Shown: positions 1 through 64,000 of the stretch, in pieces
Layout of the letters: each line of letters starts with the position of its first letter
Numbering within the stretch: the first letter of the stretch is position 1
NCBI GenBank assembly: GCA_965372365.1
Contig: CBDVCA010000001.1
Span: forward strand, 5,810 to 69,809
Length of the DNA: 64,000 nucleotides
DNA from: an uncultured bacterium
GTDB taxonomy: Bacteria > Planctomycetota > Phycisphaerae > SM23-33 > FEN-1343
Direction of reading: 5' to 3'
Position numbers and translations under genes: made by a program
Notes under the pieces: generated by a model
The model's input: only the letters and a program-made list of their open reading frames with translations
Databases searched by the model: none
Told to the model about the DNA's origin: nothing

Positions 1-1204
1 CGGCGGAGGCGAATCCGTCGGCCATCCGCACCGCACCCAGCAGCATCCGCCCCGGGGGCGTGTCGGCCAGGGACAACTCCGCTGACGGGGCCGGCAGGCC
101 GGCTTCGGTGAACACTCGATGCAGGGTCTTGGCGTAGGGGTCGATTCGTCGAGCGATGACGGCGATCTGGTCGGCCGCGACGCCGGAGGCCAGCAGGCCC
201 TTGGCCCACCGCGCAATCGCCCGGCACTCGCTGTCGAGCCCGGCCGTTTCGACGGCGGCCAGCCCTTCGGGCCAGTCGGCGGCCGGCGCGATCGGCGCGA
301 ACAGCGTATCGAGCAGCCCGCCGGTGGGTCCGCGGTCGTCGGCAGCCGCGGCCGTCACATGCTGGCACTCGCCGCCGAAGGTCCGCTCGATCCGCTGCAA
401 CTGGCGCGAGGTCCATCGCCACAGCTTTTTCCGCTGGGGCTGGGCGTCATACGGCAGCGTAATCACCAGTCGCTCAAGGTCGGCCGACAGCAAGCGGAGA
501 ATTCCCAACTGCGTCGGCGTAAAATCGGTGAACCCGTCGGCCACCACCGCCGCCACGCCAGTCAGCGGCGAGCGGTCCATCGCCGCCAGATCGTCACGCG
601 CCTGCCACAGGCAGCCTTCTTCGTCGTACAGGGCCGACTCATGAAGATACTCTTGGTACGCTCGATAGATCGTCAGCAGGTCGCGATGCTTGCCCGCCCC
701 GCCGCCGCAGGCCGCGGCCAGGGCGTCGGGCTCGACGGCGGCCCGCTTCAGTTCGGCGACGGCGCGATCGACCGCCACGACCAATCCCGGCGTATCGGCC
801 ACCGCGCCGAGGGCTTCCAGTTCGCCGGCCGCGACCCGGTCGGCGATGATGCCTTTGAGCGCCATCCGCCGATGCACCGGCGAAATCCGCCCATACCCGG
901 CTCCAGCCGCCTCGGAGATGAGCCCCGCCAGGGACGTGAACGTCATCACCGCCGGCGCGACCAGCACCCCCGTCGAGCTCCGCTGGAGCAACCGCCGGCG
1001 AAGCTGCTGCACCGTCAGCCGATTCGGAGCCAGCAACACACATCCGGGGGCGGTCGGGTCGGTGAGGTAGTGCTCGTACAGGGCCAGAGCCGCGTCGGTC
1101 TTCCCCGAGCGAACCGGTCCCGTCACCACCACCGCGCCCGGTCGACAGGCGAGGATGGCCCCCGGCAGATCCCGATGATTCGATGCGTCGCCCATGGGAG
1201 CCAT
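1..1204 (-). CDS. AddB/RexB-like helicase-nuclease (UvrD-like N-terminal ATPase region); partial, 3' end lies outside the window
   Basis: My translation of the minus strand from ATG at 1204 is open to position 1 (not in the ORF track because no stop occurs). It starts MAPMGDASNHRDLPGAILACRPGAVVVTGPVRSGKTDAALALYEHYL, with Walker-A-like GPVRSGKT and helicase-nuclease-like downstream blocks. An in-frame TAA lies 90 nt upstream of the ATG. The + strand ORF 119..1303 is its GC-rich antisense artefact. Confidence 0.5.
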   Translation of the reverse strand, partial: MAPMGDASNHRDLPGAILACRPGAVVVTGPVRSGKTDAALALYEHYLTDPTAPGCVLLAPNRLTVQQLRRRLLQRSSTGVLVAPAVMTFTSLAGLISEAAGAGYGRISPVHRRMALKGIIADRVAAGELEALGAVADTPGLVVAVDRAVAELKRAAVEPDALAAACGGGAGKHRDLLTIYRAYQEYLHESALYDEEGCLWQARDDLAAMDRSPLTGVAAVVADGFTDFTPTQLGILRLLSADLERLVITLPYDAQPQRKKLWRWTSRQLQRIERTFGGECQHVTAAAADDRGPTGGLLDTLFAPIAPAADWPEGLAAVETAGLDSECRAIARWAKGLLASGVAADQIAVIARRIDPYAKTLHRVFTEAGLPAPSAELSLADTPPGRMLLGAVRMADGFASA

Positions 1205-1365
1205 TGTTACCGCGACGGCGGCCGGGCTCAAGAGGCTGTCGAGGCGAACCGGGGCAATCGGCCGGATTTCGCCGAACTTGCTGCTAGTTCCAACCGTTTA
1301 TAACCGATATAGATAAGCGCCCTAAGCCGGCAACGACGACCCGTAGATCATCGGTGGAGATTCAT

Positions 1366-3999
1366 ATGACGGTATCGCCCGCGGCCAACACCTACGAGCA
1401 ACTCGCCGAAGCCTTCGACGCAGCAGGCGTGGTTCGGCCCATGCGGATCGACCGCTATGAGGCCGGAGCCGAGCTGACCTACGCCGTCACCGGCGTCGCG
1501 CCGGCTGCCGAGGCGACCGTGCGACTGGTCATCGACAAGTTCGTCGGCGGCGGATTCGCCGGGCAGGTCTACCGGGTTATCGTCAAAGCCGTCGAAGGCG
1601 GACCCATCGCCGGGCTCAACGCCGGCGACAAGTACGCCATGAAGATCCTGATCCCCCCGTCGGGAGGGTCGATCCGCTTCCGAAACCTCATCTACTGGAT
1701 CGGGTTCCAGGCGCCGTTCTCGCTACAGGTCAACCCCGACGCCGCTCGCTCGGGCGCCTTGTGGCAGAAGTTCATCCGGCGGGCCGCGTCGATCGAATTC
1801 GGCTCCGAGCGAGCCGTGGTCGATATCATGGCCACGTTCGTCGATGAGCGGATGGGCAGTTGCGGGGAGCTCAGCGAATGGCTGGAAGGCCGCAATTGGA
1901 TCTTCGAAGTCGACGACAATCTCGCCGAACGCAAGAAATGGCGCGTCGGCGAGCCGATCGAGCAAGAGGGCCTCGGCGCCCCGGAGTATCGGGCGAAGAA
2001 GGATTTCATGGCCCGGATCGTCAAACTGTTCCACCAGGTGGGCGCCCCGGAGTTGGGTCGTCAGTACGAATGGTGGACCTGCAAGAGCCAGCCCAACTGC
2101 CTCAAGCGGCTCGACAGCGAAGGCGACCCGGCCGCGGGACTGACGGCCGTCGATTTTCGGGCTGGGCTGGCGCTGCTGTGCTGTCTACCGATGAGCCCCG
2201 GCGATATCAAACTGATCGGCGACGGCCTGTTCCAACGCGGCAGCCTCGTGCAGTTCGATCGCGGCAACGTCGACAAACTCCAAACCTACGTCGACGCCCA
2301 CGCCGACACCTTCGCCGACATGGGCGACGCACTCGACGAACTCAAACGCACCGAAGGCGCCTATCGCAACTCGATGATCGACGTCACGCACAACCACGTT
2401 CGCCTGCTGACCAGCGGGAAGTTGTGGGGTTCGATCTTTGACGCCGCGGTGACCAGTTGGCGCGTTCGGTCGATCGCCGACGACGCCTGCTGCGAGAAAC
2501 TCGGCCGCTCGCGAATCCGAACCGCCCTGTTCGCGATGACGGGCCTGTGCATCGCCATGGCCTCGCTGGCGAAGGTGGCCGGCGTGCTGGGGCTGATCGG
2601 CGCCGGCATCGCCGCAATGTTCAGCCGGCAAGGCGAACCGGCCATGACCTGGGCGACCCTCGCGGCCGGCGGACTCGTCGGCGGAATCGTACTGGGGGGC
2701 CTCGCTCGACTGATCCGAGCCGTATGGGGCCGGGCCGACCTGCGAAGCCATTACGGGCGGATGCTCACGTCGCCGGCGTACTTTCAGCGCGCCGCCAAGG
2801 CGCGAATCGCCGAGAACCTCATCACGTGGACCCGCCACGGACGCGTATCGCAAGAACGAGCCCTGCGCGTGAAGACGTCGGTCCTGTTCTACGCGGCCAA
2901 CCTTCCGCTGGCGGTGCTGCCGGCGGGGTTGCATCGGTTCTTCTCCGATGCGAAATTCGCCGCGTCCAAGCTGCATTACATCGTCACGCGACCGTTCAAA
3001 CTGTACTTCAACGCCGATGTCCGCGAGCAATGGATGCTGGAAATGCTCGATGACGGGCTCGCACATGGGATGGTCAGCGCCGACGAGGCCGAGACGATCC
3101 GTGGGCAGTTGAGCGAGCCGTTCATTCAGAAATACCTCAAGAGCCTCGCCGTCCACGTCTGCACGCTGCCGGTAACGCAGATCGTCTCGGTGGCCGTCGC
3201 GATCTTCTACTGGGACGGCGCCCTGTCGCCGAAACAGAACCTCGTGCGGGCCGTCGCCATCCTCGCGGCCTTCCAGGTGACGCCGATCTCCCCGGGCTCC
3301 ATCGTCCGCGGGCTGTACGTGGTGGCGATGGTCATCAAGGACCGCAATTACAAAGACTACAAAATCGCCGTGTGGATGGGCTTCTGGAAGTACATCGGAT
3401 ACCTGTCGTTCCCGATCCAGATGGCGTATCACTACCCGGCGATCGCCCGGTTCATGGCGGGCCGCTTCTCCACCGAGGCGGTGCACATTCTGCCGGTCTT
3501 CGGCGAGCACGGCGCCCTGGCCGAGCACGCGGTGTTCGACCTGTTCTACAACCGCCCCCTCACGATTCGCCGGCAGATGACCCTTCGCGCCGAGCAGCGA
3601 AAATCGCTCAAACCGCGACGGTGGCACATGCCGCTGATCGCCCTGGCGGCCTGGATCGTTGTGGCGCAGATGCCCGCCTGGATCGCCACACTCGGCGGCC
3701 GGCCGCTCGCCCAGCCGATCGTCGGAGGGTGGATGATGGCCCTGGCGGCGGTGCTCGGGGGGCTATGGACCTGCCGGCTCGCCGCTGGCGCATCCACCGG
3801 ATCGCGGATCACCATGGGCGCACTGTGCGGGCTGCTGATCGCCGCGTTCACCATCACAGCGAGCGTACTGTGGCCGATTGCCGGTGTGGCGAGTCTCTCC
3901 GAATCGATCGCCATCGCCCTCGTGCCGGCCTTCCTCTCAACACTGCTCGGGCTGCTGGCGGCGCTATCGACGGAGCTGTCGGCGACCGAAACGAACTGA
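1366..3999 (+). CDS. Large membrane protein: N-terminal protein-kinase-like domain fused to a polytopic (10 or more TM) C-terminal region; function unknown
   Basis: ORF track 1354(GTG)..3999; ATG at 1366 is preceded by GGTGGAG 6 nt upstream. Gly-rich loop plus lysine motif VIDKFVGGGFAGQVYRV...KYAMKIL, a KSQPNCL catalytic-loop-like segment without the canonical HRD Asp, and VDFRAG (DFG-like). After about aa 400 there are many long hydrophobic helices. Confidence 0.6.
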   Translation: MTVSPAANTYEQLAEAFDAAGVVRPMRIDRYEAGAELTYAVTGVAPAAEATVRLVIDKFVGGGFAGQVYRVIVKAVEGGPIAGLNAGDKYAMKILIPPSGGSIRFRNLIYWIGFQAPFSLQVNPDAARSGALWQKFIRRAASIEFGSERAVVDIMATFVDERMGSCGELSEWLEGRNWIFEVDDNLAERKKWRVGEPIEQEGLGAPEYRAKKDFMARIVKLFHQVGAPELGRQYEWWTCKSQPNCLKRLDSEGDPAAGLTAVDFRAGLALLCCLPMSPGDIKLIGDGLFQRGSLVQFDRGNVDKLQTYVDAHADTFADMGDALDELKRTEGAYRNSMIDVTHNHVRLLTSGKLWGSIFDAAVTSWRVRSIADDACCEKLGRSRIRTALFAMTGLCIAMASLAKVAGVLGLIGAGIAAMFSRQGEPAMTWATLAAGGLVGGIVLGGLARLIRAVWGRADLRSHYGRMLTSPAYFQRAAKARIAENLITWTRHGRVSQERALRVKTSVLFYAANLPLAVLPAGLHRFFSDAKFAASKLHYIVTRPFKLYFNADVREQWMLEMLDDGLAHGMVSADEAETIRGQLSEPFIQKYLKSLAVHVCTLPVTQIVSVAVAIFYWDGALSPKQNLVRAVAILAAFQVTPISPGSIVRGLYVVAMVIKDRNYKDYKIAVWMGFWKYIGYLSFPIQMAYHYPAIARFMAGRFSTEAVHILPVFGEHGALAEHAVFDLFYNRPLTIRRQMTLRAEQRKSLKPRRWHMPLIALAAWIVVAQMPAWIATLGGRPLAQPIVGGWMMALAAVLGGLWTCRLAAGASTGSRITMGALCGLLIAAFTITASVLWPIAGVASLSESIAIALVPAFLSTLLGLLAALSTELSATETN

Positions 4000-4103
4000 T
4001 GTCCTCCCCACGCACAGAAGCCATACGCTCGCGCGGACTATGCCCATGTGAGGTTCATCCGCGATTCGTGGGGAGTCCTTCCGATGAGCGCCCGCCGTTA
4101 CTA

Positions 4104-4264
4104 GTACTCTGTCACACCAAAACCTGCTAGGTCCGCGCCGTGCCGGATGGTCAGATGCAAGGAAGAAAGACGATGGCATATTCGAGGATATGCCGAGTTT
4201 TTCTGACGAAGCAGATGACCGTTCGCCACAAGCGGAGTTAGTAGGTTTTGGTGTGACAGAGTAC
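4104..4264 (+). mobile_element. MITE-a copy 1: 161-bp non-autonomous element with about 40-bp imperfect terminal inverted repeats (gtactctgtcacaccaaaacct...), flanked by TA (4102-4103 and 4265-4266)
   Basis: Seen in sequence: termini gtactctgtcacaccaaaacct / aggttttggtgtgacagagtac. Central core gatgcaaggaagaaagacgatggcatattcgaggatatgccgagtttttctgacgaagcagatgac is shared with the copy at 12562..12724. No ORF. Confidence 0.75.
4175..4202 (+). terminator. Terminator-like hairpin plus U-run inside MITE-a copy 1 (ggcatat-tcgagg-atatgcc gag ttttt)
   Basis: 7-bp stem and T5 run lying 176 nt downstream of the + strand kinase-like gene. The same motif is in copy 2 in the orientation of local transcription. 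The stem is AT-rich and weak. Confidence 0.3.
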
Positions 4265-4266
4265 TA

Positions 4267-4400
4267 GCCCCCCGCAGTGCGGGGGGTCGAGACGGGAGCG
4301 AACGGACAGAATGCGGATCGAGCTTTCGGTTTCCGCCGATCAGCGTTACATCCACAATAGGAATACCATCCGTCCCCATACCCCCTGCACTGCAGGGGGC
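4267..4400. mobile_element. Element Y: 134-bp TA-flanked element with 14-bp TIRs (gccccccgcagtgc / gcactgcagggggc), each terminus itself a GC hairpin; abuts MITE-a copy 1
   Basis: TA at 4265-4266 and 4401-4402. The outer flanks gccgttac (4094-4101) and gtaacggc (4403-4410) are reverse complements, implying a palindromic target gccgttacTAgtaacggc. Confidence 0.5.
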
Positions 4401-4511
4401 TAGTAACGGCAAGCTTCCGGCGGAGAGAACTCCCCGCTACTCCGTCATGGATCAGAAGAAACGCCGGCGACCCCCCCCAGCGGGGCGATCGCCGGCGGTG
4501 CGTGCGGTGTA

Positions 4512-6074
4512 TTAGAAGTCGGCCAGGCCGGACTCACCCGCTGCAACAGTCGATTTGGCCGTCGAAGCCGCAGGCGTCTGAGCGATCATGTGCCAAGGGT
4601 CGTCGCTGCCGGAGGAGGCCGGGACCGCTCCCGCCGCCGAATCGCTTCCGTCGACCAGTTGGGCCAGTAGGCGGACCTGCCCGGTCATCGCGACGGCCTG
4701 GGCGTCCAGTTCTTCAGCAGCCGAGGCCGACTCTTCGGCGTTAGCGGCATTGGCTTGGGTGCTCTGATCGAGTTGGGTTACGATCTCGTTGATCTGCTCG
4801 ATGCCTTGGGCCTGTTCGACCGTCGCATCGGAGATCTCGCCGATCAGGGTGTCCACTTTGCGAACACCGTCGGCGACGTCGGCCAACGACTCTCCCACCG
4901 ACCGGGTGATTTCCACGCCGCGATCGGCGTTGCGAGCGGACTTCTCGATCATCGAAGCGGTGTTCCTGGCCGCCTCGGCGCTTCGCTGAGCGAGGTTGCG
5001 AACTTCCTCGGCGACCACGGCGAACCCCTTGCCGGCCTCACCGGCCCGAGCGGCCTCGACCGCGGCGTTCAACGCCAATAGATTGGTCTGGAAGGCGATC
5101 TCATCGATCGTCTTGATAATCCGGCCGGTTTCGTCGGAGGACTTCTTGATGTCATCAATCGCGGTGGTCATCTTCGTCATCGCCTCGGCGCTCTGTTCGG
5201 CGGTGGAACTGACTTGGGCGGTAACTTCCTGGGCGAGCTTGGCGTTGTCTGCGTTCTGCTTGCATGACGCGGACATCTGCTCGGCGCCGGCCGACGCCTG
5301 CTCGAACGAGGCCGCCTGCTCGGAAGTCTGCTGGGCCAACGACTGGCTCGCTGTCGCCACTTGGCTGCTGGCCTCGCCGACCTGGGCGGAGCCCTCATTC
5401 AGGTTGGCAATGATCTTCCGCAGGGTCTTGGAGACGCCTCGGGCGATAATCGTCGCGATCACAACGCCTGTGACAATGGCGATGATCGATGCGACGGTCA
5501 CGATCAGCCGCGTCGACGACGCTTGGGCGAACACGTCGGCGTTGACCTGGTCGGCTGTCTCCTCTAGATGCGAGTTGGCGCCGTCCAGAAGCTTCTGGAG
5601 CTTGGCGAGCGTCGGCAGCGTCCGGGTCTGGAACGCATTCCTCGCCAGTTCCATGCCGTCAGCGCCTTGGGCGGCGTGCCCTTGAATTTCGATCGCCGAC
5701 TCATGCAGCGTCGCGTGATAACCTTCGACTTCCGACAGGATCGGCGCCAGAGCGGGCGCCAACGCCTCCGAATCCTTGCGATCGGGGCCGTAGAGCCACT
5801 TGCCCAGCGCGCACTTGTGATCGTCGGTCTGGACGTCCACCTGCGTAACCTCGTCGTCGGTGAACAGGGCGCTGACCTTGGCCGTCCAGTTGAGATGATC
5901 CACCTTCCTGCACAGCAATTCGGCATTCAACTTGCCTACGTCAATCGACGTAGTCACCCCACCTCGCATGCCATTGACGCCATAGACGGCGGCGCCGGCC
6001 AACACGACCAGCAGGGCGAGCACCGTAGCGAACCCCAGTCCGATCTTCTTCCCGACAGTTAGCTGCTTGAACAT
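4512..6074 (-). CDS. Methyl-accepting chemotaxis protein with an inter-TM CZB-like (zinc-binding) sensor motif, HAMP and MCP signalling domain
   Basis: Start at internal Met [10 protein letters not shown] with GAGAGG 6 nt upstream. TM1 [23 protein letters not shown]-like H-x2-W (DHLNW), 24 aa, CALGKW, 26 aa, HATLH. TM2 [25 protein letters not shown] core [38 protein letters not shown]. Confidence 0.85.
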
Positions 6075-6400
6075 ACTGGACCTCTCGAAATGCGAGACGC
6101 TGGGCGCGCCTCTGGGCAATTATGAATTCGCCGCATGGTTGTTCCGGACAGTCGCGGCGGCTGGCACAGTCGCATCAGAGAACCGGCGACAAGCCGACAG
6201 TAATGCCTGCATTCCGGGCAGGCGCAGGCTTGTCTTTGGCGAAACTACCGGGACGAGGTGAAACTCCTGGCTTCCAGATCACATATCATTCCAAGCTCCC
6301 CGCCGAGCGGGATGAGCCTATCTAGATAGCGACAGAATTGTCGTTCGACTTGAGCTGTACTCCGGCTCTGGAGCCATTCACGATTGAGATGCGGGAACCG

Positions 6401-6475
6401 AGCATGAGCGAGAACGAACGTGGCGCGGACGTAACAGCAGCCATAGCAACGCTATGGCGATACCGCAGCCGGCTT
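6401..6475 (+). repeat. Conserved hairpin module, copy A (GAGCGAGAACGAACGTGGCG...GACGTAACAGCAGCCATAGC-aac-GCTATGGCGATACC)
   Basis: Homologous to the copies at 11941..12030 and 12433..12505. Perfect 8-bp stem 6440..6458 with loop aac. Lies in the 480-bp MCP/pgpA intergenic region. Confidence 0.6.
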
Positions 6476-6557
6476 GGACCCATCGGTCAATCGCGCACCG
6501 CTCTAATAGAGATTTATTCCAACGGCAATGGCCCTACCCCCCATCCGGCGGCCCGCA

Positions 6558-7043
6558 CTAAACGACAAATCGCACGATCATCTGAGCGGCGATGTTGGCG
6601 TAGACGCCCGCGGCTAGATCGTCGCACAGTACACCCCATCCGGCGGGGAGTTTCTCCAACTGCCGCGCCGGCGTTGGTTTGAGGATATCAAATACGCGGA
6701 ACGCCACGAACGCCACACCCGCGGCTGTCAGGGCGCCGCCAACGCCGGCGGCCGGAAGAGCGATCAACGCCACCGCCTGTCCGGCCCATTCGTCGATCGT
6801 GACCTGGCCGGGATCTTTCTTGCCGAAGTGACGCTCAGCGAACGGCCCCAGGGCCACGCAGATGACGCTGCTGACCACCACCACCAAGACCATCGCGGCG
6901 TCAACCGCATACGAACGCTCGCCGTCGATCCGGCCGATCAGCAGATACAACGCGACCACCACCGCCGAGCCCCACGTGCCCGGTGCGATCGGCAGATACC
7001 CGGTCCCCAGGCCGGTCACCGCCAGCGTCTTGAGCCTATCCAC
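6558..7043 (-). CDS. pgpA: Phosphatidylglycerophosphatase A
   Basis: GTGYLPIAPGTWGS, TIDEWAGQ, FRVFDILKP...LPAGWGVLCDDLAAG motifs. Confidence 0.85.
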   Translation of the reverse strand: MDRLKTLAVTGLGTGYLPIAPGTWGSAVVVALYLLIGRIDGERSYAVDAAMVLVVVVSSVICVALGPFAERHFGKKDPGQVTIDEWAGQAVALIALPAAGVGGALTAAGVAFVAFRVFDILKPTPARQLEKLPAGWGVLCDDLAAGVYANIAAQMIVRFVV

Positions 7044-7695
7044 GGGTCGCCTCCACCAGCAACTTGCGAGCCCGACCCACGTAGGTGAGCCCGCTGAGAA
7101 TCGTGACGATGACGGTTCCCCACACCAGGGCGATCTTCAGAACCACCGCCCACGCCGCCTCCGGCAGCAGGGCGACCTGGAAGAGAACAACGCAGATCGC
7201 CGTACTCTGAACGGCCATCTTGATTTTACCCATCGACGTCGCCGGGAACGCCAGTCCCTGGCTCTCGCTAAAGCCGCGAATGCCCGAAACGATGAACTCC
7301 CGGGCGATCAGCACCACCACCATCCACGCCTGCACGGCGCTGGCCATACCGCCGTGGAGCCAGGGGGACATCGTCCGCTCCAGTTCGCTGGTGGCCTCGC
7401 CGCCGGGGAAGACGAAGTTGCTCCCCGAAAGCAGCGCGTAGGCGCCGCAGACGATGACCTTGTCGACGAACGGGTCGGCGATCCGCCCGAACGCGCTGGT
7501 TACGTTCCACTTGCGGGCCAGGTAGCCGTCGAGGATATCGGTAAGAGCCGCGATGATGAAGATCACGAACGCCGCCATCAGCAGCCCGACGTCGGGCTCT
7601 GGAACGATGTCGGCGACGGCCAGCAGCGAGAAGAAGACAATCGCCAGGACCAATCGGCCCAGCGTGATCTGGTTGGGCAATTTCGGATACACCAT
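7036..7695 (-). CDS. pgsA: CDP-diacylglycerol--glycerol-3-phosphate 3-phosphatidyltransferase
   Basis: CDP-alcohol phosphatidyltransferase motif DILDGYLARKWNVTSAFGRIADPFVDK. I chose Met MVYPKLPNQITLGR (7695) because GGTGGA lies 6 nt upstream; the track ORF extends to 7722. Overlaps pgpA by 8 nt. Confidence 0.85.
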   Translation of the reverse strand: MVYPKLPNQITLGRLVLAIVFFSLLAVADIVPEPDVGLLMAAFVIFIIAALTDILDGYLARKWNVTSAFGRIADPFVDKVIVCGAYALLSGSNFVFPGGEATSELERTMSPWLHGGMASAVQAWMVVVLIAREFIVSGIRGFSESQGLAFPATSMGKIKMAVQSTAICVVLFQVALLPEAAWAVVLKIALVWGTVIVTILSGLTYVGRARKLLVEATRG

Positions 7696-7725
7696 CGCTG
7701 TCCACCCATCAAGGGCCGCCAAGTC

Positions 7726-9096
7726 TTATCGGCGGCGGCGTTTGCGTCGCGAGGCCGCCTTCGAAGGCGTTACGATCAGGTCGTACTCGCTGTACTCGGC
7801 CACGGTCGCTCGCACAAAGGCTCCCGCCGGAGCCGGGTCGGTCAGGTAGCACACACTGTCGACGTCGGGCGCCTGTCCGGCGTGCCTGCCGACACAATAC
7901 CCGTTGGAATCGACGCCGTCGACCATTACCTCGATCGACTTTCCGATACGGGCGGCGTTGGCGGCCAGCGCGATCTCCTGCTGGGCGAGCATCAACTCCT
8001 CCACCCGCTTGGCGGCCACCTCCGGATCGACCGCCCCGTCCATCTTCGCGGCCGCCGTGCCGGGCTCGGGGGAGAAGGCGAACACCCCCATCGCGTCGAA
8101 GCGGGCCGCCTCCACAAACGCCAGCAACCGCCGATACTCGGCGTCGGTCTCGCCGGGGAACCCCACAATGAACGTCGTCCGAATCGTCATATCCTCAACG
8201 CGGCTGCGGAGCCGCTCGATGAGCCGCTCGGTTTCGGCCTCGCTCGTCCGGCGCCGCATTCGCTTCAGCACGCCGTCGGCCACATGCTGCAGCGGCACGT
8301 CGATGTACTTGACGACCTTCTCGCACTCGGCGATCGCGTCGATGATCTCGTCGGTCACCAGCGACGGATACGCGTACATCAGGCGGATCCACCGCACGCG
8401 ATCCAGCCCGTTGAGTTCGGCCAGCAGCCCGGCCAGGCCGGCGTCGTAGCCGATATCCCCGCCATAGCTGGTCGTATCCTGACCGATCAGATTCAATTCG
8501 ACCGCCCCGTCGGCGATCAACTCGGCCGCTTCGGCCATGATGCGGTCGATCGGCTTGGAGCGGAACGGGCCGCGAATAGCGGGGATGGTGCAGAAGCTGC
8601 ACCCTTGGCCGCAGCCCTCGCTGATACGCAGATACGCCGTATGCGCCGGCGTCAATCGCAGCCGCGACGTGTCGTCGCCGACCGCCGGACTGTCGGCGCT
8701 GCGCCGATACGCATCGACCGCCGTAACCTCCGTCGTCGCCGTCACCGCCTCGACCAGATCGGCGCGATTGTTCACCCCCACCACCGCGTCGACACCCGGC
8801 AAGGCCCGGCGTAACTCGTCGCCGTCCCGCTGGGCCATGCACCCGACGACGACCACCCGACGGACCGATCCGGCTTCCTTCATCGCCAGCGCTTCGGCGA
8901 TAACTTCGGTCGATTCGTCCCGCGCCGAGGCGAGAAACCCGCAGGTGTTCACGATAATCACGTTCGCTTGGTCCGCGTCGGCGCCCACGATGCAGCCGGC
9001 CTCGGCCAATAGGCCGAGCATCTTCTCGCTGTCGACGAGGTTCTTCGGACAGCCCAGCGAAATCAGGTTGACGATTGTCGGTTCTTCATTACTCAT
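7726..9096 (-). CDS. rimO: Ribosomal protein S12 methylthiotransferase (radical SAM MTTase plus TRAM domain)
   Basis: N-terminal ISLGCPKNLVDSE, radical-SAM CxxxCxxC (EGCGQGCSFCTIP), C-terminal TRAM-like region. Confidence 0.8.
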   Translation of the reverse strand: MSNEEPTIVNLISLGCPKNLVDSEKMLGLLAEAGCIVGADADQANVIIVNTCGFLASARDESTEVIAEALAMKEAGSVRRVVVVGCMAQRDGDELRRALPGVDAVVGVNNRADLVEAVTATTEVTAVDAYRRSADSPAVGDDTSRLRLTPAHTAYLRISEGCGQGCSFCTIPAIRGPFRSKPIDRIMAEAAELIADGAVELNLIGQDTTSYGGDIGYDAGLAGLLAELNGLDRVRWIRLMYAYPSLVTDEIIDAIAECEKVVKYIDVPLQHVADGVLKRMRRRTSEAETERLIERLRSRVEDMTIRTTFIVGFPGETDAEYRRLLAFVEAARFDAMGVFAFSPEPGTAAAKMDGAVDPEVAAKRVEELMLAQQEIALAANAARIGKSIEVMVDGVDSNGYCVGRHAGQAPDVDSVCYLTDPAPAGAFVRATVAEYSEYDLIVTPSKAASRRKRRRR

Positions 9097-9111
9097 AGAC
9101 CCGTTATTCTA

Positions 9112-9229
9112 CCAACTCGGCCCCGCCAAAGGAACCGGGCCGAGCCGACCGGATTTTCGCCTCGAGTTCCCACTCGGCCCCGCCAAAGGAACCGGGCCGA
9201 GCCGACCGGATTCTCCCCTTCGAGTTCCC
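9112..9229. repeat. Two tandem copies of a 58-59 bp unit, each with an 8-bp GC stem (ctcggccc...gggccgag) and 13-nt loop cgccaaaggaacc, in the divergent rimO/dus promoter region
   Basis: Units at about 9112..9171 and 9170..9229 are about 93% identical. Hairpins at 9117..9145 and 9173..9201. The minus ORF 9104..9487 translates the repeats (SARPGSFGGAE twice) and is not a gene. Confidence 0.7.
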
Positions 9230-9260
9230 CCCCCCTCCGCCGGCTGCTATACTATCGGCA

Positions 9261-10253
9261 ATGAGTGCTCCGATGAATGTCCAACCTCTCCGGATCGGCC
9301 CGATCGAATTGACCGCCCCGGCGGTGCTGGCCCCGCTGGCCGGGTATACCGATCTGTCGTACCGGCTCGTCTGCCGACGGCTGGGCGCCGAGTATTGCGC
9401 GACCGAGGTGACGCTGGACACGTCGATCAACCAAGGCGAAAAACTCCGCCGCAAGCTTATACAGATCCCCGACGAGGACCACCTCATCGCCGGTCAGATT
9501 ATGGGCCGCGAACCGGCGTCGGTGGCCGAGGCCGCCGGGCGCGTTGTGGCCATGGGCGCCGACGTGATCGATCTGAACTTCGCCTGCCCGGTCCGCAAGG
9601 CCCTTCGGCGCCGTCGCGGCGGGCACATGATGCGAGCGCCGCAAACCGCCATCGCCACGCTCAAAGCGGTCGCCGAGGAGGTCGATGTACCGCTGACGGT
9701 GAAACTTCGACGGAGCTTCGACGACGATGATACGACCCACGACGCGTTCTGGCGAATCGCCGAGGCGGCCTTCGACCTCGGATTCGCCGCCATCTGCGTC
9801 CACGGCCGCTCCGTCCGCGCCGGCTACGGCGGCCCGGCCGATTGGGCGTTCCTCGCGAGCGTCAAACGCCGCTTCGCCGACCGGGTCGTCATCGGATCCG
9901 GCGACCTCATGACCGCCGCCGACGGCGTCCGCATGCTGGTCGAAACCGGCGTCGACGGCGTCTCCTTCGCCCGCGGCGCCCTGGGCAACCCCTGGATCTT
10001 CGGCCAGTTCCGCCAACTCCTCGCCGGTCAACCGGCCGCGGCTCCGACCGTGGTCGAGCAGGCCCGGGTGCTCCGCGAGCATTACGCCATGTGCCTGGAG
10101 TTCTTCGGCCCGCGAAACGGCCCGGCCATGATGAACCGCTTCGGCATCCGCTACGCCAAGGTCCACCCCACCCCCCGTCCGGTCCGCACCGCCTTCATCC
10201 AGTCCGACTGCGGCAAGGACATCCCGAAAATCCTCGACACGTACTACGCGTAG
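9261..10253 (+). CDS. tRNA-dihydrouridine synthase (Dus family)
   Basis: LAPLAGYTDLSYR, GQIMGREP, DVIDLNFACPVRK motifs. TATACT lies 7 nt upstream of the ATG, which may indicate a leaderless start. Confidence 0.85.
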   Translation: MSAPMNVQPLRIGPIELTAPAVLAPLAGYTDLSYRLVCRRLGAEYCATEVTLDTSINQGEKLRRKLIQIPDEDHLIAGQIMGREPASVAEAAGRVVAMGADVIDLNFACPVRKALRRRRGGHMMRAPQTAIATLKAVAEEVDVPLTVKLRRSFDDDDTTHDAFWRIAEAAFDLGFAAICVHGRSVRAGYGGPADWAFLASVKRRFADRVVIGSGDLMTAADGVRMLVETGVDGVSFARGALGNPWIFGQFRQLLAGQPAAAPTVVEQARVLREHYAMCLEFFGPRNGPAMMNRFGIRYAKVHPTPRPVRTAFIQSDCGKDIPKILDTYYA

Positions 10254-10305
10254 GACTCTGTCCCATCGACAATGTGGAGTTGGCTGGCTTCCCGTTGAGG
10301 CGCCG

Positions 10306-11610
10306 TCATGGCCGCCGCGTCGGTCGACCGATAATCAGCCAGGCGTATTTGCCGCCGATGATGGACAGCAGGTTCGCTCCGGGGGGAACCAGGCGGATCA
10401 TCATCGCCACGATAGCGGCGACGACGCCGGCGATGAAGCCGCCGATGTGAGCCCAGTGAGCGGTGCCGGATTCCAACTTGGCGGCCACGTACAGCACGTC
10501 GAATGCAATATAGGCGCCCACGACGATGATGCCCGGCAACGAGAAGATCTTCTTGAACAGTCTGAACCCTGTGATGAGCCCCATCCGTAACCATACGACC
10601 ATATGGACTTTCTGGAGCGGGAACAGGATCAGGTACAACCCGCACATCCCCATGACGGCCCCGGAGGCGCCGAGCATGGGGATCGGCACGCCGCCGGAAA
10701 CCGAGGCCATGTGAGCCCACCCTGCGATCACCCCCAGCAACGGGTAGAGGATCAGCGTGGGAACATTGCCGATGACGCTGTTCACACGCGTACCGAACAC
10801 GATCAGGAACAGCATGTTGCCAGCCAAGTGCAGCAGCCCCCCGTGCAGGAATGCGTGGGTAATGAGCTGCAACGGCTGGAACTGACCGATCTCTCCCGAC
10901 AGTTCATAGGTCAGATCATCGACGGCCGCATCAAGCTCGGAACGATCGACAGTATCTGAGGTTCCGTCTGCGTACTCGACCTCCCCGACCGCCGGGTTTT
11001 CATCGAAGAACGCCTCGTCCACACCGGCGTCGATATAGGCCGCGACAGCGTATTCCCGGGCCGACATGGCGTCATTGTCCCAGAGCATCAAGTTCATTGC
11101 GGCCTTGCCGTCGCCGCCCATGTTGGCCGCGAAGAACCCCACGCTGGCCAAGACCGTAATCGCGAAGATCAGCCACGTAGCCACCGGCCGTTTGCCCCCG
11201 CCGGCCTCGGCGGCGATCGGATGCAGCCCTGTCGGGAACAACCAACTGAGCCAGCCGACAATGGTCTCGGCCCGGGTGTAGAGGTCGTCCAGATCGGGCT
11301 CGAATGATGTCATGACAGGCCGACCGCTGCTCGCCTTCACGCCGCAACGGACGCAGATCACAGCATTGGCCGCCAAGGTCTGATCGCAACTGGGGCATAT
11401 CGACCTGCCGCCGGAGGACCGGGAGACCTTGGCGGTGGGGATCGGAGTCGCCATGCGGGGATCGATCAACTCCTCGGCGAAATCGAGTTCAGCCTCCGGC
11501 GAGGGAATGGCCAGCGCCGCGCCGCACTTGGGGCACTTACCTTTCTTGCCGGCCTTGGAGTCGTCAACTTTGAAGTTGGCGCCGCATCCATTACACGCGA
11601 ATCGGATCAT
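10306..11610 (-). CDS. Rhomboid-family intramembrane serine protease with N-terminal zinc-ribbon domain
   Basis: Start MIRFACNGCGANFKVDDSKAGKKGKCPKCGA (MJ0042-type ribbon) with AAAGGG upstream. A second CxxC pair (CPSCDQ...CVRCG). Rhomboid GASGAVMG and AHIGGFIAG motifs. Confidence 0.8.
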   Translation of the reverse strand: MIRFACNGCGANFKVDDSKAGKKGKCPKCGAALAIPSPEAELDFAEELIDPRMATPIPTAKVSRSSGGRSICPSCDQTLAANAVICVRCGVKASSGRPVMTSFEPDLDDLYTRAETIVGWLSWLFPTGLHPIAAEAGGGKRPVATWLIFAITVLASVGFFAANMGGDGKAAMNLMLWDNDAMSAREYAVAAYIDAGVDEAFFDENPAVGEVEYADGTSDTVDRSELDAAVDDLTYELSGEIGQFQPLQLITHAFLHGGLLHLAGNMLFLIVFGTRVNSVIGNVPTLILYPLLGVIAGWAHMASVSGGVPIPMLGASGAVMGMCGLYLILFPLQKVHMVVWLRMGLITGFRLFKKIFSLPGIIVVGAYIAFDVLYVAAKLESGTAHWAHIGGFIAGVVAAIVAMMIRLVPPGANLLSIIGGKYAWLIIGRPTRRP

Positions 11611-11940
11611 CACCAGCCCTTTCGTGGTAGTTATATGCACAGGCCGCGATATGTCTGAGGCCCGGACCGGCGTAGGAGGCGAGCCCCCAAGCGATGCCCC
11701 AGTCAGAATGGAATCGGTCATCTGCCCGCGATGAAGACAATCTCACCCTCTCCGCAAGACGCCTGCCATGCATCGCCACACACCAGTGTACTCACCTCGC
11801 CCCCGCCGTCAACACCGCCGGGGGGACGGGCCTGCGCCGTCTCGATCCACGGACCGCTGTCGCGGCCCTGGTATTCTGTCCCTGGCATGAAGTCCAGCAT
11901 GAGATTATCTCCGCTTGGGCGCCGCGGGTTGCCCGAGCCA

Positions 11941-12030
11941 AGCGTGAGCGAGAACGAGCGTGGCGAGAACGAGCGTGGCGATGACGTTGAAGCAGCCATG
12001 GCAGTTCTGTGGCGATCGAAACGGACAATG
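11941..12030 (+). repeat. Conserved hairpin module, copy B (internal duplication of gagaacgagcgtggc; stem 11995..12013 kept by two G-U wobbles)
   Basis: gtgagcgagaacgagcgtggcg[agaacgagcgtggcg]atgacgttgaagcagccatggc-agtt-ctgtggcgatcgaaacggac. Lies in the roughly 500-bp rhomboid/nth intergenic region; no convincing CDS. Confidence 0.6.
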
Positions 12031-12401
12031 CCAGAAGGACTACCAGGCGCGCGATCCTCGCCATCGCATTCTTCATTGGCTCGGGGCCGCCGCGGTCGCG
12101 TCGGCGATGGAGTCACGACCGGTCCATCACCCCTCGCCCCCACGGGCACAGTTCCAACAGCCGACAATCGTCGCAACGCGGGCTCCTCGCCCGGCACACG
12201 GCTCGGCCGTGGGCGATCAGCAACAGGTGCATCGCGTACCGGTCCCGGGGGCGAATCAACGGGGTCAGCAAGTCGTGGGCCGCCTCGGCCGACGTTCCGG
12301 CAGGAAGAACCTCCAGGCGAATGGCGATGCGGAGAATGTGGGTGTCGACCGGAAAGACCGGCATACCGAAGCTGAACATCAACACGCAATAGGCGGTCTT
12401 A

Positions 12402-12559
12402 GAGCACTTTGCATAATAGATGTCGTGTTCAGGCGTAGGTGAGGACGAGGCTGGCAAGGACGTTGAAGCAGCCATAGCCTTTGCTATGGCGATGGAAACG
12501 GACGCCGCCAACCGATGCCGCAACCAGCATGAAGGCGACAGGTATTATGCAAAGTGCTC
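12402..12559. mobile_element. Element X: 158-bp TA-flanked element with perfect 17-bp TIRs (gagcactttgcataata / tattatgcaaagtgctc), carrying hairpin-module copy C
   Basis: TA at 12400-12401 and 12560-12561. Inserted in nth immediately next to MITE-a copy 2. Confidence 0.65.
12433..12505 (+). repeat. Conserved hairpin module, copy C (inside element X): gtaggtgaggacgaggctggcaaggacgttgaagcagccatagc-cttt-gctatggcgatggaaacggac
   Basis: Stem 12471..12490, perfect 8 bp with a 4-nt loop. A one-base loop-length difference from copy B shifts the reading frame while the nucleotide sequence stays conserved. Confidence 0.6.
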
Positions 12560-12561
12560 TA

Positions 12562-12724
12562 GTACCCTGTCCCAGCAATACTGTGGTGTTCTGACTTGCG
12601 GCGATGATGCGTCTGCTGCGTCAGAAAAGCTCGGCATATCAACCAATATGCCGTCACTTTTCTTCCTTACATCCACATCACCGGCGCGGCGTCATAACAC
12701 CACATTATCCCTGGGACAGAGTAC
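12562..12724 (-). mobile_element. MITE-a copy 2 (163 bp, inverted relative to copy 1), flanked by TA (12560-12561 and 12725-12726); inserted in nth
   Basis: Termini gtaccctgtcccag...ctgggacagagtac. Core (reverse complement) gatgtaaggaagaaaagtgacggcatattggttgatatgccgagcttttctgacgcagcag matches the copy 1 core. The TIR arms differ from copy 1 but stay mutually complementary. Confidence 0.75.
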
Positions 12725-13215
12725 TAGGGCCGACGCCCTTGAAACGGCATAGATACTCGAACGCCGCGGCGGGGGTCGCGTCGCCCAGAAAAGCCAAATC
12801 GATCGCTCCCCGCTCGGCGCGGATGTCGCGGAGGATCTTTCTGATTCGAGGCGCCTTCTGGCGTGACAAGCCGCTGACGCGAATGCATCGCTCGATGCGC
12901 CCGACCGGGACGTCGGCCGCGGCGTCCCAGGTGGACTCGGCGCCCGAGAACGATTCGACAAGCCGTCGGTATCCCGCTCGACTGTTCGCGCGGCTGGTCG
13001 ACTGCGACAAGATCGTCCCGATCAACACGTCGACCGGCGGACCGTGCGATTCCCACGAACGCCGACCGTACTGGTCGACCAAGCGGCAAAGGACATCGGC
13101 CAGAAGGCGACGGGATGTGAGGGCCGTGGGCATGGTGACGGTTCCGAGAATGCTTGCTCCGGCGAAGGGCGATCCAGGTGCCGACCGCCATCAAGCGCCG
13201 AAGACCGCTGCGCGT

Positions 13216-14739
13216 CTACTCAGATCGGACCTTTTCGGCGGCCATCCGGACGGCGCGGCGGCGGAGCCATTGCATGCGGAAGCTCAGAATACTGACGTAG
13301 TAGAAACCGACGGTGAAGATCACCAGGAATGGCGCGCCCATCAGCGACCGAGCGTCCAGCAAGGAGAAGACCGTGCAGACCGTCAGGTAGATCGCGAACA
13401 ACAGTTCCAGCCAGGGGACGATATCGAACTTCCTCGCCGTCGATGAAGGCTCGTCGGTCGCGTAGATATCGACGCCTTCGCCGACCTTGGGCGTGCGGAC
13501 GAACTCGCTCTGGCGGCCGAACAGGGCCTCCAGCACGGCCTTGGTGTTGGAGACGCACATCCCCACTCCCAGCGCCATCAGGAACGGTAGATACTTCAAC
13601 GTGGTTCGCCACGAACCGAACAGTTCCTGTTGACTGCACACGTAAAACGTGCTCGCCGACAGCGTGGCCAGCGAGAAAATGCTGATATCGAACATCATCC
13701 GCCACGGCGTTCCGTCGGCCAGCGGGACCGACTGAATGAACATCGCCGGAAACAGCATCATCACCAGGATCGCCATGTACAGGTGCACGGTAAAACTGGT
13801 CAGGTGGAACGTCGCCTCGATCTTGGCCTTCAACGGAGCGTTCGACATCCAAATTCGCGGCAACAGTTTCAACGCCGTCTGCGTGCCGCCCTTGGTCCAG
13901 CGATGCTGCTGGGCCTTGAACGCGTTGATGTCCGGGGGCAGTTCGGCCGGGGCGCCTAACTCCGGAAGAAAGATGAACGTCCAGCCGCGAAGTTGGGCGC
14001 GGTAGCTGAGATCCATGTCCTCGGTGAGCGTGTCGTGCTGCCAGCCGCCGGCGTCGGCGATGGCCTCGCGGCGCCAGGTTCCGGCGGTGCCGTTGAAACT
14101 CATGAACCGCCCGCTGCGGTTGCGGGCGACGTGCTCGATGACGAAATGGCCGTCGAGGAAGATCGCCTGCCCTCGCGTCAGGAGGCTGTCCTTGCGATTG
14201 AGGTGCTCCCACCGCGTCTGAACGACGCAGACCTTCGGATCGGTGAAATAATGAATGCTCCGCCGAAGGATGCTGGGCTCGGGAATGAAGTCGGCGTCGA
14301 AGATCGTTACGAACTCGCCGGTGGCGCTGGTGAGCCCGTTGGCCAGAGCGCCAGCCTTGAACCCGGTGCGATTGCCGCGGTGGATATACTGAATATCGAC
14401 GCCCGCGGCCCGCGCCTTCTCGACGGCCGCCGTTGCGATGACGACGGTTTCGTCGGTGCTGTCGTCGAGGACCTGTATCTGCATCTTCTGACGAGGATAA
14501 TCGATCTTGCAGGCCTCTTCGATGATCCTGCGTGCGACGTACTTCTCGTTGTACATCGGCAACTGCACCGTCACCAGCGGCAGTTCATCGAAATTGTTGC
14601 GAGGCACGCTGGGCCGATTGCGATGGCGGTAGTACAGGTAGACCAGCGACCAGCGGTGGAAGCCGAAGATCGAGACTGCAACCAGGACGACGGTATACAG
14701 TGTCATGAACAGCGCGTGTAGTAGTGCCGAAAAAGTCAT
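13216..14739 (-). CDS. Family 2 glycosyltransferase, processive type (cellulose synthase/PgaC/NodC-like), membrane-embedded
   Basis: DDSTDET, FDADF (DxD), QQHRW (QxxRW) motifs, with N- and C-terminal TM helices. Confidence 0.8.
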   Translation of the reverse strand: MTFSALLHALFMTLYTVVLVAVSIFGFHRWSLVYLYYRHRNRPSVPRNNFDELPLVTVQLPMYNEKYVARRIIEEACKIDYPRQKMQIQVLDDSTDETVVIATAAVEKARAAGVDIQYIHRGNRTGFKAGALANGLTSATGEFVTIFDADFIPEPSILRRSIHYFTDPKVCVVQTRWEHLNRKDSLLTRGQAIFLDGHFVIEHVARNRSGRFMSFNGTAGTWRREAIADAGGWQHDTLTEDMDLSYRAQLRGWTFIFLPELGAPAELPPDINAFKAQQHRWTKGGTQTALKLLPRIWMSNAPLKAKIEATFHLTSFTVHLYMAILVMMLFPAMFIQSVPLADGTPWRMMFDISIFSLATLSASTFYVCSQQELFGSWRTTLKYLPFLMALGVGMCVSNTKAVLEALFGRQSEFVRTPKVGEGVDIYATDEPSSTARKFDIVPWLELLFAIYLTVCTVFSLLDARSLMGAPFLVIFTVGFYYVSILSFRMQWLRRRAVRMAAEKVRSE

Positions 14740-14937
14740 TTATGATCGCCGAGACAAAGGTATCCGGTTTCCCCCTCTCAGGCAACGAAACTCACCGTCG
14801 AGGTAACTGCCCGAGTCGGCCACACCCAACCGATTGTGGTGTAAGGATTATACGTGTACCGAACAAGCATCGTCAACCACCCCCGAGGCCGCTCCGACGC
14901 CGCGTTGGCGGCGACGTGCGTGAAAGGCTCAACGCCT

Positions 14938-15369
14938 CTAACCTTCCATCGCGGATCGGATCTTGGCCAGCATAGCCTCCTGCTGACCTTCGCCATATTC
15001 TCCCGCGGGCCAGTTGAACTGGAACGGATCGTCGCAATCACGTGGGATGATATGGAAATGAAGGTGCATCACCGCCTGCCCAGCCGCACGTCCGTTGTTC
15101 TGCAGTACGTTATAGCCGCTGCATTCGGTGGCTTGCCGCACCGCTCGACCGAGAGCGGGCAGGTGTCGCAGCATCAACCCGGCCTGGCTGGCGTTCATCT
15201 CGTCGAGGCGAACGATGTGACGCTTGGGAATCAGCAGAACATGCCCATCCGCCAGCGGAGCGACGTCCAGGAAGGCGAGGGCGTCGTCGGTTTCGAGAAC
15301 CTTCGCACACGGAATCTCACCGGCGACGATCTTGCAGAAGATGCAACTTGGATCTGCGTTGGGTTCCAT
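14938..15369 (-). CDS. HIT-family (histidine triad) nucleotide hydrolase
   Basis: CIFCKIVAGEIP...HLHFHIIPR histidine triad. Start MEPNADP with AGGAG upstream. Lies directly downstream of rplQ on the same strand. Confidence 0.85.
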   Translation of the reverse strand: MEPNADPSCIFCKIVAGEIPCAKVLETDDALAFLDVAPLADGHVLLIPKRHIVRLDEMNASQAGLMLRHLPALGRAVRQATECSGYNVLQNNGRAAGQAVMHLHFHIIPRDCDDPFQFNWPAGEYGEGQQEAMLAKIRSAMEG

Positions 15370-15476
15370 CCATCCGCTCCTACCTGTGCCGCATGCCGCC
15401 AAACGCCCCATCAAGCACGACGAGCCCGACCTCTAGAAGCCGGGCTCATCAGAATACTTGACCGATAGAGTCTTTG

Positions 15477-16103
15477 CTAGGCTTTCTTCTCGTCGTCGGC
15501 GTCGGCCGCCTCGGGGGCTTCGCCTTCGGCGGCGGCGGCCTCGGGAGCTTCGGCTTCGACGGCTTCGGTCGGCTCGTCGTCGACAGGCGCTTCGGCGACC
15601 GTCTCGCCGGTCCCGGCCGCGGCGGCGGCTTCGTGACGATTGACCGCTCGCTGCTTGCGACGAGAGTTGGAACCTCCGCCGGCTTCGGCTTTGATCTCTT
15701 CGACCAACTGCAGAATCACCTGCTTACCGCCGTCACCGAGCCGTCGCTCGGCGATGCGGATAATGCGGGTGTATCCGCCCGGGCGAGAGGCGTAGCGGGG
15801 GGCGATATCGTCGAAGAGGATCTGGAGAATCGTCTTATCCAGTTCGTTCTCGTCGCTGTCGTACAACACGCCGCGTTGCCCGCGACGGTTCCCCAACTCG
15901 GCGCTAACCAACCGCCTGGCGTGAAGGGTGCCCTTCCGCGCGGTGGTGATCAGCTTCTCGACGAAGGGTTTCAGCTCCTTCGCCTTGGCCTCGGTGGTGC
16001 GAATTGCCCCATGCTGGAACAGGCTGATGGCCATGTTACGGCGCAGCGCCTTCCTATGGGCAGAGTTACGATTTAAAATTCTTCCGCTAACGCGATGGCG
16101 CAT
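15477..16103 (-). CDS. rplQ: 50S ribosomal protein L17 with long acidic/Ala-rich C-terminal extension
   Basis: MRHRVSGRILNRNSAHRKALRRNMAISL. The tail is about 90 aa of E/A/P-rich sequence. Confidence 0.9.
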   Translation of the reverse strand: MRHRVSGRILNRNSAHRKALRRNMAISLFQHGAIRTTEAKAKELKPFVEKLITTARKGTLHARRLVSAELGNRRGQRGVLYDSDENELDKTILQILFDDIAPRYASRPGGYTRIIRIAERRLGDGGKQVILQLVEEIKAEAGGGSNSRRKQRAVNRHEAAAAAGTGETVAEAPVDDEPTEAVEAEAPEAAAAEGEAPEAADADDEKKA

Positions 16104-16160
16104 AATGGCAACCTTCAACAAGACTCATTCGATTCGGCGCCCGAGGGGGCCGGACCGATG

Positions 16161-17234
16161 CTATTGCATTTCCTCGTGGTTTGCATCACCGACGCCGTCG
16201 CCGTCGACGCCGTCATCATCATCAATTCCCAATATCTCGGGCATTTCCGGCAAGTTCACGTTCATCCCAAGCGTCAGTCCGATATCGGCCAGCTTGCGTT
16301 TGATCTCACGCAGGCTCGTCTTGCCGAAACTGCGAACCTTCAGCAACGTCGATTCGGACATCGAAGCCAACTGGCCCACGGTGCGGACCTCGGCCGACTC
16401 GAGGCAGTTGTTGGCGCGGACCGACAGATCCAACTCGCTGATCCGCATCGCCAGCTTTTCCTTCAGCTCCTGGTCCTCTTCGCTGGCCGGCTCCGGAGCC
16501 ACGCCAATGGGCAGATCGCTGCCGAGGTCGAAGTACTGAACGAACGGATTGAGGTGCTTGCGGAGGATCTTGGCCGATTCGACCACGGCCATCTCCGGCG
16601 TCACCGTTCCGTCGGTCCACACTTCCAGGATGAGGCGATCGTAGTTGGTCTTCTGCCCCACGCGCGTCGCTTCGGTTTCGTACCGCACACGCGTAACCGG
16701 CGAGAAGGAAGCGTCGACGTAAATGATGCCGATGTCCTGCTCGGCGTCAGCAGGCGCCAACTCGACGGCGGCCACGTACCCGCGCCCGCTATCGACGGTC
16801 ATCTCCATCTCGAAGTCGAGATCTTCCGAAAGCGTCGCCAAGATCAGATCGCGATTGATAATCTCGATGGCCGGATCGGCCTCGATCATATCCGCGGTCA
16901 CCGGACCCTTGGTCGAGCTGACAACCCGCATCGTTCTGACGCCGGGGTTGTGCATCTTGACGATCAAGCTCTTGACGTTCAGGATGATGTCGGTGACATC
17001 TTCCATCACGCCGGGCATCGATTGGAATTCGTGGAACGCCCCGGCGATCTTCACGCTCGTTACGGCCGCTCCCTGGATGCTCGACAGCAAGACGCGCCGC
17101 AAGGAGTTTCCGATCGTCGTGCCCAGCCCCCGTTCGAAGGGCTCGATCGTGAAACGATTGTACGTCGGGGTCGACACGTCTTGATCGCTGACCACACGCG
17201 TCGGTAATTCGAGACCACGCCACCGTATTCGCAT
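16161..17234 (-). CDS. rpoA: DNA-directed RNA polymerase subunit alpha
   Basis: Alpha N-terminal and C-terminal domain signatures (…GNSLRRVLLSSIQGAAVTSVKI…; …LSVRANNCLESAEVRTVGQL…). Confidence 0.9.
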   Translation of the reverse strand: MRIRWRGLELPTRVVSDQDVSTPTYNRFTIEPFERGLGTTIGNSLRRVLLSSIQGAAVTSVKIAGAFHEFQSMPGVMEDVTDIILNVKSLIVKMHNPGVRTMRVVSSTKGPVTADMIEADPAIEIINRDLILATLSEDLDFEMEMTVDSGRGYVAAVELAPADAEQDIGIIYVDASFSPVTRVRYETEATRVGQKTNYDRLILEVWTDGTVTPEMAVVESAKILRKHLNPFVQYFDLGSDLPIGVAPEPASEEDQELKEKLAMRISELDLSVRANNCLESAEVRTVGQLASMSESTLLKVRSFGKTSLREIKRKLADIGLTLGMNVNLPEMPEILGIDDDDGVDGDGVGDANHEEMQ

Positions 17235-17335
17235 CGGCTATTGCCTCCGTCCTCTGGACTTTCATGTTCGGCTGACGTTCCCGCCGATCGGCGGTCGTCA
17301 ACCAGGACCGTTTGCTCTTGGAACTCCCGAGGGAG

Positions 17336-17968
17336 TTACTGACTGCAAAACTCGACGATCAGATGGTCTTCGACGGGGATCTCAACGTCATCCCGCGTCG
17401 GCAAACCGACGACCGTACCTTCGAGCTTCGTCATGTCCAGGGTCAACCAGTTCTGAAGAACCGGAGCGCCCAACTCTTCCAGGTTCCGGCGGATCAGCCC
17501 CTGGCTACGGGGGTTGTCCTTGATCGTCACCACGTCGCCGACGTTCACCAGGCAACCCGGACGATCACACTTGCGACCGTTCACGTGAATGTGACCATGC
17601 ACCACGATCTGACGAGCCGCAGAACGAGAGGGCGCGAAGCCCATCTTGTGAACGGTGTTGTCAAGACGACGTTCGAGAATCACCAGGATCGCGACGCCCG
17701 TGTTGCCCTTGGCTCGCTCGGCCATGCGATAGTACCGCATGAACTGCTTATCCCAAACGCCATAGTATCGCTTGACCTTCTGCTTCTCCCGAAGCCGAAT
17801 GCCGTATTCGCTGGTGCGACTGCGACGCCACCCATGCTGGCCGGGGGCGTTATCATGGCCCTGCCGCTCCAGCGGATGCTTGGATGTGCGGGAACGGATG
17901 CCCTTGAGCATCAAGTTGACGCCCTCGCGGCGATCCAGCCGGAATTTCGGTCCTGTGTACCGTCCCAT
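17336..17968 (-). CDS. rpsD: 30S ribosomal protein S4
   Basis: Start MGRYTGPKFRLDRREG with AGGAG 5 nt upstream. Confidence 0.9.
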   Translation of the reverse strand: MGRYTGPKFRLDRREGVNLMLKGIRSRTSKHPLERQGHDNAPGQHGWRRSRTSEYGIRLREKQKVKRYYGVWDKQFMRYYRMAERAKGNTGVAILVILERRLDNTVHKMGFAPSRSAARQIVVHGHIHVNGRKCDRPGCLVNVGDVVTIKDNPRSQGLIRRNLEELGAPVLQNWLTLDMTKLEGTVVGLPTRDDVEIPVEDHLIVEFCSQ

Positions 17969-18079
17969 CTTTACTCCTACTCCTATGCGATCGTTCGATC
18001 CGCGGCGGACATCGCCGCGGCCGGTCGTGCGTGTGCTGACGGCCGGACCCACTTGGGCTACGCGGCCGCTTCAGACGAA

Positions 18080-18457
18080 TCAGACGCGGCGTTTCTTCCT
18101 CGGACGGCACCCGTTATGCGGCAACGGGGTGACGTCCTCGATGGACGAAATACGCATGCCGGCCGCCTGCAGGGCCGTCACGGCGCCTTCGCGACCGGGG
18201 CCGGGGCCGCTCACCCGAACCTCCAGTTCGGCCAGACCCATCTTGCGAGCCTTCACCGCACACTGCTCGGCCGCACGTTGAGCGGCGAACGGGGTGCTCT
18301 TGCGAGAGCCCTTGAACCCGACGGTGCCGGCGGAATCGAAGCAAAGCGTTTCGCCGTTCATGTCGGTGATCGTGATCAATGTATTGTTGAAGGACGCCTT
18401 CACATGGGCCACGCCCTTGGCGACATTCCGTCTGACTTTCTTGCGGGTCTTAGCCAT
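18080..18457 (-). CDS. rpsK: 30S ribosomal protein S11
   Basis: …[18 protein letters not shown]…. Confidence 0.92.
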
Positions 18458-18514
18458 ATGCTCTTCTGCGTTCCTATCCTGGGTCTACACGACCGCCGTC
18501 ATCGGCTGGACGTG

Positions 18515-18898
18515 CTACCTCATTTCCTTCACGCTCTTCTTGCCGGCGACCGTCTTACGGGGGCCTTTACGCGTCCGGGCGTTAGTCTTGGTCCGCTGGC
18601 CGCGAACCGGAAGCCCGCGACGATGACGGAGGCCGCGATAGCAGCCGATGTCACGCAGTCGGGCGATATTCTGCTGCACCTGACGGCGAAGCTGACCTTC
18701 AACCGTGTACTCGGCGCCCAAAATGCCGGCGATCTTGCTGAGCTGACCTTCAGTGAGGTCCTTCGCCCGCATCTGAGGGTCCAGATCGGCCTTCTTGCAA
18801 ATCTCTTCAGCAAGCTTCGGGCCAATACCGTAGATGTATCGCAGCGCGATTCGCGTCGGCTTGTCGCCCGGGATGTCTGCACCAACTACACGAGGCAT
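18515..18898 (-). CDS. rpsM: 30S ribosomal protein S13
   Basis: [26 protein letters not shown]…. Confidence 0.92.
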
Positions 18899-18916
18899 AT
18901 GCCTACTCCTTGCTAT

Positions 18917-19030
18917 TAGCCTTGCCGCTGCTTATGACGGGGATTCGTGCAAATCACACGAACCACGCCCTTACGGCGAATGATCTTGCAGTTCTCGCAA
19001 ATGCGTTTCACTGAACTTCTTACTTTCATC
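18917..19030 (-). CDS. rpmJ: 50S ribosomal protein L36 (37 aa; below the ORF-track size cutoff)
   Basis: My translation: [37 protein letters not shown]. Confidence 0.85.
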
Positions 19031-19110
19031 GCTCTATATCCGATGGGGCCATTCAAGGTCGTCGGCACTCGGGCCGATACCAAGAATACGCCGAACTTCC
19101 TGGGTCACTA

Positions 19111-19884
19111 TTACCGTCCGTCGGTCAGAACATCAACGCCGTCGGCCGTAATGGCCAGCATATGCTCAAAATGAGCAGACGCCTTTCCGTCGGCCGTCAC
19201 CACCGTCCAACCGTCGTTCTCGACTTTCACATCGGCGGTTCCCACGTTCACCATAGGCTCCACCGCCAGCACCAGTCCTTCGCGGAGCACAATATCGTGC
19301 GCCCGCAACGCCGAACTGGCGTAGTTGGGCACTTTGGGCTCCTCGTGCATCTCGGTGCCGATCCCATGCCCGACAAACTCCTGAACAACGCCGAACCCGC
19401 GGTCGCCGGCGCTGGCCGCCATCACCTCGGCGATCCGGCTCCAACGTTCGCCCGGCGCCGACATCTCCACGGCGATTTCCAACATCCGCCGCGTCGCGTC
19501 GACCAATTCAGCACGTCGCTCATCGACCTGTCCGATCATCAACGTTGTCGCCGCGTCGCCGCAATAGCCGCCGAGACGAACGCCAAAGTCGATACTCACC
19601 AGGTCACCGGCCGCAATCTTCCGCCCGCCGGGTATCCCGTGGACGACCTGCTCATTAATCGAGCAGCAAATATTGCCCGGAAACGGCCCGCTCGGTCCGG
19701 GAACACCCTTAAACAGGCATTCGCCGCCCATCTCGCGGCACATCCTTTCAGCCTCGGCGTCCAACTCACCGGTCGTCACGCCAGGGGCGGCAATCTCACC
19801 CAAACGCTTCAGAACCGAGTACACGACCTTGCCGGCCGCTCGCATCAGTTCAATCTCACGTTTGCTTTTCAGCTTATAGGCCAC
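19111..19884 (-). CDS. map: Methionine aminopeptidase type I
   Basis: …VVHGIPGGRKIAAGDLVSIDFG…FVGHGIGTEMHEEP…. Confidence 0.9.
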   Translation of the reverse strand: MAYKLKSKREIELMRAAGKVVYSVLKRLGEIAAPGVTTGELDAEAERMCREMGGECLFKGVPGPSGPFPGNICCSINEQVVHGIPGGRKIAAGDLVSIDFGVRLGGYCGDAATTLMIGQVDERRAELVDATRRMLEIAVEMSAPGERWSRIAEVMAASAGDRGFGVVQEFVGHGIGTEMHEEPKVPNYASSALRAHDIVLREGLVLAVEPMVNVGTADVKVENDGWTVVTADGKASAHFEHMLAITADGVDVLTDGR

Positions 19885-19914
19885 CGGCGGACATCCTTTA
19901 TCAGAGCCACCCGG

Positions 19915-20571
19915 CTAGGCCTTCAGTTCCGCTACCAAATCAGCGGTAACGTCATCGGGGCTCTTGTTGCCGTCGAAGATCATAACCTTCTCGGCAGCGC
20001 TGTCCTTATAGTACTCAATCAACGGCGCCGTCAACTCGTTATACGCCATCAGCCGCTGGCGGACAACGTCTTCCTTGTCATCGGCACGCTGGTCGAACTC
20101 GCCCGCAAAGCCGCACTTATCGCAAACGCCCTCGACGGCCGGCTTGATGAACGTAATGTGATAGATCGCACCGCACTTGGGGCAACTGCGACGGCCGCAA
20201 ATACGCTCGACGACCGCGTCCTCGCAAACGTCGATCACAATGATCTTATCCACAGGCGTTTGCAGTGTCTCAAGCTGAGCGTCCAACGCCTCGGCCTGCG
20301 GTGTCGTCCGGGGAAAACCGTCCAGCAGCAGACCCTTTCCCGCGGCCGGATCGCTGATGGCCTTGGCCATCACGCCAACGACAACATCATCGGGAACCAG
20401 TTTCCCGGCGTCCATGTACGACGCCAGCTTCGCACCCAGGTCGCTCCCGGAGGCTTTTTCCGCACGGAGGATGTCGCCACTGGACAGATGCAACATATCA
20501 AAGGTTTCGGCCAGCCGCTTCGCTTGCGTGCCTTTGCCGGCGCCCGGTGCTCCCAAAAGAACGATTCTCAT
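19915..20571 (-). CDS. adk: Adenylate kinase with zinc-binding LID
   Basis: MRIVLLGAPGAGKGTQ…; CGRRSCPKCG…CDKCG. Confidence 0.92.
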   Translation of the reverse strand: MRIVLLGAPGAGKGTQAKRLAETFDMLHLSSGDILRAEKASGSDLGAKLASYMDAGKLVPDDVVVGVMAKAISDPAAGKGLLLDGFPRTTPQAEALDAQLETLQTPVDKIIVIDVCEDAVVERICGRRSCPKCGAIYHITFIKPAVEGVCDKCGFAGEFDQRADDKEDVVRQRLMAYNELTAPLIEYYKDSAAEKVMIFDGNKSPDDVTADLVAELKA

Positions 20572-22127
20572 CAGCGTGATCCCTTAATCTTGATGTTGTC
20601 GCCGAGGAACCCGCCGTAATTCCGCATCACCAACTGGGCCTCGATCCGCTGAACTAGGTCCAACGCCACCGAAACCGTAATCAGCAGGCCCGTTCCGCCC
20701 AGGAACGCCGCGATGTTGTACGGAATACCCATCGCCTTGGTGATCACCATCGGGATCACCGCGATCAACGCCAGGAACGCCGCTCCGCAGTAGGTAATCC
20801 GCTCCATGACCTTCTCGAGATACTCCGCCGTCCGCCGTCCAGGACGTAGACCCGGGATGAAGCTGCCGTTGTCGCGAAGATTCTCGGCCATCTCCTTGGG
20901 CTTGAACTGGATGGTCGTCCAGAAGTAAGCGAAGAAGAAGACCAGACCGATATACGCGACCCAGTATAGGTACGTACCCATCTGGAAGTAAGTCATGAGG
21001 AACAGCGTCACGTCGTTCTTCCACCACCCATGAAGCGTGGTGAACACGACGTTGGGGAACATCATCAACGCACTGGTGAAGATGATCGGCATGACGCCGC
21101 CGTGGTTGACCCGCAGCGGGAGGTACTGCCGTTGACCGCCGTACACGCGGCGGCCGCGAGTCATCTTCGCCTGTTGGATCGGGATTCGCCGCTGGCCCTG
21201 AGTGATCAGAATCGCCCCGGCGACCACGAACAGGAACATCGCGACCAGGCCGATGAGCTTCAGCGGACCAATATCGCCGGGCTCGCCGCCGGCGAAGGTG
21301 AGCGTGGCGTTGTCGAGCAACGTCACCACCGCACGCGGCATGCGGGCGACGATGCCGCCCATAATCAGCAGGCTGATGCCGTTGCCGATGCCGTATTCGT
21401 CAATCTGCTCGCCGAGCCACATCAGGAACACCGTCCCTGCGGTCATCCCCAGAACGCCCATCAGGCGAATCGAGAACCAGTCGAACTCGGCGTAATACTT
21501 CGATGTTCCCATACCGACCCAAGCTGAGGCCTGAACCATACACAGCGCAACCGTCGCGTAACGGGTGTATTCCTGAATCTTCCGCCGACCGGCCTCCCCT
21601 TCCCGCTGCAGCCGCTCAATCGAGGGAACGACCGTCCCGAGCAACTGGAAGATGATCGAAGCGGTAATGTAGGGCATAATCCCGAGACCAAACAGCGTCG
21701 ACTGCTGCAAATTTCCGCCGGTAAACAGAGCGACGGTTTCGAGAATCTGCCCAAGCGGCTGATCCTTCTGCGTTTCGGCAATCTGGGCCATCGCCGCCTG
21801 GTCGAGGCCGGGAATGGGGATCCAGAAACCGACACGGTAGATCGCCAGCAGAATAAGCGTGAACAGGATCTTCTTGACCAATTCGTGAATCGAGAAGATG
21901 TTCTCCATCGTCCGGTGCAAGCGCGTCTTGGCGATGAAAGTGTAGTAGAAACCACAAAGCAGCACTACCGAGGCGACCACTCCGGCGATAGGCCCGGCCA
22001 GCGTTCCGACGGCGCTCTCGCCGCCGATGACCTTGAGGATCTCCGGAACGGCGGCGGCGCACAGCCTCGCGGCAATCGCGATAACGCCTATGCCGCCGAT
22101 CAACCTGAATATCTTAAATGCCATCAA
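20571..22127 (-). CDS. secY: Protein translocase subunit SecY, with a possible 73-aa N-terminal extension (alternative start at MENIF, 21908)
   Basis: SecY core begins at about aa 74 (LILLAIYRVGFWIPIPGLD). The upstream 73 aa contain a hydrophobic helix and the 22127 start sits 22 nt after rplO. No clear SD at either start. Confidence 0.85.
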   Translation of the reverse strand: MMAFKIFRLIGGIGVIAIAARLCAAAVPEILKVIGGESAVGTLAGPIAGVVASVVLLCGFYYTFIAKTRLHRTMENIFSIHELVKKILFTLILLAIYRVGFWIPIPGLDQAAMAQIAETQKDQPLGQILETVALFTGGNLQQSTLFGLGIMPYITASIIFQLLGTVVPSIERLQREGEAGRRKIQEYTRYATVALCMVQASAWVGMGTSKYYAEFDWFSIRLMGVLGMTAGTVFLMWLGEQIDEYGIGNGISLLIMGGIVARMPRAVVTLLDNATLTFAGGEPGDIGPLKLIGLVAMFLFVVAGAILITQGQRRIPIQQAKMTRGRRVYGGQRQYLPLRVNHGGVMPIIFTSALMMFPNVVFTTLHGWWKNDVTLFLMTYFQMGTYLYWVAYIGLVFFFAYFWTTIQFKPKEMAENLRDNGSFIPGLRPGRRTAEYLEKVMERITYCGAAFLALIAVIPMVITKAMGIPYNIAAFLGGTGLLITVSVALDLVQRIEAQLVMRNYGGFLGDNIKIKGSR

Positions 22128-22148
22128 TCTCTCGCTCAGTTGAGAACG

Positions 22149-22601
22149 TTACGCGCCAGCTACTTCCAGCGACCCGCCCGCGGAGGCGACCTTCTCGGCC
22201 GCGGCCTTGGAGGCGCAAGTCACTTTGACGGTCAGTTTGCGGGCAAGATCGCCCTTGGCCAGCAGTTTGACGGTCACATCGGTCCGGTCGATCAGGCCCT
22301 TGGCGGCCAAGTCGTCGATCGTGACGGTGTCGCCGTCGGCGAAAACCCGCTGAAGGTCCGAGACATTGACGATCTCGACCACTTCGGCGAACTGCTTATT
22401 ATTGAAGCCACGTTTGGGGACCCGGCGGATCTGGGGGTTCTGCCCGCCTTCGAAGCCGACCAGACTCTTGGCGCCGGCTCGCGAGCCGTAGCCCTTGTGT
22501 CCGCGACCGGCGGTCTTGCCGGAGCCGCTGCCGTGGCCGCGACCGATCCGTTTGGCCCGCTTGTGTTTGCCGGCGGCTGTGAGTACTTCCTGCAACTTCA
22601 T
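22149..22601 (-). CDS. rplO: 50S ribosomal protein L15
   Basis: …RIGRGHGSGSGKTAGRGHKG…. Confidence 0.92.
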   Translation of the reverse strand: MKLQEVLTAAGKHKRAKRIGRGHGSGSGKTAGRGHKGYGSRAGAKSLVGFEGGQNPQIRRVPKRGFNNKQFAEVVEIVNVSDLQRVFADGDTVTIDDLAAKGLIDRTDVTVKLLAKGDLARKLTVKVTCASKAAAEKVASAGGSLEVAGA

Positions 22602-23119
22602 TGCTCGACCTCCACGCCGCGAAGGCGACTGACTTGTTCGGCCGTCCTCAGGTTCGCCAACGCGTTCAAGGCGGCCTTCACCAAGTTCTTCGGCGTCGTC
22701 GAGCCGTAGGACTTGGTCAGCACATCCTTCACGCCGGCCAGTTCGAGCATCGCGCGAATGTTCTTGCCGGCGATCACGCCGGCGCCCTCAGGCGCCGGAA
22801 CCATCACCACCTGAGACGCCCCGAAACGGCCAATGATCCGATGCGGGATCGTATTGCCTCTCAGCGAAACGTCGATGACGTTCTTCCGGGCGTCCTTGAT
22901 GCCCTTCTCCACCGACATGGGCACTTCCTTGGCCTTGCCGTAGCCGACGCCGATCTTGCCTTTGCGATCGCCCACGACCACCAGGGCCGCGAAGCTGAAA
23001 CGCCGACCGCCTTTGACGACGCAGGCGCAACGATAGATCTTCACAACCTGATCTTCGAAGCCGTCGTCACTTTCGCTCGACCGTCTTTGCCCACGAGGGG
23101 AATGTGTATTCAGAGCCAA
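22598..23119 (-). CDS. rpsE: 30S ribosomal protein S5
   Basis: …VVKGGRRFSFAALVVVGD…; overlaps rplO by 4 nt. No L30 gene lies between them. Confidence 0.9.
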   Translation of the reverse strand: MALNTHSPRGQRRSSESDDGFEDQVVKIYRCACVVKGGRRFSFAALVVVGDRKGKIGVGYGKAKEVPMSVEKGIKDARKNVIDVSLRGNTIPHRIIGRFGASQVVMVPAPEGAGVIAGKNIRAMLELAGVKDVLTKSYGSTTPKNLVKAALNALANLRTAEQVSRLRGVEVEQ

Positions 23120-23214
23120 GATCCTGCTCCCGCTACTTCGTAGCGATGGGTCAATCCTCCCCGCCGGCGGCGGCGGGTGCGAATCGACGTATCAAAACTA
23201 CCACTCATCAAAGT

Positions 23215-23580
23215 CTAGAAGGTCAATCCGCCCTTGCGGACCGACTCGGCCAGTTCTTTCACGCGGCCGTGATACTTATAGCCGTTACGATCAAATACAA
23301 TACTTTTGATTCCGGCGTCGCTCGCCTTGGCGGCCAGGGCCGCGCCAACCTTGGCGGCGGCGTCTTTGTTCCCGCCGTATCCGACATCGGCCAAAGCCTT
23401 GTCGCGGCTGGAAGCACTGACCAAGGTCACGCCCAGGGCGTCATCAATGATCTGGGCCGCGATATTCTTGTTCGACCGGAACACCGTCAGTCGGGGCCGT
23501 TCGCCCGTACCGGACACCTTGCCTCGCACGCGGCGACGACGCCGCTGGCGTTGGAAGATTTTCTTTTTGATTGCCTTCAT
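23215..23580 (-). CDS. rplR: 50S ribosomal protein L18
   Basis: …[18 protein letters not shown]…. Confidence 0.9.
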
Positions 23581-23636
23581 TCCGTCACATCCTATCCGGC
23601 CGTCGGGGCCGGTCTTAAGTTCGATCGTCTCGTCCG

Positions 23637-24215
23637 TTAGCCGCCGGCGCCGGCGAAAGCCTTGCCAAGCTTGCGGATGATCCGCTCGCCGGCATACCGA
23701 ATGCCCTTGCCCTTATACGGTTCCGGCTTGCGGGCCTTCTTGCACTGAGCGGCGAACTGCCCCACCGCCTGCTTGTCGCACCCCGAAACGCTGAACTTCG
23801 CCGGGTCGTTGTCGCCGCGAGCCTGCGGGGTCACCACCTCAACGGCCACGTCGTCGGGAATCTTCAGCACAACGGCGTTGGCGAAGCCGCACACCAACGA
23901 TAGCGTCTTGCCCTGTAGCGTCACCGAGAAGCCTACGCCGTACAGTTCCATGTTGATTTTGTAGCCGTTCGCCACGCCTTCAATCATGTTGGCGATCAGC
24001 GACCGCGTAAGACCGTGAAGGCTACGCGAAAACCGTTCGTCGTCGGCTCGCTTGACGATGAGGCACTGGGTCGCCTCGTCTCTGCCAACGGTAATCTTCT
24101 CGTGGTATTCCCACGACAGCTTACCCTTGGGCCCTTCAGTGGTGACGGTGCGCCCATCGAGGGTGACGGTCACGCCTGCGGGTACGGGTATTGGTTTATT
24201 GCCTATACGAGACAT
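23637..24215 (-). CDS. rplF: 50S ribosomal protein L6
   Basis: [15 protein letters not shown]…. Confidence 0.92.
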
Positions 24216-24224
24216 CGAACACCT

Positions 24225-24623
24225 CTAATAGACCGAACACAGAACTTCGCCGCCAATGTTGGCGCGACGGGCCTGCCGGTCGCTCATGACGCCCTGGCTA
24301 GTCGAGACGATCGCAACACCCAGCCCGTCCAACGGACGAGGGATTTCACTGGATCCCTTGTACACCCGGCAACCCGGGCGAGAGACCCGCTGAATGTCGC
24401 TGACGACCTTCTCGCCGCTGGGACCGTATTTCAGGTACACCCGCAGCAGGCCTTGCTTGTCGTCTTCGATACGTTTGAAATCTTCGATATAGCCTTCTGC
24501 CTTCAACACTTCGCAAATGCCGGCGCACACCTTGGAGGCGCGAATGTTCACGTGCTTGCGGTTAACGCGCACGCCATTGCGAATTCGTGTCAGCATATCG
24601 GCGATCGGATCGGTCAGACTCAT
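24225..24623 (-). CDS. rpsH: 30S ribosomal protein S8
   Basis: MSLTDPIADMLTRIRNG…. Confidence 0.92.
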   Translation of the reverse strand: MSLTDPIADMLTRIRNGVRVNRKHVNIRASKVCAGICEVLKAEGYIEDFKRIEDDKQGLLRVYLKYGPSGEKVVSDIQRVSRPGCRVYKGSSEIPRPLDGLGVAIVSTSQGVMSDRQARRANIGGEVLCSVY

Positions 24624-24636
24624 GATCTACGTCCTC

Positions 24637-24822
24637 TTACCAGCTGGCCTTTTTCAGACCGGGGATCTTGCCCTCAGCGGCCAGGTTCCGCAGACAAATA
24701 CGACATATGCGGAACTTGCGATACACCGCTCTGGGGCGGCCGCACAGTTCACAGCGACGCTGAATACGCGTCTTGAACTTCGGCTCGCGGGCGGCCTTGA
24801 TTTTCTGCGCCTTCGTTGCCAT
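24637..24822 (-). CDS. rpsN: 30S ribosomal protein S14, zinc-ribbon type (61 aa)
   Basis: …[20 protein letters not shown]…. Confidence 0.9.
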
Positions 24823-24834
24823 CGATTGGTAGTC

Positions 24835-25386
24835 CTATTGCTCTTCCGTTCGGAACGGCATGCCCATCATCGCCAGCAAACGCCGCGCCTCTTCATCGCT
24901 CGGCGCCGTTGTGGTGAAGCAGATGTCCATGCCCTGGGTAAACTGCACTCGGTCGGGGTCGATCTCCGGGAACAGCGTCTGTTCGGTCAGGCCCATGCTG
25001 TAGTTACCCCGACCGTCGAAGGCGTTGGGGTTCAAGCCCCGAAAGTCCTTCACTCGCGGAATCGCCACCATCACCAGCCGATCGACGAATTCGTACATCC
25101 GATCGCCGCGGAGAGTTACTTTCAGGCCTACTTCCATCCCCTTGCGGAGGTGGAAGTTGCTGATCGAGACCCGAGCCTTGGTGACGACGGGCTTCTGACC
25201 GGTGATCGCCGTAAGCTCCTTGATGGCCGCTTCCAGCTTCGCCGACTCTCGGGCGGTCTCGCCCATGCCCATGTTCACGGTGACCTTGCTCAGCTTCCCG
25301 ACGCTCATCGAGTTGCTGTAGGAGAACTCCTTGGCCAAGGCCGGGGCGATCTCACTCTTATATCGTTCAAGTAGGCGTGCAACCAT
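24835..25386 (-). CDS. rplE: 50S ribosomal protein L5
   Basis: L5 family sequence; sits in the conserved position between S14 and L24. Confidence 0.9.
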   Translation of the reverse strand: MVARLLERYKSEIAPALAKEFSYSNSMSVGKLSKVTVNMGMGETARESAKLEAAIKELTAITGQKPVVTKARVSISNFHLRKGMEVGLKVTLRGDRMYEFVDRLVMVAIPRVKDFRGLNPNAFDGRGNYSMGLTEQTLFPEIDPDRVQFTQGMDICFTTTAPSDEEARRLLAMMGMPFRTEEQ

Positions 25387-25397
25387 CGTAATCGTTC

Positions 25398-25745
25398 CTA
25401 GGAGGTAACCTTGTTCACCACACCCAGCGACTCGCCGGACTTCTTGGCAAAGCGTTCTTTCGTTCCGTCGGCGAGAGTGCGGAACCCAACACGGGTCTTC
25501 TCGTCGGTCTTGGGGTCGACGACCATGACGTTGGAGATCTGAAGCGGCATCTCCTTCTGGATCCGACCGCCTTGAGGATGCTGGCGGCTCGGACGCATGT
25601 GCTTGTAAGCCTGATTGACGCCCTGGACAAGAACCTTGCCCGTCCCGGGGTCCACGCGAAGCACTTCGCCGCGTTTGCCGACGTCTTTGCCGGCGATCAC
25701 CTCGATGGTATCGCCTTTTCGAATCTTACTCGCCATATCCTTCAA
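25398..25745 (-). CDS. rplX: 50S ribosomal protein L24 (KOW domain)
   Basis: …IRKGDTIEVIAGKDVGKRGEV…. Confidence 0.9.
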   Translation of the reverse strand: MKDMASKIRKGDTIEVIAGKDVGKRGEVLRVDPGTGKVLVQGVNQAYKHMRPSRQHPQGGRIQKEMPLQISNVMVVDPKTDEKTRVGFRTLADGTKERFAKKSGESLGVVNKVTS

Positions 25746-25789
25746 CTCCGGCGGATGCGTCCGCCTGTTCGGGGCGGTCGGTAGCCTGA

Positions 25790-26176
25790 CTAAACGACGT
25801 CGTTGGCCAACGACACGATCTTCATGTAATTCAACTCACGCAACTCACGAGCGACCGCGCCGAAAATGCGGGTTCCACGGGGGTCGCCCTTCTCGTCGAC
25901 AATCACCACGGCGTTGCCGTCGAAACGGACATAGCTGCCGTCCATTCTCCGGACGGCCTTGCGAGTGCGAACGATCACGCAACGGACGATCTCGCCCTTC
26001 TTGACCTCGCTGCCGGGGATCGCTTTCTTCACACTGCAAATAATCACGTCGCCGATCGTCCCGGTCTTACGGGTATGACGCCCGCGAGCGGTCGAACCGC
26101 CCAAGACCTTGATACATTGGGCGACGGTCGCTCCGCTGTTGTCGGCAACTCGAACTCTGCTTTCTACTTGAATCAC
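25790..26176 (-). CDS. rplN: 50S ribosomal protein L14
   Basis: [16 protein letters not shown]…. Confidence 0.92.
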
Positions 26177-26278
26177 GGTCTCAACCTCATTGGCTTCGTT
26201 CGCACCGCCTTCGCCGGCGGCGACTGGGGCGCCTGTCCCAACCCGTCCAAACTCAGCGAACGCCTGGCGCCGGGGAAA

Positions 26279-26566
26279 CTACTTGACCATCTTGGCCTTG
26301 GATACGACCCCGGCCAAACGCCATCGCTTCCGCTTGGAAATCGGACGGCACGGCACGACGGTGACCGTATCGCCGAGCCCGGCTTCGTTGCTCGGGTCGT
26401 GGACAGCCAGCTTCGTGCGGCGTTTCATAATCTTGCCATACAACGGATGCGCGACCTGCCAGCCGATTTCGACCGTGCAGGTCTTATCGCCGCCAGTGGA
26501 CACCACAACGCCGGTCTCGCTCTCAACTCGCTTCTGCGGTTGTGTTTTCTCAGTCGAATCTGCCAT
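26279..26566 (-). CDS. rpsQ: 30S ribosomal protein S17
   Basis: S17 family sequence; conserved position. Confidence 0.9.
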   Translation of the reverse strand: MADSTEKTQPQKRVESETGVVVSTGGDKTCTVEIGWQVAHPLYGKIMKRRTKLAVHDPSNEAGLGDTVTVVPCRPISKRKRWRLAGVVSKAKMVK

Positions 26567-26594
26567 AGTTCTATTCGCTATACCTCAGGGGCGT

Positions 26595-26804
26595 CTAGCC
26601 GGCGCTCTGCGCCCGGACCCGTTCTCTCTGCACCGTCAGGCAACGGGCGATGTCGCGTTTGGCGCCGCCGAGCATCGTCGACGATTCAAGCTTCTCCGTC
26701 ACCGCCTGCGCCCGCAGGTCGTACAGATGGCGACGCTGCCGCACAACCTCGTTGGACAGTTCCGCGTCCGACATATCCCGGATTTCTTTGATCTTCAAAG
26801 TCAT
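26595..26804 (-). CDS. rpmC: 50S ribosomal protein L29
   Basis: …[19 protein letters not shown]…. Confidence 0.88.
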
Positions 26805-26816
26805 AGCCGTCTCACC

Positions 26817-27236
26817 TTACAAACCGTGCCGACGCACCACGAAGCGGCATCGCACGGGCATCTTATGGGCCACACGCACCAGGGCCTGCTTGGCGGTGAA
26901 TTCATCCACGCCGCCGATCTCGTACAGGATGGTCCCCGGCTTCACCACGGCCACCCACATCTCCGGCTCGCCCTTACCTTTGCCCATTCGAGTTTCCAGC
27001 GGCTTGCTGGTCACCGGCTTGTCGGGGAAAATCCGGATATGCACCTTACCTTCGCGATGAAGGAAGTGCGTCGCCGCGACACGGCCGGCCTCGATCACTC
27101 GGGAATTAATCCAAGCGGGCTCCAGGCTCTGTAGGGCGTAATCTCCGAACGCCACTGTATTGCCTCGCGTGGCCACCCCGCGGTTACGTCCGCGATGGAC
27201 TTTGCGATGCTTCACTCGTTTCGGCATCAACGCCAT
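26817..27236 (-). CDS. rplP: 50S ribosomal protein L16
   Basis: [14 protein letters not shown]…. Confidence 0.92.
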
Positions 27237-27326
27237 GGTAACACCTGTACCTGAAAATTCTGATTAAGCCCGACCGCCCCACTGCGGCTTGGTCGGCGTT
27301 CGTCACAAATGTTCGCTGCTACCGAC

Positions 27327-28208
27327 CTACTTGGCCGCCGGGGGAGCCGCAGAATCGCCGGCCGGACCCGCACTCGGCGTGCTCGCCGGGCTTGGGGTCG
27401 GCGTACTCGCCGCCCCGCCCGACCTGGCGCCGCCGCCACGTTGGAACCCGCCGCGACCGCGACCACCGCCGCCGCCACCGGGCCGTCCACGTCCGGGGCC
27501 GCCGGGACCGCCACGCCGGCCGCCGCGTTGGAACCCGCCGCCGGGTCCGGTTACTTCGTCGCTGACCGCCTCACCGAAGATCCCGCGGTAAATCCACACC
27601 TTCACGCCCAGCACGCCGTACTTGGTCTTGGCGTGGACAAAACCGTAGTCCACGTCGGCGGTCAGAGTCTGCAGCGGAATCGATCCGGCCGCCTGATTCT
27701 CGGTGCGGCTCATTTCCGCCCCGCCCAGGCGCCCGGACAGTTGAATCTTGATGCCCTTGGCGCCGGCCATCATGCTGGCCTCCAGACGCATCTTCAACGC
27801 CCGGCGAAAACTGCTACGCCGCTTCATCTGCTCGGCGATACCCGAAGCGACCAGTTGGGCGTTGAGATCGGGGTTCTTGATCTCCACGATGTTGACGTTC
27901 ACACGCCGGTCGGTCAGGCCTTCCAACTCGCTCTTAATCTTGTCGATCTCGGCGCCCTTGGGACCGATCACCAGACCGGGGCGAGCCGTACGAAGCGTAA
28001 CCTTCACCTCTTCGCGGGTCCGCTCGATCAGCGTGCTAGCCACCGCGGCGTAAGGCGGCGACTCGTTCAGCCGCTTGTTGATGTAGCGCCGGATCCTCTC
28101 ATCTTCGATCAGAAACTCGCCGTAGTTGCTCTTGGGAGCGAACCAGCGACTTAGCCAGTCTTTGGTGATCCCGGTACGGAAACTAGTTGGATTGACTTTT
28201 TGTCCCAT
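27327..28208 (-). CDS. rpsC: 30S ribosomal protein S3 with a roughly 70-aa Gly/Arg/Pro-rich C-terminal tail
   Basis: MGQKVNPTSFRTGITKDW… KH domain. Tail GGFQRGGRRGGPGGPGRGRPGGGGGGRGRGGFQRGGG…. Confidence 0.92.
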   Translation of the reverse strand: MGQKVNPTSFRTGITKDWLSRWFAPKSNYGEFLIEDERIRRYINKRLNESPPYAAVASTLIERTREEVKVTLRTARPGLVIGPKGAEIDKIKSELEGLTDRRVNVNIVEIKNPDLNAQLVASGIAEQMKRRSSFRRALKMRLEASMMAGAKGIKIQLSGRLGGAEMSRTENQAAGSIPLQTLTADVDYGFVHAKTKYGVLGVKVWIYRGIFGEAVSDEVTGPGGGFQRGGRRGGPGGPGRGRPGGGGGGRGRGGFQRGGGARSGGAASTPTPSPASTPSAGPAGDSAAPPAAK

Positions 28209-28211
28209 AAC

Positions 28212-28562
28212 CTATTTCCTAGCCTCTTCGACCACCACCGTGATATGGCTCGTACGTTTGTTAATCGGATGCGCCCGCCCGCGGTCCTTCGGGTGGAACC
28301 GCTTCATCGTCGGGCCCTCGTCGACAAGGGCTTTCTGAATGTACAGGCTTTCAACGTTCGCTTCGGCGTTGTCGGCGTTAGCGACGGCGCTGTGAAGCAC
28401 CTTGTCGATCATGCCCGACGCCCGATGCGGGGAAAATTTCAGCACGTTCATCGCGTCAGCGACATTCAGCCCGCGGATCATATCCACAACCAGGCGGACC
28501 TTCCGTGCGCTCATGCGTGCGAACCGATGTTTGGCTAGCCATGCCATCTTCAAGGACTCCAC
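28212..28562 (-). CDS. rplV: 50S ribosomal protein L22
   Basis: L22 family sequence. Confidence 0.9.
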   Translation of the reverse strand: MESLKMAWLAKHRFARMSARKVRLVVDMIRGLNVADAMNVLKFSPHRASGMIDKVLHSAVANADNAEANVESLYIQKALVDEGPTMKRFHPKDRGRAHPINKRTSHITVVVEEARK

Positions 28563-28573
28563 TTCAATCGGAC

Positions 28574-28840
28574 TTAACGTTTGCGGCCGCTGTGTCCGCG
28601 GAACATGCGGGTCGGGGAGAACTCACCAAGCTTATGCCCGACCATATCTTCAGTAATGTAAATCCGGGTAAACACTTTGCCGTTGTGCACCATAAACGTG
28701 TGCCCGACGAACTCCGGCACGATGGTGCAGGCTCGATGCCAAGTCTTAATGGCATCGCGTCGCCCGGTCTCTTCCATCTTCATGACCTTCCGGTAGAGCT
28801 TCTCTACAACGTAAGGTCCTTTTTTCAAGCTACGCGCCAT
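28574..28840 (-). CDS. rpsS: 30S ribosomal protein S19
   Basis: [11 protein letters not shown]…. Confidence 0.92.
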
Positions 28841-28885
28841 GCTTTCGTTTCCTTCTCGCTCTCACCCCGAAGGGCTCAACGCCAG

Positions 28886-29737
28886 CTACAACACCAACTG
28901 GCCGGAGCGGACATTCCGCCGCCGCCGGATAATCATCTTGTTAGACAGCTTCCGCTTCCGCCGGGTCTTCCCGCCCTTAGCGAGTACGCCGGTGGGAGAA
29001 CAGGGGTGACGACCGCCGCCTGAGCGGCCTTCGCCGCCGCCGAGAGGGTGAGCCACCGGGTTCATCGCGACGCCGCGAACGTGCGGCCGACGGCCCAGAT
29101 AGCGGCGACGTCCCGCCTTACCGAGGCGGACATTGCCGTGATCGAGGTTACCGATCTGGCCGATGGTCGCCCGGCAGCGAATGTCAACCATTCGCATTTC
29201 GCCGGAGGGAAGAATCAGGACGGCCCGCTTGCCTTCTTTGGCGGCCAACCGCGCCACACCGCCGGCGGTGCGGACCATCTTGCCGCCCTGGCCAGGGTTC
29301 ATTTCGATGTTATGGACTTCCAAACCGGCCGGGATCGACTCCATCGGCATGCAGTTGCCGATGCGCGGTTCGACCTTCTCGCCGCTTTCGATGATATCGT
29401 CGACCTTCAGGCCCAGCGGAGCGAGGATGTACCGCTTCTCGCCGTCGCGATAGTGGATCAACGCGATATGGCAGGTGCGGTTCGGATCGTACTCGATCGA
29501 CGCGACGCGACCTGCAACGCCGTCTTTGTTCCGCTTGAAGTCGACCAAGCGATACATTCGCTTGTTGCCGCCGCCGCGGAAACGGACGGTGATTTTGCCG
29601 CTATGGTTGCGGCCGCCGGTCTTGTTGAGCTTACGGAGAAGGGTCTTCTCCGGCGTGCTCTTGGTGACTTCGTCCCGCGTATTAACGCTGGAGAACCGTC
29701 GTCCCGGCGATGTCTTTTTGTATACCTTGATGCCCAT
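28886..29737 (-). CDS. rplB: 50S ribosomal protein L2
   Basis: L2 family sequence (…[13 protein letters not shown]…). Confidence 0.93.
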
Positions 29738-29769
29738 CTTCGTCTGGTCCTCTTCGGCTGACGGCGTTA

Positions 29770-30048
29770 TCAGAACAGGTCAATGTGATAATCGGGGTGG
29801 AGCACAACAACTGCCTTCTTCCACGCCGCGGTCGTTCCCATCCGCCGGCCATGCCGTCGGGGCTTGCCCTTGCGGTTGGCCGTTCGCACGTCGGTCACCT
29901 TGACGTTGTACAGTTTCTCCACCGCCTGCTTGATCTCGAACTTCTTGGCGCCGCGATGCACTTGAAACGCGTAGGCGTTCAGCGTCTCGCTCTGGAAGGC
30001 GCCTTTCTCGGTCACCAGCGGCCTGACAATAACATTATGAATATCCAT
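29770..30048 (-). CDS. rplW: 50S ribosomal protein L23
   Basis: L23 family sequence. Confidence 0.9.
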
Positions 30049-30050
30049 GG

Positions 30051-30677
30051 CTACTTCTTCTTACCTTCCAGCAGCGTGTCCATCGCCTCGCGGCTGACGA
30101 CCATTTTCTGGCGTTTGGCCACTTCGAAGGCGTTCAGTTCCGAAAGCGTTCGCACCGCCGACTTGGGGATGTTTCGCGTACTGCGATACACCGCGTCGTC
30201 GCGGGCCGCCAACGTCAGCACAAAACTGCGATCGACGTTCAACTTCTCCAGCATCGCGACGATCGTCTTGGTCCTGGGCGCGTCGAGCTTGAGGCCCTGC
30301 ACAACCACAAGATCCTCACCGAGCATCTTGGCGAGAATGGCCGAGTCCAGGGCCCTCGCTCGCATCTTCTTGGTCATCGTATGGCGAACCCGATGGGGAA
30401 CCTTGGCGAAGGCGACGCCGCCGCCGCGGAGGACATTCGTTCGCCGGCCGCCCCGGCGAGCGCTGCCGGTGCCTTTCTGGCGGAACATCTTGCGGGTGGA
30501 GCCACTGACCATGCCCCGGCTTCGTGTGGCCGCCGAGCCCTGGTGCGTGTTCGTGTGGTAAGCCACCACCGCCTGCTTCAGCAGGGGAATGTTGACTTCA
30601 CCACCGAAGGCGGCTTCGTCAACGGAAAGCTTTTCCACTTCCTTGCCCTGCATGTCGTATACTGGAACTTCCAACAT
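30051..30677 (-). CDS. rplD: 50S ribosomal protein L4
   Basis: L4 family sequence. Confidence 0.9.
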   Translation of the reverse strand: MLEVPVYDMQGKEVEKLSVDEAAFGGEVNIPLLKQAVVAYHTNTHQGSAATRSRGMVSGSTRKMFRQKGTGSARRGGRRTNVLRGGGVAFAKVPHRVRHTMTKKMRARALDSAILAKMLGEDLVVVQGLKLDAPRTKTIVAMLEKLNVDRSFVLTLAARDDAVYRSTRNIPKSAVRTLSELNAFEVAKRQKMVVSREAMDTLLEGKKK

Positions 30678-30704
30678 GACGTCTATCCTTAACGCGAATA
30701 CCTG

Positions 30705-31364
30705 CTACGCTTTGGTTTGTTTGGTCTTGCCGGTCCGCACAAAAACGAGTCCGCCGTTGGGGCCGGGGACGGCGCCCTTGATCAACAGCAGGTTGTTTTC
30801 GGCGTCGACAGCCACCAGTTTATGGTTTCGGGAGGTGCAGCGAACGTTGCCCATCTGCCCGGCCATTTTCTTACCCTTCTTGGGACCGCCTGAGCCGCCG
30901 GTGCCGTTGCCGTGGGAGGCGATGGAGCCGGGAGAGCGATGCTTACGCTTCACGCCGTGGCTGGCGCAGAGGCCGCGGAAGTTGTGACGCTTCATCGTGC
31001 CGGCGAAGCCTTTGCCCTTACTGGTCGCCGTCACATCGACCCACTGGACCTCGCTGAAGCCCTCTACAGTTATCTGGGCGCCCAGTTCCACGTCGGCGGC
31101 CGGTTCACTCAGGCGGATCTCACGATACACCCGGGCGGGCTTGGAGCCGCTGACCGCCGCGTGGCCGATCAGGGGACGGCTGGCCCGATGAAGACGCGTC
31201 GACTCGAACCCGATCTGAACGGCGTCGTACCCATCGGTACCGACGTTCTTGATCTGGGTAACGGTGCACGGCCCGGCCTGAACGACGGTAACCGGCTGCA
31301 AAGCACCCGTCTCGTCGTACACCTGGGTCATGCCAATCTTTCTTCCCATCAACGCTGCTTGCAT
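30705..31364 (-). CDS. rplC: 50S ribosomal protein L3
   Basis: L3 family sequence. Confidence 0.92.
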   Translation of the reverse strand: MQAALMGRKIGMTQVYDETGALQPVTVVQAGPCTVTQIKNVGTDGYDAVQIGFESTRLHRASRPLIGHAAVSGSKPARVYREIRLSEPAADVELGAQITVEGFSEVQWVDVTATSKGKGFAGTMKRHNFRGLCASHGVKRKHRSPGSIASHGNGTGGSGGPKKGKKMAGQMGNVRCTSRNHKLVAVDAENNLLLIKGAVPGPNGGLVFVRTGKTKQTKA

Positions 31365-31478
31365 CTTCTGAATCCTTCTTGCTTCGCTTCACCTGATCCG
31401 CCCAAGCCTCCGCGGCCGTGACAGACTCCCATTCGGGATGGTGGCTTTAAGCCTGTTGCACTGCTCGAACCGAACCAG

Positions 31479-31787
31479 CTACGCCTTGATCTTCACGAAC
31501 ACGCCAGCCGGCACCACCAGGCGGTTGAGCGCCTCGATGGTGCGGACGGTCGGTTCGTAAATATCGATCACTCGCTTGTGAGTCCGCATCTCGAACTGCT
31601 CGCGGCTCTTCTTATCCACATGCGGTCCCCGAAGCACCGTGTATCGTTCGGTGCGGGTCGGCAGCGGGATGGGCCCGCGGACCCGGGCGCCGGTCCGCTC
31701 GGCGTGATCAACGATCTCACGGGCCGAGGTATCCAACGCACGGTGGTCGTAGGCTTCCATTCGAATTCTGATCTTGTCCTGCAACAT
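31479..31787 (-). CDS. rpsJ: 30S ribosomal protein S10
   Basis: …[21 protein letters not shown]…. Confidence 0.93.
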
Positions 31788-31990
31788 ATCGGCGTTTCTC
31801 CGTCATGGACAACCGTGCCGTCTTACGACTGCCGCGGCCAAGAGCCCATGCTTCTTTCCGGCGTTTCAACCACAATGGCTACGTTTGTTTCTAAGCCATT
31901 CTGTAGAGTCCATCTACCTTACTGAAGTAGACGCCGTTGTCAATGCAACCTGTGGCGTAATTCTCCATTTTTTTTCAACATCGTCACCTG

Positions 31991-34117
31991 TCAGACAAAT
32001 CGCAGCAATTTGTCCGCCACGTGGCGAGGAACAACCGCGTAATTGCTGGGTTCCATCGTACTGGTCGCCCGGCCTTGCGTCATACTCCGCAAGGCTGTGG
32101 TGTATCCAAATACCTCAGCCAGCGGAACTTTCGCTTCAATTAAACGCATCGTGTGACGCATGTCCATGCTGACGATCACGGCGCGACGCGAATTCAAGTC
32201 GCCGGTGACCGCGCCGAGAAATTCCTCGGGACAGACCACCTGCAAACCCATAATCGGCTCCATAAATGTCGGGGCGGCCTTCTCGACCGCCGCTTCGAAC
32301 GCCACCGTCCCGGCCTGGAGAAACGCCATCTCCGTACTGTCCACCGGATGGCACTCGCCGCCGGTCAGCGTGACTTTGATGTTCTCCAGCGGATACCCGG
32401 CGAGATGCCCGCTGCGGGCGGCGTCGCGAACGCCCTCTTCGATCGACGCGATGAACGATTTGGGGACATCCTCCGGGGAGCAGTCGACCACAAACATCAC
32501 CGGCGACTCGCCCTCACCGGGAGCGTGGGGCTCGACAGTCAGCGTGACCACGCCGAAATGCCCGCGACCGCCGATCTGGCGGACGAAACGCCCTTCGGCC
32601 TCGGCGGCCGAGCAGATGGTCTCTTTGTACGCCACGCGAGGCCTGCCCACCTTCACGTCGACACCCATGTCGCGGCGAAGCTTGTGATGGAGGATCTCGA
32701 GGTGCAATTCGCCCATCCCGGCGATCAGCGTCTGGCCCGTTTCACTATTGAACCGGCACTGGAACGAGGGGTCCTCCCGACGCAACACTTCCAGAGCCGA
32801 AGCCAGCTTGGCCTTGTCCGCGGAACTCCGCGGCTCAATCGACATGCTGATGACCGCCTCGGGAAAGTCCATCGTATCCAGAACCACCTGATTGCGCGGG
32901 TCGCACAACGTATCGCCGGTCAGGCTATACTTGCAGCCGACAAGGGCGACGATGTCGCCGGCGAGCGCCTCGTCGCGGCGGATTCGCTGCTTGGCGTACA
33001 TCTCCCAGATCCGCGAGACGATTTCCTTCTTCTCCCGCAACGGGTTGTACACACGCGATCCGGCCTTGAGGACGCCGCTGTAGATACGGGCGAAATACAG
33101 ATCCCCGTGCTGGTCGGAGGTGATCTTGAACACCAAGGCGCTCATCGGCTCGTCGATCGAGGCCGATCGAATGACCTCAGTCTCGTCGCTCACTCCGGCC
33201 CGACCCACCACCGGCGGCACGTCCAGCGGACTGGGAAGATACCACTGCACCGCGTCCAGCAACGGACGAACGCCAATGTGCTTCAACGCCGACCCGCACA
33301 ACACCGGGTGCAGCGCATCGGCGCACACGGCACGGCGAATGGCCTGGCGAATATCGGCCTCGGAAATATCGTCGTCGGCGATGAACTTCTCCATCAACCC
33401 GTCGTCCACCTCGGCGATCCGCTCGATCATGTCGTGACGAGCCTGGGTCGCCGCGTCGACCATCTCCTCGGGGATCTCGCTGACGATAAGGTCGGTGGCC
33501 ACCTCCGCCGGCGTATACACATACGCCTTCATGCTGACCAAGTCGACCTGGCCGATGAACGTATCCCCTTCGCCGATTGGCAGTTGTAATACCACGGGAT
33601 GACTGTTCAGCCGTTCGCCGATTTCGGCGACGACCCGATCGAACTCCGCGCCCAGACGATCCATCTTGTTGATGAAGCAGATTCGCGGCACGCCGTAACG
33701 GTCGGCCTGGCGCCAGACGGTTTCGCTCTGGGCCTCGACGCCGCCAACGCCGCAGAAAACAGCGACGGCCCCGTCCAGCACGCGAAGCGATCGCTCGACT
33801 TCGACGGTGAAGTCGACGTGGCCGGGGGTGTCGATCAAGTTGAACGTGTGGTCCTTCCACGGGCACGTCGTGGCCGCCGAGGTGATGGTGATCCCACGCT
33901 GCTGCTCTTCGACAAGATAGTCCATCACGGCGGTGCCTTTGTGGACCTCGCCGATCTTGTACGTCTTGCCCGTGAAGAAGAGCACCCGCTCGGTCACGGT
34001 CGTCTTACCGGCATCGATATGCGCCATGATGCCGATGTTTCGAATTTTGCTCAGCTCTCGGGCCACAGTCTCACCGTCAGAACCATAATCACCCGCCGCC
34101 GCGAGGGCGGCGCCCAT
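31991..34117 (-). CDS. fusA: Elongation factor G
   Basis: …[14 protein letters not shown]…[11 protein letters not shown]… An alternative GTG start at about 34067 ([18 protein letters not shown] upstream) better matches typical EF-G N-termini. Confidence 0.93.
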
Positions 34118-34488
34118 GCCTATGCGCGCATGAATATCGGGTCGTCCAGGTCGTCTTTTTCAGGCGAACCGTTCGGTCGGAATAGACGAACCGACCGCAG
34201 CGTAACGCCGTTACCAGCACAAAACACAGAATGCAATCCGTCGAAATACGCTTCCCGCCTCGGATACGGCGGGTCCGGCTTTGCGGAAAGCCGGTCCGGT
34301 TCACTTATCTCAAGCGGAACGCCCGTCGCCATATTGGCGAGGTCGCCTTCTCTGAGCCCCGGCACACACTCCGCCGACCTCGGTCGGCGTCGGCGCCGGG
34401 GTCGCTCCGGCATATCCGCCGCCGGAGCGATTCATCCCACACCGTCTGGCGATCCGGAGAGGATCGCGTGGGTACATCGCGATAAACA

Positions 34489-34529
34489 CAAACAAACAAA
34501 AAAGCCCGCATCCCAAATCGAATGCGGGC
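34489..34529 (-). terminator. Rho-independent terminator right after the rpsG stop (gcccgcat-loop-atgcgggc plus UUUUUUGUUUGUUUG)
   Basis: 8-bp GC-rich stem (minus-strand complement of 34504..34511 and 34522..34529) followed on the minus strand by a U-rich tract (A-run 34491..34503 on +). It lies inside the str operon between rpsG and fusA, so it likely acts as an attenuator. Confidence 0.65.
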
Positions 34530-34537
34530 GATCTTCG

Positions 34538-35020
34538 TTACCAGGCGAAGTGCGCGAACGCCTTGTTCGCGTCGGCCATGCGGTGCACATTCGTGCGAGT
34601 CTGCATGGCGGTTCCTTCTTTGTTGTACGCGGCCATCAGTTCAGTAGCCAAACGCTGGCAGATCGGCGAACCCTTCCCGGCGCGGATTGCGGTCAACACC
34701 CACCGAGTCGCCAGGGCCTGCTGACGCTTGCGATTCACCTGCATCGGCACCTGATAGTTCTGGCCGCCGACGCGCTTCGAACGCACTTCGATCGCGGGCT
34801 TGACGTTGTTCATCGCCCCCTCGAACACTTCCACGGGGGTGACTTCCTTGTCCTTCATCTTCTCGGCGATGATGTCCATGGCGTCGTAGAACACCCGCAG
34901 GGCGGTAGACTTCTTGCCGTCCAGCATGAGGCAGTTGATGAACTTGCTGACGACCTTGGAGCCGTACCGGGGGTCCGGAGAAAGCTGCTTGACCGAATTG
35001 GTGTAACTTTTGCCCGACAT
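34538..35020 (-). CDS. rpsG: 30S ribosomal protein S7
   Basis: S7 family sequence. Confidence 0.93.
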
Positions 35021-35160
35021 AGTCTTCCTTTCACGCCCGCCGGACGTCCCGGTCGGGTGAGTCTCGATTCATGCCTCGGCCTGTTCAGCGGCCCCGCGTT
35101 CGGGGCTTCCGCGCTTACTCCGACCGGTCGGGCCGGAGCCGAGGCAGGTAGGTGCGTCCG

Positions 35161-35550
35161 CTATTTCGGTCGTTTGGTGCCGTACTTGCTGCGGCCTTGG
35201 CGTCGGGGGCCCCAGTTTTCCTGCTCGGCGAGGCCGCTGCAGTCCAGCGTGCCGCGGACGATGTGATACCGCACGCCCGGAAGGTCTCGCACGCGACCGC
35301 CGCGAACGAGAACGATGCTGTGCTCCTGGAGGTTGTGCCCGCATCCGGGGATGTAGGCGCTCACTTCCTTGCCGTTGCTGAGGCGAACACGAGCCACCTT
35401 TCGCAGAGCGGAGTTGGGCTTCTTGGGCGTCTGGGTCTTCACCAGCAGGCAAACGCCGCGACGCTGGGGGCAATGCTCCAACGCCACGTTCTTCTTCTTG
35501 GAGGCCTGCTTCTTCCGACCGTGCCGGACCAGTTGATTGATTGTGGGCAT
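35161..35550 (-). CDS. rpsL: 30S ribosomal protein S12
   Basis: [14 protein letters not shown]…. Confidence 0.93.
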
Positions 35551-35634
35551 ATGGACTTTCCGTTCTATACGTCGTTGTCTTCGGGCGCTGGCCCGCTATC
35601 GTTTCACTCCCCCGCCATGCGAGGTTGATTCTTC

Positions 35635-39954
<4,320 letters not shown>

Positions 39955-40059
39955 TCGCTCCTTCGTGGAACGCCACTGTGCTTGCGATATCCGTCAGGCG
40001 GTGCGGTCGCGGCCAACGCGGGCCTTGCCCGAGCGGCCCTCTCTGCTGCGATCAGCCCG

Positions 40060-43000
40060 TCAGATCATCCGTCTCTTTTCCAACTGAATGTTCAGGCCAA
40101 GGCCCCGGATTTCGTTGCAGAGCACGTCGAAACTGACCGGCGTGCCCGCTTCCAGCGAATTGGAGCCCTTGACCATCGATTCGTAAATCTTCGTGCGGCC
40201 TTCGACGTCGTCGCTCTTGACGGTCAGCAGTTCCTGCAGGGCGTAGCTGGCGCCGTAGGCTTCCAGGCCCCACACTTCCATCTCGCCGAAACGCTGGCCG
40301 CCGGTGCGGGCCTTGCCACCCAGAGGCTGCTGGGTAATCAGCGAGTACGGCCCCGTCGATCGGGCGTGGATCTTGTCGTCCACCAGATGGTGCAGCTTGT
40401 TCATGTAGATGTAGCCGACGGTGACCTTCTGCTCGAACGGCTCGCCGGTGCGACCGTCGTACACGACGATCTTGCCGTCTTCGGGCATGGTCGCCAGCAG
40501 TTCCCGACAAGCGCCGGCCTTCTGGATCACCTCGATGTCCTCGCGACGCTTGGCCACCAGTTTGTTGGCCTCGCGAATGGTGTCGAAGATCTCTTCCTCC
40601 CGAGCGCCGTCGAACACCGGCGTAACGGCCTGGAACCCCAGCACCGCCGCCGCCCACCCGAGGTGGGTTTCGAGGATCTGGCCCACGTTCATTCGACTGG
40701 GCACGCCCAGCGGGTTCAGGCAGATGTCCAGCGAGGTGCCGTCTTCGAGGAACGGCATATCCTCTTCGGCCATGATCCGGGCGATAACGCCCTTGTTCCC
40801 GTGGCGGCCGGCCATCTTATCGCCTACGCTCAGCGTACGCTTGGTGGCCACGTACACCTTGACCATCTCCAGGACGCCGTTGGGAAGCTCGTCGCCGCGT
40901 TTCATATGGGCCAGGCGGCGTTCCTTCTCACGGGTCACTTCGAGAATTCGAGGCCAGTATCGTTCGTTGATCCGCTGCGCCTGTTCCTTGGCCGCGGCCT
41001 TGGCCGACTTGACCCAATCCAGCGTGAAGGTCTCGATCTGCTCCATCAGCACCGGAATCAGATCGCTCTGGCCCACCTTCTGACGAGTCGTCGGGTCAAC
41101 CATATCCGAACCGAGCACCTCGTTCATTTCGTCGCACATCTGACGGAACGAGTCGATCAGTTGCCGGTCCATCTCCTCGCCGTAGGCCTTCATCTCCGCC
41201 TGCAGTTGAAGCTTCTGGTCGTCGGTCATATGCACGCGACGGCTGAACCGCTGAGTGCCGATCACGACGCCTTCTTCACCGGCGGGCAGCATGAGGCTGT
41301 CGTTCTTGACGTCCTCGCCCGCCCGGCCGAAGATCGCATGCAGCAGCTTCTCTTCGGGGGACAGTTCGCTCTTGCTCTTGGGGGCGACCTTGCCGACCAG
41401 GATGTCCCCGGGCTGGACCCGGGTGCCGAGGCGGACGACGCCGTTGATGTCGAGATTGGCCAAGGCCCGCTCGCTGACGTTGGGAATGTCGCGAGTGAAC
41501 TCTTCGCGACCCAGCTTGGTCTCTCGAATTTCGGCGTCGTAGTCCTCGATGTGAATCGAGGTGAAGGTATCTTCCTTCACGAGCCGCTCGGAGATCAGAA
41601 TGGCGTCCTCGAAGTTGTACCCGTCGAAGGTCACAAAGCCGACCAGCAGGTTCCTGCCGAGGGCCAATTGGCCATTCTTGCAGGCCGGACCGTCGGCGAT
41701 AATCTCATCGGCCTTGACCCGCTGGCCTTCGACGACCACGGGTGTCTGGTTCAGGCAGGTCCGCTCGTTGAGGCGGGCGAACTTGCGGAGCGAATAGGCG
41801 TCGGCGTTATCGATCGTAATCCGCCGACTGTCGACATACGTGATCGTGCCGGCCTTGCGGGCCCGGACGACCATGCCGCTATTGGCGGCGACGACCCGCT
41901 CCATGCCGGTGCTGACGACGGGCGCTTCGCTTCGAATCAGCGGCACCGCCTGCCGCTGCATGTTCGAGCCCATCAACGCCCGGTTGGCGTCATCATGCTC
42001 CAGGAACGGAATCAGCGACGCCGAGACGCCCACCGTCTGCTTGGGCGAAATATCGACGTACTTGATATCGGGTCCGTCGACCAGGGCGACCTCGCCTCGG
42101 TCGCGGGCCAATTGCTGTTCTTTGGAGATGGTGGATCGCACCTTGCCGTCGGCGCCGCGAATCACTTCCGGTGGAGCCAGGGCGGTGTCCATCTCCTGGT
42201 CGGCGCGGAGGTACTCGACCTTGTCGGTCACCTTGGACTTTTCCACCACGCGGTACGGCGTAACCAGGAAGCCGTACTCGTCGACCCGCGAGTAGATGCT
42301 CAGTTGGCTGATCAGGCCGATGTTGTTGCCTTCAGGCGTTTCGATCGGGCAAATGCGGCCATAGTGGCTGATGTGCACATCGCGAACTTCAAAGCCGGCC
42401 CGCTTGCGGTTCAAGCCGCCGGGGCCCAGAGCCGAGAGGCGCCGCTCGTGGCCCATCTGGCTCAGCGGGTTGGTCTGATCGACCACCTGGCTCAGTTCGC
42501 TGCGACCGAAGAAGAAATCGATACTGCTGGAGACGCTCTTGGAGTTGACCAGTTCAGCGATCTTGGTGATGCTATCCTGATCCTTCATGCTCATGCGTTC
42601 CTGCACCGTTCGACGCAGTTTCAGGAAGCCCTTGCGAAGTTCGTCGGTCGCCAGTTCGTCGATGGTTCGAAGCCGCCGGTTGCCCAGGTGGTCGATATCG
42701 TCGACGACGCCGTCGCCGGCACGCAGCGTGAAGATGTACTTGAGGCTGTTGACGAAGTCCGCCGGGCGCAGGACCAGGTCCGACTCGTCGACATGCTGAT
42801 TGAACTTCCGATTGATCCGGAACCGGCCGACCTGGCCGAGGCGGTAGCGGTTCTCGTCGTAGAACTTCTCGGCGAATAGCGTCTTGGCCTTCTCCAGTTG
42901 CGGAGGGTTACCGGGACGCAAACGCGTGTAGATGCGAAGGACCGCGGCCTCGTAGCTGTCGGCGCCGTCTTCGGCGAGCGTATTGAGAATCAGCGGATCG

Positions 43001-43824
43001 CTGACCTTCTTGACGACAGGGACTTTCTTGATCGCCGACGCCTGCACGCGAGTGAGCGCTTCGCCGATCTGGTTGGCCGCGTCGACGAGCACTTCGCCGC
43101 TTTCGGGGTCGACGATCGCCTCGACGGCGTACATCTGCGGCTTCAGTTTCCCGACAGCGACCGCCGAGACCGGGTAGAACTCGCGGATGATCGCCTCGGA
43201 GGTCCCATACTTCTCGTCCATCGCCCGCAGGAAGGTGGTGGCCGGGATCTTGGACGACTGGTCGATCCGGACGGTGAGCGAATCCTTCTTGGAGACGATC
43301 AGTTCGATCCAACTGCCGCGTTCGGGGATAATACGGGCCCCGTGCAGCGGACGGTCGGACTCGGCCATTTCGACGGTGAAGTCGACGCCGGGCGATCGGT
43401 GCAACTGGCTGACGATCACACGTTCGGCGCCGTTGATGACGAACTCGCCGCCGCCGATCATGATGGGCATTTCGCCGAGGTAGATCGATTCTTCGAGGAT
43501 ATCCTCGCGATCTTTCATGCGAAGCCGGCAGGTGATCCGGAACGGCAACCCGAACGTCAGCCGCAACTGGCGGCACTCGTCGGGGGTGTATCGGGCCTCG
43601 CCGAGTTCGTAGCTGACGTATTCCAACGCCATCGACTCGTCGTAGCTGAGGATCGGGAAGATCTCTTGCAGCAGACCCTCCAGACCGATGCGCTTGCGAT
43701 CGCCCACAGGAAGATCCTCCTGCAGGAACCGCTTGTAGCTCTTGGTCTGAATGTCAATCAGATTGGGAATGGGCAACGCATCGCCAATCTTGGAGTAATC
43801 CCTGACCTTATCCATGTGAAGCAT
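40060..43824 (-). CDS. rpoB: DNA-directed RNA polymerase subunit beta (1254 aa)
   Basis: RpoB signature blocks throughout. Confidence 0.95.
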
Positions 43825-44075
43825 ATTGTCACACCCTCAGCTAATTCCAACACTGACGACCGGAGCCGTCGCGAGCTATGAGTAGAGAGTTACGGATCTC
43901 CACCAGTGATACACAAACGCAGGTGTCCCGAACTCTCAGAGGCGAACGGTTCGCATCAAAATGCGCATGAGGATTACCCGCCTATTCGCCTTCTACCCGG
44001 CGAACTTCAGCAGGTAACCCCTGCACTCTCTCACGTTCCATCATCAAATTGTAGCAACCCGGCGACCCGAGGCAA

Positions 44076-44513
44076 CTACTTCACCTCAACGGTTGCGCCA
44101 GCTTCTTCCAGTTGGGAGCGGGCCTCGTCGGCCTCGTCCTTGGTGACGCCTTCCTTGACCGCATTGGGGCAGCCGTCGACCACTTCCTTGGCTTCCTTGA
44201 GGCCCAGGTTCGTCAGAGCACGCACGGCCTTGATGACCTGGATCTTCTTGTCGCCGACTTCCTTGAGGATGACGTCGAAGCTGGTCTGCTCTTCGGCTTC
44301 GGCTTCGCCGGCCGGAGCCGCGGCCATCATCACACCGCCGCCGGCGGCCGGCTCAATGCCGTAAGCATCCTTCATGTAATCAGCAAGGTCGACAGCCTGC
44401 TTGAGGGTCAGCTCGGCGAGCTGATCGCCAAGAGCCTTGATCTCGGGGGCGAATTCCTTGGTCTCAACGGCTTCGGTGGTTTCTGCGGCAGCTTCTTCGG
44501 ACATTTCTAACAC
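44076..44513 (-). CDS. rplL: 50S ribosomal protein L7/L12 with about 18-aa N-terminal extension (alternative start 44504)
   Basis: C-terminal domain …[25 protein letters not shown]…. Confidence 0.9.
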
Positions 44514-44633
44514 TCCGTCTTGTCTATACGTACTTCCCGGCCTGATAGGTGAAGCCCCTTTGGCTTCATTTAACCCTTACGGGCCAATCCGCAGCCGAAA
44601 CCATTTGTCTCATATACGGTTAGACGACGGCGA

Positions 44634-45161
44634 CTACTCCTCGCCGTCCTCTTGTTTCTCTTCGATCGCCTTCAGCAGCCCGGCAATAACGCTGCCCGGG
44701 CCCAGCACGGCGCCGACCAACGTGGCGCCGGGAGCCAAGGCGATGCTGCTAACGCGGCCAAGGGCTTCGCTCCGTGTGGGGTACTTGCTCAACTCCTCGA
44801 TTCGATCGGAACCGAACAGCTCACCCTCCATCAGGGCGCCCTTGACTTCGAGGCCGGGGATCGTCTTGGCGCGATCAACCAACTCGCGAACGACGTCCAC
44901 GACACTCTCACCGCCATAGGCCAAAGCGCACGGACCCTCGAGCAACGCGCCGGCTTCGGCGATGCCGATATCCTCAAACGCCTTGCGGGCCATGGCGTTC
45001 TTGACGACCATGACGCGAATGCCCTTCTCGGCCAACTCGCCGCGAAGGCTGTTGTTGGTGTTGCCGTCAACGCCCATCACGCTGACCACGGCCACTTCGC
45101 TGACGCCCTCCAGCTGCCGGGCCAACTCCTTGCGAATCAGGTTCTTAATCGGTTTGCTCAT
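44634..45161 (-). CDS. rplJ: 50S ribosomal protein L10
   Basis: L10 family sequence; 10-nt gap to rplA. Confidence 0.9.
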   Translation of the reverse strand: MSKPIKNLIRKELARQLEGVSEVAVVSVMGVDGNTNNSLRGELAEKGIRVMVVKNAMARKAFEDIGIAEAGALLEGPCALAYGGESVVDVVRELVDRAKTIPGLEVKGALMEGELFGSDRIEELSKYPTRSEALGRVSSIALAPGATLVGAVLGPGSVIAGLLKAIEEKQEDGEE

Positions 45162-45171
45162 GCCGCACCGC

Positions 45172-45855
45172 CTATCTTACGTCCACCAGCACCGCGGGGC
45201 TCATCGTCGCGGTCAGGCAGGCTTTCTTGAAATAAGTACCCTTGGTCGTCGTGGGCTTGATCCGCTGGACGTAGTCGATGAAGAACTCGGCGTTCTCGAT
45301 CAACTTGACAGCGTCGAAGCTGACCTTGCCGACCGCCACCGCCAGGTTGCCGCCGGAGTCGTTGCGAAACTCCAACTTGCCGGCGCTGTACTCGGTAACG
45401 GCCTTGGCGACGTCGGGGGTCACGGTGCCGCTCTTGGGGCTGGGCATCTTGCCCTGGGGACCCAGAACCCGACCGAGGCGACTGACGTTCCGCATCATCT
45501 GCGGGACCGCGATCGCCACGTCGAAATCAAGCCATCCGCCCTGAACCTTCTTGATCAGATCGGCGCCGCCGGCCTCGATGGCGCCGGCCTCGATCGCGGC
45601 CTCGGCGTCAGGGCCTTCGCAGAACGCGATCACGCGTTTGGTGGCGCCGACGCCGTGGGGCAGCGAAATGGCGCCGCGGATGGCCTGGTCGGCCTGTTTG
45701 GGATCGATGCCAAGATGCAGCACCAATTCGACGGTCTGGTCGAACTTGGTCTTGGCGAACCCCTGAATACACGCGACCGCATCTGCAACGCTCACCGGCT
45801 CGGCCGGCACCTTTTCGATGTCGCGGCGGTAACGCTTACCATGTGATGTGGGCAT
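45172..45855 (-). CDS. rplA: 50S ribosomal protein L1
   Basis: L1 family sequence. Confidence 0.92.
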   Translation of the reverse strand: MPTSHGKRYRRDIEKVPAEPVSVADAVACIQGFAKTKFDQTVELVLHLGIDPKQADQAIRGAISLPHGVGATKRVIAFCEGPDAEAAIEAGAIEAGGADLIKKVQGGWLDFDVAIAVPQMMRNVSRLGRVLGPQGKMPSPKSGTVTPDVAKAVTEYSAGKLEFRNDSGGNLAVAVGKVSFDAVKLIENAEFFIDYVQRIKPTTTKGTYFKKACLTATMSPAVLVDVR

Positions 45856-46007
45856 TTTTCAGCTCCTTTCGCCGTCGCCCGACGGCTTCCACTGCAATCC
45901 GGGATCCGTGGTCAGATCCACATGCTTCTCTAGTAGGCGTCGGCGCCCGACGCCAACCCAACGCCGACCGCGCCGTTGACAGGCCGCGGCCGATACCGGG
46001 TGTAGCT

Positions 46008-46433
46008 TTACTGCGCGATTTCGATGCCCATACTGCGGGCCGTGCCCATCACCTGCAGGCACGCCGCGTCGAGGTCGAACGCATTCAGGTCGCCCATCTT
46101 CGTCTCGGCGATCTTGCGGACCTGGTCCATCGTCACCGAACCGACCTTCTCCATGTTCGGCACGCCGGAACCTTTGGCGACGCCGGCGGCTTCCTTCAGC
46201 AGAACCGCAGCCGGCGGGCTCTTGCACTCGAAAGTGAAGGTCTTGTCGGCGTACACGGAGATAACCACCGGGATGGTCATCCCGTTGGCCTCACGCGTTC
46301 GCTCGTTAAACTGGGAGACGAACTGACCGATATTCACATTGTGCTGGCCCAGAGCCGGCCCGATCGGGGGAGCGGGTGTCGCCTGTCCGCCGGGCGCCTG
46401 GAGCTTGATGACTGCTTTGACTTCTTTCGCCAT
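46008..46433 (-). CDS. rplK: 50S ribosomal protein L11
   Basis: [35 protein letters not shown]…. Confidence 0.93.
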
Positions 46434-46556
46434 GATTCACTATCTTTCGGTTTGGGTCGTTCGGGCCTCGCAAGGCAGTCCCCCCCGACCTTCAAAACGC
46501 CACGCCATTTCGAGCCGCACTAGTCCACTTCAGACCAAAACGCCAGGCAAAGAAGC

Positions 46557-47111
46557 CTACGCCTTTTCGATCTGCCAGTACTCCAACTCGACCGGGGTCG
46601 CCCGGCCAAAAATCGTCACGATCACGCGAACCAATCCCTTGTCGGCCAGAACTTCATCGACCGTGCCGTCGAAGTTCTCGAAGGCGCCTTCCTTGATCTT
46701 CACCGCGTCGCCCTTGTCGAACTCGACCTTCAACGCCGCCGCTTCTTCGGGACGGTCGATCTGCATGAGCATCTTGTCCACGTCCGCCGGCGCCATCGGG
46801 GTCGGCTTGCCCGCCGAACCGATGAAATCGCCAACGCCCATGGTTTCCTTAATCAGGAACCAAGCCTCTTCGCCAATCGACCCATCCTCGGCAAGATCCA
46901 TCTCCACGAACACGTACCCGGGGTACATTTTCCGCTCGACGTATTTCTTATCGCCCGGCTTGCGCTGCGGCTTGGGCCGGCGCTCGGTCGGAACGATAAT
47001 TCGGCCGATGTTCTCTTGGAGACCTTCGATCTTGACCTTGCGAATCAGGGCGTCCCTGACCTTCGCCTCCTTGTTGGAGGCCACACGCAAGACGTACCAC
47101 TGTTTGCTCAT
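46557..47111 (-). CDS. nusG: Transcription termination/antitermination factor NusG
   Basis: NGN plus KOW domains (…WYVLRVASNKE…). Confidence 0.92.
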   Translation of the reverse strand: MSKQWYVLRVASNKEAKVRDALIRKVKIEGLQENIGRIIVPTERRPKPQRKPGDKKYVERKMYPGYVFVEMDLAEDGSIGEEAWFLIKETMGVGDFIGSAGKPTPMAPADVDKMLMQIDRPEEAAALKVEFDKGDAVKIKEGAFENFDGTVDEVLADKGLVRVIVTIFGRATPVELEYWQIEKA

Positions 47112-47118
47112 CGTTCGA

Positions 47119-47508
47119 CTATCCTAGTTGGTGCAGAACACCGATCCACTTGAAGAAGCCCTGGAAGACGGTATCCACAATGAACAACAGAGCCGCCAAC
47201 AGGAACGTGGCGAACACCACCACTTTGGTCGAGCCGATCACTTCCTTGCGGCTGCTCCAGGCGACCTTCTTCATCTCGCCTTCGGTGGCGATCAGGAAAT
47301 CGGCCATCTTCGCCCGGTTGACGAAAACGAACATCACGTAGGCAATCACCATCACCACGCCGAACGGAACGAGGTATTGGACCCAAGGGCTGAAACTTTC
47401 GAGCCGCTCACTGAGCCAGTGCCCGCCAATAACGCCGAGGATCATCCCGCCGACAAATGTGCCGACGCGAGTGTGTTTGCCTTGGTTTTTCTTATAGATT
47501 TCAAACAT
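47119..47508 (-). CDS. secE: Preprotein translocase subunit SecE (long, 3-TM form)
   Basis: Sits in the conserved position before nusG; hydrophobic helices. Confidence 0.8.
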   Translation of the reverse strand: MFEIYKKNQGKHTRVGTFVGGMILGVIGGHWLSERLESFSPWVQYLVPFGVVMVIAYVMFVFVNRAKMADFLIATEGEMKKVAWSSRKEVIGSTKVVVFATFLLAALLFIVDTVFQGFFKWIGVLHQLG

Positions 47509-47643
47509 AGTTACAACCGCCTATCGCCATCGGGCCACCCGCCGCCGGCGTGCATCGCCAACGCCAGGCCCCTGGGGTCAATCCAGTCGACTGCAGCTCA
47601 CCACGTTACGGCCACGTCCTCACAACTTTGCGGCGTCCATCAC

Positions 47644-47716
47644 CACGGCAGGGAGGACTTGAACCCCCAACCTGCGGTTTTGGAAACCGCTGCTCTGCCA
47701 ATTGAGCTACTGCCGT
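47644..47716 (-). tRNA. tRNA-Trp (anticodon CCA)
   Basis: Cloverleaf folded by hand: acceptor ACGGCAG/CTGCCGT, D GCTC/GAGC, anticodon stem GCGGT/ACCGC with loop TTCCAAA, T arm GGGGG-TTCAAGT-CCTCC. No CCA is encoded. Confidence 0.85.
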
Positions 47717-47833
47717 ATCCGACCCGCCGTGCGGCGCGGCCCCGCCGTGCGGAGGCGCGCCACTGGGCGGCAGGTCGATATCCTGCTCCGGACGGCTCAT
47801 CCGGGGGGGAGGAGCCGCCCGCTATCGGGTTGT

Positions 47834-48001
47834 CTACTTCTTCTTGGTCTTGTGCACCGTGTGCTTACGGGTGCGCGGGCAGAACTTCTTGATTTCCAGC
47901 TTGCCGCCGCCGCCCTGAGTGCGGACCTGAACACGGTAGTTCAGATCCCCACAGTCGGTGCACTGTAGCCACACGTATTCCCGTGGCGAACCTTTGGCCA
48001 T
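47834..48001 (-). CDS. rpmG: 50S ribosomal protein L33 (55 aa; below the ORF-track cutoff)
   Basis: My translation: MAKGSPREYVWLQCTDCGDLNYRVQVRTQGGGGKLEIKKFCPRTRKHTVHKTKKK. Confidence 0.85.
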   Translation of the reverse strand: MAKGSPREYVWLQCTDCGDLNYRVQVRTQGGGGKLEIKKFCPRTRKHTVHKTKKK

Positions 48002-48005
48002 GATG

Positions 48006-49214
48006 TTACTCCAGGATCTTGGTCACGACGCCGGCGCCGACGGTGCGGCCGCCTTCGCGAATGGCGAAACGAAGACCGTCTTCCATGGCGATCTCGGTAT
48101 TGAGCAGTTCAACCATGATGGTGATATTGTCGCCGGGCATGCACATTTCGGCGCCGCCGAGCAGGTTGATGGTTCCGGTCACGTCGGTCGTGCGGAAGTA
48201 GAACTGCGGACGATAGCCGCTGAAGAACGGGCTGTGACGACCGCCCTCTTCCTTGGTCAGCACGTAGACCTCGGCCTCGAACTTCGTGTGGGGGGTGATC
48301 GAACCGGGGGCCGCCAACACCTGCCCGCGTTCCAGATCGGACTTCTCGACGCCGCGGAGCAGGCAACCGACGTTGTCGCCGGCCTGGCCCTGGTCGAGCA
48401 GCTTGTTGAACATCTCGACGCCGGTCACCGTCGTCTTGCGAGTTTCGCCCAGACCGACGATCTCGACCGTCTCGCCCACCTTGACGACACCGCGTTCGAT
48501 ACGGCCGGTGCCCACGGTGCCGCGACCCTTGATGCTGAAGACGTCTTCGATCGGCATCAGGAAGGGCTTGTCGATCTCACGCTCGGGCTCGGGAACGTAC
48601 GAATCCAACGCTTCCATCAACTCGTTGATGCAGGCGATGGCTTCGGGATCCTCGGGGTTGTTCATCGCGATCGACGCGGCGCCCTTGATGACGGGGCAGT
48701 TGTCGCCGTCGAAATCGTACTTGCTGAGCAGTTCGCGAACTTCCAGCTCGACCAGCTCTAGCAGTTCCTCGTCGTCGACCAGGTCGACCTTGTTGAGGAA
48801 GACGACCAGGGCCGGCACGTTCACCTGGCGGCTGAGCAGCACGTGCTCGCGCGTCTGGGGCATCGGGCCGTCGGCGGCCGACACCACCAGGATCGCCCCG
48901 TCCATCTGGGCGGCGCCGGTGATCATGTTCTTGACGTAATCGGCGTGACCGGGGCAATCTACATGAGCGTAGTGCCGCTTCTCCGACTCGTATTCCTGGT
49001 GACTGGTCGCAATCGTAAGGATCTTGGTCGCATCGCGACGACCCTGGCTTTCGGAGGCCTTGGCGACTTGATCGTACGACACGCCTTTGGCCAAACCCTT
49101 GGCGGCCTGCACCATTGTAATGGCAGCGGTCAGTGTGGTCTTGCCGTGATCCACGTGACCGATCGTGCCGACGTTAACGTGAGGCTTCGTTCGTTCAAAG
49201 ACCTCCTTGGCCAT
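48006..49214 (-). CDS. tuf: Elongation factor Tu (the only tuf in the window; tufB-type context)
   Basis: …[14 protein letters not shown]…DCPGHADY…. Confidence 0.95.
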
Positions 49215-49283
49215 TTTGTTGCTCCTGTAGAAACGCCGCTATTCGTGGGTCAAGACGACAGTTATCCTAACCGTTTCATTTCA

Positions 49284-49328
49284 GTCCAAACGACCTTCGT
49301 CCAAACGACCTTCGTCCAAACGACCTTA
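49284..49328. repeat. Three tandem copies of a 15-bp unit gtccaaacgaccttc in the tRNA-Thr(GGU)/tuf spacer
   Basis: Seen directly in the sequence. Confidence 0.8.
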
Positions 49329-49409
49329 CCGACTCTTCCGCCGGCAGCGCCGACGGCCGGGTGCAAACCCGTGCGTCACAAACACTATCGAGCGGGTTCT
49401 CCGCCCACG

Positions 49410-49481
<72 letters not shown>

Positions 49482-49640
49482 ACACGCCGCGCATCCCCGA
49501 GGGTACACCGCCCCTAGCGACCCTAGGGTGAACGGGGCATTATGCCTCAACGAAAGCGACTGTCAAATGAAAAATTATGCGCCCGACGCACAAAATGCCT
49601 CCAGGCAAGGGACCACGGGCCAAACACGCAGGGCCGCAAT

Positions 49641-49756
49641 CCGCCGACAAACGACTGAACGCCGCCGAAAAACAGCTGAACGCTACCGACAAACGACTGC
49701 ACGCTACCGACAAACGACTGCACGCTACCGGCAAACGACTGCACGCTACCGAAAGG
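49641..49756. repeat. About 5.5 tandem copies of a 21-bp unit (c[tc][ag]ccg[ag]caaacgactg[ac]acg) in the tRNA-Gly/tRNA-Thr(GGU) spacer
   Basis: Seen in sequence. Shares the core caaacgac with the 15-bp repeat at 49284..49328. Confidence 0.8.
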
Positions 49757-49795
49757 GGCCGCAAGTTGCCAAAGGGGCCGCGGATCGATCCGAAC

Positions 49796-49868
49796 AGCGG
49801 GCGACCGGGGTCGAACCGGCAACAACTAGCTTGGAAGGCTAGTACTCTACCAATTGAGCTACGCCCGC
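49796..49868 (-). tRNA. tRNA-Gly (anticodon UCC)
   Basis: GCGGGCG-TA-GCTC…CTAGC-CTTCCAA-GCTAG…GCCGG-TTCGACC-CCGGT-CGCCCGC-T. Confidence 0.85.
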
Positions 49869-49980
49869 AAGCAACGCCAAACCCGCCTCTCAGCCGCGGC
49901 CAGCCTCTGCCACAGACCCGACATACGGACCGGTCGGCCATCTCGTCGCACGGCAAGCCGCGGCAACGCCGCGACCTTAC

Positions 49981-50063
49981 TGGGAGCGGGTGGATTCGAA
50001 CCACCGAAGGCGTACGCCGTCAGATTTACAGTCTGATCCCTTTGGCCACTCGGGCACACTCCC
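49981..50063 (-). tRNA. tRNA-Tyr (anticodon GUA; long variable arm)
   Basis: GGGAGTG-TG-CCCG…TCAGA-CTGTAAA-TCTGA-CGGCGTACGCCTTC-GGTGG-TTCGAAT-CCACC-CGCTCCC-A. Confidence 0.85.
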
Positions 50064-50111
50064 ACGAACGTCTCGCCTGCAAGCGAGCGTAGCAATAAAG
50101 CATGATCCATG

Positions 50112-50143
50112 CGGCGTGTCAACCGGCTACACGTCGTTTTTTT
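50112..50143 (+). terminator. Candidate intrinsic terminator on the + strand (cggcgtgt-caaccggct-acacgtcg plus T7), antisense to the tRNA operon
   Basis: 8-bp stem (one G-U) followed by TTTTTTT. No + strand gene was identified upstream. Confidence 0.35.
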
Positions 50144-50185
50144 GCAGAAACCGCGTTCAATGCCGATATTCCACACGCCGCGTCA

Positions 50186-50257
50186 AGCCAGCGATGGGAT
50201 TCGAACCCGTAACCTCCGCTTTACAAAAGCGGTGCTCTACCGTTGAGCTACGCTGGC
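50186..50257 (-). tRNA. tRNA-Thr (anticodon UGU)
   Basis: GCCAGCG-TA-GCTC…CCGCT-TTTGTAA-AGCGG…ACGGG-TTCGAAT-CCCAT-CGCTGGC-T (one A-C mismatch in the T stem). Confidence 0.8.
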
Positions 50258-50503
50258 GACCGTCCCCCGCCCGATCCTTCGAATCGGCCGTTTCGCCCCG
50301 ACCCCTGCACCCAAACTCCGCCGCAGCGTCGGGGCGACAACGTTAGCCGAACACGACCCTTGGGTCAAGGGGGCGATGATTGTCGATTGCCAATTGAACG
50401 ACCAACGTCGCTGGCCGGTGATCTATCCCCCTTCGCCGATCGTACCTCTTCCACCGACGACGACCGAGTTGTATGATGGAACGCATCGCACAGGAGACCG
50501 ACC

Positions 50504-51058
50504 ATGCCCATCTCAACCCAAGACCGCCAAACCCTGCTGACGCTCGCCCGCTCATCGGTGACCCACGCCGTCACCGGCGATCCGCCGCCCCAAGCCCCCC
50601 CGCCGTCGGAGATCCTCACCGCCCAACGCGGCTGCTTCGTCACGCTCACCAACGCCGGCCGCCTTCGCGGCTGCATCGGAACCTTCAGCCCCCAAGGCCC
50701 CCTGGTCGCCATGATCCCCCAAATGGCGATCCACGCATCCCGGGATCCGCGATTCACCCACAACCCTATTACCGCACATGAGTTGCCGCAGATCCACGTG
50801 GAGGTCTCGGTCCTGAGCCCCTTAGAGCCCATCGACGACCCGCTCTCGCTAACCGTCGGCGTACACGGAATCTACATCACCCAAGGCCATCGCGGCGGCT
50901 GCTTCCTCCCCGAAGTCGCCACCGACCAGGGCTGGGACGCCGAGCAGTTCCTCACCCAATGCTGCGCCGGAAAAGCCGGCCTCGCACCCACCGCCTGGCA
51001 AGACCCCGCCACCGAAGTCCGCGTCTTCACCAGCGAGAAGTTCGGCGAAGGCGACTGA
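50504..51058 (+). CDS. AMMECR1-domain protein
   Basis: GCFVTLTNAGRLRGCIGTF motif. Confidence 0.8.
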   Translation: MPISTQDRQTLLTLARSSVTHAVTGDPPPQAPPPSEILTAQRGCFVTLTNAGRLRGCIGTFSPQGPLVAMIPQMAIHASRDPRFTHNPITAHELPQIHVEVSVLSPLEPIDDPLSLTVGVHGIYITQGHRGGCFLPEVATDQGWDAEQFLTQCCAGKAGLAPTAWQDPATEVRVFTSEKFGEGD

Positions 51059-51252
51059 TCTCGCCACGACCCGCGGCGGCCGGTCGCAACCAAACCAGGG
51101 GGGACAGACCGGATCGGCCGAACGGCCTGCCGCCCCTGTCGCGTGTCAAGCACACGTTTGTGGCTGCAAGGGTTACAGCCTATCTTCATGCCATTCGCTC
51201 CTGACCCCTTTCCCGCCAACGGCCTCAGAACGCCCTGAAAGGGCGAAGGCGT

Positions 51253-52092
51253 TTAGCCCGGATATTTCACACAGCGTGGTGGTTCCCCTATATCGCGACG
51301 GCCTTACTGTTTGGTATAACAAGAGTTAGCAAGATCTCCACCCACGCAGAAAGGCCGTCAACGATGACAGAGCGTCACCAAAAGCCCCTGCTGTTTTCAA
51401 GTCTTCTTCGGAAGAAGATCGTGGCGGATTTCAACGGTGACGACATCACCACCGATGGGGGTTTGCCGCTGATCCGCGAGGTGGACCGGAGGATCGGCCT
51501 GATCGACGCGATCGATAGCGCTATCGACGACCCCCGTTGCCCGTGGCTCATCGAGCACGACCAGCGAACGATCCTGGCCCAGCGGATTTTCGCTATCAAC
51601 GCCGGATACGAAGACCTCAACGACCACCAGACGTTGCGGAACGATACGCTCATGCAGGCCATCACCGACCGGCGGCTCAAGGTCGGACAGACCGAGCACG
51701 ATCCTCTGTCGAACCCACCGACTCTGTGCCGATTGGCCGGCACGGAACTGGCTACGGCGCAGGCGACCACGATCCGTCTGAAACTGCTGAAGATCGGGGG
51801 CCGCATCGTGCGGTCGGTTCGCCGTATCGCGATCCACTTGGCCGGCGGCTATCCGTTGCAGGCCCTATTCCACACGGTCCTGCACAATCTCCAGGAACGG
51901 AGATTCACCGCCGGCGGGCGCGACCTGGGCTTGCCGGAACCCTCTACATAACCTCCGGACAATTCGATTCTGACAGCGGGGGAAAGGGGGTTGTTCGTGC
52001 CGAGCGGGCGGCTATGCAAGCAAACCCAACTCCATATGCCCAAATGACCTCGCGACTCCCATCGCCAACGCTGTGTGAAATATCCGGGCTAA
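51253..52092 (+). mobile_element. Internally deleted IS1380-family insertion sequence (about 840 bp) with 25-bp perfect terminal inverted repeats ttagcccggatatttcacacagcgt
   Basis: IRL 51253..51277; IRR 52068..52092 is its exact reverse complement. It carries a 195-aa transposase remnant. No target-site duplication is evident. Confidence 0.7.
51364..51951 (+). pseudogene. IS1380-family DDE transposase remnant: N-terminal about 150 aa fused to the C-terminal about 45 aa, with the catalytic core deleted
   Basis: N-terminal family pattern FNGDDITTDGGLPLIREVDRRIGL…INAGYEDLNDHQTLRNDTLMQ…LSNPPTLCRLAG. C-terminal pattern KIGGRIVRSVRRIAIHLAGGYPLQALFHTVL. Full-length family members are about 430-470 aa. 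A possible internal promoter ttactg-N-tataac and GAAAGG SD lie upstream. Confidence 0.65.
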
Positions 52093-52182
52093 GAATCAGG
52101 CCGCATGGAACTCCAAGGGTACTCGACCGCTTGCGTGGGAACATGGCGTCTACCCTTATGGTTCACCGGTGATCCGGCAGTC

Positions 52183-53898
52183 CTATCGCTCGTCGTCCTT
52201 CGGTACGTTCAAATACGCTAACGCCTGCTCCAACACGTCCTTAACAACCGGCCCTGCGACGGTCCCGCCGTAGTGGCCAATGGACCTGTCGGGCTTGCGA
52301 ACGCTCACAAGGCACACCAGACGCGGCTTGGCCAGCGGGGCGCCGGCGATGTAGCTGGCGGTAAACTGGCCAGCCGAATACGGGGCGATCTGGGCGGTGC
52401 CGGTCTTGCCGAAACTGCTCCAGCCGTCGAGACGGGCGTGATTTCTCCCCGTCCCGTCGGTCGGCACGCGGCCTAGAACGTCGGTGATGAACCTTCGGCA
52501 CAGTTCCGGGCCAAGCACGCGCCCGACGACGGTCGGCTCGTCGTTATCGAGAACCACCGACCCATCGGGGCTGACGATCTTGCGGATAAGCTTCGGTTGC
52601 AGCAGCAGTCCCTCGTTCGCCAACGCCGCGAAGGCCATCGTCACCTGCAGTCCAGTGACGGCCACCTCCTGCCCCATCGGCACCGACCACGTCGAGTCGC
52701 GCCGCCACGTCCGCAGGGGATTGATCTGCCCGGTCACTTCGCCGGTGAGCTCTATGCCCGTCCGCCGACCGAATCCGAAGGCCTTGACGGCCTCGTAGAG
52801 CCGCCGGTTCCCCAGCCGTTCGCCAATCCGGGCCATGCCGATATTGGAGCTCTTGTAGACGACCGCTTCGATCGACAGTTTGCCGTAGGGATGCGCGTCG
52901 TGCAGCGTCCGCCCGCGACGGCAGCGGTAAGCGCCATTGTAGCAGAAGATCTCCTCGCCCCAGTTCACGACGCCGTCAGCCAGAGCGACCGAGGCGATGA
53001 ACGGCTTGAAGATGCTGCCCGGTTCGTACATATCGGCCACCGCCCGGTTGCGGCGATGGTCGCTTTCGCTGCGACCGAACGCGTTGAGATCGTACGTCGG
53101 CACGTTGGCCATGGCGAGAATCTCACCGGAACTCGGATCAACCACCACCCCCAGGGCCGACTCGGCGGCGAACTTCGTAACCGCTTCGGCCAAGGCCTCT
53201 TCGAGGCGTCGCTGGATGACCACGTCGATGGTCAAATACAGATGATCGCCATCGACGGGGGCCGTGTACGCTTCGGGTTTGTTCCAGATCGGCCGACGGG
53301 CGGCGTCGGTGAGCATTTCGTTGGCCCCGTCGACCCCGGCGAGATACTGCTCGGCGGCCTTCTCGACGCCCTCCAGGCCCGCGCCGTCGACCCCGGCGAA
53401 CCCCACCACGTGAGCGGCCAGCGACCCGTTGGGGTAGCGTCTCCGCCATTGGCGCTGAATGCCGACGCCGGTCAGGTCCAAGTCGCGTATACGTTGAACT
53501 TCGGCGTCGGTCAGATCACGCTTGACCCACACGAACCGCCTGGAGCGGCGAGTCACGAGGCGCTGGTGGATGGTGTCGGCCTCCAGCCCCAAGGCCGCCG
53601 CGAGGGCGTCGGATACCTCTCGAAAATCCTCTGCGCCGATAATCATCGGATCGGCGAAGCAACCGGGCGATTGATGACTGGCGGCCAGCAACTCATATCG
53701 GCGGTAGCTGCGGCCGTAGATGTTGCCGCGACGGGCGGGGATCTTCACCGTCATCCGCTGCTGGATGGCCGCCCGGCGGACCATGGCGTCATGATGGGTC
53801 TGCTGGAAGGCGAACAGACGGCCGCCTAAGGCGATCAGCGACAGACACAGGACGGCGAACACCAGATGATGCGTCAGGGCGGATCGTTCGGCAGCCAC
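52183..53898 (-). CDS. ftsI: Class B penicillin-binding protein (transpeptidase), likely FtsI given its dcw-cluster position
   Basis: SxxK (GSIFKPF), SSN (KSSNIG), KTGT (GKTGTAQ). Confidence 0.8.
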   Translation of the reverse strand: MAAERSALTHHLVFAVLCLSLIALGGRLFAFQQTHHDAMVRRAAIQQRMTVKIPARRGNIYGRSYRRYELLAASHQSPGCFADPMIIGAEDFREVSDALAAALGLEADTIHQRLVTRRSRRFVWVKRDLTDAEVQRIRDLDLTGVGIQRQWRRRYPNGSLAAHVVGFAGVDGAGLEGVEKAAEQYLAGVDGANEMLTDAARRPIWNKPEAYTAPVDGDHLYLTIDVVIQRRLEEALAEAVTKFAAESALGVVVDPSSGEILAMANVPTYDLNAFGRSESDHRRNRAVADMYEPGSIFKPFIASVALADGVVNWGEEIFCYNGAYRCRRGRTLHDAHPYGKLSIEAVVYKSSNIGMARIGERLGNRRLYEAVKAFGFGRRTGIELTGEVTGQINPLRTWRRDSTWSVPMGQEVAVTGLQVTMAFAALANEGLLLQPKLIRKIVSPDGSVVLDNDEPTVVGRVLGPELCRRFITDVLGRVPTDGTGRNHARLDGWSSFGKTGTAQIAPYSAGQFTASYIAGAPLAKPRLVCLVSVRKPDRSIGHYGGTVAGPVVKDVLEQALAYLNVPKDDER

Positions 53899-53905
53899 GG
53901 ATCGT

Positions 53906-54223
53906 CTACCTCCTCAAGTCCATGGCCGTCGCGCCGGTCGCGATGGGGACGCTTCGATCGGCCAGGACCTCCTCGGCGGGGCCGACGGGCTGTAGATCGG
54001 GTCGCAGCATGCGAAGGCCGAGGTCCTGGGCGCGTGCGGCAACCGCGTCGATGGCGGTCAAGTCGCCGAGCCGAACGTCGAGATCCCACAGGGTCGATCG
54101 TTGGGAGAGCAGCCGGCTTTGGAGACGATGGATCTGGTGCTGGGCGGCGATCTCCTCGTGGCGGCAGGCGACCAGCCCCAAGGCGACGGCCGTCAGTCCC
54201 ACGATGGCGAAAGCGATACGCAT
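53906..54223 (-). CDS. Cell-division protein FtsL-like (single TM plus coiled coil)
   Basis: Small bitopic protein directly upstream of ftsI; there is no sequence-level proof of identity. Confidence 0.45.
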   Translation of the reverse strand: MRIAFAIVGLTAVALGLVACRHEEIAAQHQIHRLQSRLLSQRSTLWDLDVRLGDLTAIDAVAARAQDLGLRMLRPDLQPVGPAEEVLADRSVPIATGATAMDLRR

Positions 54224-54269
54224 GCAGAAGATCCTCGTTGGGGCGTCGCCGCCCGCTCGTTGACGTCGG

Positions 54270-55007
54270 TTACTCGGGTAGGACCAGTACGGCGCCGACC
54301 CGAAGTTGGTCCGGATTGGCGATGGTGTCGCGATTGAGCTGATACAGCGCCGTCACCGCCCGGTGACTGCTCGAGCCAATCGTCTTTCGGGCGATCGCCG
54401 TCAGCGTGTCGTTCGGTTGAACGGTATAGGTCGCCCTCGGACGCCTGGCGGCCTGCTGACTGCGTTCGAGTTCAGACAGATACTGTCGCACCTGCGGGCC
54501 ATCCATCACGCGGACCTGCCCGGCGTGCGAGTCGGCCGCGACGCTGACCAGGGCGGGGATTCGCAGCTTCTGGCCGGGTCTGACCTGGTTGGGATTTCTC
54601 AATACGTCGCGGTTGGCCTCGAAGATACGCTGGTACTCGCCGGCGCAACCCGGCCCGTACACCTTCACGGCGATCTTGCTGAGCCGATCGCCCTCGACAA
54701 CGGTATACATCCCCATGATCGGCTGGGGGGCGGGGGTCGGCCGCGCTGGAGCCGGAGCGATCACCGCCACTGGCGCCGGGGCTCGCGGATCGGCGACCTC
54801 GGACGGATCGGGGCTGCGCCATCGCGGCAGCACGACCGTCATCGCCTCCAGGCGAACCACCTGCTCGGCGGCGCCGGGATCGACCGGCAGCACAACGGCG
54901 CCGGGGGCCTGGGCGATCTTGTCGGTCCTGGCCTCTGAAAGAATAACGCCAAAGCAGATTATGAAGCCCAAGCCTACCAGCAGGGCGATTTTCGACTCCC
55001 GTGTCAT
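54270..55007 (-). CDS. Membrane-anchored protein with two LysM domains
   Basis: YTVVEGDRLSKIAVKVYG…KLRIP and YTVQPNDTLTAIARK…VLVLP. Start chosen at MTRESKIALLVGLGF; the track ORF extends to 55091 and would overlap rsmH. Confidence 0.7.
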   Translation of the reverse strand: MTRESKIALLVGLGFIICFGVILSEARTDKIAQAPGAVVLPVDPGAAEQVVRLEAMTVVLPRWRSPDPSEVADPRAPAPVAVIAPAPARPTPAPQPIMGMYTVVEGDRLSKIAVKVYGPGCAGEYQRIFEANRDVLRNPNQVRPGQKLRIPALVSVAADSHAGQVRVMDGPQVRQYLSELERSQQAARRPRATYTVQPNDTLTAIARKTIGSSSHRAVTALYQLNRDTIANPDQLRVGAVLVLPE

Positions 55008-55072
55008 CGGAACAGCTCCATCGGTGAAGACCACGAACTGCGCCCGGCCGAACCGGCCCCGACGCCGTCGGA

Positions 55073-55981
55073 CTACAGACGCTCGACGCATCGCAGCTTG
55101 GCGCTGCGACTGCGCGGATTGCTCTGTAATTCCTCATCGTCAGGAACCATAGGTTTGGGCGTAATGATTTTTGCCAATTGGGCGGATTTCATGGAAGAAA
55201 ATGCATGTTTGACGCGACGATCCTCCAGGGAGTGGAAGCTGATGATGACCGCCCGACCGCCGGGGACGAGAATATCAGGTAGATACCCCAACAGAGCGTC
55301 CAACTCGCCCATCTCGTCGTTGACGGCGATACGAAGCGCCTGGAACGTCTTGGTGGCCGGGTGAATCCGGCTCTTCCCCCGACCGCCGACGGCTCGCTTG
55401 ACGATGTCGGCCAGCTCCCCGGTTCGCTCGATCGATCTGATCTTGCGTGCGTTCACAATGGCCCTGGCGATGCGTCGACTGCGATGCTCATCGGCGTTGC
55501 GATACAGCAGGTCCGCTAACTGCTGCTCGTCGAGCCTGTTGACCAACTCGGCCGCGGTCGGCCGATCGCTGTCGACGTCCATCCGCATGTCAAGCGGGCC
55601 GTCGCCGGCGAAACTGAACCCCCGCCGCGGGTCATCCAGATGCGTGGACGCCACACCCAGATCGGCCAGCACGGCGTCCACACGCTCTACCCCCACCTCC
55701 CTGAGCACCTCCGGCGCCCGGGCAAAACCCGAGTGGAACATCCGCACCCCCACCTGGGAACGTTCGGCTAATGCGTCCAGGCGGTTCTTGGCCAGCCGAA
55801 GATTGCCCTCATCTTGATCGATCCCGATCAGGGTCGTCTCGGCGCCGGCGGCGGCCAGCAACGCCGCCGCGTGTCCCGCCAACCCGACCGTGCAATCCAC
55901 AATCCATCGCGCCGCGGCCGGCCGGAGCAACTCAACCACCTGACCCAGCATGACCGGCGTATGCGAAAGAGGTTCGGACAT
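55073..55981 (-). CDS. rsmH: 16S rRNA (cytosine1402-N4)-methyltransferase
   Basis: MraW family motifs (…DCTVGLAGHA…DLGVAS…). Confidence 0.88.
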   Translation of the reverse strand: MSEPLSHTPVMLGQVVELLRPAAARWIVDCTVGLAGHAAALLAAAGAETTLIGIDQDEGNLRLAKNRLDALAERSQVGVRMFHSGFARAPEVLREVGVERVDAVLADLGVASTHLDDPRRGFSFAGDGPLDMRMDVDSDRPTAAELVNRLDEQQLADLLYRNADEHRSRRIARAIVNARKIRSIERTGELADIVKRAVGGRGKSRIHPATKTFQALRIAVNDEMGELDALLGYLPDILVPGGRAVIISFHSLEDRRVKHAFSSMKSAQLAKIITPKPMVPDDEELQSNPRSRSAKLRCVERL

Positions 55982-56105
55982 GAAACGAATCCACCGCCTT
56001 GTAATTAATCAGCGCCCATACTCAGAACGTGCGCCCCCGACCCGGCCTCCGTGCCGAGTCATGACGCGCGTACGCTGTCCCGGGCAGGATCCATGGAACA
56101 GCGTC

Positions 56106-56342
56106 CTAGACCGTCAACGACCTGACCCTGGCCTCAAGCTCAGGAGAAAAACACACCCGGGCATACTCATCCCCCAGCGCTTGAACGCGCGCCAACCGCT
56201 CGGCCAGATTCAGCAGGCGCCGCCGGGAAGTTCCGGTGGGAACCCCGGGGGCCGTCGGGTCGGCTTGCAGTTCGGTAAGCATCGAGCCGCGGCTTCCTTG
56301 CCTAGTCACGGGCTTACGCTGGGCTGACTGAAGAATGAGCAT
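56106..56342 (-). CDS. Hypothetical small protein (78 aa) in the mraZ/rsmH spacer
   Basis: ORF only; no recognisable motif. Confidence 0.2.
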   Translation of the reverse strand: MLILQSAQRKPVTRQGSRGSMLTELQADPTAPGVPTGTSRRRLLNLAERLARVQALGDEYARVCFSPELEARVRSLTV

Positions 56343-56417
56343 GACGGAATCCTTTCACTCCGGGCGGTTCAACCGCCGGTATCCACTGCCTGACCCGAAT
56401 GCTCCCGCCTCGGGCCG

Positions 56418-56891
56418 CTACGGCGCCGGCGGGGATCCATCCCGCGCCAACGCTTCACCCATTTCCAACAGAGCCTCGTCGTACATCGGCAAATGCTCGG
56501 CGATAAACGCCTCCCAATCGCCCCGGGGCCATATCTCGATATGGTCGTCGTGACCGACCAAGGTCACCGACGCAGCCATCGCCGCACGCTCGACCGACTT
56601 CTCCGGCAGCACGACCCGGCCCTGCTTGTCGCACTTGAGATACCGGGCCATGGCGAAGAACAACCCCATCTTGCGGCCGCTTCGAGTCGGGAACGGCGTC
56701 CGCTTCAGTGACGCCGTCAGTTCTCGGTAATACCGGTCCGGATACAGCCACAGGTGGCGATCCGACCCGAGAATCAAAAAGAAGCCCTCACCGTCAGTAG
56801 ACGGGTCGATCTGATCCCGCAATGCCGCGGGAACAGCCAGACGACGCTTGTCGTCAATTGCCTGATCGAATTCGCCAACGAACAATGCCAT
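56418..56891 (-). CDS. mraZ: Transcriptional regulator MraZ
   Basis: Two DxxxR SpoVT/AbrB-like repeats (DDKRRLAVP; DKQGRVVLP). Confidence 0.88.
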   Translation of the reverse strand: MALFVGEFDQAIDDKRRLAVPAALRDQIDPSTDGEGFFLILGSDRHLWLYPDRYYRELTASLKRTPFPTRSGRKMGLFFAMARYLKCDKQGRVVLPEKSVERAAMAASVTLVGHDDHIEIWPRGDWEAFIAEHLPMYDEALLEMGEALARDGSPPAP

Positions 56892-57261
56892 CGAAGTGCC
56901 TCATCAACCACTGACTGGGATTGACAGGGAAATTACCCCATTTATAGGGATAGCTCAAATGAAAAATCCAAGAAAGTGGAAAATCGGGCTAAAGATTTTT
57001 CGGCCGCGGGGTCAGAAGCCAACAAAGCCCCCATCAGGCGCCGATGGTGCTCGGGGAGCCACTGCATATAGAGGATGGGCCCAGGGATTGCCGACACCCC
57101 CGAAGTGCAGATTTCCCCTGAAAGACGCCTCCCTCAGAAGCCCGACGAGCAGGGCGGCGGCTCCACGCGCCGGCATCCGCACAGGGCCATGGCTACAGAC
57201 AGACTCATCGTCAGGAGGCTCCGGAGGCTTGGCGCCCCATGATCGCGGGCATCTGTTTGCA

Positions 57262-58032
57262 TCAGCATGGCCCCCTCAGGTCGAATCGCAGCGATTTCAG
57301 CCCCTCCATCCGGTCCGAATCGGTCAGGTCCACATGCAGGGGCGTAACGCTCACATACCCCTGGCCAAGGGCCGCCACGTCGGTATTGGCGGGCGGGTCG
57401 TGAAAACCGTACTCGTCGGTCAACATGTAGCACGCGCGGCCGCGATCGTCGGTCGACGCGGCATAGGTCTCCCAAATACCCGCCACGGATTGCCGATCCA
57501 CACGCACGCCCCGAGGCGGGCCGTTGTCCTGACAGGGCAGGTTCACGCTGACCAGTCGACCCGGGGCCAGGTCGCCGGCCAGCAGCGTATCGAGCACCGC
57601 CAGGCAATAGCCGGCGGCGAGGTCGAAATCGGGTTCGACGTCGGCCAGTTCCTGGCTGAACGCCACCGCCCGGGCGCCCAGGATCGCCCCCTCGGCCGCG
57701 GCCGCCACGGTGCCGCTGTAGAGAACATTGATCCCCACGTTCGCGCCGGGGTTGATCCCGCTGAGCACCAGATCGACCTCACCAACCAATTCACGCCGGG
57801 CCAGTTTCACGCAGTCGGCGGGGCGGCCGTCGACGCTGAATCCCCAGAACGCCCCGTCCCTTTGGACCCGCTCGACGGCGAGCGTATCATGCAGCGTGAT
57901 GCCATGACCGGTCGCCGACTGCGGCGCCGCCGGTGCGACCACGAACACCTCGCCGAGCCGCTGGGCCGCATGTGCGAGAGCGATCAAGCCGGGCGCCAGG
58001 ATGCCGTCGTCGTTTGTGAGTAGGATTCGCAT
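57262..58032 (-). CDS. surE: 5'/3'-nucleotidase SurE
   Basis: MRILLTNDDGI…. Confidence 0.9.
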   Translation of the reverse strand: MRILLTNDDGILAPGLIALAHAAQRLGEVFVVAPAAPQSATGHGITLHDTLAVERVQRDGAFWGFSVDGRPADCVKLARRELVGEVDLVLSGINPGANVGINVLYSGTVAAAAEGAILGARAVAFSQELADVEPDFDLAAGYCLAVLDTLLAGDLAPGRLVSVNLPCQDNGPPRGVRVDRQSVAGIWETYAASTDDRGRACYMLTDEYGFHDPPANTDVAALGQGYVSVTPLHVDLTDSDRMEGLKSLRFDLRGPC

Positions 58033-58300
58033 GGCCCGATTCTACGCCAACCGGCCGAGTCGCGAAACCCACAAGGGCTCGGCCCGGGGAGCCGAACGCG
58101 CGCTCGATGGCGAGATCGCCCCATTCGTCACGAAATTGACAGTGGAATGTACCCGTGGGCGCATGGTATTATCGGGGCCAGATAGTGGCCTGGGATCGCT
58201 TTGGCCCATGCGGGGATCCTGGCGTCGGGCCGAAGACGCGCGACGGGCTCGTTGATGTGCGACACTCATCTGTTCGTGTCTTGGAGACGGTTCCGCCTGC

Positions 58301-60745
58301 GTGGGGTCCGTGACAGCCATGACTCCCAAACACAACATACCTCGATTTGTAATGCGAACCATGACCGTGGTGACCGCCGCGGCCATCGGCTTGCTGGGCG
58401 CTCTATGGATCTCCAGTGAGTACATCCACTTCCACAAACAAATCCAAACGACCCGTCGGGAGTTGACCGAAGTTCGGAAGGCCCGCCTGAAGGACATGGT
58501 CGACCTGGCGGTGCAATTCATCGAATACAAGCAGTCGCAAACGGAACTGCGCACCCGGACGATGATCGCCGATCGCGTCCATGAGGCGCACGCCATCGCC
58601 ACGAACCTGTACGCGAGGTACAAGGACACCCACACTCTGGACGAGACTAAGCGCCTGGTGGCCGAAGCGTTACGCCCGATCCGCTTCGACGAAGGCCGAG
58701 GATCCATCTTCGCCACGTCACTTGAGGGTGTGGCGTTCTTGTTCGCGGCTCGTCCCGAAGCCGAAGGCAAGTCGATCCTGAACATGGTCGACACGGAGGG
58801 CCGACGCGTCGTTTCCGACCTGATCAGGATCGCCCGGGACCAAGACGAGGGTTACTACTCCTATACGTGGACCAGGCCAGGCGCCGAAGGAAATGACTTC
58901 CGCAAGCTGGCGTTCATCAAGCATTTCAAACCGTTCAACTGGTACCTGGGAACCGGGGCGTATCTGGACGACGCCGAAGCCGGAGCCAAAGCCGAAACCA
59001 TTGAATGGCTGGGCAGGATCACCTTCTGCGACGACGGCTACGTATTCGCCGGCCGGTGGGACGGGGTGAGCCTGACGGCGCCCGCGGTCGGTAGAAATAT
59101 GATCGACGTCACCGATCCCAACGGCGTGAAGGTCGTCGCCGAACTGATCGAGCAAGCCAAGGCCGGCGGCGGATTCGTCGAATACGTGATGCCGAAATTG
59201 GAAGGCCGGCGCCCGGCGCCCAAGATCAGCTACGCCGCCGGCGTCAACGACTGGCGATGGTATGTCGGCGCCGGTGTGTACGTCGACGACATTGAAGCGT
59301 CTGTCGCGGCCGTGGAAGCCGAGATGATCGGCAAGATGGCCATAAGCATGACGACCATCGGCGGCGTCCTGGCCTGTGTGCTGGTGACGGCGCTGCTGAT
59401 CGCCAGGCGGACGGCCCGCCGGACCGCGGCGGCGTTCGATGAATTCTCTTTGTCGTTCGAGAAGGCCGCGGCCGAATCGAGCGAGATGTCGGCCGAACAC
59501 CTGGGCTTCATCGAGTTGGATACGCTTGCCGCCACGGTGAACCGAATCATCCGTCAGCGCAAGGGGGCCGAGACCGAACGCGATCACCTGGAAGAGCAGT
59601 TGAGGCAGGCGATGAAGATGGAGGCCATCGGTCAACTCGCCGGAGGCGTGGCGCACGATTTCAATAACCTCCTGACGGCCATTATGGGCAACGCTGAATT
59701 GCTGACGATGACGCTCCCCGACGACTCCGAGGACGCCGCGTACGCCGAAGAGATCGTCAAGGCGTCGACCCGGGCCGCCGAACTGACGCGCCAACTGCTG
59801 GCGTTCTCCCGCAAGGGCAACCTCCAGAGCATTCGCGTGGACGTTCACGAGGCGATTGCCGATGTCGGCGCCCTGCTGACTCACAGCATCGACCGGAGGA
59901 TACGGATCGTCCAGACGCCGGGGGCCGCCCATTCGATCATCGACGGCGACCCCGTCCAGGTGCAGAGCGCACTGCTGAATCTGTGCCTCAACGCACGCGA
60001 CGCCATGGCCGAAGGGGGCGTACTGACCATCCTCACGACCAACCAAACGCTCAGCGAGCAGTTCTGCCGCGATAACTCGCACCAGGTGAAGCCGGGCGAG
60101 TACGTCGAGATCGTCGTTTCGGACACCGGAACCGGAATGGACGCCGAGACCAAACGGCGAATCTTCGAGCCCTTCTACACGACCAAGGATCCGGGCAAAG
60201 GCGCCGGCCTGGGCTTGGCGGCCGTCTATGGCTGCGTTCACAGCCACCGCGGGATGATCACCGTCCAAAGCAAGCTCGGCTCCGGCTCGACCTTCCGCAT
60301 CCTGCTGCCGGTCGCCGCCGCCGATACGCCCGCGTGGGAGGGATCGGTCATCGACGACAGCGGAAGCGCCGTCACCGGCGAGATCCTGCTGATCGACGAC
60401 GAGGAGATCGTACGCAATATCGCCGCCCGGCTGCTGACCGGCCTCGGTCACACGGTCCACACGTGCGCCGACGGCGTCGACGGCGTCGAGTATTTCCGCC
60501 GCAACCATGATCGCATCGATCTGGTCGTGCTGGACCTGATCATGCCCAACCTCAGTGGAGCAGAGACCTTTGCCCGCCTGCGAGAGGTCGACGCCCAAAT
60601 CCCGATCCTGATCTCCTCGGGCTTCAGCGGCGACGGCGGCGCTCAGTCGCTGCTCAACGAGGGGGCCGCCGGGTTCCTCAACAAACCTTTCCGCACCGAA
60701 GACCTCGCTCGGGAAGTGACCCGTATCCTCCGCAAAGGCGAATAG
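58301..60745 (+). CDS. Hybrid sensor histidine kinase: TM, tandem Cache-like periplasmic domains, TM, HisKA, HATPase, receiver
   Basis: H-box GGVAHDFNNLL; G-boxes GTGMD…GKGAGLGLA; receiver …LLIDDEE…VLDLIMPNLSG…. Confidence 0.85.
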   Translation: MGSVTAMTPKHNIPRFVMRTMTVVTAAAIGLLGALWISSEYIHFHKQIQTTRRELTEVRKARLKDMVDLAVQFIEYKQSQTELRTRTMIADRVHEAHAIATNLYARYKDTHTLDETKRLVAEALRPIRFDEGRGSIFATSLEGVAFLFAARPEAEGKSILNMVDTEGRRVVSDLIRIARDQDEGYYSYTWTRPGAEGNDFRKLAFIKHFKPFNWYLGTGAYLDDAEAGAKAETIEWLGRITFCDDGYVFAGRWDGVSLTAPAVGRNMIDVTDPNGVKVVAELIEQAKAGGGFVEYVMPKLEGRRPAPKISYAAGVNDWRWYVGAGVYVDDIEASVAAVEAEMIGKMAISMTTIGGVLACVLVTALLIARRTARRTAAAFDEFSLSFEKAAAESSEMSAEHLGFIELDTLAATVNRIIRQRKGAETERDHLEEQLRQAMKMEAIGQLAGGVAHDFNNLLTAIMGNAELLTMTLPDDSEDAAYAEEIVKASTRAAELTRQLLAFSRKGNLQSIRVDVHEAIADVGALLTHSIDRRIRIVQTPGAAHSIIDGDPVQVQSALLNLCLNARDAMAEGGVLTILTTNQTLSEQFCRDNSHQVKPGEYVEIVVSDTGTGMDAETKRRIFEPFYTTKDPGKGAGLGLAAVYGCVHSHRGMITVQSKLGSGSTFRILLPVAAADTPAWEGSVIDDSGSAVTGEILLIDDEEIVRNIAARLLTGLGHTVHTCADGVDGVEYFRRNHDRIDLVVLDLIMPNLSGAETFARLREVDAQIPILISSGFSGDGGAQSLLNEGAAGFLNKPFRTEDLAREVTRILRKGE

Positions 60746-61438
60746 ATGAAACGAATTGCCGTACTGATCTCGACGTCGGTCGCCCTGATATCGGCGATGG
60801 CCGCAGTCGCCGTCGCGGCGGACAACCTTGACTATTGGCTCGACCAAGCGAAGCCGGATGCGGCCGAACACGTTGCGGCGCCGCCCCCCCAAGCCCCCGC
60901 GACCAAGCCCGCGGCCAAACCGGCGGCGCCGCCGACTCGCCCCGACGCCCTCAGCGGGGCCATGGAACTCTCCGACGGCCGCCTGCTGGCCGGGGGGATC
61001 TACACGACCCGGGGCAAGGATCTGGAGATCTGGGTCGAAGGGCAGAAGCGATGGCGCCATATTCCCCTGCTCATCCTCCGAGGGATCCACGCTGTCGAGG
61101 TGAGCAGCGGATACGAGAACCAATGGCGGTGGAAGGAGATGGGCCGCGACGAGAAAGTCTACACCGGCCGTCGCCGGCCGATCCGCCGGCTGCAATGGCG
61201 ACTGAATCTGATCGACGGAACGTCGCTGACCGGCGAGATCAAGGGTCAGCCGCTCTGGATCGAATACAACGGCCGGCGAACGCAACAGATCCTCAGCGAT
61301 CGAACCAAGGGGGCGTGGGGCGAGGAACTTGCCGATTGGGTCTATCTGAAGCACGTCGTCTTCAGCCGCCGCGAGATGCGCCGCGTCGAGGCGATCACCG
61401 GTAACGCCGCCGGAGAGGCGATGGACGAGAAGCCATGA
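60746..61438 (+). CDS. Secreted hypothetical protein (signal peptide plus Pro/Ala-rich linker), translationally coupled to the kinase
   Basis: MKRIAVLISTSVALISAMAAVAVAA…; starts 1 nt after the kinase stop. Confidence 0.6.
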   Translation: MKRIAVLISTSVALISAMAAVAVAADNLDYWLDQAKPDAAEHVAAPPPQAPATKPAAKPAAPPTRPDALSGAMELSDGRLLAGGIYTTRGKDLEIWVEGQKRWRHIPLLILRGIHAVEVSSGYENQWRWKEMGRDEKVYTGRRRPIRRLQWRLNLIDGTSLTGEIKGQPLWIEYNGRRTQQILSDRTKGAWGEELADWVYLKHVVFSRREMRRVEAITGNAAGEAMDEKP

Positions 61439-62667
61439 TCGGTCGTTTCAGCCTCTACGGGTTCCTGAAGAACCAACAGTACTACGACCCCTTCATCGTT
61501 CTGGCCTTCCTGGAGAAGGGCCTGACGTTCACGATGATCGGCCTGCTGATCGGCTTTCGCGGGGTCTGCATGGCCTTGCTGGAGACCCCCACCGGCGCCG
61601 TGGCCGACGTGGTCGGGCGTCGTCGGGCGATGATCGCCTCGCACGTGGCCTACATCATTTCGTTCGTCCTCTTCGGCCTCACCGACCGGCTCTGGCTTCT
61701 CTTTGGGGCGATGTTCTTCTTCAGTATCGGCGAGGCTTTTCGCACCGGTACGCACAAGGCCATCATCTTCGGCTGGCTCGCCCACCATGGCCGATCCGAC
61801 GAGAAGATCCGCGTGTACGGCGTCACACGATCGTGGGCCAAAATCGGCTCCGCCGTCAGCGTCGTAATCGCCGCGGGGTTGGTGTTCGCCACGCAAAGGT
61901 ACAGCGTGATCTTCCTGTTCAGTATCGTCCCGTACCTCGCGAACATCGCCCTGTTCCTGACGTACCCCGCCTACCTCGACGGCCCGCCGGGGGCGTCCCG
62001 CGATATCGGAACCATCGTGCGGCTACTGATCCGCTCCGTGCGCCACAGTCTTACCGTCGCCCCGCTTCGCCGGTTGTTCGTCGAGTCGATGGGCTTTGGC
62101 GGCGTATTCAGCGTCTGCAAGGTGTACCTCCAGCCGATCGTCAAGTCCGCCGCATTGGCGGTCCCGGTGCTGATCGGCTGGGGCGATCGTCAACGAACGG
62201 CGGTGCTGATCGCGATCGTCTACGTCATCTTGAACCTGCTGGGAAGCCTCGCCTCCCGACGGGCGGACGCGCTGGTCAAACGGGCCGGTTCCCCTCAACG
62301 CGGCGCACGGCTGCTGTGGCTGATGAACCTCGGGTGCTACGGCGCGCTGGCCGCCGGAGCCCTGCTGCCCGCCGGAGGAGCAACGGTCGCGATCATCGCG
62401 TTCGTCGCACTGGCCGTCGGGCAGAACTTCTGGCGCCCTATCCAGGTGAGCCGCTTCGCCGAATGGGCCGACCCCTCCGAGACGGCGACCCTCTTGAGTA
62501 TTGAATCGCAGGCCAAGTCGATGACCGTGGTCGTCGTCGCACCGCTGCTGGGAATCGCCGTCGATGCGATGCCGGCGGGGCTGACGTTCTTGCCCGTCGG
62601 GCTCGTGGGGCTGCTGGCGGCCGCGGCTGTTCTGGCGACGCGACCCGGAGCCCAAACGCACGACTGA
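61435..62667 (+). CDS. MFS transporter
   Basis: 12 predicted TM helices; …GAVADVVGRRR… loop motif. Overlaps the previous gene by 4 nt. Confidence 0.8.
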   Translation: MIGRFSLYGFLKNQQYYDPFIVLAFLEKGLTFTMIGLLIGFRGVCMALLETPTGAVADVVGRRRAMIASHVAYIISFVLFGLTDRLWLLFGAMFFFSIGEAFRTGTHKAIIFGWLAHHGRSDEKIRVYGVTRSWAKIGSAVSVVIAAGLVFATQRYSVIFLFSIVPYLANIALFLTYPAYLDGPPGASRDIGTIVRLLIRSVRHSLTVAPLRRLFVESMGFGGVFSVCKVYLQPIVKSAALAVPVLIGWGDRQRTAVLIAIVYVILNLLGSLASRRADALVKRAGSPQRGARLLWLMNLGCYGALAAGALLPAGGATVAIIAFVALAVGQNFWRPIQVSRFAEWADPSETATLLSIESQAKSMTVVVVAPLLGIAVDAMPAGLTFLPVGLVGLLAAAAVLATRPGAQTHD

Positions 62668-62673
62668 TACGCG

Positions 62674-64000
62674 TCACGCCGGCGCCGGCGCCCACCGAAG
62701 GATCGGCTTCCGCGCGGCGGTAATCTCGTCGACTCGGGCGACCGGACACGTGACCGGCGCGTGATCGAGGGCGGCCGGATCGGCCTCCAGTTCGTCCATA
62801 ATGCCGCCGATCGCGTCGATGAAGGCGTCCAGCGTGGCCAGCGATTCGGTCTCGGTCGGCTCGATCATCAGAGCCTCCGGGACGATCATGGGAAAATAGA
62901 CCGTCGGGGCGTGGAAGCCGTAGTCGAGAAGTCGCTTACCGATCCTGCCGGCCAGCCCGTGATCGCCGGCGCCGTGCCGCTCGGCCGACAGAACAAACTC
63001 GTGCATGCAGTATTCATCATGGGGCAGCGGGAGCACCTTCTTCAACGCCGCGGCCAGGTAGTTGGCGTTCAGGACGGCCGTCTCGCTGACCCGCCGCAGC
63101 CCATCGGCGCCGTTGGCGCGAATGTAGCACCAAGCACGCAAGCACACGCCGAACTGCCCGGCGAAACTGCCAATCATCCCAATGCTATCGGGCCGGTCCC
63201 ATTGGAGCCGGTAGGCGTCCGCGTCACGCGTCACACGCGGTGTCGGCAGGAACGGATCAAGGTGAGCGGCCACCGCGATCGGTCCGGCGCCGGGGCCGCC
63301 GCCGCCGTGGGGGGTGCTGAACGTCTTGTGAAGATTGAAGTGCATCGCGTCGACGCCAAAATCGCCCGGACGGGTCACGCCCAAAATGGCGTTCATGTTC
63401 GCCCCGTCGAGATAAAGCTGGGCGCCCGCCTCGTGCACCATCGAAGCCGCCGTTGCGATGTCGGTCTCGAACAGGCCCAACGTACTGGGGTTCGTAATCA
63501 TCAGCGCCGCGGTGTCGCCGTCCAACTTCGCCGCCAAATCGTCCAGGTCGATCCGGCCGTCGGCTCTGCTGGCCACCGCCACCGCCTGACGGCCGCAGAG
63601 GGTGCAACTGGCCGGGTTGGTTCCGTGGGACGAATCGGGCGTGAGCACCTTGGTGCGATTCTCGCCGCGACTGCGGTAGTAGGCCATGATCGTCTTCAGC
63701 GCGGCCAATTCGCCCTGCGCCCCGGCCGCCGGCGCCAGCGACACGGCGGGCAAACCGGCGATCTCGGCCAGAAAGTCCTGCAATTGCCCCATCAGCCGCA
63801 GTGCGCCTTGAGCTGTCGGATCGGGGGCCAACGGATGCAAGCCGGCCATGTTCGGCGTGGCCGCGGCCTGCTCATTGACGCGAGGGTTGTACTTCATCGT
63901 GCACGACCCAAGCGGGTAGAAGTTCGCGTCGACCGATACATTCCGCTGCGACAAGTGCGTGTAATGTCGCACCACTTCCGGTTCGCCCACCTCCGGCAGC
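62674..64000 (-). CDS. gcvPB: Glycine dehydrogenase (decarboxylating) subunit 2; 5' end lies outside the window
   Basis: …YPLGSCTMKYNPR…; the frame is still open at the window edge. Confidence 0.88.
   Translation of the reverse strand, partial: LPEVGEPEVVRHYTHLSQRNVSVDANFYPLGSCTMKYNPRVNEQAAATPNMAGLHPLAPDPTAQGALRLMGQLQDFLAEIAGLPAVSLAPAAGAQGELAALKTIMAYYRSRGENRTKVLTPDSSHGTNPASCTLCGRQAVAVASRADGRIDLDDLAAKLDGDTAALMITNPSTLGLFETDIATAASMVHEAGAQLYLDGANMNAILGVTRPGDFGVDAMHFNLHKTFSTPHGGGGPGAGPIAVAAHLDPFLPTPRVTRDADAYRLQWDRPDSIGMIGSFAGQFGVCLRAWCYIRANGADGLRRVSETAVLNANYLAAALKKVLPLPHDEYCMHEFVLSAERHGAGDHGLAGRIGKRLLDYGFHAPTVYFPMIVPEALMIEPTETESLATLDAFIDAIGGIMDELEADPAALDHAPVTCPVARVDEITAARKPILRWAPAPA

What the first reader, a model, noticed from the sequence alone, without database searches (positions are those of the whole stretch)
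1366..3999. 881-aa protein fusing an atypical protein-kinase-like domain to a large polytopic membrane domain
The N-terminal roughly 330 aa carry recognisable kinase landmarks:
- a Gly-rich loop GGGFAGQVY;
- a beta3-like lysine in AMKIL;
- a K..PN.L segment;
- DFR in place of DFG.

The HRD catalytic Asp is not evident, so it may be a pseudokinase or a small-molecule kinase. The remaining roughly 550 aa form at least 10 hydrophobic helices with no obvious transporter motif. The gene stands alone, diverging from the AddB-like gene and ending at the MITE cluster. I do not recognise the combination as a described family.
Basis: inference. Interest (0 to 1): 0.6.

Follow-up and report, generated by a model that had tools for sequence, protein, structure and literature searches.

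The report
Membrane-anchored atypical kinase-like protein beside pgpA
This gene encodes an unnamed, strongly conserved Planctomycetota protein that joins an unusual kinase-like domain (ATP-binding residues kept, usual catalytic Asp missing) to a membrane module with no solved structural relative, and it usually sits next to a phosphatidylglycerol-synthesis gene, so it probably acts on membrane lipids.

Summary
The ORF is real: ATG 1366 to stop 3999, + strand, 877 aa.

- **Active site.** The Gly-rich loop, beta3 Lys, Mg-binding Asn and DFG-like Asp are conserved. The HRD-Asp position is a variable Cys/Leu/Met/Trp.
- **No family match.** Pfam, NCBIfam, PADLOC and PDB sequence searches find nothing.
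- **Distribution.** At least 504 species genomes, mostly Phycisphaerae/Sedimentisphaerales, encode the family.
- **Not stand-alone.** pgpA lies within 2.5 kb in 45 of 65 well-flanked loci, usually directly upstream with a 10-35 nt gap. In the window, an MCP gene and MITE-like repeats interrupt the ancestral arrangement of this gene converging on pgpA-pgsA-rimO.

Best reading: a new PKL family, a membrane-bound ATP-dependent enzyme of phospholipid metabolism. The substrate is unknown.

The parts
1366..3999 (+). Complete CDS of the 877-aa protein (stop codon 3997-3999). A GGAG ribosome-binding site lies at 1356-1359.
   Evidence: the ORF, homologue N-termini aligning at the ATG at 1366, and the upstream sequence.
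1453..2400 (+). Divergent protein-kinase-like domain (about residues 30-345).
1546..1572 (+). Gly-rich loop GGGFAGQVY (residues 61-69), between beta1 and beta2.
   Evidence: eight of nine residues invariant in 119 sequences (F64 at >=90%).: kept as G[GS]GFAGQVY in the 600-799 aa forms.: it aligns with the G-loop of a Hanks-type kinase, though not significantly.
1642..1644 (+). K93 in AMKIL, the beta3 (VAIK-type) lysine.
2083..2097 (+). Catalytic-loop equivalent K240-S-Q-P-N244. N244 is the presumed Mg-binding Asn. The HRD-Asp position (C239, bases 2080-2082) is not acidic and not conserved.
   Evidence: Placement follows from the order of secondary-structure elements (inference).
2152..2205 (+). 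D263-F-R265 (DFG equivalent), followed by a conserved hydrophobic, Pro-rich segment AGLALL..LPMSPGD (266-280) where an activation loop would lie.
   Evidence: conservation; hydropathy 255-277; coil, pLDDT 57-63.
2512..2730 (+). Optional TM hairpin (residues 383-455). It is poorly conserved and absent from the ~831-aa relatives.
2731..3117 (+). Conserved charged all-helical domain (residues 456-584), presumably cytoplasmic. Invariant residues include Y472, E483, W488, R524, D528, R553 and W556.
3118..3615 (+). Conserved membrane core (residues 585-750): TM helix 585-614, a kinked helix pair 622-659 around FQVTPISPGSxxRG, then interfacial helices carrying FFKYxGYLxFPxQM and PVFGExGALxEH. This is the part best kept across all length classes.
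3616..3996 (+). C-terminal bundle of four TM helices (residues 751-877). It is weakly conserved and absent from the 600-799 aa relatives.
6558..7043 (-). pgpA (phosphatidylglycerophosphatase A), the conserved genomic partner of the family.
   Evidence: PF04608, E 5e-37; linkage.
7036..7722 (-). pgsA-like CDP-alcohol phosphatidyltransferase. It overlaps pgpA by 8 nt, so the two form an operon.
   Evidence: PF01066, E 1.4e-30; the same pgpA-pgsA-rimO block lies next to homologues.
4101..6119 (.). Material lying between this gene and pgpA in the window: two MITE-like inverted-repeat elements (4101-4267, 4262-4405) and an MCP gene with a CZB domain (4512-6119, - strand).
   Evidence: in the closest relative with context (69% identity), pgpA starts 57 nt after the gene's stop.

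Best explanation

**Proposed mechanism.** A cytoplasmic, divergent PKL domain binds ATP and Mg through a conserved Gly-rich loop, beta3 Lys, Asn244 and Asp263. It has no catalytic Asp at the HRD position. The domain is held rigidly on the inner face of the cytoplasmic membrane by a conserved helical domain and a kinked TM hairpin of unknown fold. I propose it uses ATP on a membrane-embedded, non-protein substrate of the phosphatidylglycerol branch of phospholipid metabolism. This could be phosphoryl transfer to a lipid head group. It could also be UbiB/COQ8-style ATP hydrolysis coupled to handling a lipid. Either way it would work together with the PGP phosphatase PgpA, with which it forms an operon in most genomes.

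**Shown:**
- the fold;
- conservation of the nucleotide-binding residues;
- absence of the canonical base;
- membrane anchoring;
- absence of any known relative for the membrane core;
- the pgpA linkage.

**Inferred:**
- cytoplasmic orientation;
- actual ATP binding;
- a lipid substrate;
- the chemistry.
For: **Real, selected gene**
- More than 2,900 homologues at E<=1e-3; the top 120 are 50-97% identical over the full length.
- 561 clusters at 50% identity in a library of 1.84 billion representatives.
- Relatives in at least 504 species genomes.

**Fold**
- AF2 model with pLDDT 87.8 and pTM 0.84.

**Nucleotide-site residues**
- G61, G63, V68, A91, N244 and D263 are invariant, and K93, S241, Q242 and R265 are at least 90% conserved, even when relatives of 25-30% identity are included.

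**Lipid context**
- pgpA lies within 2.5 kb in 45 of 65 well-flanked loci. In 43 loci it is co-directional and immediately upstream, typically with a 10-35 nt gap. In 14 loci it is convergent as pgpA-pgsA-rimO. Every other neighbour differs between loci.
- In one lineage, uppS and cdsA lie 3-4 kb downstream.

**Other**
- The segment after DFR, where kinases bind substrate, is hydrophobic and conserved.
- pTM 0.84 for the whole chain suggests a fixed arrangement of the kinase-like and membrane parts.
Against: - No biochemical data exist.
- The canonical catalytic Asp is absent, and no conserved Glu sits in the helices where an alphaC Glu would be. The domain could therefore be non-catalytic.
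- 'Mini' relatives of 440-530 aa have lost the Gly-rich loop, and in most the Asn equivalent, yet keep the membrane core. At least part of the family's role therefore does not need ATP.
- The roughly 730-770 aa intermediate relatives show no pgpA linkage.
- Linkage within one class may partly be inherited synteny, and the convergent arrangement is not an operon.
pLDDT is only 57-75 around the catalytic loop and DFR segment.
Confidence: 0.45

Rival explanations
1. It is a non-catalytic pseudokinase. The PKL domain would be a nucleotide-sensing or purely structural scaffold on the membrane that regulates or organises PgpA/PgsA or other envelope enzymes. This would resemble the pseudokinase domain of mycobacterial MviN (Rv3910).
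For: - The HRD-Asp position is variable and non-acidic, and there is no conserved alphaC-type Glu.
- Mini relatives lose the ATP-site motifs but keep the membrane core.
Against: - The Gly-rich loop, K93, N244 and D263 stay invariant over relatives of only 25-30% identity. That is more than a scaffold usually needs.
- Other PKL enzymes such as SelO and COQ8 are active with non-canonical sites (general knowledge; for COQ8 see the preprint read).
Confidence: 0.27
2. It is a transporter or flippase whose polytopic membrane domain moves a lipid or solute, with the kinase-like domain as its regulatory or energising module. This is.
For: - Conserved polar residues lie inside the predicted membrane helices (H597, T600, Q637, S642, S645, R648), around a Pro/Gly-rich kink.
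- The gene lies next to lipid-synthesis genes.
Against: - Six of the roughly 8-9 hydrophobic helices are dispensable in relatives. The conserved core has only about one TM helix plus one kinked pair.
- No transporter family appears in Pfam or NCBIfam.
- H597, Q637 and E714 are not conserved in the 600-799 aa forms.
Confidence: 0.1
3. It is a Hanks-type Ser/Thr protein kinase with a membrane sensor domain that phosphorylates proteins.
Against: - No Pfam Pkinase hit even at E<=10.
- No HRD Asp and no APE motif.
- hhalign against a Hanks-type kinase aligns only the G-loop to VAIK stretch, at 0.8% probability.
- Only 8-18% identity, with 165-190 residues aligned for most hits.
Confidence: 0.05
4. 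The pgpA neighbourhood is only inherited synteny, and the protein acts in something unrelated to lipids.
For: - The family is largely confined to one class.
- The intermediate-length relatives lack the linkage.
- The convergent arrangement is not co-transcribed.
Against: - The linkage survives in two different arrangements while every other neighbour differs.
- Gaps of 10-35 nt, and overlaps (-3 and 0 nt), indicate co-transcription in 40 or so species.
Confidence: 0.13

Closest known systems
UbiB/ABC1 family (COQ8/ADCK3, bacterial UbiB; Pfam PF03109)
   Same: - Both have a PKL fold used for something other than protein phosphorylation.
- Both are membrane-anchored by TM helices.
- Both are tied to a membrane-lipid pathway.
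- Both have a loop with a GQV[HY] core (here GFAGQVY), followed by a beta3 Lys in a K-x-x-x-P context. This motif resemblance is from my own knowledge of ABC1 motifs.
- COQ8 is thought to use ATPase activity to access membrane-embedded lipid intermediates (preprint 10.1101/2022.03.22.485346).
   Different: - No PF03109 hit even at E<=10.
[quoted passage not shown] Residues 1-60 contain no KxGQ.
- UbiB keeps a catalytic-loop Asp (my knowledge). Here that position is Cys or variable.
- The membrane module is far larger and conserved in its own right.
Hanks-type Ser/Thr protein kinases (Pfam PF00069), e.g. B. subtilis YabT and M. tuberculosis PknB
   Same: - They share the same order of Gly-rich loop, beta3 Lys, Asn and DF[GR].
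   Different: - No HRD Asp and no APE motif.
- No sequence-level match.
- A hydrophobic segment replaces the activation loop.
MviN/MurJ-pseudokinase fusion (M. tuberculosis Rv3910)
   Same: - A membrane protein of envelope biogenesis fused to a kinase-homology domain that lacks catalytic residues.
   Different: - The domain order is reversed.
- The ATP-binding residues here are strictly conserved.
SEAE1, a putative PKL lipid kinase next to a PAP2 lipid phosphatase in Segetibacter (bioRxiv 10.64898/2026.09.18.752743)
   Same: Both are newly recognised bacterial PKL families with only structural similarity to kinases, placed next to a lipid phosphatase gene and proposed to act on phospholipids.
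   Different: - SEAE1 keeps a catalytic Asp (D216) and is described without a conserved membrane module.
- Its phosphatase neighbour is PAP2, not PgpA, and is lineage-specific.
- It occurs in different phyla (Bacteroidota, Verrucomicrobiota).
- Direct homology to the present family was not tested.

Membership tests
Protein kinase-like (PKL) superfamily | Bilobal kinase fold: a beta-rich N-lobe and a helical C-lobe. | tested here: met
   [not shown]
Protein kinase-like (PKL) superfamily | Nucleotide-binding residues: Gly-rich loop, beta3 Lys, Mg-binding Asn, DFG Asp. | tested here: met
   GGGFAGQVY, K93, N244 and D263 are invariant or at least 90% conserved. Their structural equivalence is inferred from the order of secondary-structure elements, not from superposed coordinates.
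Protein kinase-like (PKL) superfamily | Catalytic base Asp in the catalytic loop (HRD-type). | tested here: not met
   The position five residues before N244 is C239, which varies C/L/M/W across the family.
Hanks-type protein kinases (Pfam PF00069 Pkinase) | A match to the family HMM, plus HRD and APE motifs. | tested here: not met
   No Pfam hit at E<=10 for the whole protein or for residues 1-385. hhalign probability is 0.8%. No HRD or APE in the alignment.
UbiB/ABC1 (Pfam PF03109) | A match to the family HMM. | tested here: not met
   No hit at E<=10.
UbiB/ABC1 (Pfam PF03109) | An N-terminal KxGQ domain, invariant in the family. | tested here: not met
   The feature is defined in the preprint read. 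Residues 1-60 of the protein and of the family consensus contain no KxGQ.
UbiB/ABC1 (Pfam PF03109) | ATPase activity stimulated by lipids or a membrane mimic. | not testable with these tools
   Needs biochemistry.
MurJ/MviN flippase-pseudokinase fusions | A MOP-superfamily 14-TM flippase domain. | tested here: not met
   [not shown]
Small-molecule or lipid PKL kinases (APH, choline kinase, Kdo/WaaP, RIO, PI3/4K) | A match to any of these family HMMs. | tested here: not met
   [not shown]
Known membrane enzyme or transporter folds (for the C-terminal core) | Structural similarity to a solved membrane protein. | tested here: not met
   [not shown]
Anti-phage defence systems (PADLOC) | A match to a defence-protein model. 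| tested here: not met
   No hit at E<=1.

The most novel reading that the evidence does not exclude
The family is a new kind of membrane-integral PKL enzyme. Its conserved membrane module, of a fold not yet seen in solved structures, would present a phosphatidylglycerol-pathway lipid to an ATP site that works without the canonical catalytic Asp. One possibility is phosphorylation of a phosphomonoester or hydroxyl of PG or PGP. Another is ATP-driven lipid extraction. With PgpA it would form a previously unknown kinase/phosphatase (or ATPase/phosphatase) cycle controlling anionic phospholipids in Phycisphaerae.
Probability: 0.25. Interest if true: 0.8.

Novelty: new variant of a known kind. Interest (0 to 1): 0.6.

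Why it matters
- **A gap in the PKL superfamily.** The superfamily keeps yielding enzymes with unexpected chemistry, such as AMPylation by SelO, glutamylation by SidJ and ATPase activity in COQ8. Here is a large family, in at least 504 species genomes, with strictly conserved ATP-site residues, no canonical base, and no entry in Pfam or NCBIfam.
- **An unrecognised membrane module.** The kinase-like domain is fused to a membrane module with no solved structural relative.
- **A testable link to lipid synthesis.** The operon link to pgpA gives a concrete hypothesis in phospholipid metabolism, for a phylum whose membrane biology is poorly understood.
- **A family worth defining.** Even if the lipid hypothesis fails, the family deserves a definition (PKL domain plus the 'PISPGS/FGExGALxEH' core) so that thousands of 'hypothetical proteins' can be annotated.

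Tried and rejected
**Searches that found nothing**
1. Sequence-family searches of the whole protein and of three sub-regions against Pfam, NCBIfam and PADLOC gave nothing beyond noise.
2. phmmer, and two profile hmmsearch runs against PDB sequences, gave nothing significant. The best hit (MurJ chimera, E 0.07) is an artefact: it starts within the chimera's non-MurJ fusion part, and 'YIQKYLKSLA' is, from my knowledge of BRIL constructs, the end of the b562 (BRIL) partner at its junction with MurJ.
3. hhalign of the family profile against one Hanks-type kinase aligned only the G-loop to VAIK stretch, at 0.8% probability.
4. Three of the four literature searches (kinase-like/PgpA/Planctomycetes; Phycisphaerae plus phosphatidylglycerophosphatase plus kinase; new PKL families) found no description of this family, only the analogous SEAE1 case. 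The fourth, on UbiB, supplied the COQ8 preprint used for the UbiB membership test.

**Hypotheses tested and rejected**
5. UbiB/ABC1 membership is rejected: no HMM hit, no KxGQ, and it is not the closest fold.
6. The transporter reading is weakened: most TM helices are dispensable and there is no transporter fold.
7. Pfam scans of ten shorter or longer relatives, looking for alternative partner domains of the membrane core, found none.
8. The two extra conserved downstream ORFs of Sedimentisphaerales-type loci (~254 aa and ~160 aa) were looked for in the window and are absent; they have no Pfam match.
9. A second copy or mini paralogue in the window was looked for and not found.

**Look-ups that failed**
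10. An exact look-up of the window protein in the contig index found it is not on record.
11. A cluster-member look-up, done for taxonomy, returned no taxon names.

**Limit on structural checks**
12. Model coordinates are not exposed by the tools. The geometry of the active site relative to the membrane core could not be examined.
Full report
**1. The observation**

The ORF is present on the + strand. The ORF listing reports 1354 (GTG) to 3999. Homologue N-termini align with the ATG at 1366 (MTVS.. against the consensus MAxxYSVE..). The sequence GGTGGAG just upstream supplies a GGAG six bases before that ATG.

- GGGFAGQVY at residues 61-69;
- AMKIL with K93;
- K240-S-Q-P-N244-C-L;
- D263-F-R265.

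In an alignment of 119 homologues, G61-G63, A65-Y69, K93, K240-N244 and D263-R265 are invariant (F64 is at >=90%). This is conservation, not chance.

The residue five positions before N244, where the HRD Asp would be, is C239. It varies C/W/L in the long forms and L/M/C in the 600-799 aa forms. The remark that the catalytic Asp 'is not evident' is correct.

**2. The fold**

AlphaFold2 with the 119-sequence alignment gives a confident full-length model: mean pLDDT 87.8, pTM 0.84. The N-terminal third has the kinase order of elements: beta1, Gly-loop, beta2, beta3 (K93), two helices, beta4-beta5, then a helical lobe with the SQPN and DFR loops.

- Alpha-kinases (8.8), RIO3 (8.5) and several pseudokinases also appear: Rv3910 (8.2), JAK2 JH2 (8.1) and ROP5B (8.0). 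For most hits 165-190 residues align at 8-18% identity.
- Foldseek finds only kinases too, but weakly (E from 3e-3).
- Sequence methods see nothing. There is no Pfam, NCBIfam or PADLOC hit for the whole protein or its parts, and nothing significant in PDB sequences with a single sequence or two profiles.
- hhalign against a Hanks-type kinase aligns only the G-loop to VAIK stretch, at 0.8% probability.

The N-domain is therefore a very divergent member of the PKL superfamily, recognisable only by structure.

**3. The membrane part is not what it first seems**

Hydropathy and the model give the following layout:
- a TM hairpin at 383-455;
- a charged all-helical domain at 456-584;
- one TM helix at 585-614;
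- a kinked helix pair at 622-659 around the invariant FQVTPISPGSxxRG;
- amphipathic helices at 660-750 carrying FFKYxGYLxFPxQM and PVFGExGALxEH;
- four TM helices at 751-872.

The first hairpin is simply absent from the many ~831-aa relatives. The last four helices are absent from the 600-799 aa relatives. What every length class keeps is residues about 456-750. Even 'mini' proteins of 440-530 aa keep it, although they have lost the Gly-rich loop and most of the ATP-site motifs.

Positive charges at 660-675 and 735-752, and the even-numbered optional TM insertions, fit a topology with the PKL domain, the helical domain and the interfacial helices all cytoplasmic. This topology is an inference.

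**4. Distribution**

- The word-indexed search returned over 2,900 homologues. The top 120 are 50-97% identical, full length, all 'hypothetical protein' and all without Pfam domains.
- An exhaustive profile search of 1.84 billion cluster representatives found only 561 clusters (224 at E<=1e-30), so the family is compact.
- In the species-representative genome set, at least 504 genomes encode a relative. The titles are overwhelmingly Planctomycetota, Phycisphaerae and Sedimentisphaerales MAGs, including complete MAG chromosomes.
- The window holds one copy.

**5. Genomic context**

In the window it is flanked as follows:
- upstream, a divergent AddB-like gene (ADDB_N, E 1e-24);
- downstream, MITE-like inverted repeats, then an MCP gene with a CZB domain (4512-6119, - strand), then pgpA (6558-7043, - strand), a pgsA-type CDP-alcohol phosphatidyltransferase (7036-7722, - strand) and a rimO-like gene (7726-9096, - strand).

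Looking up six homologues on long contigs showed pgpA next to the gene every time, in two arrangements:
- pgpA directly upstream on the same strand;
- convergent pgpA-pgsA-rimO directly downstream.

Across 86 independent loci, pgpA is within 2.5 kb in 57. Among the 65 loci with enough flank on both sides it is present in 45. In 43 loci it is co-directional and upstream, with gaps mostly of 10-35 nt, which is operon spacing. All other neighbours differ from locus to locus.

The closest relative with context (69% identity) has pgpA starting 57 nt after the stop codon. In the window, therefore, the MCP gene and the repeat elements (4101-4267 and 4262-4405) have been inserted into an ancestral arrangement of this gene converging on pgpA-pgsA-rimO.

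Two limits apply. The ~730-770 aa intermediate relatives do not show the linkage. Within one bacterial class, some of the signal may be inherited synteny.

**6. Mechanism**

Shown:
- a PKL fold;
- conserved nucleotide and Mg-binding residues down to 25-30% identity;
- no canonical base, and no conserved acidic residue in the helices where an alphaC Glu would lie;
- a conserved hydrophobic, Pro-rich segment (AGLALLPFLPMSPGD) in place of an activation loop;
- rigid coupling to a conserved membrane-interface module (pTM 0.84);
- operon linkage to the PGP phosphatase gene.

Inferred: the PKL domain binds ATP at the cytoplasmic membrane surface and acts on a membrane-embedded, non-protein substrate of the PG branch. 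It would either transfer phosphate or hydrolyse ATP to handle a lipid, as proposed for COQ8/UbiB. I put this at about 0.45.

The main rival, at about 0.27, is a non-catalytic pseudokinase that organises or regulates PG synthesis. The missing base and the ATP-site-less mini forms favour it. The strict invariance of the ATP-site residues disfavours it.

The other rivals are less likely, for the reasons in the structured fields:
- a transporter reading (about 0.10);
- a Hanks-type protein kinase reading (about 0.05);
- 'synteny only' (about 0.13).

**7. Comparison with known families**

The protein works most like UbiB/COQ8: a PKL fold, membrane anchoring, a lipid pathway, and a GQV[HY]-type loop. 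It fails the membership tests, however:
- no PF03109 hit;
- no KxGQ domain, which the COQ8 literature calls the unique and invariant feature of the family;
- COQ8/ADCK3 is not among the top 60 fold matches.

It is structurally nearest to Hanks-type kinases but lacks HRD and APE and any sequence match. It resembles the MviN-pseudokinase fusion in concept only. A 2026 preprint describes an analogous, apparently unrelated case, SEAE1, a PKL putative lipid kinase beside a PAP2 phosphatase. I found no description of the present family.

**8. Verdict**

This is an undescribed PKL family with an atypical active site, a membrane module of unknown fold and a conserved link to pgpA. That makes it a new variant of a known kind (a new PKL family and architecture). 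Function is still unproven. Interest 0.6.

Noticed in passing
window 4101-4405: Two adjoining, slightly overlapping MITE-like elements directly after the gene's stop codon. Inverted repeats of 36 nt (4101-4136 / 4232-4267, 92% complementary) and 26 nt (4262-4287 / 4380-4405) both end in CTAGTA. The 26-nt terminal sequence occurs only at these two arms in the 64-kb window.
   Followed up: partly
window 4512-6119 (- strand): A methyl-accepting chemotaxis protein with a zinc-binding CZB domain (PF00015 E 1.6e-43, PF13682 E 4e-12). It sits between the gene and pgpA, where the closest relative (L169) has only a 57-nt gap. It looks like an insertion into a conserved arrangement, possibly together with the repeat elements.
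   Followed up: partly
window 4462-4497: A GC-rich 16-nt inverted repeat with a 4-nt loop, just past the 3' end of the MCP gene. It is a likely terminator hairpin.
   Followed up: no
window 6558-9096 (- strand): rimO-like (radical SAM/TRAM), pgsA-like and pgpA genes are tightly packed. pgsA and pgpA overlap by 8 nt. The same three-gene block recurs next to homologues in L001, L005, L013, L169 and other loci.
   Followed up: yes
L003 10748-12078; also L006, L007, L008 and about 30 further loci: In Sedimentisphaerales-type loci, two more conserved same-strand ORFs follow the gene. One is ~254 aa and soluble (34 loci). The other is ~160 aa with an N-terminal TM helix (28 loci). Neither has a Pfam match and neither is in the window. 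They may be further components of a pgpA-gene-Y-Z operon.
   Followed up: partly
proteins P0163, P0171, P0177, P0184, P0185, P0221, P0262: 'Mini' relatives of 440-530 aa keep the membrane core motifs (PxSPGSxxRGLY, FWRYxGYxxFPLQM, GxxGxLLEHxVFDLFFNxPL). They have lost the Gly-rich loop, and in most the Asn equivalent (SQxN becomes e.g. SQRR). They appear to be degenerate, ATP-site-less versions of the family.
   Followed up: partly
L003 13539-15260: In one lineage, uppS (Prenyltransf) and cdsA (CTP_transf_1) lie 3-4 kb downstream of the gene on the same strand. These are further lipid-synthesis genes in the neighbourhood.
   Followed up: no
[not shown]
   Followed up: no

What the first reader, a model, noticed from the sequence alone, without database searches (positions are those of the whole stretch)
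4102..12726. New TA-targeting MITE family (MITE-a), two copies, TIR stems kept by compensatory change
MITE-a copy 1 (4104..4264) and copy 2 (12562..12724) are 161 and 163 bp long.

- Both are flanked by TA on each side.
- Both begin and end with gtacYctgtc...gacagRgtac.
- They share a central core of about 70 nt (gatgYaaggaagaaaRNNgacggcatatt…atatgccgagYttttctgacgMagcag).
- Arms are about 40 nt. Copy 1 has (ca)caccaaaacct.../...aggttttggtgtg; copy 2 has cccagcaatactgtggtgtt.../...aacaccacattatccctggg. The arms differ between copies but remain complementary within each copy.

The selected feature is therefore a roughly 160-nt stem-loop, not the primary sequence. The core carries a hairpin plus U-run that in both copies is oriented with local transcription. 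There is no transposase in the window, so mobilisation must come from elsewhere in the genome, probably a Tc1/IS630-like enzyme with TA specificity.
Basis: seen in the sequence. Interest (0 to 1): 0.75.

Follow-up and report, generated by a model that had tools for sequence, protein, structure and literature searches.

The report
TA-duplicating hairpin MITE family, Planctomycetota
The two flagged sequences are real copies of a small, non-coding mobile element (a MITE) that inserts at TA, one of them caught inside a DNA-repair gene; it is a new family of an already familiar kind of element.

Summary
Copy 1 (4104-4264, +) and copy 2 (12562-12724, core on the - strand) are 161 and 163 bp. Both are TA-flanked, end in GTACYCTGTC...GACAGRGTAC, and fold into near-perfect ~160-nt hairpins.

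Seven further members turned up in sediment-type metagenome contigs, in unrelated flanks, mostly inside cTA...TAg.

The decisive new result concerns copy 2. It sits inside an endonuclease III-like gene, next to a second, unrelated 158-bp palindromic element (12402-12559). Deleting both elements plus two of the three TAs restores an intact 231-aa ORF that aligns without a gap to solved EndoIII structures. This shows insertion with TA target duplication.

Twenty of 67 stem pairs show double (compensatory) changes. Wobble pairs concentrate on one strand.

The host is an uncultured Planctomycetota (Phycisphaerae-like) bacterium. A relative with 97.8% nucleotide identity lacks both copies.

No partner transposase was found. 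An IS630/Tc1-mariner type is most likely, and the IS5-family IS427 group is a live rival.

Verdict: a new member of a known kind, comparable to ERIC, Correia/NEMIS and Nezha. Interest is moderate to low. The open point is why the whole hairpin and a 62-nt core are conserved.

The parts
4102..4103 (.). TA flanking copy 1 on the left (context cTA)
   Evidence: Read directly from the sequence. The TA duplication is inferred by analogy with copy 2.
4104..4264 (+). MITE-a copy 1, 161 bp, forward (core) strand is +. It lies between the convergent 881-aa ORF (1354-3999, +) and the MCP gene (4512-6119, -).
4104..4116 (+). Copy 1 left terminal inverted repeat, GTACTCTGTCACA
4154..4215 (+). Copy 1 conserved core, including the central 9-bp hairpin 4174-4195 followed by a T-run. 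The terminator-like pattern matches on both strands.
4252..4264 (+). Copy 1 right terminal inverted repeat, TGTGACAGAGTAC
4265..4266 (.). TA flanking copy 1 on the right (context TAg)
12562..12724 (-). MITE-a copy 2, 163 bp, forward (core) strand is -. It is inserted inside an endonuclease III-like gene.
12611..12673 (-). Copy 2 conserved core, with the central hairpin at 12632-12653
12725..12726 (.). TA on the gene-proximal side of copy 2, one of three TAs derived from a single target TA
12560..12561 (.). TA shared between copy 2 and the neighbouring element MITE-x
12402..12559 (+). MITE-x, a second and different 158-bp palindromic element (TIR GAGCACTTTGCATAATA). It abuts copy 2 and shares the TA-duplication signature.
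12400..12401 (.). TA on the far side of MITE-x, the copy retained in the restored ORF
12727..13133 (-). N-terminal part of the split endonuclease III-like gene (HhH-GPD domain, ending ...FKGVGP). The reading frame runs on into copy 2 and stops at 12705.
12113..12399 (-). C-terminal part of the split endonuclease III-like gene (starts KTAYCVLMF..., carries the Fe-S cluster loop)
10250..10281 (+). Possible remnant of a MITE-a end. It is 84% identical to the terminal 31 nt of copy 2 and overlaps the Dus stop codon. It is not significant on its own (nhmmer E = 0.35).

Best explanation
MITE-a is a non-autonomous cut-and-paste DNA transposon of 161-164 bp with no coding capacity. Its termini are GTACYCTGTCMC...GKGACAGRGTAC.

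Shown: it inserts at a TA dinucleotide and duplicates it, and the TA usually lies in the otherwise strongly avoided tetranucleotide CTAG.

Inferred: it is moved in trans by a DDE transposase encoded elsewhere in the genome. This is most likely an IS630/Tc1-mariner-type enzyme, and less likely an IS427-group (IS5 family) enzyme.

Shown: the whole element is a near-perfect palindrome that folds into one long hairpin in a single strand. A 62-nt core with a terminator-like central stem-loop is conserved.

Inferred: the hairpin has been kept through many paired substitutions, with wobble pairs concentrated on one strand. This suggests the fold matters in one strand, most plausibly in transcripts that read through the element. 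There it would act as a stem-loop or terminator module, as in ERIC and Correia elements. That may explain why lineages retaining it persist.
For: Family membership and mobility:
- Nine members in all: 2 in the window and 7 in metagenome contigs with unrelated flanks and 52-62% GC.
- L046, L048, L049 and L051 are 93-97% identical to each other, yet sit next to different genes: LNS2/TPR, an unknown ORF, PEBP and PRPP synthetase.

TA duplication:
- The layout is tct-TA-[MITE-x]-TA-[copy 2]-TA-ggg.
- Deleting 12402-12726 gives a 231-aa ORF reading ...FKGVGPKTAYCVLMF....
- That ORF aligns without a gap across the junction to Deinococcus EndoIII-1 (8a5c, E = 3e-39).
- Other excision models either break the frame or replace the conserved continuation ...GVGPKTAYCVLMF... 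with unrelated residues.

CTAG preference:
- 7 of 8 left flanks have C and 7 of 8 right flanks have G.
- In the window only 17% and 20% of TAs have those neighbours, and CTAG occurs 34 times against 219 expected.
- IS630 prefers TA within CTAG and duplicates TA (PMC2170065, citing Tenzen and Ohtsubo 1991).

Presence/absence:
- Contigs with 97.8% nucleotide identity (L052, L053) lack both copies.

Structure:
- 97.4% of cells are paired. Twenty pairs carry double changes, and 0 of 500 shuffles reach that value.
- In L045 the terminus is changed symmetrically, GTAG...CTAC.
- The forward strand folds 24-35 kcal/mol better than the reverse strand in the 7 full-length copies, and 15 kcal/mol better in the internally deleted L045.
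- Twenty columns carry G.U against 2 columns with A.C. In an alignment that does not use a predicted fold, the counts are 53 G.T against 18 A.C.
Against: - No transposase with matching ends was found, so the enzyme family is inferred only.
- IS427-group elements also give 2-bp duplications (PMC3281130, Table 2).
- Only copy 2 has a proven target duplication. No clean empty site was obtained for copy 1, L049 or L051.
- The copies are not independent. Most double changes lie on the single branch separating copy 1 from the rest. Many G.U pairs are inherited from a common ancestor.
- The metagenome members were retrieved with a 20-nt core pattern, so their core conservation is partly by construction. 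The copy 1 versus copy 2 comparison is free of this bias.
- Orientation relative to genes is uninformative in most copies, which lie between convergent or divergent genes. L047 is anti-oriented to its neighbouring gene.
- There are no expression data.
Confidence: 0.8

Rival explanations
1. Same kind of element, but mobilised by an IS5-family (IS427-group) transposase and not by an IS630/Tc1-mariner enzyme.
For: IS427-group ISs captured in Paracoccus give 2-bp direct repeats (PMC3281130, Table 2). The neighbouring MITE-x also duplicates TA although its termini are unrelated (GAGCAC...). So at least two TA-duplicating end types coexist in this genome.
Against: TA within CTAG is the documented preference of IS630 (PMC2170065, reference list). 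No IS427-like gene is present in the window or the fetched loci. I did not verify the target dinucleotide of IS427-group elements here.
Confidence: 0.2
2. The element is a TA-duplicating MITE, but the palindrome is kept by a neutral mechanism with no selection on the fold. The mechanism would be arm-to-arm copying, either template switching in quasi-palindromes or origin of each subfamily from a fold-back of one end.
For: Covariation includes the protein-bound termini (L045 GTAG...CTAC). Independent protein binding at each end does not predict that. The arms of copy 1 and copy 2 are almost unalignable (45%), yet each is internally complementary. That would be easy to reach by wholesale arm copying. 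Quasi-palindrome correction is an established mutational process (my knowledge, not checked here).
Against: Copying gives perfect Watson-Crick complements. It does not explain the excess of G.T over A.C appositions on one strand. It also does not explain the conserved asymmetric internal loops of the core.
Confidence: 0.25
3. A REP/REPIN-like element moved as single-stranded DNA by a RAYT or other HUH (Y1) transposase.
For: It forms a long hairpin with strand asymmetry. GTAG-like ends are seen in L045 and in the 10250 remnant. REP families and RAYTs are reported in Planctomycetes (PMC3733652).
Against: A TA target duplication is demonstrated, and HUH-type single-strand transposition does not create duplications (my knowledge). 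The unit is 160 bp, not 20-40 bp. Seven of 8 copies end in GTAC, not GTAG. No Y1 transposase gene is evident in the window's ORF inventory.
Confidence: 0.04
4. A host-encoded structured RNA gene or cis-regulatory hairpin that is duplicated locally and is not mobile.
For: The structure is very stable with covariation. The central hairpin is terminator-like.
Against: It interrupts a conserved gene. It is found in unrelated contexts in other genomes. It is absent from a 97.8%-identical relative. It has no Rfam match.
Confidence: 0.02

Closest known systems
ERIC / YPAL elements of Enterobacteria and Yersinia
   Same: They are non-coding imperfect palindromes, listed among the bacterial MITEs in PMC3733652. 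That paper states that bacterial MITEs transcribed into mRNA fold into robust hairpins that can stabilise or destabilise the transcript. That ERIC/YPAL are roughly 130-170 bp and TA-flanked is my own knowledge, not checked here.
   Different: There is no sequence similarity: no hit in 5,426 E. coli genomes. The phylum and termini are different. Here a TA duplication is demonstrated by ORF restoration.
Correia / NEMIS elements of Neisseria
   Same: They are MITEs of about 100-160 bp with terminal inverted repeats that form hairpins in transcripts (class description in PMC3733652). The TA duplication and the lack of a known cognate transposase in the host are my own knowledge.
   Different: The termini are different and sequence similarity to Correia was not tested. 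No promoter or IHF-site evidence was found here. The conserved core with a terminator-like hairpin is specific to this family.
Nezha (cyanobacteria) and eukaryotic Stowaway MITEs, derived from IS630/Tc1-mariner elements
   Same: They share the TA target duplication and short terminal inverted repeats, and are mobilised in trans by an IS630/mariner-type transposase (PMC2170065 for the enzyme family).
   Different: The autonomous partner was not identified here, so derivation from IS630 is inferred and not shown.
REP/REPIN elements mobilised by RAYTs
   Same: They are intergenic palindromic repeats that form hairpins, are present in Planctomycetes and are often located 3' of genes (PMC3733652).
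   Different: REPs are 20-40 bp, carry a GTAG or CGTC tag and make no target duplication. MITE-a is 160 bp, ends in GTAC and duplicates TA.

Membership tests
Bacterial MITE | Small (70-300 bp) and non-coding | tested here: met
   Lengths are 161-164 bp, with one 128-bp deletion variant. A candidate short ORF after AAGGAAG is not conserved, because loop indels shift the frame between copies.
Bacterial MITE | Terminal inverted repeats | tested here: met
   GTACYCTGTCMC...GKGACAGRGTAC is present in all 8 complete copies.
Bacterial MITE | Target-site duplication on insertion | tested here: met
   A TA duplication is shown by restoring the endonuclease III ORF. TA or TG flanks are present on all 8 copies.
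Bacterial MITE | Multiple copies in different genomic contexts; presence/absence between relatives | tested here: met
   Nine members lie in nine different contexts. Both window copies are absent from the 97.8%-identical L052/L053. The copy number in the host genome is unknown, because only 64 kb is available.
Bacterial MITE | A cognate autonomous IS with the same ends | not testable with these tools
There is none in the window or in the 62 fetched loci.
IS630/Tc1-mariner-derived MITE | Insertion into TA with a 2-bp TA duplication | tested here: met
   The family property is taken from PMC2170065.
IS630/Tc1-mariner-derived MITE | Preference for TA within CTAG (IS630 itself) | tested here: met
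   7 of 8 flanks on each side show it, against a background of 17-20%, and CTAG is 6-fold under-represented. Copy 2's original host site was cTAa. CTAG existed there only if MITE-x had inserted first.
IS630/Tc1-mariner-derived MITE | Ends matching those of an IS630-family transposase gene | not tested
   No such element was retrieved.
REP / REPIN (RAYT-mobilised) | A 20-40 bp palindromic unit with a GTAG or CGTC tag and no target duplication | tested here: not met
   The unit is 160 bp, ends in GTAC in 7 of 8 copies, and a TA duplication is shown.
Any Rfam RNA family | Covariance-model match at or near the gathering score | tested here: not met
   At gathering threshold only the tRNAs match. 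In E-value mode the best hit on copy 1 scores 16.9 bits against a gathering score of 42.
ERIC | Sequence similarity to the enterobacterial consensus | tested here: not met
   No blastn match in 5,426 complete E. coli genomes.

The most novel reading that the evidence does not exclude
The long hairpin and the 62-nt core are not passive baggage. On this reading, the element is maintained and spread because one strand must fold. One possibility is a snap-back single-stranded substrate in which the two ends pair to rebuild a single transposase-binding duplex. The other is an RNA module (bidirectional terminator or processing hairpin) that makes insertions tolerable. Different arm 'cassettes' would then have evolved around one conserved functional core across several Planctomycetota genomes.
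Probability: 0.15. Interest if true: 0.6.

Novelty: new member of a known kind. Interest (0 to 1): 0.35.

Why it matters
MITEs are little documented in Planctomycetota. A full-text search found only a survey of REP-type repeats.

This family gives a clean, sequence-only demonstration of TA duplication. It also shows nested insertion of two different MITEs that inactivates a base-excision-repair gene. Finally, it is a case where covariation and strand-asymmetric wobble pairs suggest selection on a single-strand fold.

Practically, such elements explain assembly breaks and hypervariable intergenic spots in MAGs of this group. In two places, related strains carry different palindromic elements at the same locus. 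The elements also provide markers for strain-level variation. Conceptually it adds one more example to a known class and does not open a new one.

Tried and rejected
1. My only genome-contig scan used GGCATATNNNNNNATATGCCGAG, which was too loose. All 44 hits were chance matches with no similarity beyond the pattern.
2. Exact look-ups of the window's Dus, EF-Tu and the truncated Nth (P0125) found no retrievable source contig.
3. A small-ORF idea (AAGGAAG followed by ATG or GTG inside the core) was rejected. Loop length differs among copies and shifts the frame.
4. There is no Rfam match and no match in plasmids, E. coli genomes or viral contigs.
5. Empty sites were sought for L051 and L049 through 90%-identity orthologues (L057-L062). 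The elements are absent there, but the surrounding intergenic DNA also differs, so these are not clean empty sites.
6. An empty site for copy 1 was sought in two ways. L052 has different DNA downstream of the MCP gene. The 881-aa neighbour has no homologue above 67% identity.
7. nhmmer profiles of the full element and of the core found no further copies in the window or in the 56 loci held at that point; the full-element profile alone was then run on the 6 later loci and also found none.
8. I tested whether the 10250 remnant and copy 2 bound a 2.5-kb composite transposon. This was rejected, because the indel relative to L052 (10266-13215) does not coincide with those ends.
Full report
**1. Observation**

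- Copy 1 is 4104-4264 on the + strand. Copy 2 is 12562-12724, with its core on the - strand.
- Lengths are 161 and 163 bp. Both start GTACYCTGTC, end GACAGRGTAC and are flanked by TA within C-TA...TA-G.
- The 13-mer CTAGTACYCTGTC occurs exactly at the four ends. With up to 2 mismatches there are 7 hits against 0.7 expected, and no shuffle reaches 7.
- The central 62-64 nt are 81-84% identical between the copies. The arms between termini and core are only about 45% identical.
- Each copy folds into one near-perfect hairpin: -112.2 and -105.9 kcal/mol, z = -16.5 and -13.5.

**2. Host and context**

Homologues of the window's Dus protein carry Planctomycetes/Phycisphaerae names. The window is a core-genome region with the ribosomal protein operons, rpoBC, tuf and a tRNA cluster.

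Copy 1 lies between two convergent genes. One is an 881-aa ORF with strong coding signal but no Pfam match. The other is a chemoreceptor gene.

Two contigs from a close relative (L052, L053; 97-98% nucleotide identity) lack both copies.
- Downstream of the chemoreceptor gene they carry different DNA, including another palindromic element.
- The 2,950 bp at window 10266-13215, which contain a rhomboid gene and copy 2, are replaced by 23 bp.

**3. It is a family**

My first collection scan was too loose and returned only chance matches.

A 20-nt core pattern then found seven contigs in the metagenome collection. All seven are true homologues.
- Five are full length at about 85% identity to copy 2.
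- One has an internal deletion.
- One is cut by the contig end and has a third type of arm.

The flanks are unrelated and GC content ranges from 52 to 62%. L046, L048, L049 and L051 are 93-97% identical to one another but sit beside different genes. That is the signature of recent transposition.

One caveat applies. Only copies with an exact 20-nt core match could be retrieved, so core conservation among these seven is partly by construction. The comparison of the two window copies is not affected.

**4. Target duplication**

This is the key new result.
- Pfam shows that the ORF ending inside copy 2 (12705-13133, -) is the first three quarters of an HhH-GPD domain.
- The ORF just beyond (12113-12523, -) carries the endonuclease III Fe-S loop.
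- Between them lie copy 2 and a second, different 158-bp palindromic element, MITE-x (12402-12559, termini GAGCACTTTGCATAATA). This gives the layout tct-TA-[MITE-x]-TA-[copy 2]-TA-ggg.
- Deleting 12402-12726, that is both elements and two of the three TAs, yields a 231-aa ORF reading ...FKGVGPKTAYCVLMFSFGMPVFPVDTH....
- This ORF aligns without a gap across the junction to solved endonuclease III structures (8a5c, E = 3e-39). Other excision models break the frame or the motif.

Both elements therefore inserted at a TA and duplicated it.

The original host site was cTAa. If MITE-x arrived first, its end created a cTAg, and copy 2 then inserted into that.

A 142-aa protein that is 99% identical to the truncated N-terminal part exists in public assemblies. 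The interrupted gene is therefore not peculiar to this window.

**5. Target preference**

Seven of eight left flanks have C before the TA, and seven of eight right flanks have G after it. In the window only 17% and 20% of TAs have those neighbours. CTAG occurs 34 times against 219 expected.

IS630-family elements insert at TA and duplicate it, and IS630 prefers TA within CTAG (PMC2170065 and its citation of Tenzen and Ohtsubo 1991). This is the basis for proposing an IS630/Tc1-mariner-type partner.

The proposal is an inference. No transposase with matching ends was found. IS427-group elements of the IS5 family also make 2-bp duplications (PMC3281130, Table 2).

The window has no full-length transposase. 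It holds only a 195-aa IS1380-type remnant at 51364-51951.

**6. Structure and covariation**

On seven full-length copies RNAalifold predicts 67 pairs.
- 97.4% of cells are paired.
- Twenty pairs show changes on both sides, against 5.4 +/- 1.7 in shuffles. No shuffle out of 500 reaches 20, and slid controls give 1-3.
- Even the terminus covaries in L045 (GTAG...CTAC).

The fold is strand-asymmetric.
- The forward strand, which carries AAGGAAG...GCCGAGTTTTTCTGACG, has 6-10 G.U pairs per copy. It folds 24-35 kcal/mol better than the reverse strand in the 7 full-length copies, and 15 kcal/mol better in the internally deleted L045.
- Twenty columns carry G.U against two with A.C (p = 1e-4). This count is biased because the structure was predicted with G.U allowed.
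- An alignment of the left arm to the reverse complement of the right arm, which uses no predicted fold, gives 53 G.T against 18 A.C. These cells are not independent, because many are inherited from a common ancestor.

I read this as suggestive evidence that one strand's fold is under selection. It is not proof.

**7. The core**

The central 9-bp hairpin followed by a T-run matches a simple terminator pattern on both strands in both copies.

Orientation relative to neighbouring genes:
- It is co-directional for copy 2, L049 and L050.
- It is uninformative for the copies lying between convergent or divergent genes.
- It is opposite for L047.

A short ORF suggested by AAGGAAG plus ATG or GTG is not conserved.

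**8. Comparison with known elements**

There is no Rfam match and no similarity to plasmids, E. coli genomes or viral contigs. A full-text search for MITEs in Planctomycetes found only a survey of REP-type repeats.

In kind the element matches the bacterial MITEs ERIC/YPAL, Correia/NEMIS and Nezha. It has the same size class, terminal inverted repeats and a hairpin in transcripts. It also shares a TA duplication with Nezha and the IS630 family.

It fails the defining features of REP/REPIN elements, namely unit size, tag and absence of a duplication.

**9. Verdict**

It is a new family of a familiar kind of element, with a neat proof of TA duplication.

Open questions:
- the identity of the transposase;
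- whether the conserved hairpin and core reflect selection in RNA, a single-stranded transposition substrate, or neutral arm-to-arm copying.

Noticed in passing
window 12402-12559: MITE-x is a second, unrelated-ended 158-bp palindromic element (TIR GAGCACTTTGCATAATA). It is TA-flanked and nested against copy 2 inside the endonuclease III gene. Its architecture resembles MITE-a: a long hairpin, a central 8-bp stem-loop, and GCAAGGA...GACG bracketing the core.
   Followed up: partly
window 11862-12056 and 6410-6461: An MITE-x-like core (82% over 71 nt at 11958-12026) lies within a degenerate inverted-repeat region. The outer arms of that region (CCTGGTATTCTGTCC / GGACTACCAGG) resemble MITE-a ends. 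A weaker x-like match is at 6410-6461. These may be old, decayed copies or hybrids.
   Followed up: partly
window 10250-10281: GTAGGACTCTGTCCCATCGACAATGTGGAGTT is 84% identical to the terminal 31 nt of copy 2 and overlaps the Dus stop codon. The first 16 nt are conserved in L052/L053, exactly up to the breakpoint of the 2,950-bp indel. It may be a remnant of a MITE-a end.
   Followed up: partly
window 10266-13215 versus L052 5983-6005: A 2,950-bp segment (rhomboid gene, split endonuclease III gene and both MITEs) is present in the window. In the relative with 97.8% nucleotide identity it is replaced by 23 bp. Whether this is an insertion or a deletion is undetermined.
   Followed up: partly
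L052 about 47-225; L060 about 2770-2880: Where the window has copy 1 and L049 has its MITE-a, closely related contigs carry different palindromic elements at the same intergenic spot. L052 has arms starting GTAGCCCGGTCCGT. L060 has arms starting GGGTGCCACTACCCT. These spots look like hot spots for hairpin elements.
   Followed up: no
window 51364-51951 (+): A 195-aa ORF matches both ends of an IS1380-type transposase (DDE_Tnp_1_4, E = 5e-43). It is an internally deleted remnant next to the tRNA cluster.
   Followed up: partly
window 4453-6112 versus L052: The chemoreceptor (MCP) gene is only 87% identical to the relative, while neighbouring genes are 96.5-98% identical. This suggests recombination or diversifying change at this gene.
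   Followed up: no
whole window: CTAG is strongly avoided, with 34 occurrences against 219 expected from base composition. Five of the 34 are contributed by the two MITE-a copies.
   Followed up: yes
window 4268-4290: A GC-rich hairpin (CCCCCCGCAGTGCGGGGGG) lies immediately after copy 1, between it and the 3' end of the MCP gene. It may be the native terminator of that gene.
   Followed up: no

Follow-up and report, generated by a model that had tools for sequence, protein, structure and literature searches.

Bacterial miniature elements are shorter than 200 bp, carry terminal inverted repeats and end in 5'-TA-3' (PMC2229807). RUP of Streptococcus pneumoniae, which is attributed to IS630-Spn1, uses TA targets and is reported to target regions carrying IS elements, and both RUP and the Correia element of Neisseria are found between and within genes and beside other mobile elements (PMC2229807). 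REPs bear a GTAG or CGTC tag on one side, can form dimers with a spacing of 20-100 bp whose members fold together into one stem-loop, and in some families lie within palindromic targets (PMC3733652). Compensatory changes have been described in REPINs (PMC3116915). In the part of the literature reached by a targeted search, we found no paper devoted to such miniature elements in Phycisphaerae-like planctomycetes. Here we describe a site in DNA of an uncultured Phycisphaerae-like planctomycete, within a 64-kb stretch (64,000 nucleotides, hereafter the window), where two non-coding inverted-repeat elements, MITE-a and Y, lie side by side between two convergent genes.

The intergenic site reads gccgttac-TA-MITE-a (161 bp)-TA-Y (134 bp)-TA-gtaacggc, and deletion of MITE-a, Y and two of the TAs leaves a perfect 18-bp palindrome, gccgttacTAgtaacggc (Table 1). 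This anatomy had been proposed in a sequence-only reading of the same DNA, and we found its coordinates and lengths to be exact to the base. A repeat finder independently recovered three layers of inverted repeats, the outer arms measuring 18 nt, and in an inverted-repeat search Y together with its flanks gave 26-nt arms at 92%. By simple arithmetic, a perfect 8-bp flanking inverted repeat at a fixed position has a chance probability of about 1.5e-5, and the window contains just four further perfect palindromes that have 8-bp arms without a loop. When the window was scanned for TA-flanked 14-nt inverted repeats, five elements were returned (MITE-a, Y, MITE-b, MITE-a' and an 834-bp element), compared to about 0.6 in shuffled sequence. 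The anatomy of the site is exact and non-random.

IS630 prefers CTAG, and each of the three junction TAs at the MITE-a/Y site forms this tetranucleotide with its neighbours. The window holds 34 CTAG sites, where base composition predicts 219 and a Markov estimate 44, and five of the 34 are element junctions. The G+C content of the window is 62.4% overall; the stretch 4000-4399, which holds Y, has a G+C fraction of 0.575-0.58 against about 0.65 in its flanks.

Table 1. Features of the MITE-a/Y site, its neighbouring genes and the nth locus, in window coordinates.
Feature	Positions	Strand	Evidence
Upstream convergent gene, 877-aa conserved hypothetical membrane protein	1366-3999	+	ORF, homologues
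Lineage-specific block with palindrome, MITE-a and Y, ~434 bp	4021-4454	.	missing from closest relative
Left outer-palindrome arm, gccgttac	4094-4101	.	sequence and inverted-repeat search
Left-junction TA, reads CTAG with neighbours	4102-4103	.	sequence, TA-flanked repeat scan
MITE-a, 161 bp, non-coding, near-full-length palindrome, termini GTACTCTGTCACACC...	4104-4264	+	termini perfect over 22 nt, fold, second copy
MITE-a apex hairpin, T-run on both strands, terminator-like in both directions	4174-4195	both	terminator scan
TA common to MITE-a and Y, reads CTAG	4265-4266	.	sequence, TA-flanked repeat scan
Element Y, 134 bp, non-coding, hairpin ends, one occurrence	4267-4400	.	terminal pattern, repeats, fold
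Y left terminus, GCCCCCCGCAGTGCGGGGGGT, includes 9+1+9 palindrome	4267-4287	.	terminal pattern, palindrome scan
Y right terminus, ACCCCCTGCACTGCAGGGGGC, inverted copy of left (19/21)	4380-4400	.	terminal pattern, palindrome scan
Right-junction TA, reads CTAG	4401-4402	.	sequence
Right outer-palindrome arm, gtaacggc	4403-4410	.	sequence and inverted-repeat search
Hairpin then TTTCTTCTG on minus strand, likely the MCP gene's own terminator	4462-4497	-	inverted repeat, conserved in relative
Downstream convergent gene, methyl-accepting chemotaxis protein (MCP)	4512-6074	-	Pfam MCPsignal 1.6e-43, CZB 4e-12
Second TA-X-TA-X-TA site, splits endonuclease III gene	12400-12726	.	TA-flanked repeat scan, alignments
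nth locus, first TA	12400-12401		
nth locus, MITE-b, 158 bp	12402-12559		
nth locus, second TA	12560-12561		
nth locus, MITE-a', 163 bp	12562-12724	reverse	
nth locus, third TA	12725-12726		

MITE-a is a small non-coding unit with terminal inverted repeats, whose 36-nt arms match at 92% and are perfect over the outer 22 nt. Its terminus pattern was matched twice in the window, whereas shuffled sequences gave an expectation of 0.00, and its predicted RNA fold is a hairpin that takes in nearly the whole element (-106.7 kcal/mol, z = -15.8). Searching the window at low stringency, we identified a second copy of the family, MITE-a' (12562-12724), in the opposite orientation at an unrelated site. 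The two copies can be aligned over their full length, both have the termini GTACYCTGTC, and both contain a central hairpin (GGCATAT..ATATGCC) in which the stem is kept and the loop differs. The other terminal sequences among the elements of this study are GAGCACTTTGCATAATA, GCCCCCYGCAGTGC and ACCGTTCACAGTT.

Insertion by the a-family can be read directly at the nth locus, where the sequence-only reading had remarked on a related arrangement and where we found the same TA-element-TA-element-TA layout. Here MITE-b and MITE-a' split the endonuclease III gene, leaving the HhH-GPD domain in an upstream ORF and EndIII_4Fe-2S in a downstream ORF. The insert (b, a' and two TAs) adds 325 bp, and nth is therefore frameshifted. 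Deletion of the insert in silico restored an uninterrupted 696-bp ORF of 231 aa, of which residues 9-222 aligned with endonuclease III 8a5c_A (E = 3.2e-39), the alignment passing straight through the GVGPKTA motif (GVGPKTAYCVLMF). Because removal of both elements with two TAs yields an intact Nth, the locus proves directly that a' and b inserted and duplicated TA, and it shows that a TA-X-TA-X-TA pattern can arise from two separate elements. The double insertion has inactivated the gene itself. The a-family and MITE-b are thus mobile and duplicate TA, and the termini, the second copy and the nth restoration together support the earlier identification of MITE-a as a TA-duplicating miniature inverted-repeat element. 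Two of the three junctions at nth read CTAG. We also considered a longer target duplication for the a-family, either the 8-bp TACTAGTA or the 4-bp CTAG, and rejected both, as the junctions of a', b and Z (an element in a close relative, described below) have only TA in common.

Y, too, is small and non-coding and has inverted repeats at its ends, a TA abutting both ends of its 21-nt inverted termini exactly (4265-4266 and 4401-4402). The two termini match at 19 of 21 positions when compared as inverted repeats and at 16 of 21 as direct repeats; the sequence-only reading had recognized them as inverted and had understated their length at 14 bp. It had also described each terminus as a GC hairpin, which agrees with our finding that each is a 9+1+9 palindrome; no other perfect 9-bp stems occur in the window. 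The terminal pattern was matched four times (two sites, each on both strands), compared to 0.07 expected from shuffles. The two mismatches between the termini fall at mirrored positions and are compensatory (C-G in one terminus, T-A in the other), so that both palindromes are preserved; we estimate that such placement is roughly a 1-in-57 coincidence. Because the differences are compensatory, structure may matter in Y, and this hints that structure rather than a protein-binding sequence is conserved in its termini. The segment 4260-4410, comprising Y and 7-10 flanking nucleotides, folds as one hairpin (z = -7.1 on the plus strand and -8.4 on the minus strand), and the only Rfam matches at the site were sub-threshold and of the microRNA-precursor type, reflecting this long hairpin.

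In IS200/IS605-derived palindrome-associated elements, the hairpins at the two ends face the same (direct) way on one strand and are not inverted repeats of each other. We rejected Y as a member of this group, given its better inverted than direct match and the complementary loop bases of its two hairpins (G versus C).

Searches for further copies of Y were negative throughout. There is no second copy in the 64-kb window. When a 20-mer from the Y terminus was searched against a genome collection, the matches listed were only generic single G+C hairpins from many phyla, some of them adjoining apparent 5S rRNA genes. A stricter TAG...T 23-mer gave 11 matches in JGI metagenomes, none with a Y-like body or a partner hairpin; these were hairpins in A+T-rich contexts, some within hairpin arrays. 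Neither the Y terminus nor the 18-bp palindrome was found in viral contigs, and plasmids contained no match to Y. A 103-aa ORF (4101-4412) crosses both Y and MITE-a, and we used it as a protein query for spurious ORFs on other copies of either element; none were found. As this ORF has no homologue among 5.8 billion proteins, we treated it as spurious. Y was therefore seen once across the window, the genome matches listed, the JGI metagenomes, the viral contigs, the plasmids and the protein search. The proposal of the sequence-only reading that Y is a mobile unit is weakened by this lack of recurrence in the collections searched, and not refuted. The mobility of Y is unproven and is proposed by analogy; on our analysis, the most likely reading is that Y belongs, as another miniature element, to the general kind represented by MITE-a. 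We additionally considered whether the window holds another REP-like family and rejected the only candidate, the one other CTAG-adjacent hairpin (45936-45954), which is an isolated intergenic hairpin.

The elements described here resemble RUP and Correia in their length (134-163 bp), non-coding content, inverted termini, TA ends and whole-element hairpins, and in lying both between and within genes beside other mobile elements. They differ in being G+C-rich rather than A+T-rich, and Y differs further in being single-copy in our searches and in having self-palindromic termini. A comparison with plasmids found no sequence similarity between these elements and described ones.

Multi-MITE arrays are known in plants. 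Like nested or adjacent MITEs and RUP copies inside IS elements, both copies of the a-family adjoin another inverted-repeat element; they share a common TA with it, and the same end of a is involved in each case. Counts from the window give a chance of landing beside an existing element of about 0.5% per insertion for random TAs and about 10% if only CTAG sites are used, and two adjacent insertions out of two are unexpected at roughly the 1% level or below. The sequence-only reading had described the pattern as nesting or as a hot spot. Nesting does not hold, since the elements, unlike truly nested MITEs, abut at a common TA and neither lies inside the other. The hot spot fared better, as another TA-flanked element, Z, occupies the corresponding spacer of a close relative. 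Because both a copies abut another element and Z inserted independently, a hot-spot or end-seeking tendency is supported, but with only two cases, in which preference is inseparable from CTAG availability, it is not established.

To follow the history of the spacer we compared it with that of the closest relative, represented by two contigs of one metagenome whose flanking proteins are 97% and 85% identical to those of the window. Both contigs end in the spacer and overlap by exactly 55 nt, a typical de Bruijn graph break; the two genes are therefore convergent neighbours in the relative too. Homology between the window and the relative stops right after the stop codon of the 877-aa gene and, on the other side, just past the MCP hairpin. 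The relative's spacer is about 20 nt long without Z (TCCTACCGGAGA-TA-CACCAAAAG) and is split at the TA by Z, an element of 417 bp with 32-34-nt terminal repeats. The relative lacks the whole block containing the palindrome, MITE-a and Y, so the block is lineage-specific. An empty palindrome, which the sequence-only reading had proposed to look for in related genomes, does not occur in this relative; the whole block around Y is missing, so there is no empty Y site there either. Direct repeats of CAGAAG border the block (4015-4020 and 4455-4460), where the relative has a single CAAAAG, which suggests that the block itself may have arrived as an insertion with CAGAAG as its target duplication. 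No significant terminal repeats were found at the ends of the block. In a more distant relative (69%), pgpA directly follows the 877-aa gene and the MCP gene is absent.

The nearest protein matches of the window bear the names Planctomycetota, Phycisphaerae or Sedimentisphaerales. The upstream gene had been called kinase-like, a label we could not support: its 877-aa product has no Pfam family and no match among solved structures. It has 2986 homologues at E<=1e-20, with source names Planctomycetota, Phycisphaerae and Sedimentisphaerales. For the MCP, a 100%-identical 520-aa protein was found in the protein collection.

Our preferred reading, to which we give a probability of about 0.55, is that two unrelated inverted-repeat elements, both non-coding, have piled up at the site and abut at a common TA in a rapidly changing, lineage-specific spacer. 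In this reading the a-family inserts at TA, Y is likely an element of the same kind, a DDE transposase of the IS630/Tc1-mariner type acts in trans, and the 8-bp arms are a remnant of the target. Such a transposase would move MITE-a and Y by cut-and-paste, using as its target the TA within CTAG and duplicating this TA on insertion. The second element to arrive would have used one of the TA copies made by the first, producing TA-a-TA-Y-TA; the product would be the same whichever of MITE-a and Y came first. The 8-bp arms would then be left over from a short palindrome with the target CTAG at its centre, rather than being a conserved terminator. The TA flanks of every element and the CTAG junctions at both loci resemble IS630/Tc1-mariner insertion. 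The locus differs in that the scanned parts of the window encode no such transposase: among 17 ORFs compared with Pfam, we found none of the IS630/Tc1-mariner type and none of the Y1/HUH (RAYT) type. These ORFs were the larger ones of 119-14739 and most of those in 50504-63990; gene-sized ORFs at 15-50 kb and several beyond 53.9 kb were outside the scan. Judging from a tRNA cluster and the ORF sizes, the ORFs of 15-50 kb look like ribosomal-protein and RNA-polymerase operons. A point against the preferred reading is that a perfect 18-bp palindrome is unlikely as a chance target unless the transposase prefers symmetric sites. Two further points speak against Y as a DDE-moved MITE, namely its single copy in our searches and its self-palindromic G+C hairpin termini with compensatory differences.

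The palindromic target becomes unnecessary if the 8-bp arms belong to Y. The unit would then be a 154-bp element, Y' (gccgttacTAgcccc...ggggcTAgtaacggc), with 31-nt arms matching at 29/31, and MITE-a alone would have inserted, into the single CTAG of the left arm of Y'. Y' may in turn be the inner part of a longer imperfect palindrome. With MITE-a removed, the inverted repeat does run unbroken through the TA into the 8-bp arms, and weak complementarity appears further out at symmetric distances (GGGGAGTCCT-TCCG versus GGGGAGTTCTCTCCG, p ~0.02). A single long hairpin is the predicted fold of the reconstructed site (z = -2.2), the block is missing from the relative as one piece, and no rare perfect palindrome, of which the window has only the four others, has to be assumed. 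However, Y' is not flanked by its own target duplication and was found in no second copy, this history offers no reason for the abrupt drop, exactly 8 bp beyond the TA, from 29/31 to poor pairing, and the nth locus demonstrates that two separate elements give the same layout. We consider this history possible but rather unlikely. More doubtful still is that Y is a REP doublet similar to a REPIN, whose mobility, if it has any, would come from a RAYT-type HUH tyrosine transposase, with CTAG as the tag of the repeat and the palindrome as its preferred kind of target. Y does share the architecture of REPINs and REP dimers (Bertels and Rainey 2011; Di Nocera et al. 2013): two inverted palindromic G+C hairpins, 92-94 nt apart with a spacer of about 90 nt, fold together as one stem-loop, in line with the single-stem-loop dimers and palindromic targets already described (PMC3733652), and the compensatory difference between the termini is of the kind reported for REPINs (PMC3116915). 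But REP families are multi-copy, and no other such hairpin occurs in the 64 kb; the putative tag is CTAG on both sides rather than GTAG or CGTC (PMC3733652); and the TAs that flank Y exactly resemble those beside the TA-duplicating elements nearby. On its own, the 20-mer hairpin is generic, occurring as single hairpins in many phyla among the matches listed, and the 17 scanned ORFs, which cover little of 15-50 kb, include no Y1/HUH transposase.

The sequence-only reading had taken the palindrome for a typical bidirectional terminator of the convergent gene pair, and such a stem, if it existed before the elements, could have attracted both insertions. In favour of this, the palindrome is perfect and its neighbours are convergent genes, and regions of dyad symmetry are targets of some small bacterial elements (PMC2229807). 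However, it has no T-run on either side (its flanks are aagcttcc and gggcgctc), it was not called by the terminator scan, and 7-8 pairs with a CTAG loop form a weak stem. It is not conserved at the orthologous spacer of the closest relative, which measures about 20 nt without Z, while the hairpin and T-run beside the MCP gene are separate from it and conserved. The terminator part of this reading is contradicted, and we regard the reading as a whole as improbable. Within 3800-4700 the scan called only the MITE-a apex hairpin, on both strands, and the conserved hairpin is probably the terminator of the MCP gene; termination in the spacer is more plausibly assigned to these two predicted structures. 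An assembly artefact or a chance arrangement in a metagenome-derived contig has very little to recommend it. Closely related contigs do break inside repeats of the spacer, but the symmetry is far beyond chance, the same layout recurs at nth, where it cleanly interrupts a reading frame, and a flanking protein is on record on a 70,129-bp contig from three sources.

The elements at both loci are of a known general kind and leave the understanding of such elements unchanged, and Y is an orphan. With a, b, Z and possibly Y, they add families of miniature elements that had not been described before, from an uncultured Phycisphaerae-like planctomycete, and the spacer provides a clean example of one intergenic region rebuilt independently in two close lineages. 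Such repeats break metagenome assemblies exactly at the spacer and create spurious ORFs such as 4101-4412, and one pair has inactivated the DNA-repair gene nth. It is also conceivable, although we think it a long shot, either that the a-family seeks out other inverted-repeat elements and enters the TA at their tip or that Y is a hybrid, a doublet of REP-like hairpins that enters the centres of palindromes and duplicates TA. If true, the seeking of element-tip TAs by the a-family would be a way to build repeat arrays.

Several other repeats were observed in the window. The 834-bp element (51256-52089) has perfect 25-nt inverted ends that include TTAG/CTAA and carries an internally deleted remnant of a DDE_Tnp_1_4 transposase, the only transposase match among the scanned ORFs. 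A core of about 70 nt from MITE-b, with the hairpin GCCATAGC..GCTATGGC, recurs at 11958-12026 and at 6407-6460. Two tandem 51-nt hairpin units lie at 9112-9219, and a 21-bp tandem array is located among tRNA genes at 49623-49773.

The spacer between the 877-aa membrane protein gene and the convergent MCP gene contains a 434-bp block holding the palindrome, MITE-a and element Y, and this block is flanked by direct CAGAAG repeats. The closest relative lacks the block and has a single CAAAAG instead. The CAGAAG pair may be the target duplication of an older, larger insertion. The ends of the block gave no significant terminal repeats. In the closest relative, the equivalent spacer holds a different element, Z, with termini (ACCGTTCACAGTT...) of 32-34 nt at about 90%. 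The relative's two metagenome contigs, L001 and L040, share exactly 55 nt inside element Z, so the repeat broke the assembly there.

In a more distant relative (contig L003, 69% identical), pgpA directly follows the 877-aa gene after a 56-bp spacer (L003:3709-3764), making the MCP gene a lineage-specific addition between these two genes. The 877-aa protein has 2986 homologues at E<=1e-20 in metagenome bins of Planctomycetota type; it matched no Pfam family, and a search of solved structures by sequence returned no match.

Coordinates of the features (window positions unless a contig is named)
Feature	Position	Remark
877-aa membrane protein gene	1366-3999	
Direct CAGAAG repeats	4015-4020 and 4455-4460	edges of 434-bp block
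MITE-b core, ~70 nt	6407-6460, 11958-12026, 12433-12503	
Split endonuclease III (nth) gene	12113-13133	insert at 12400-12726
834-bp element	51253-52092	perfect 25-nt inverted ends
Element Z	L001:4811-4962 joined with L040:7861-8180	417 bp, TA-flanked

The nth gene is interrupted and frameshifted by a pair of adjoining miniature elements: the 158-bp b and the 163-bp a', which is a second MITE-a copy. The pair is inserted at the TA of CCT-AAG within the GVGPKTA helix-hairpin-helix motif. Removal of both restores a 231-aa protein that can be aligned to solved endonuclease III structures. The MITE-b core, with its hairpin GCCATAGC-N3-4-GCTATGGC, recurs at two further sites, both without the terminal repeats of b. 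Because reading frames differ between sites, the core looks conserved at the DNA level.

The inverted ends of the 834-bp element (TTAGCCCGGATATTTCACACAGCGT) enclose a DDE_Tnp_1_4 transposase remnant of 195 aa, covering profile positions 2-107 of 435. This element is an insertion sequence with an internal deletion.

The Y-type hairpin TAGCCCCCNGCAGTGCNGGGGGT was also found in A+T-rich DNA of unrelated organisms (JGI metagenome contigs L029, L031, L033 and L037), as one member of arrays of differing hairpins. Among the matches listed, an Anaerohalosphaeraceae MAG (L026:5043-5660) carries it twice within a repeat of 293-bp period. A Y-like body is present at none of these places.

Other repeats occur in the window. 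Just downstream of a radical-SAM gene, a 51-nt unit is present twice in tandem (9112-9219; 94% identical, 57-nt spacing), each unit with a hairpin CTCGGCCC...GGGCCGAG. Between tRNA-Thr and tRNA-Gly in the tRNA cluster (49623-49773), a 21-bp unit (CCGACAAACGACTGCACGCTA) is repeated in tandem, with six to seven copies.

Follow-up and report, generated by a model that had tools for sequence, protein, structure and literature searches.

A dispersed hairpin module in a Planctomycetota contig is probably the apex of a small non-autonomous transposon (MITE) that inserts at TA

A short hairpin module occurs three times in a 64,000-nucleotide stretch of DNA from an uncultured member of the Planctomycetota (the window, by which we mean the whole stretch that was analysed). 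We suggest, with a probability of about 0.88, that this module is the apex of a MITE of approximately 157 bp, a non-autonomous DNA transposon that inserts at TA. Copy C is an intact element (element X), whose recent insertion splits the endonuclease III gene nth. Copies A and B, which are intergenic and retain remnants of their own inverted ends, are older and have degenerated; they belong to related subfamilies. The X family is a previously undescribed MITE family in Planctomycetota, and the kind of selfish repeat to which it belongs is already known. An apparent novel structured RNA thus turns into a repeat family that can be annotated and that accounts for the split endonuclease III gene. 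The features are listed in Table 1.

Table 1. Positions of the MITE copies, target sites and interrupted gene in the window
Feature	Position	Strand	Evidence
Copy A, degenerate 135-bp copy of a related subfamily	6371..6505	+	nhmmer, covariance model, whole-element alignment
Copy B, degenerate copy, outer limits uncertain	11922..12095	+	nhmmer, covariance model, inverted and direct repeats
nth (endonuclease III), interrupted by X and Y at the GVGP/KTA codons	12113..13133	-	two ORF halves
TA target of X, left duplicate	12400..12401	.	sequence; in-silico excision leaves one TA
Element X, intact 158-bp MITE copy	12402..12559	+	nhmmer, inverted repeats, fold, covariance model
TA common to X and Y (right duplication of X, left of Y)	12560..12561	.	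sequence, excision test
Element Y, MITE of an unrelated family with inverted ends GTACYCTGTCCCAG	12562..12724	.	inverted repeat, pattern search, excision test

The window holds three copies (A, B and C) of a module of about 46 nt with an 8-bp apical hairpin, all on the + strand, as an earlier note on this DNA had described. When a covariance model of the 46-nt module was run on the entire window with filters off, it located copy C at 12458-12503 (73.5 bits, E = 2e-17), copy B at 11982-12026 (54 bits, E = 4e-12) and copy A at 6427-6470 (44 bits, E = 2e-9). No fourth module was found in the window with this model, and the next scores were the palindromic apex on the opposite strand, followed by noise. 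The pattern GACGTTGAAGCAGCCATAGC with up to three mismatches was matched at 6428, 11983 and 12459 only (0.00 expected), and GAGCGAGAACGARCGTGGCG was matched at 6406, 11946 and 11961 (0.04 expected). The 8-bp stem GCCATAGC/GCTATGGC is indeed perfect in A (loop AAC) and C (loop CTTT), and the 15-nt duplication noticed previously inside B was seen as a tandem duplication at 11947-11976. Other details of the earlier description stood only in part. The two transitions that form wobbles in the stem of B are present, but a third change, a transversion that breaks the closing pair, had been read as loop. Likewise, the 5' block ascribed to all three copies is well preserved in A and B only, with GTGAGGACGAGGCTGGCA at this position in C, and the 3' block GAAACGGAC is found in B and C but not in A.

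Copy C had been regarded as cargo of element X. The module is instead the exact centre of X (apical hairpin at 12471-12490), and foreign copies align across all 157 nt including the inverted repeats and the TA flanks. A search with nhmmer matched X to model positions 1-157 of the family HMM (E = 3e-41). The terminal inverted repeats of X begin with GAGC and are complementary perfectly over 17 nt and imperfectly over about 35 nt, and the element folds into a single hairpin of -81.4 kcal/mol (z -8.9 for the + strand, z -8.3 for the - strand). The same TA was hit by element Y, which lies in tandem with X and is given as context only, outside the X family. When we removed 12402-12726 (X, TA, Y and TA) in silico, one continuous endonuclease III ORF of 229 amino acids was obtained with a single TA left, and this rejoined ORF passes through FKGVGPKTAYCVLMF to the C-terminal cysteine cluster. 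Since the excision restores an intact nth ORF, X was inserted with duplication of the TA.

A pattern scan of metagenomes gave 30 matches, of which 17, mostly in the Loki's Castle sediment contigs SDBT01/SDBV01, extend to an alignment across all of X with differing flanking genes. A search of the fetched contigs with nhmmer brought four more copies, which are divergent. With the element HMM, 14 full-length copies were recovered at E values of 1e-45 to 1e-52. In total, copies lie at about 15 independent metagenome sites with different neighbour genes, in addition to the three in the window. The family is 157-158 nt long, with inverted repeats starting from GAGC, TA flanks and one long hairpin. 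Of the 14 independent full-length copies, 7 have TA on both sides and 13 have it on one side or both, and occasional AA/TT flanks match the behaviour of ISY100 in vitro (PMC2170065). The inverted ends are conserved among copies, and the left and right ends co-vary between subfamilies. The apex was never found apart from the rest of the element in the window, the relative contigs or the metagenome contigs. Regarding base composition, the consensus (G48 C33 A46 T30) has about 52% G+C, and the family, at about 50-54%, does not show the AT-rich composition that is a frequent MITE trait; AT-richness is frequent but not obligatory in MITEs, and exceptions have been listed (PMC2229807). The family is present both in a Planctomycetota genome, with 62% G+C in the window, and in deep-sea sediment contigs with 51-55% G+C; its consensus is poorer in G+C than the window and similar to the sediment contigs.

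Copy A has the ends GAGCCATTCACGATTGA... and ...TCAATCGCGCACCGCTC, the latter followed by TA, and is flanked by TG and TA. It aligns along the whole element, with its apical hairpin at 6440-6458 and a match of 6372-6461 to model positions 2-91 (nhmmer, E = 1e-10), its right arm being short by about 20 nt through a deletion, and its residual fold is weak (z -2.2). Both ends of copy A have the derived bases CGATTGA in common, which are absent from the main family. In copy B, a 20-nt inverted repeat (11922-11941/12076-12095) contains the X-like ends GAGCCAAG.../...CATTGGCTC (positions 11935 and 12081), the hairpin is at 11995-12013, and 11962-12036 matches model positions 37-111 (E = 1e-13). Its fold has decayed (z -1.5), and the hairpin is gone from the minimum-energy fold. 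Copy B has no TA flanks, neither A nor B is cleanly TA-flanked, and the outer limits of both are uncertain. The closest relative contigs, L033 and L034, lack copy A as well as the entire segment 10266-13215 that carries B and X, with flanking genes that are 97-98% identical, and they contain no copy of the element anywhere. The positions of A and B are not conserved among close relatives, and this variation in site occupancy makes the element a marker of recent genome change. The arms of both A and B are clearly less well preserved than the core, a pattern that is unexpected from simple neutral decay and expected from descent from subfamilies with differing arms.

Apart from AT-richness, the traits expected of a MITE were all observed, namely a small non-coding unit, terminal inverted repeats, TA duplication by in-silico excision, dispersed copies and a stem-loop of whole length. 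By definition, bacterial MITEs are small, carry inverted ends with TA at the termini, duplicate their target and form long stem-loops (PMC2229807; PMC3049150). The IS630/Tc1-mariner transposases insert almost only at TA, which is duplicated, with occasional use of AA/TT (PMC2170065), and the X family likewise inserts at TA and duplicates these 2 bp. As both halves are complementary over nearly the full length, a single strand of the element folds into one long hairpin with the 8-bp stem at its tip. We propose that a DDE transposase supplied in trans would bind both inverted ends, excise the element and integrate it at a TA dinucleotide, which would then be duplicated. The window and the 37 fetched contigs were found to contain no autonomous element, no transposase with matching ends, no second X-type end pair at insertion-sequence spacing and no DDE_3-type motif. 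We therefore infer the mobilising enzyme from the TA duplication alone: it would behave like the IS630/Tc1-mariner type, and alternatively it may belong to the IS427 group of the IS5 family.

Among known elements, RUP of pneumococcus and Nezha of cyanobacteria share with the X family a length of about 107-160 bp, a non-coding nature, terminal inverted repeats, TA insertion with TA duplication, a tight whole-length stem-loop, and dispersed intergenic copies that occasionally lie within genes (PMC2229807; PMC3049150). These bacterial MITEs are thought to be mobilised by IS630-family transposases, being linked to IS630-Spn1 and ISNpu3-like elements, whereas no cognate insertion sequence of the X family was found in the window or the 37 contigs. 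The X family differs further in its host phylum, in having no sequence similarity to them and in not being AT-rich. The earlier note had also considered a REP-like hairpin. If the 19-nt apex is considered alone, it resembles REP/BIME elements, which are mobilised by RAYT tyrosine transposases, as a short GC-rich hairpin dispersed between genes. REPs are 20-40 bp long with a GTAG or CGTC head and no target duplication (PMC3733652). The X unit is 157 bp long with inverted ends that start with GAGC and a TA duplication, and its apex is never separate from the element, and we rejected membership in the REP/BIME group. Stowaway-type MITEs of eukaryotes, which derive from Tc1/mariner, also duplicate TA, can fold back over their whole length and comprise subfamilies that differ in their interiors (PMC2229807); they belong to another domain of life, with no evidence for common descent with the X family.

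We then consider the fold. The alignment consensus comprises 45 pairs, and compensatory changes, seen in 27 of these, are spread along the whole element. In the central module, 96.6% of the cells are paired. Compensatory double changes occur in 10 of its 13 pairs, and none of 500 shuffles reached the observed covariation score; the claim that conservation acts at the level of nucleotides and structure was therefore borne out. The apical stem reads GCCATAGC/GCTATGGC, GGCATAGC/GCTATGTC, AACA(A)ATGC/GCATTGTT or GATGATGC/GCATCATT depending on the subfamily, and both this stem and helix 2 are preserved in divergent subfamilies via compensatory changes. The loop has 3, 4 or 5 nt among about 20 copies, and the apical palindrome is flanked by GAAGCA and GATGGA, which form a conserved, asymmetric and purine-rich internal loop.

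These observations bear on two readings that we regard as improbable. That the 8-bp palindrome is a double-stranded binding site for a dimeric protein would agree with the perfect palindrome of the half-sites in A and C, but it is very improbable, as the half-sites lie 3 to 5 nt apart depending on the copy, their sequence is wholly replaced in other subfamilies with pairing preserved, the wobble variants are strand-biased and the conserved flanks are asymmetric. Still less credible, to the point that we practically discount it, is a remnant protein start (MSENERG.DV.AAIA.LWR), for example the N-terminal part of a transposase or of some small protein. Copies A and B do begin with ATG and GTG, respectively, the 15-nt duplication of B is in frame and one of its stem changes is synonymous in that frame. 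However, the varying loop lengths abolish the frame downstream of the hairpin, which rules out coding and agrees with the earlier judgement that the repeat is non-coding, the downstream translations are arginine-rich nonsense overlapping real genes on the opposite strand, and the stem codons of divergent subfamilies are altered by compensatory pairs and not synonymously. For annotation, small ORFs through X-type elements should not be called, and A and B should not be taken as regulatory sites.

The two strands of the element are not equivalent. All 16 full-length copies examined for folding fold better as + strand RNA, by 7-26 kcal/mol, as does the alignment consensus (-51.7 versus -32.5 kcal/mol), which upholds the preference for the + strand noted before. 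In addition, most of the module's non-Watson-Crick cells are G.U when read on the + strand (about 9 events, compared with 1 C.A), and unpaired positions are purine.purine on this strand by 14 to 1 in the consensus and by 12-16 to 1-4 in divergent subfamilies. Transition-type mismatches across the whole element show no clear bias. Since the unpaired positions are nearly all purines on the + strand, the single-strand fold seems to be selected. In view of this purine richness and of the compensatory changes across subfamilies, the fold seems to matter to the element itself, whether in the form of single-stranded DNA while the element is mobilised or in that of RNA on read-through. As the copies are mutually related, the strand asymmetry may also be inherited and not selected. 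Whole-length pairing with a one-strand purine bias makes the X family a clear-cut computational example for the question of why MITEs retain their foldback.

It is quite unlikely that the mobile element merely spreads a functional + strand RNA, consisting of the module alone or of the entire foldback, which would be a small-RNA gene or a hairpin for regulation or processing. The compensatory changes in the apical stem and helix 2, the G.U excess, the better + strand folds and the purine.purine bias would all agree with it, and other bacterial MITEs form RNA hairpins when co-transcribed (PMC2229807; PMC3049150). In Neisseria, the hairpin of the Correia elements (NEMIS) matters as RNA when co-transcribed, through RNase III cleavage, and these elements resemble the X family in their length of about 100-155 bp, inverted ends, terminal TA and hairpin fold (PMC2229807); their ends are unrelated, and the WATCAA motif of the central IHF site of Correia elements is absent, by eye, from the X consensus. 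Against the RNA reading, only tRNAs reach the gathering score of Rfam 15 in the window, with no match at E up to 1 in 6200-12800, and consensus scans for promoters and terminators gave nothing on the modules, although such a consensus does not cover the promoters of this phylum. A small-RNA gene or cis-regulatory hairpin should be conserved at orthologous positions, and A and B are missing from L033 and L034; on these three grounds the earlier proposal of a small-RNA gene or regulatory hairpin loses its footing. The three window copies are also antisense to the surrounding minus-strand genes, so that read-through would carry the weaker strand, and the whole-element transition-type mismatches are not clearly biased.

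G.T pairs are also tolerated in single-stranded DNA hairpins. The wobbles thus also fit single-stranded DNA, and the earlier statement that they are valid only as RNA does not hold, the two events in B moreover lying in a decayed copy. A possible but rather unlikely reading is that the fold is needed as single-stranded DNA: a strand would snap back during replication or transposition and pair the ends as the transposase duplex, and the apex hairpin with its flanking loop would, with the same reserve, belong to the transposase substrate. The compensatory pairing extends along the whole element beyond the terminal repeats, and DNA hairpins containing G.T pairs and mismatched purines could accommodate the strand asymmetry of the wobbles and mismatches. 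In the unrelated Y-type MITE, purines are likewise biased to one strand: one copy has 10 pyrimidine.pyrimidine to 2 purine.purine positions, and the copy in the opposite orientation has 8 purine.purine to 1 pyrimidine.pyrimidine. On the contrary, IS630/Tc1-mariner transposition uses double-stranded ends with no hairpin intermediate (PMC2170065). RNA and single-stranded DNA are indistinguishable from the present data. Neither the whole-length compensatory evolution nor the strand asymmetry is required by cut-and-paste of double-stranded DNA.

Finally, the element adjoins the stop codon of a gene at 6-7 of about 11 independent metagenome sites, and six such genes encode Pfam domains. Each terminus of the element has G as its first base, and whenever the target TA belongs to a TAA or TAG stop codon, TAG is therefore rebuilt on either strand. 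This fits the many copies sitting exactly on stop codons and is notable for the field of mobile DNA. It is unlikely, though conceivable, that the X family is a mobile structured-RNA module whose + strand fold, made up of the covarying apical stem, helix 2, the purine-rich internal loop and mismatches of purines only along the arms, is selected as a single-stranded nucleic acid, and which is delivered preferentially onto stop codons, rebuilding TAG and becoming a 3' untranslated hairpin; if so, the element would be more than a passive parasite and would supply a ready-made 3' untranslated hairpin to the genes that it strikes. The insertions at stop codons comprise 4 in sense and 3 in antisense orientation, a distribution that speaks against the RNA reading.

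When the sequence was read directly, the three plus-strand copies of the hairpin module reported in an earlier note (A, B and C) were confirmed at their positions. The 20-mer GACGTTGAAGCAGCCATAGC, with up to 3 mismatches allowed, matched the window only at 6428, 11983 and 12459, where the chance expectation is none. A scan of the whole window with a covariance model of the 46-nt module (filters off) returned the three sites (E values of 2e-17, 4e-12 and 2e-9) and nothing else of note, and no match was obtained in Rfam. Copies A and C form the 8-bp apical stem GCCATAGC/GCTATGGC without a mispair, closing loops of AAC and CTTT, respectively. In B, the two transitions said to create wobble pairs are present, but the stem also carries a transversion that opens its closing pair. 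The flanking blocks, described as common to all copies, are less uniform, since the 5' block (matches at 6406, 11946 and, for the duplicated unit in B, 11961) is well kept in A and B only and the 3' block GAAACGGAC in B and C only.

Copy C belongs to X, a foldback element whose terminal inverted repeats are perfect over 17 nt and imperfect over about 35 nt. The X-type end sequence is GAGCAYTTTAAGCTTGAGATGTCG and the variant found in the window is GAGCACTTTGCATAATAG. X and the adjoining element Y interrupt an endonuclease III gene. When we removed positions 12402-12726 in silico (X, TA, Y, TA), a single uninterrupted ORF of 229 amino acids was restored, running via ...FKGVGPKTAYCVLMF... into the C-terminal cysteine cluster, indicating that X and Y were both inserted, each duplicating a 2-bp TA. 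The gene is otherwise intact, which suggests recent inactivation by the tandem insertion of X and Y.

Table. Repeats, mobile elements and the interrupted gene in the window.
Feature	Position	Ends or strand	Remarks
Copy A	~6371-6505	GAGCCATTCACGATTGA... to ...TCAATCGCGCACCGCTC	followed by TA
Copy B	~11922-12095	GAGCCAAG... to ...CATTGGCTC	within a 20-nt inverted repeat
Element X	12402-12559	TA on each side	158 bp; copy C exactly in the middle
Element Y	12562-12724	inverted ends start GTACYCTGTCCCAG; TA duplication	second foldback, different family; directly after X
Y, other full copy	4103-4265	inverted ends GTACYCTGTCCCAG; TA duplication	orientation opposite to the copy at 12562-12724
Y solo-end remnants	10253-10281, ~11871
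Endonuclease III (nth) gene	12113-13133	minus strand	halves either side of X and Y; split inside the GVGPKTA motif
Third foldback element	4268-4401	ends GCCCCCCGCAGTGCGGGGGG	shares TA with a Y copy
840-bp element	51253-52092	perfect 25-nt inverted ends (TTAGCCCGGATATTTCACACAGCGT)	unrelated to X and Y
Two tandem 57-nt units	9112-9219		divergent rimO-dus spacer; 94% identity across 51 aligned nt
Six or seven 21-nt tandem repeats (CCGACAAACGACTGMACGCTA)	49623-49773		between tRNA genes of the tuf-tRNA cluster

The X family extends beyond the window. A search of the metagenome collection with the module pattern gave 30 matches, and 17 of these were true relatives, mostly on contigs from the Loki's Castle deep-sea sediment assemblies (SDBT01/SDBV01). 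Only two matches to the pattern were obtained in the genome collection (Lysinibacter and Olegusella MAGs), both attributable to chance; viral contigs gave no match to the module pattern or to the terminal-repeat pattern, and blastn of the family consensus against plasmids gave no match. Once extended, the relatives align with X along its entire length, indicating that the module is the core of X and not, as had been proposed, cargo carried by it. The family consensus, GAGCATTTTAAGCTTGAGATGTCG...CGACAGATTAAGCTTAAAGTGCTC, is 157 nt long, and the flanks are unrelated, mostly with TA on either side. An HMM of the element detected X with an E value of 3e-41, B with 1e-13 and A with 1e-10, and in the fetched contigs it also detected four divergent copies. 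Since the metagenome search pattern fixed much of the core, the core sequence conservation among the copies found with it is partly an ascertainment effect, and the informative copies in this respect are the divergent ones, which were found by the HMM only. We found no paper in the literature on such an element in Planctomycetes.

The folds of copies A and B are largely decayed (z of -1.5 to -2.5). The left end of A is homologous to the left inverted repeat, as the HMM match begins at model position 2, and both ends of A have derived bases in common that are absent from the main family, indicating that A is a member of another subfamily and not a randomly eroded X. Y-type ends preceding A and B (GTAC... 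strings near 6352 and 11871) were considered and dropped; the string at 6352 is native and also occurs in L033. This contig and L034 are the closest to the window, with DusB 98% identical and 96.5-97.8% identity over pgpA-pgsA-rimO-dus and the glycosyltransferase gene. The source names of DusB homologues place the window in Planctomycetota. In both, the MCP-pgpA spacer, which is the site of A, holds unrelated sequence without an element copy, and the 2.95 kb at 10266-13215 (rhomboid-family gene, B, nth gene, X and Y) is missing, with 22 nt in its place (5983-6005 in L033). Because a remnant of a Y-type end spans the left junction, it is possible that the 2.95 kb was lost by transposase-linked adjacent deletion. 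The more distant relatives L035-L037 have other neighbour genes, and no element copy was found in L033-L037. Because the element is absent at both places in L033 and L034, A and B are not conserved regulatory sites.

The element is a MITE as defined previously (PMC2229807, PMC3049150), being a non-coding, dispersed foldback that is bounded by inverted repeats and duplicates TA. Mobilisation would rely on recognition of both ends by a DDE transposase acting in trans. The insertion pattern resembles that of ISY100 (IS630/Tc1-mariner), which in vitro targets TA almost exclusively and duplicates it, with occasional AA/TT sites (PMC2170065). The non-TA flanks in the X family are AA, TT, CA and TG. 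IS5-family elements of the IS427 group also generate 2-bp duplications and have ends starting with GAG, and this group may be the mobilising family. In the window and the fetched contigs, a fuzzy search revealed no X-type ends at insertion-sequence spacing, and six-frame translation revealed no DDE_3 motif.

The element boundary coincides exactly with the end of a gene at 6-7 of the approximately 11 independent sediment sites (contigs L007, L013, L016, L017, L026, L030 and L031). The TAG at these gene ends consists of the duplicated TA and the first G of the inverted repeat; both termini begin with G, which means that insertion restores the stop codon whichever strand it lies on. Clear Pfam domains were identified in six of the genes (TPR, metallo-beta-lactamase fold, PEGA, PilZ, GNAT and NifU). 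In the window, the dus stop codon (10251-10253) likewise combines TA with the G of a remnant Y-type end.

In function, the X family most resembles RUP of pneumococcus and Nezha of cyanobacteria, which are TA-duplicating MITEs tied to IS630-family elements, and also the Correia elements of Neisseria, but it has no sequence relationship to any of them. The REP-like hairpin that the earlier note had listed as a candidate was discarded, since a unit of 157 bp with a target duplication and without a GTAG/CGTC head is not a REP/BIME. We file the X family as a new family of an already known kind of element.

The module had been held to be non-coding, and this stands: the loop is 3, 4 or 5 nt long among the copies, so that the frame is not kept and coding is excluded. 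Translation further downstream gives implausible peptides in frames that overlap real genes. X folds as a single long hairpin (-81.4 kcal/mol, z -8.9; -74.3 kcal/mol for the other strand), and the alignment consensus of the element contains 45 pairs, with compensatory changes in 27 of them. The module structure was fixed as an apical stem of 8 bp, a helix 2 of 4 bp and one outer pair, and tested on 18 distinct aligned sequences. Pairing was seen in 96.6% of cells and both-side changes were present in 10 of the 13 pairs, a result that no shuffled or slid version came near. By subfamily, the apical stem reads GCCATAGC/GCTATGGC, GGCATAGC/GCTATGTC, AACA(A)ATGC/GCATTGTT or GATGATGC/GCATCATT, and helix 2 occurs as CGTT/AACG, CGTC/GACG, AGGT/ACCT, AGGC/GCCT or CGGC/GCCG. 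Two further conserved and asymmetric features are the internal loop GAAGCA/GATGGA and the GAT immediately 3' of the stem. Pairing is kept by compensatory changes across subfamilies, in agreement with the proposal that conservation lies at the level of structure, and the central module is structurally constrained. A protein-binding site had also been suggested, which would be a palindrome in duplex DNA, but the covarying stem and helix 2 together with the asymmetric conserved loop argue for a single-strand fold instead.

The plus strand folds better in 16 of 16 full-length copies, by 7-26 kcal/mol, and the alignment consensus gives -51.7 kcal/mol for this strand versus -32.5 kcal/mol for the other. 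Transition-type mismatches were rejected as the main cause of the gap, their counts being roughly balanced over the whole element. Where the arms do not pair, the mismatch on the plus strand is almost always purine.purine (by 14 to 1 for the consensus, 16 to 1 for X and, for the divergent subfamilies, 13 to 2 and 12 to 4), and the gap comes mainly from purine.purine versus pyrimidine.pyrimidine mismatches. Within the central module, the non-Watson-Crick cells represent about nine G.U events versus one C.A. The claim that the plus strand matters, and matters as RNA, gains some support in its first part; its second part does not follow, since G.T and purine mismatches are tolerated in DNA hairpins too, and part of the strand bias may be inherited, as the copies are related to each other. 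We give a modest probability to an RNA-level or single-stranded-DNA-level role of the fold. Two features speak for a role at one of these levels, namely that the fold is conserved through compensatory changes and with strand asymmetry, and that insertions occur at stop codons; only these two may merit specialist follow-up. However, no site resembling a promoter or terminator lies on the modules, the three window copies all run antisense to local minus-strand genes, and the stop-codon insertions are unbiased in orientation (4 sense and 3 antisense to the gene), all of which argue against a dedicated RNA function.

In both of the unrelated MITE families, X and Y, unpaired arm positions nearly always place purines against purines on one strand, in the window and in L004-L031. 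The apex of Y forms a hairpin (12632-12653) that resembles a bidirectional terminator and has T runs on each strand. In L016, L031 and L011, all sediment contigs, Y-type ends adjoin X copies. Since the third foldback element is joined to Y via a shared TA, tandem MITE insertion at a TA beside an existing element end occurs twice in the window. The 840-bp element looks as if it encloses an internally deleted transposase gene. Each of the 57-nt units in the rimO-dus spacer contains, on the minus strand, a small GC hairpin and, after it, a T-rich stretch.

Follow-up and report, generated by a model that had tools for sequence, protein, structure and literature searches.

What is the tandem repeat that lies between the divergently transcribed genes rimO and dus of an uncultured planctomycete: a regulatory site, a structured RNA, a dispersed element, or a doubled piece of promoter DNA? 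The question arises within a 64,000-nt (64-kb) stretch of DNA, analyzed as a whole and referred to here as the window, in which rimO starts at position 9096 on the minus strand, dus starts at 9261 on the plus strand and 164 nt separate the two genes. The rimO gene (7726–9096) encodes ribosomal protein S12 methylthiotransferase, with a TIGR01125 score of 456.5 bits against an equivalog cut-off of 357, and is the first gene of a rimO-pgsA-pgpA string, a gene order that also occurs in the related loci L001 and L003–L005. The dus gene (9261–10253) encodes a member of the tRNA dihydrouridine synthase family; its product scores 238 bits with the DusB model, which is below the DusB equivalog cut-off, and Pfam Dus is found on its homologues. 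The two genes had previously been described as tRNA/rRNA-modification genes, a label that fits dus only, as the substrate of RimO is ribosomal protein S12 and not rRNA or tRNA. The start of dus is probably at 9261 rather than at 9273, where gene callers placed it, because a TATACT hexamer sits at a conserved distance from the former start codon. The 326-aa form of Dus is identical to the protein P0121, and exact-protein look-ups with the window's own Dus and RimO gave no match.

Two observations concern the surroundings of the gene pair. A segment of about 2.95 kb on the 3′ side of dus (10266–13215) is absent from the sister-strain contig L001, in which dus is followed directly by a GT2 glycosyltransferase gene (13216–14739 in the window). 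It contains a gene for a rhomboid-domain protein with a zinc ribbon (10306–11721), a pair of ORFs that gave no Pfam hit, and an ORF that appears to be a truncated endonuclease III-like gene. The gap between rimO and dus is not a short spacer but about 1 kb long in two metagenome relatives (L006 1254–2285; L007 1412–2486), which means that they carry an insertion between the two genes.

Tandem Repeats Finder reports the array at 9115–9229 with a period of 57, 2.0 copies, 94% matches and a score of 209, the top score in the 64-kb window. The units stand head-to-tail with a direct-repeat spacing of 57 and are assigned to neither strand: unit 1 (9115–9171) has 57 nt and unit 2 (9172–9229) has 58 nt. 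Each contains a 29-nt core, CTCGGCCCCGCCAAAGGAACCGGGCCGAG, which matches exactly at 9116–9144 and 9173–9201 and consists of an 8-bp perfect inverted repeat, CTCGGCCC/GGGCCGAG, with 13 nt between the arms. Both palindromes, again without strand, are thus the same in sequence, and the earlier description of two hairpin units with an 8-bp GC stem and a 13-nt loop between rimO (9096) and dus (9261) was confirmed. The two units share, without a mismatch, a 43-nt stretch (ACTCGG...CCGGATT) and CGAGTTCCC. They differ at about five positions, including one indel, all of which fall in a patch of 7–8 nt that reads TTCGCCT in unit 1 (9156–9162) and CTCCCCTT in unit 2 (9213–9220).

Orthologous loci were gathered through exact-protein look-ups and one metagenome scan, and the closest Dus homologues came from Planctomycetota and Phycisphaerae metagenome-assembled genomes. 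A homologue that is 98% identical to the window's Dus (P0001) is encoded on the contigs L001 (from ENA) and L002 (GCA_030634665.1), both of which share the arrangement of rimO-pgsA-pgpA and dus with the window. With a nucleotide identity of 96.5–97.8% and a divergence of 4–5% at four-fold sites, these contigs belong to the same species as the window. As L001 and L002 are 99.94% identical and hence not independent, the copy-number comparison is one between two strains. The spacer between rimO and dus measures 107 nt in L001/L002 and 164 nt in the window, and the shorter allele contains exactly one unit; the comparison of the spacer across strains that the earlier note had proposed therefore revealed a difference in copy number. 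The single unit reads CTA-CCCACTCGG...CGAGTT-CCCCCCCCC, where one CCC opens the segment that is duplicated in the window and another CCC follows it. Such microhomology at both ends is a signature of slippage or of microhomology-mediated tandem duplication. Because the sister strain has a single unit flanked by CCC, the repeat is a copy-number polymorphism of the slippage type (VNTR-type) within one species. An exact unit-length duplication by recent slippage had been suggested from the window alone; a recent, slippage-type duplication agrees with the sister allele, but exactness does not hold, as the units differ in length (57 and 58 nt) and in sequence.

The sister strain also provides a third version of the unit. 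Unit 2 is 96.6% identical to the single unit of L001, and the 43-nt core and CGAGTTCCC are the same in unit 1, unit 2 and L001, while the patch of 7–8 nt between them has three alleles: TTTTCGCC-T in unit 1, TTCTCCCCTT in unit 2 and TTTTGCCCTT in L001. The fact that the window's copies differ, including an indel, and that L001 carries a third patch allele argues against an assembler artefact on either side of the one-versus-two comparison. The stretches of spacer that flank the unit, of 15 nt and 31 nt, are the same in the window and L001. At 9–10%, the difference between units 1 and 2 exceeds the neutral divergence of the two strains (4–5%). Simple neutral decay fits this pattern of identity less well than gene conversion, a mutational hot spot or constraint acting on both copies; an older duplication that was later lost in L001 would also fit the divergence of the units.

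In promoters of leaderless mRNAs, such as those of Actinobacteria and Deinococcus, about 7 nt separate the −10 box from the start codon. On the dus side of the repeat, the plus-strand hexamer TATACT (9248–9253), preceded by TGC, was confirmed at 7 nt before the ATG at 9261. An exact TATACT precedes the dus start codon in 32 loci, and in 25 of these it is 6–7 nt from the ATG or GTG. Of 76 dereplicated regions upstream of dus, 31 contain it, compared with 4 of 380 control chunks of the same length, and it is by far the strongest word in a k-mer enrichment of the same 76 regions. The conservation spans a wide clade of Planctomycetota (L006–L092), with Dus identity down to about 48%. Since TATACT recurs at a fixed 6–7 nt before the start across many related lineages, the dus mRNA is probably leaderless, as had been proposed from the window. 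Planctomycetes were among the phyla with few Shine-Dalgarno genes and with signals compatible with leaderless mRNA in a comparative study (PMC5397173).

The start of dus is mis-set by gene callers in several relatives, 12 nt too late in L001/L002 and 36–190 nt too early in L087, L088 and L091. Three other loci (L003 2931–3000, L004 2933–3000 and L086 2431–2500) have no TATACT before dus and instead carry GGAAC-N16-18-CGTA just upstream of the ATG.

The position of a dus −35 box was read from the sequence. The GAGTTCC at the far end of the unit places a plus-strand hexamer, TTCCCC (9225–9230), 17 nt upstream of TATACT, and this presumed −35 hexamer spans the end of unit 2. Among the 31 dus promoters that bear TATACT, a preference for TT..C at the −35 distance is weak. 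Unit 1 holds an orphan copy of the hexamer, TTCCCA (9167–9172). The 17-nt spacer between the putative −35 hexamer and the −10 box includes a C9 homopolymer (9227–9235), whose first three C are the right-hand microhomology of the duplication. Homopolymer tracts of this kind cause phase variation in other bacteria; the tract at 9227–9235 has equal length in L001.

The other end of the spacer has a corresponding arrangement for rimO. A −10-like box, TAGAAT, lies on the minus strand (9106–9111), 9 nt before the rimO ATG. The pattern TAGNAT-N6-TCT-ATG precedes rimO in the window, L001, L003, L004, L086, L088 and L090, representing six lineages, and among more distant lineages, several show TATGAT or TATCAT at 6 nt from the rimO ATG. 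The box is preceded by TGG in the window strain; a single C/A difference from L001 at 9114 gives TGG-TAGAAT in the window and GGG-TAGAAT in L001, which creates an extended −10 (TGn) motif for rimO in the window strain. Both −10 boxes in the window are thus preceded by TGn (TGC-TATACT and TGG-TAGAAT).

At the position expected of a rimO −35 box, with a 17-nt spacer, the minus strand reads TTCCTT (9129–9134), which is inside the loop of hairpin 1. The plus-strand GGAACCG of the hairpin loop is the opposite strand of this position. The sequence GCCRAMGGAACCG is kept in L003, L004 and L086 at the same distance from rimO, and its flank can be aligned as well. Over the 41 nt adjoining rimO, the window and L003, whose Dus proteins are 72% identical, align without gaps at 76% identity, with 5 of 6 positions shared in the −10 box, 9 of 10 in the −35 region and 10 of 17 between them, which looks like the way a core promoter is conserved. 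In six lineages, including L088 and L090 with their otherwise unrelated spacers, the distance from CGG(T/A)T to the rimO −10 box downstream of it is exactly 26 nt, and the hexamers at the −35 position with 17-nt spacing are TTCCTT, TTCCGT or TTGGTT. Judged by this conservation, the most fitting reading of the 13-nt loop is as the opposite strand of the rimO −35 region, and the rimO mRNA is probably leaderless or nearly so.

A sigma-70 scan of 8800–9600 found no promoter because the −35 hexamers match TTGACA at only two to three of six positions, and the promoter assignment therefore rests on comparative conservation and not on consensus strength. The two putative promoters resemble those of leaderless mRNAs in their TATACT-N7-ATG (dus) and TAGAAT-N9-ATG (rimO) layouts, in the lack of a Shine-Dalgarno sequence and in the fixed distance kept in relatives, and differ in that they are known here from comparative sequence alone, in uncultured Planctomycetota.

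With these assignments, the repeat is fairly likely to be a strain-specific tandem duplication in which the 57–58 bp at the centre of a compact bidirectional promoter region were doubled. In the layout with one copy and a 107-bp spacer, the rimO ATG would be followed after 9 nt by the TAGAAT −10 box and a 17-nt spacer that contains the left palindrome arm; the middle would comprise the rimO −35 position (TTCCTT; plus-strand GGAACC), the right palindrome arm and about 25 bp; and the dus end would consist of GAGTTCC at the dus −35 position, the C-rich 17-nt spacer, TATACT, 7 nt and the dus ATG. Replication slippage between the two CCC triplets would have doubled the segment with both −35 regions. 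In the window, the order from rimO is now its ATG, −10 box, left arm, −35 position, right arm, variable patch, the orphan GAGTTCC, hairpin 2, the second patch, the dus −35 position, C9, TATACT and the dus ATG. The duplication leaves the upstream sequence of each gene unchanged for about 70–90 bp. Each gene would thereby retain an intact −35/−10 pair, and the extra −35-like boxes, among them the copy of the rimO −35 region with GGAACC embedded in hairpin 2 (9188–9193), would be left without a −10 partner. Read from the sequence, no −10-like hexamer stands at the right distance from these orphan boxes.

If both rimO and dus are leaderless or nearly so, the repeat would be untranscribed upstream DNA for both genes, and the distance between the two start sites would have grown from about 107 to 164 bp. 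The consequence is likely small, amounting at most to less crowding of two polymerases or an altered distance to an upstream site. Spacers in relatives vary in length, at 36–39 nt in L055 and L023 and about 70 nt in L003–L005 and L086, and since relatives with such short spacers exist, the unit is not required in the rimO/dus control region. Under the duplicated-promoter reading the palindromic arms have no role; the dyads around GGAACC in relatives could mean that a protein is bound there.

Repeat-driven changes within promoters are known from Haemophilus influenzae, where TA repeats lie in the overlapping divergent promoters of hifA and hifB, and from the poly-C tracts of Bordetella fim and Neisseria promoters. 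The rimO/dus repeat is similar in being a slipped-strand copy change inside a (bidirectional) promoter, and the C9 in the dus spacer resembles the poly-C tracts. It differs in that the 57-bp unit lies outside the −35/−10 spacers and leaves core-promoter spacing unchanged, in the lack of an evident on/off logic, and in the same length of C9 in both strains.

The arms would gain a meaning if a dimeric regulator used the palindrome CTCGGCCC-N13-GGGCCGAG as its operator and the duplication gave each promoter a site of its own, a possibility we regard as unlikely but as the main rival of the promoter reading. The arm centres are 21 bp apart, corresponding to two helical turns; the site would overlap the rimO −35 region, and about 74 bp would separate it from the dus start downstream. 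The dyad symmetry is perfect over 8 bp, L003, L004 and L086 retain a GC-rich dyad that surrounds the GGAACC core, and the 43-nt core is identical in all three copies beside a variable patch. However, the arm sequences differ between lineages and the centre is conserved, which is the reverse of the usual operator pattern. In addition, no further site occurs in the 64 kb, no regulator gene is adjacent, and L088, L090 and more distant relatives are without the dyad.

A more specific version has the GC-rich dyad around GGAACC as a lineage-specific operator that couples the rimO-pgsA-pgpA operon with dus through a putative regulator in a Phycisphaerae-like clade of planctomycetes, with both copies kept by selection. 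We consider this rather improbable. If true, it would tie S12 modification and phosphatidylglycerol synthesis to tRNA dihydrouridine synthase, and it would account for a 43-nt core without differences among three copies beside a patch with three alleles.

Alternatively, the hairpins could act as RNA structures, either in a separate small RNA or in a long 5′ leader of rimO whose promoter would lie close to the dus start or within it. The rimO-sense strand does fold somewhat better through G-U pairs (−27.5 versus −20.6 kcal/mol for one unit), and a −10-like TAGTAT exists on the minus strand at 9249–9254 as the mirror of TATACTA. Compared with shuffled sequences, however, folding z-scores range only from 0 to −1.7, with values of 0.0 when the whole spacer is folded, whichever strand is used, and of −1.0 to −1.3 when a single unit is. 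Conserved −10 boxes directly precede both start codons, and the spacers of 36–70 nt in relatives leave no room for such a leader. Rfam had no match at gathering thresholds, and raising the E-value limit to 10 gave only spurious miRNA and snoRNA matches far below threshold. The window-type and L086-type stems occupy different alignment columns, and the covariation scores observed for them were reached by 305 and 52 of 500 shuffles, respectively, in a comparison of five sequences from about three lineages that has little power. Because the repeat lies upstream of both likely transcription starts, has no Rfam match and shows no excess stability, we regard a structured RNA element as very unlikely. 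The structured 5′ element shared by both mRNAs that had been suggested earlier is also unlikely, given the lack of significant covariation and the conserved −10 boxes, which stand 7 nt before the start codon in dus and 9 nt before it in rimO.

We also rate as highly improbable the reading in which one copy of a dispersed element of the REP, MITE or MIRU type landed between rimO and dus and was then doubled. GC-rich palindromes in intergenic DNA are suggestive of such elements, other lineages have hairpin tandem repeats of their own in the same spacer (65 nt × 2.7 in L088, and also L087 and L090), and the window holds another dispersed hairpin repeat. However, searches for a second locus found none in the window, the related loci, GTDB representatives or viral contigs. 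In the 64-kb window, no further copy was found with up to three mismatches, by blastn-short, with a stem-with-gap pattern or among repeat families, and none of 100 shuffled windows contained two core matches. Elsewhere in the 92 related loci there was likewise no further copy, with a match in L029 falling inside a coding ORF. Among 185,579 representative genomes (GTDB, one per species, with the window's species apparently not included), the only match was one chance acidobacterial 21-mer that did not extend, and viral contigs contained no copy of the unit. A common genome-wide REP element, named earlier as the finding that would speak against a local role, was therefore not what these searches revealed. 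The core is also conserved orthologously in place where Dus is 72% identical, which indicates an old local sequence and no insertion, and the copies are direct rather than inverted as in BIMEs.

Comparison with known repeat families leads in the same direction. Like the REP/BIME sequences of proteobacteria, the core is an imperfect, GC-rich palindrome that measures about 30 nt and lies in non-coding DNA; unlike them, it has no copies elsewhere in the sequences searched, does not alternate in orientation, lies between divergent starts rather than after genes, and is conserved in place. The MIRU-VNTR loci of Mycobacterium tuberculosis are intergenic repeats of tens of bp, with MIRUs forming a dispersed family at dozens of loci. 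The rimO/dus repeat shares with them the intergenic head-to-tail arrangement of a unit of about 50–60 bp, a strain-variable copy number and a probable origin by slippage. In contrast to them, its unit was found at one locus only, in one versus two copies, and holds promoter parts of the flanking genes.

Other repeats were recorded in the window and in related loci. A genuine dispersed or mobile-associated element may be represented by a repeat of about 70–80 nt with three same-orientation copies in the window (about 6390–6470, 11945–12025 and 12420–12500), which are 80–83% alike over a 41-nt core. Each copy ends in a small hairpin, GCCATAGC-N3/4-GCTATGGC, is unrelated to the rimO/dus unit, and is located in a segment that does not align with the sister strain (6113–6591 or 10266–13215). 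Short tandem arrays, perfect or near-perfect, are found at 49284–49327 (15 nt × 2.9) and 49644–49752 (21 nt × 5.2), in the spacers of a tRNA-Thr/Gly/Tyr/Thr cluster that adjoins a tuf-like gene. Upstream of dus, unrelated tandem repeats of their own occur in L088, L087, L090, L029 and L060; the Dus proteins of L087, L088 and L090 are 68–71% identical to that of the window. The array in L088 (2265–2437; 65 nt × 2.7) and that in L087 (1–114; at least two copies of the L088 unit) have the hairpin CCACCGGG-CTTGC-CCCGGTGG. In L090 (1290–1309 and 1394–1459), a 32-nt unit rich in TTTCGGATTTCG is repeated 2.1 times, with inverted copies on the rimO side. Arrays with a period of at least 15 within 350 nt upstream of dus were found in 6 of about 85 loci. 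The idea of a hot spot for tandem repeats upstream of dus was rejected, as a density about twice that found elsewhere is expected of intergenic DNA. A CGGATTT motif that seemed to be shared by the repeats of several lineages was dropped, since no GGATTT-type word ranked in the top 14 at any length in the k-mer enrichment of the 76 dus upstream regions.

Finally, the plus-strand GGAAC could be the −35 box of an ECF-sigma-type promoter directed towards dus, as the AAC/CGT pattern is typical of ECF promoters and CGTA follows 16–18 nt after GGAAC, just before the dus ATG, in L003, L004 and L086, a loose resemblance, but this reading is extremely improbable given that the window and L001 have ATTTTC or ATTCTC without CGT 17 nt after GGAAC, that dus in both has the clade-wide TATACT 56 nt further on, and that CGT is three bases only. 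By inspection, spacing and bases of the core do not fit sigma-54 and LexA-box readings, and a CRISPR-like array was discarded with just two copies present and ‘spacers’ of 14–15 nt that are largely alike (TCGAGTTCCC is common to both).

In itself the repeat matters little: it adds one more case, from an uncultured planctomycete, to the short tandem duplications by which strains differ. The alleles do form a natural pair of one-copy and two-copy bidirectional promoters, which could be used to test how output depends on the distance between divergent promoters. For the wider clade of planctomycetes, the unusually invariant TATACT suggests that dus, and probably rimO, are expressed from leaderless mRNAs, which helps the annotation of their start codons.
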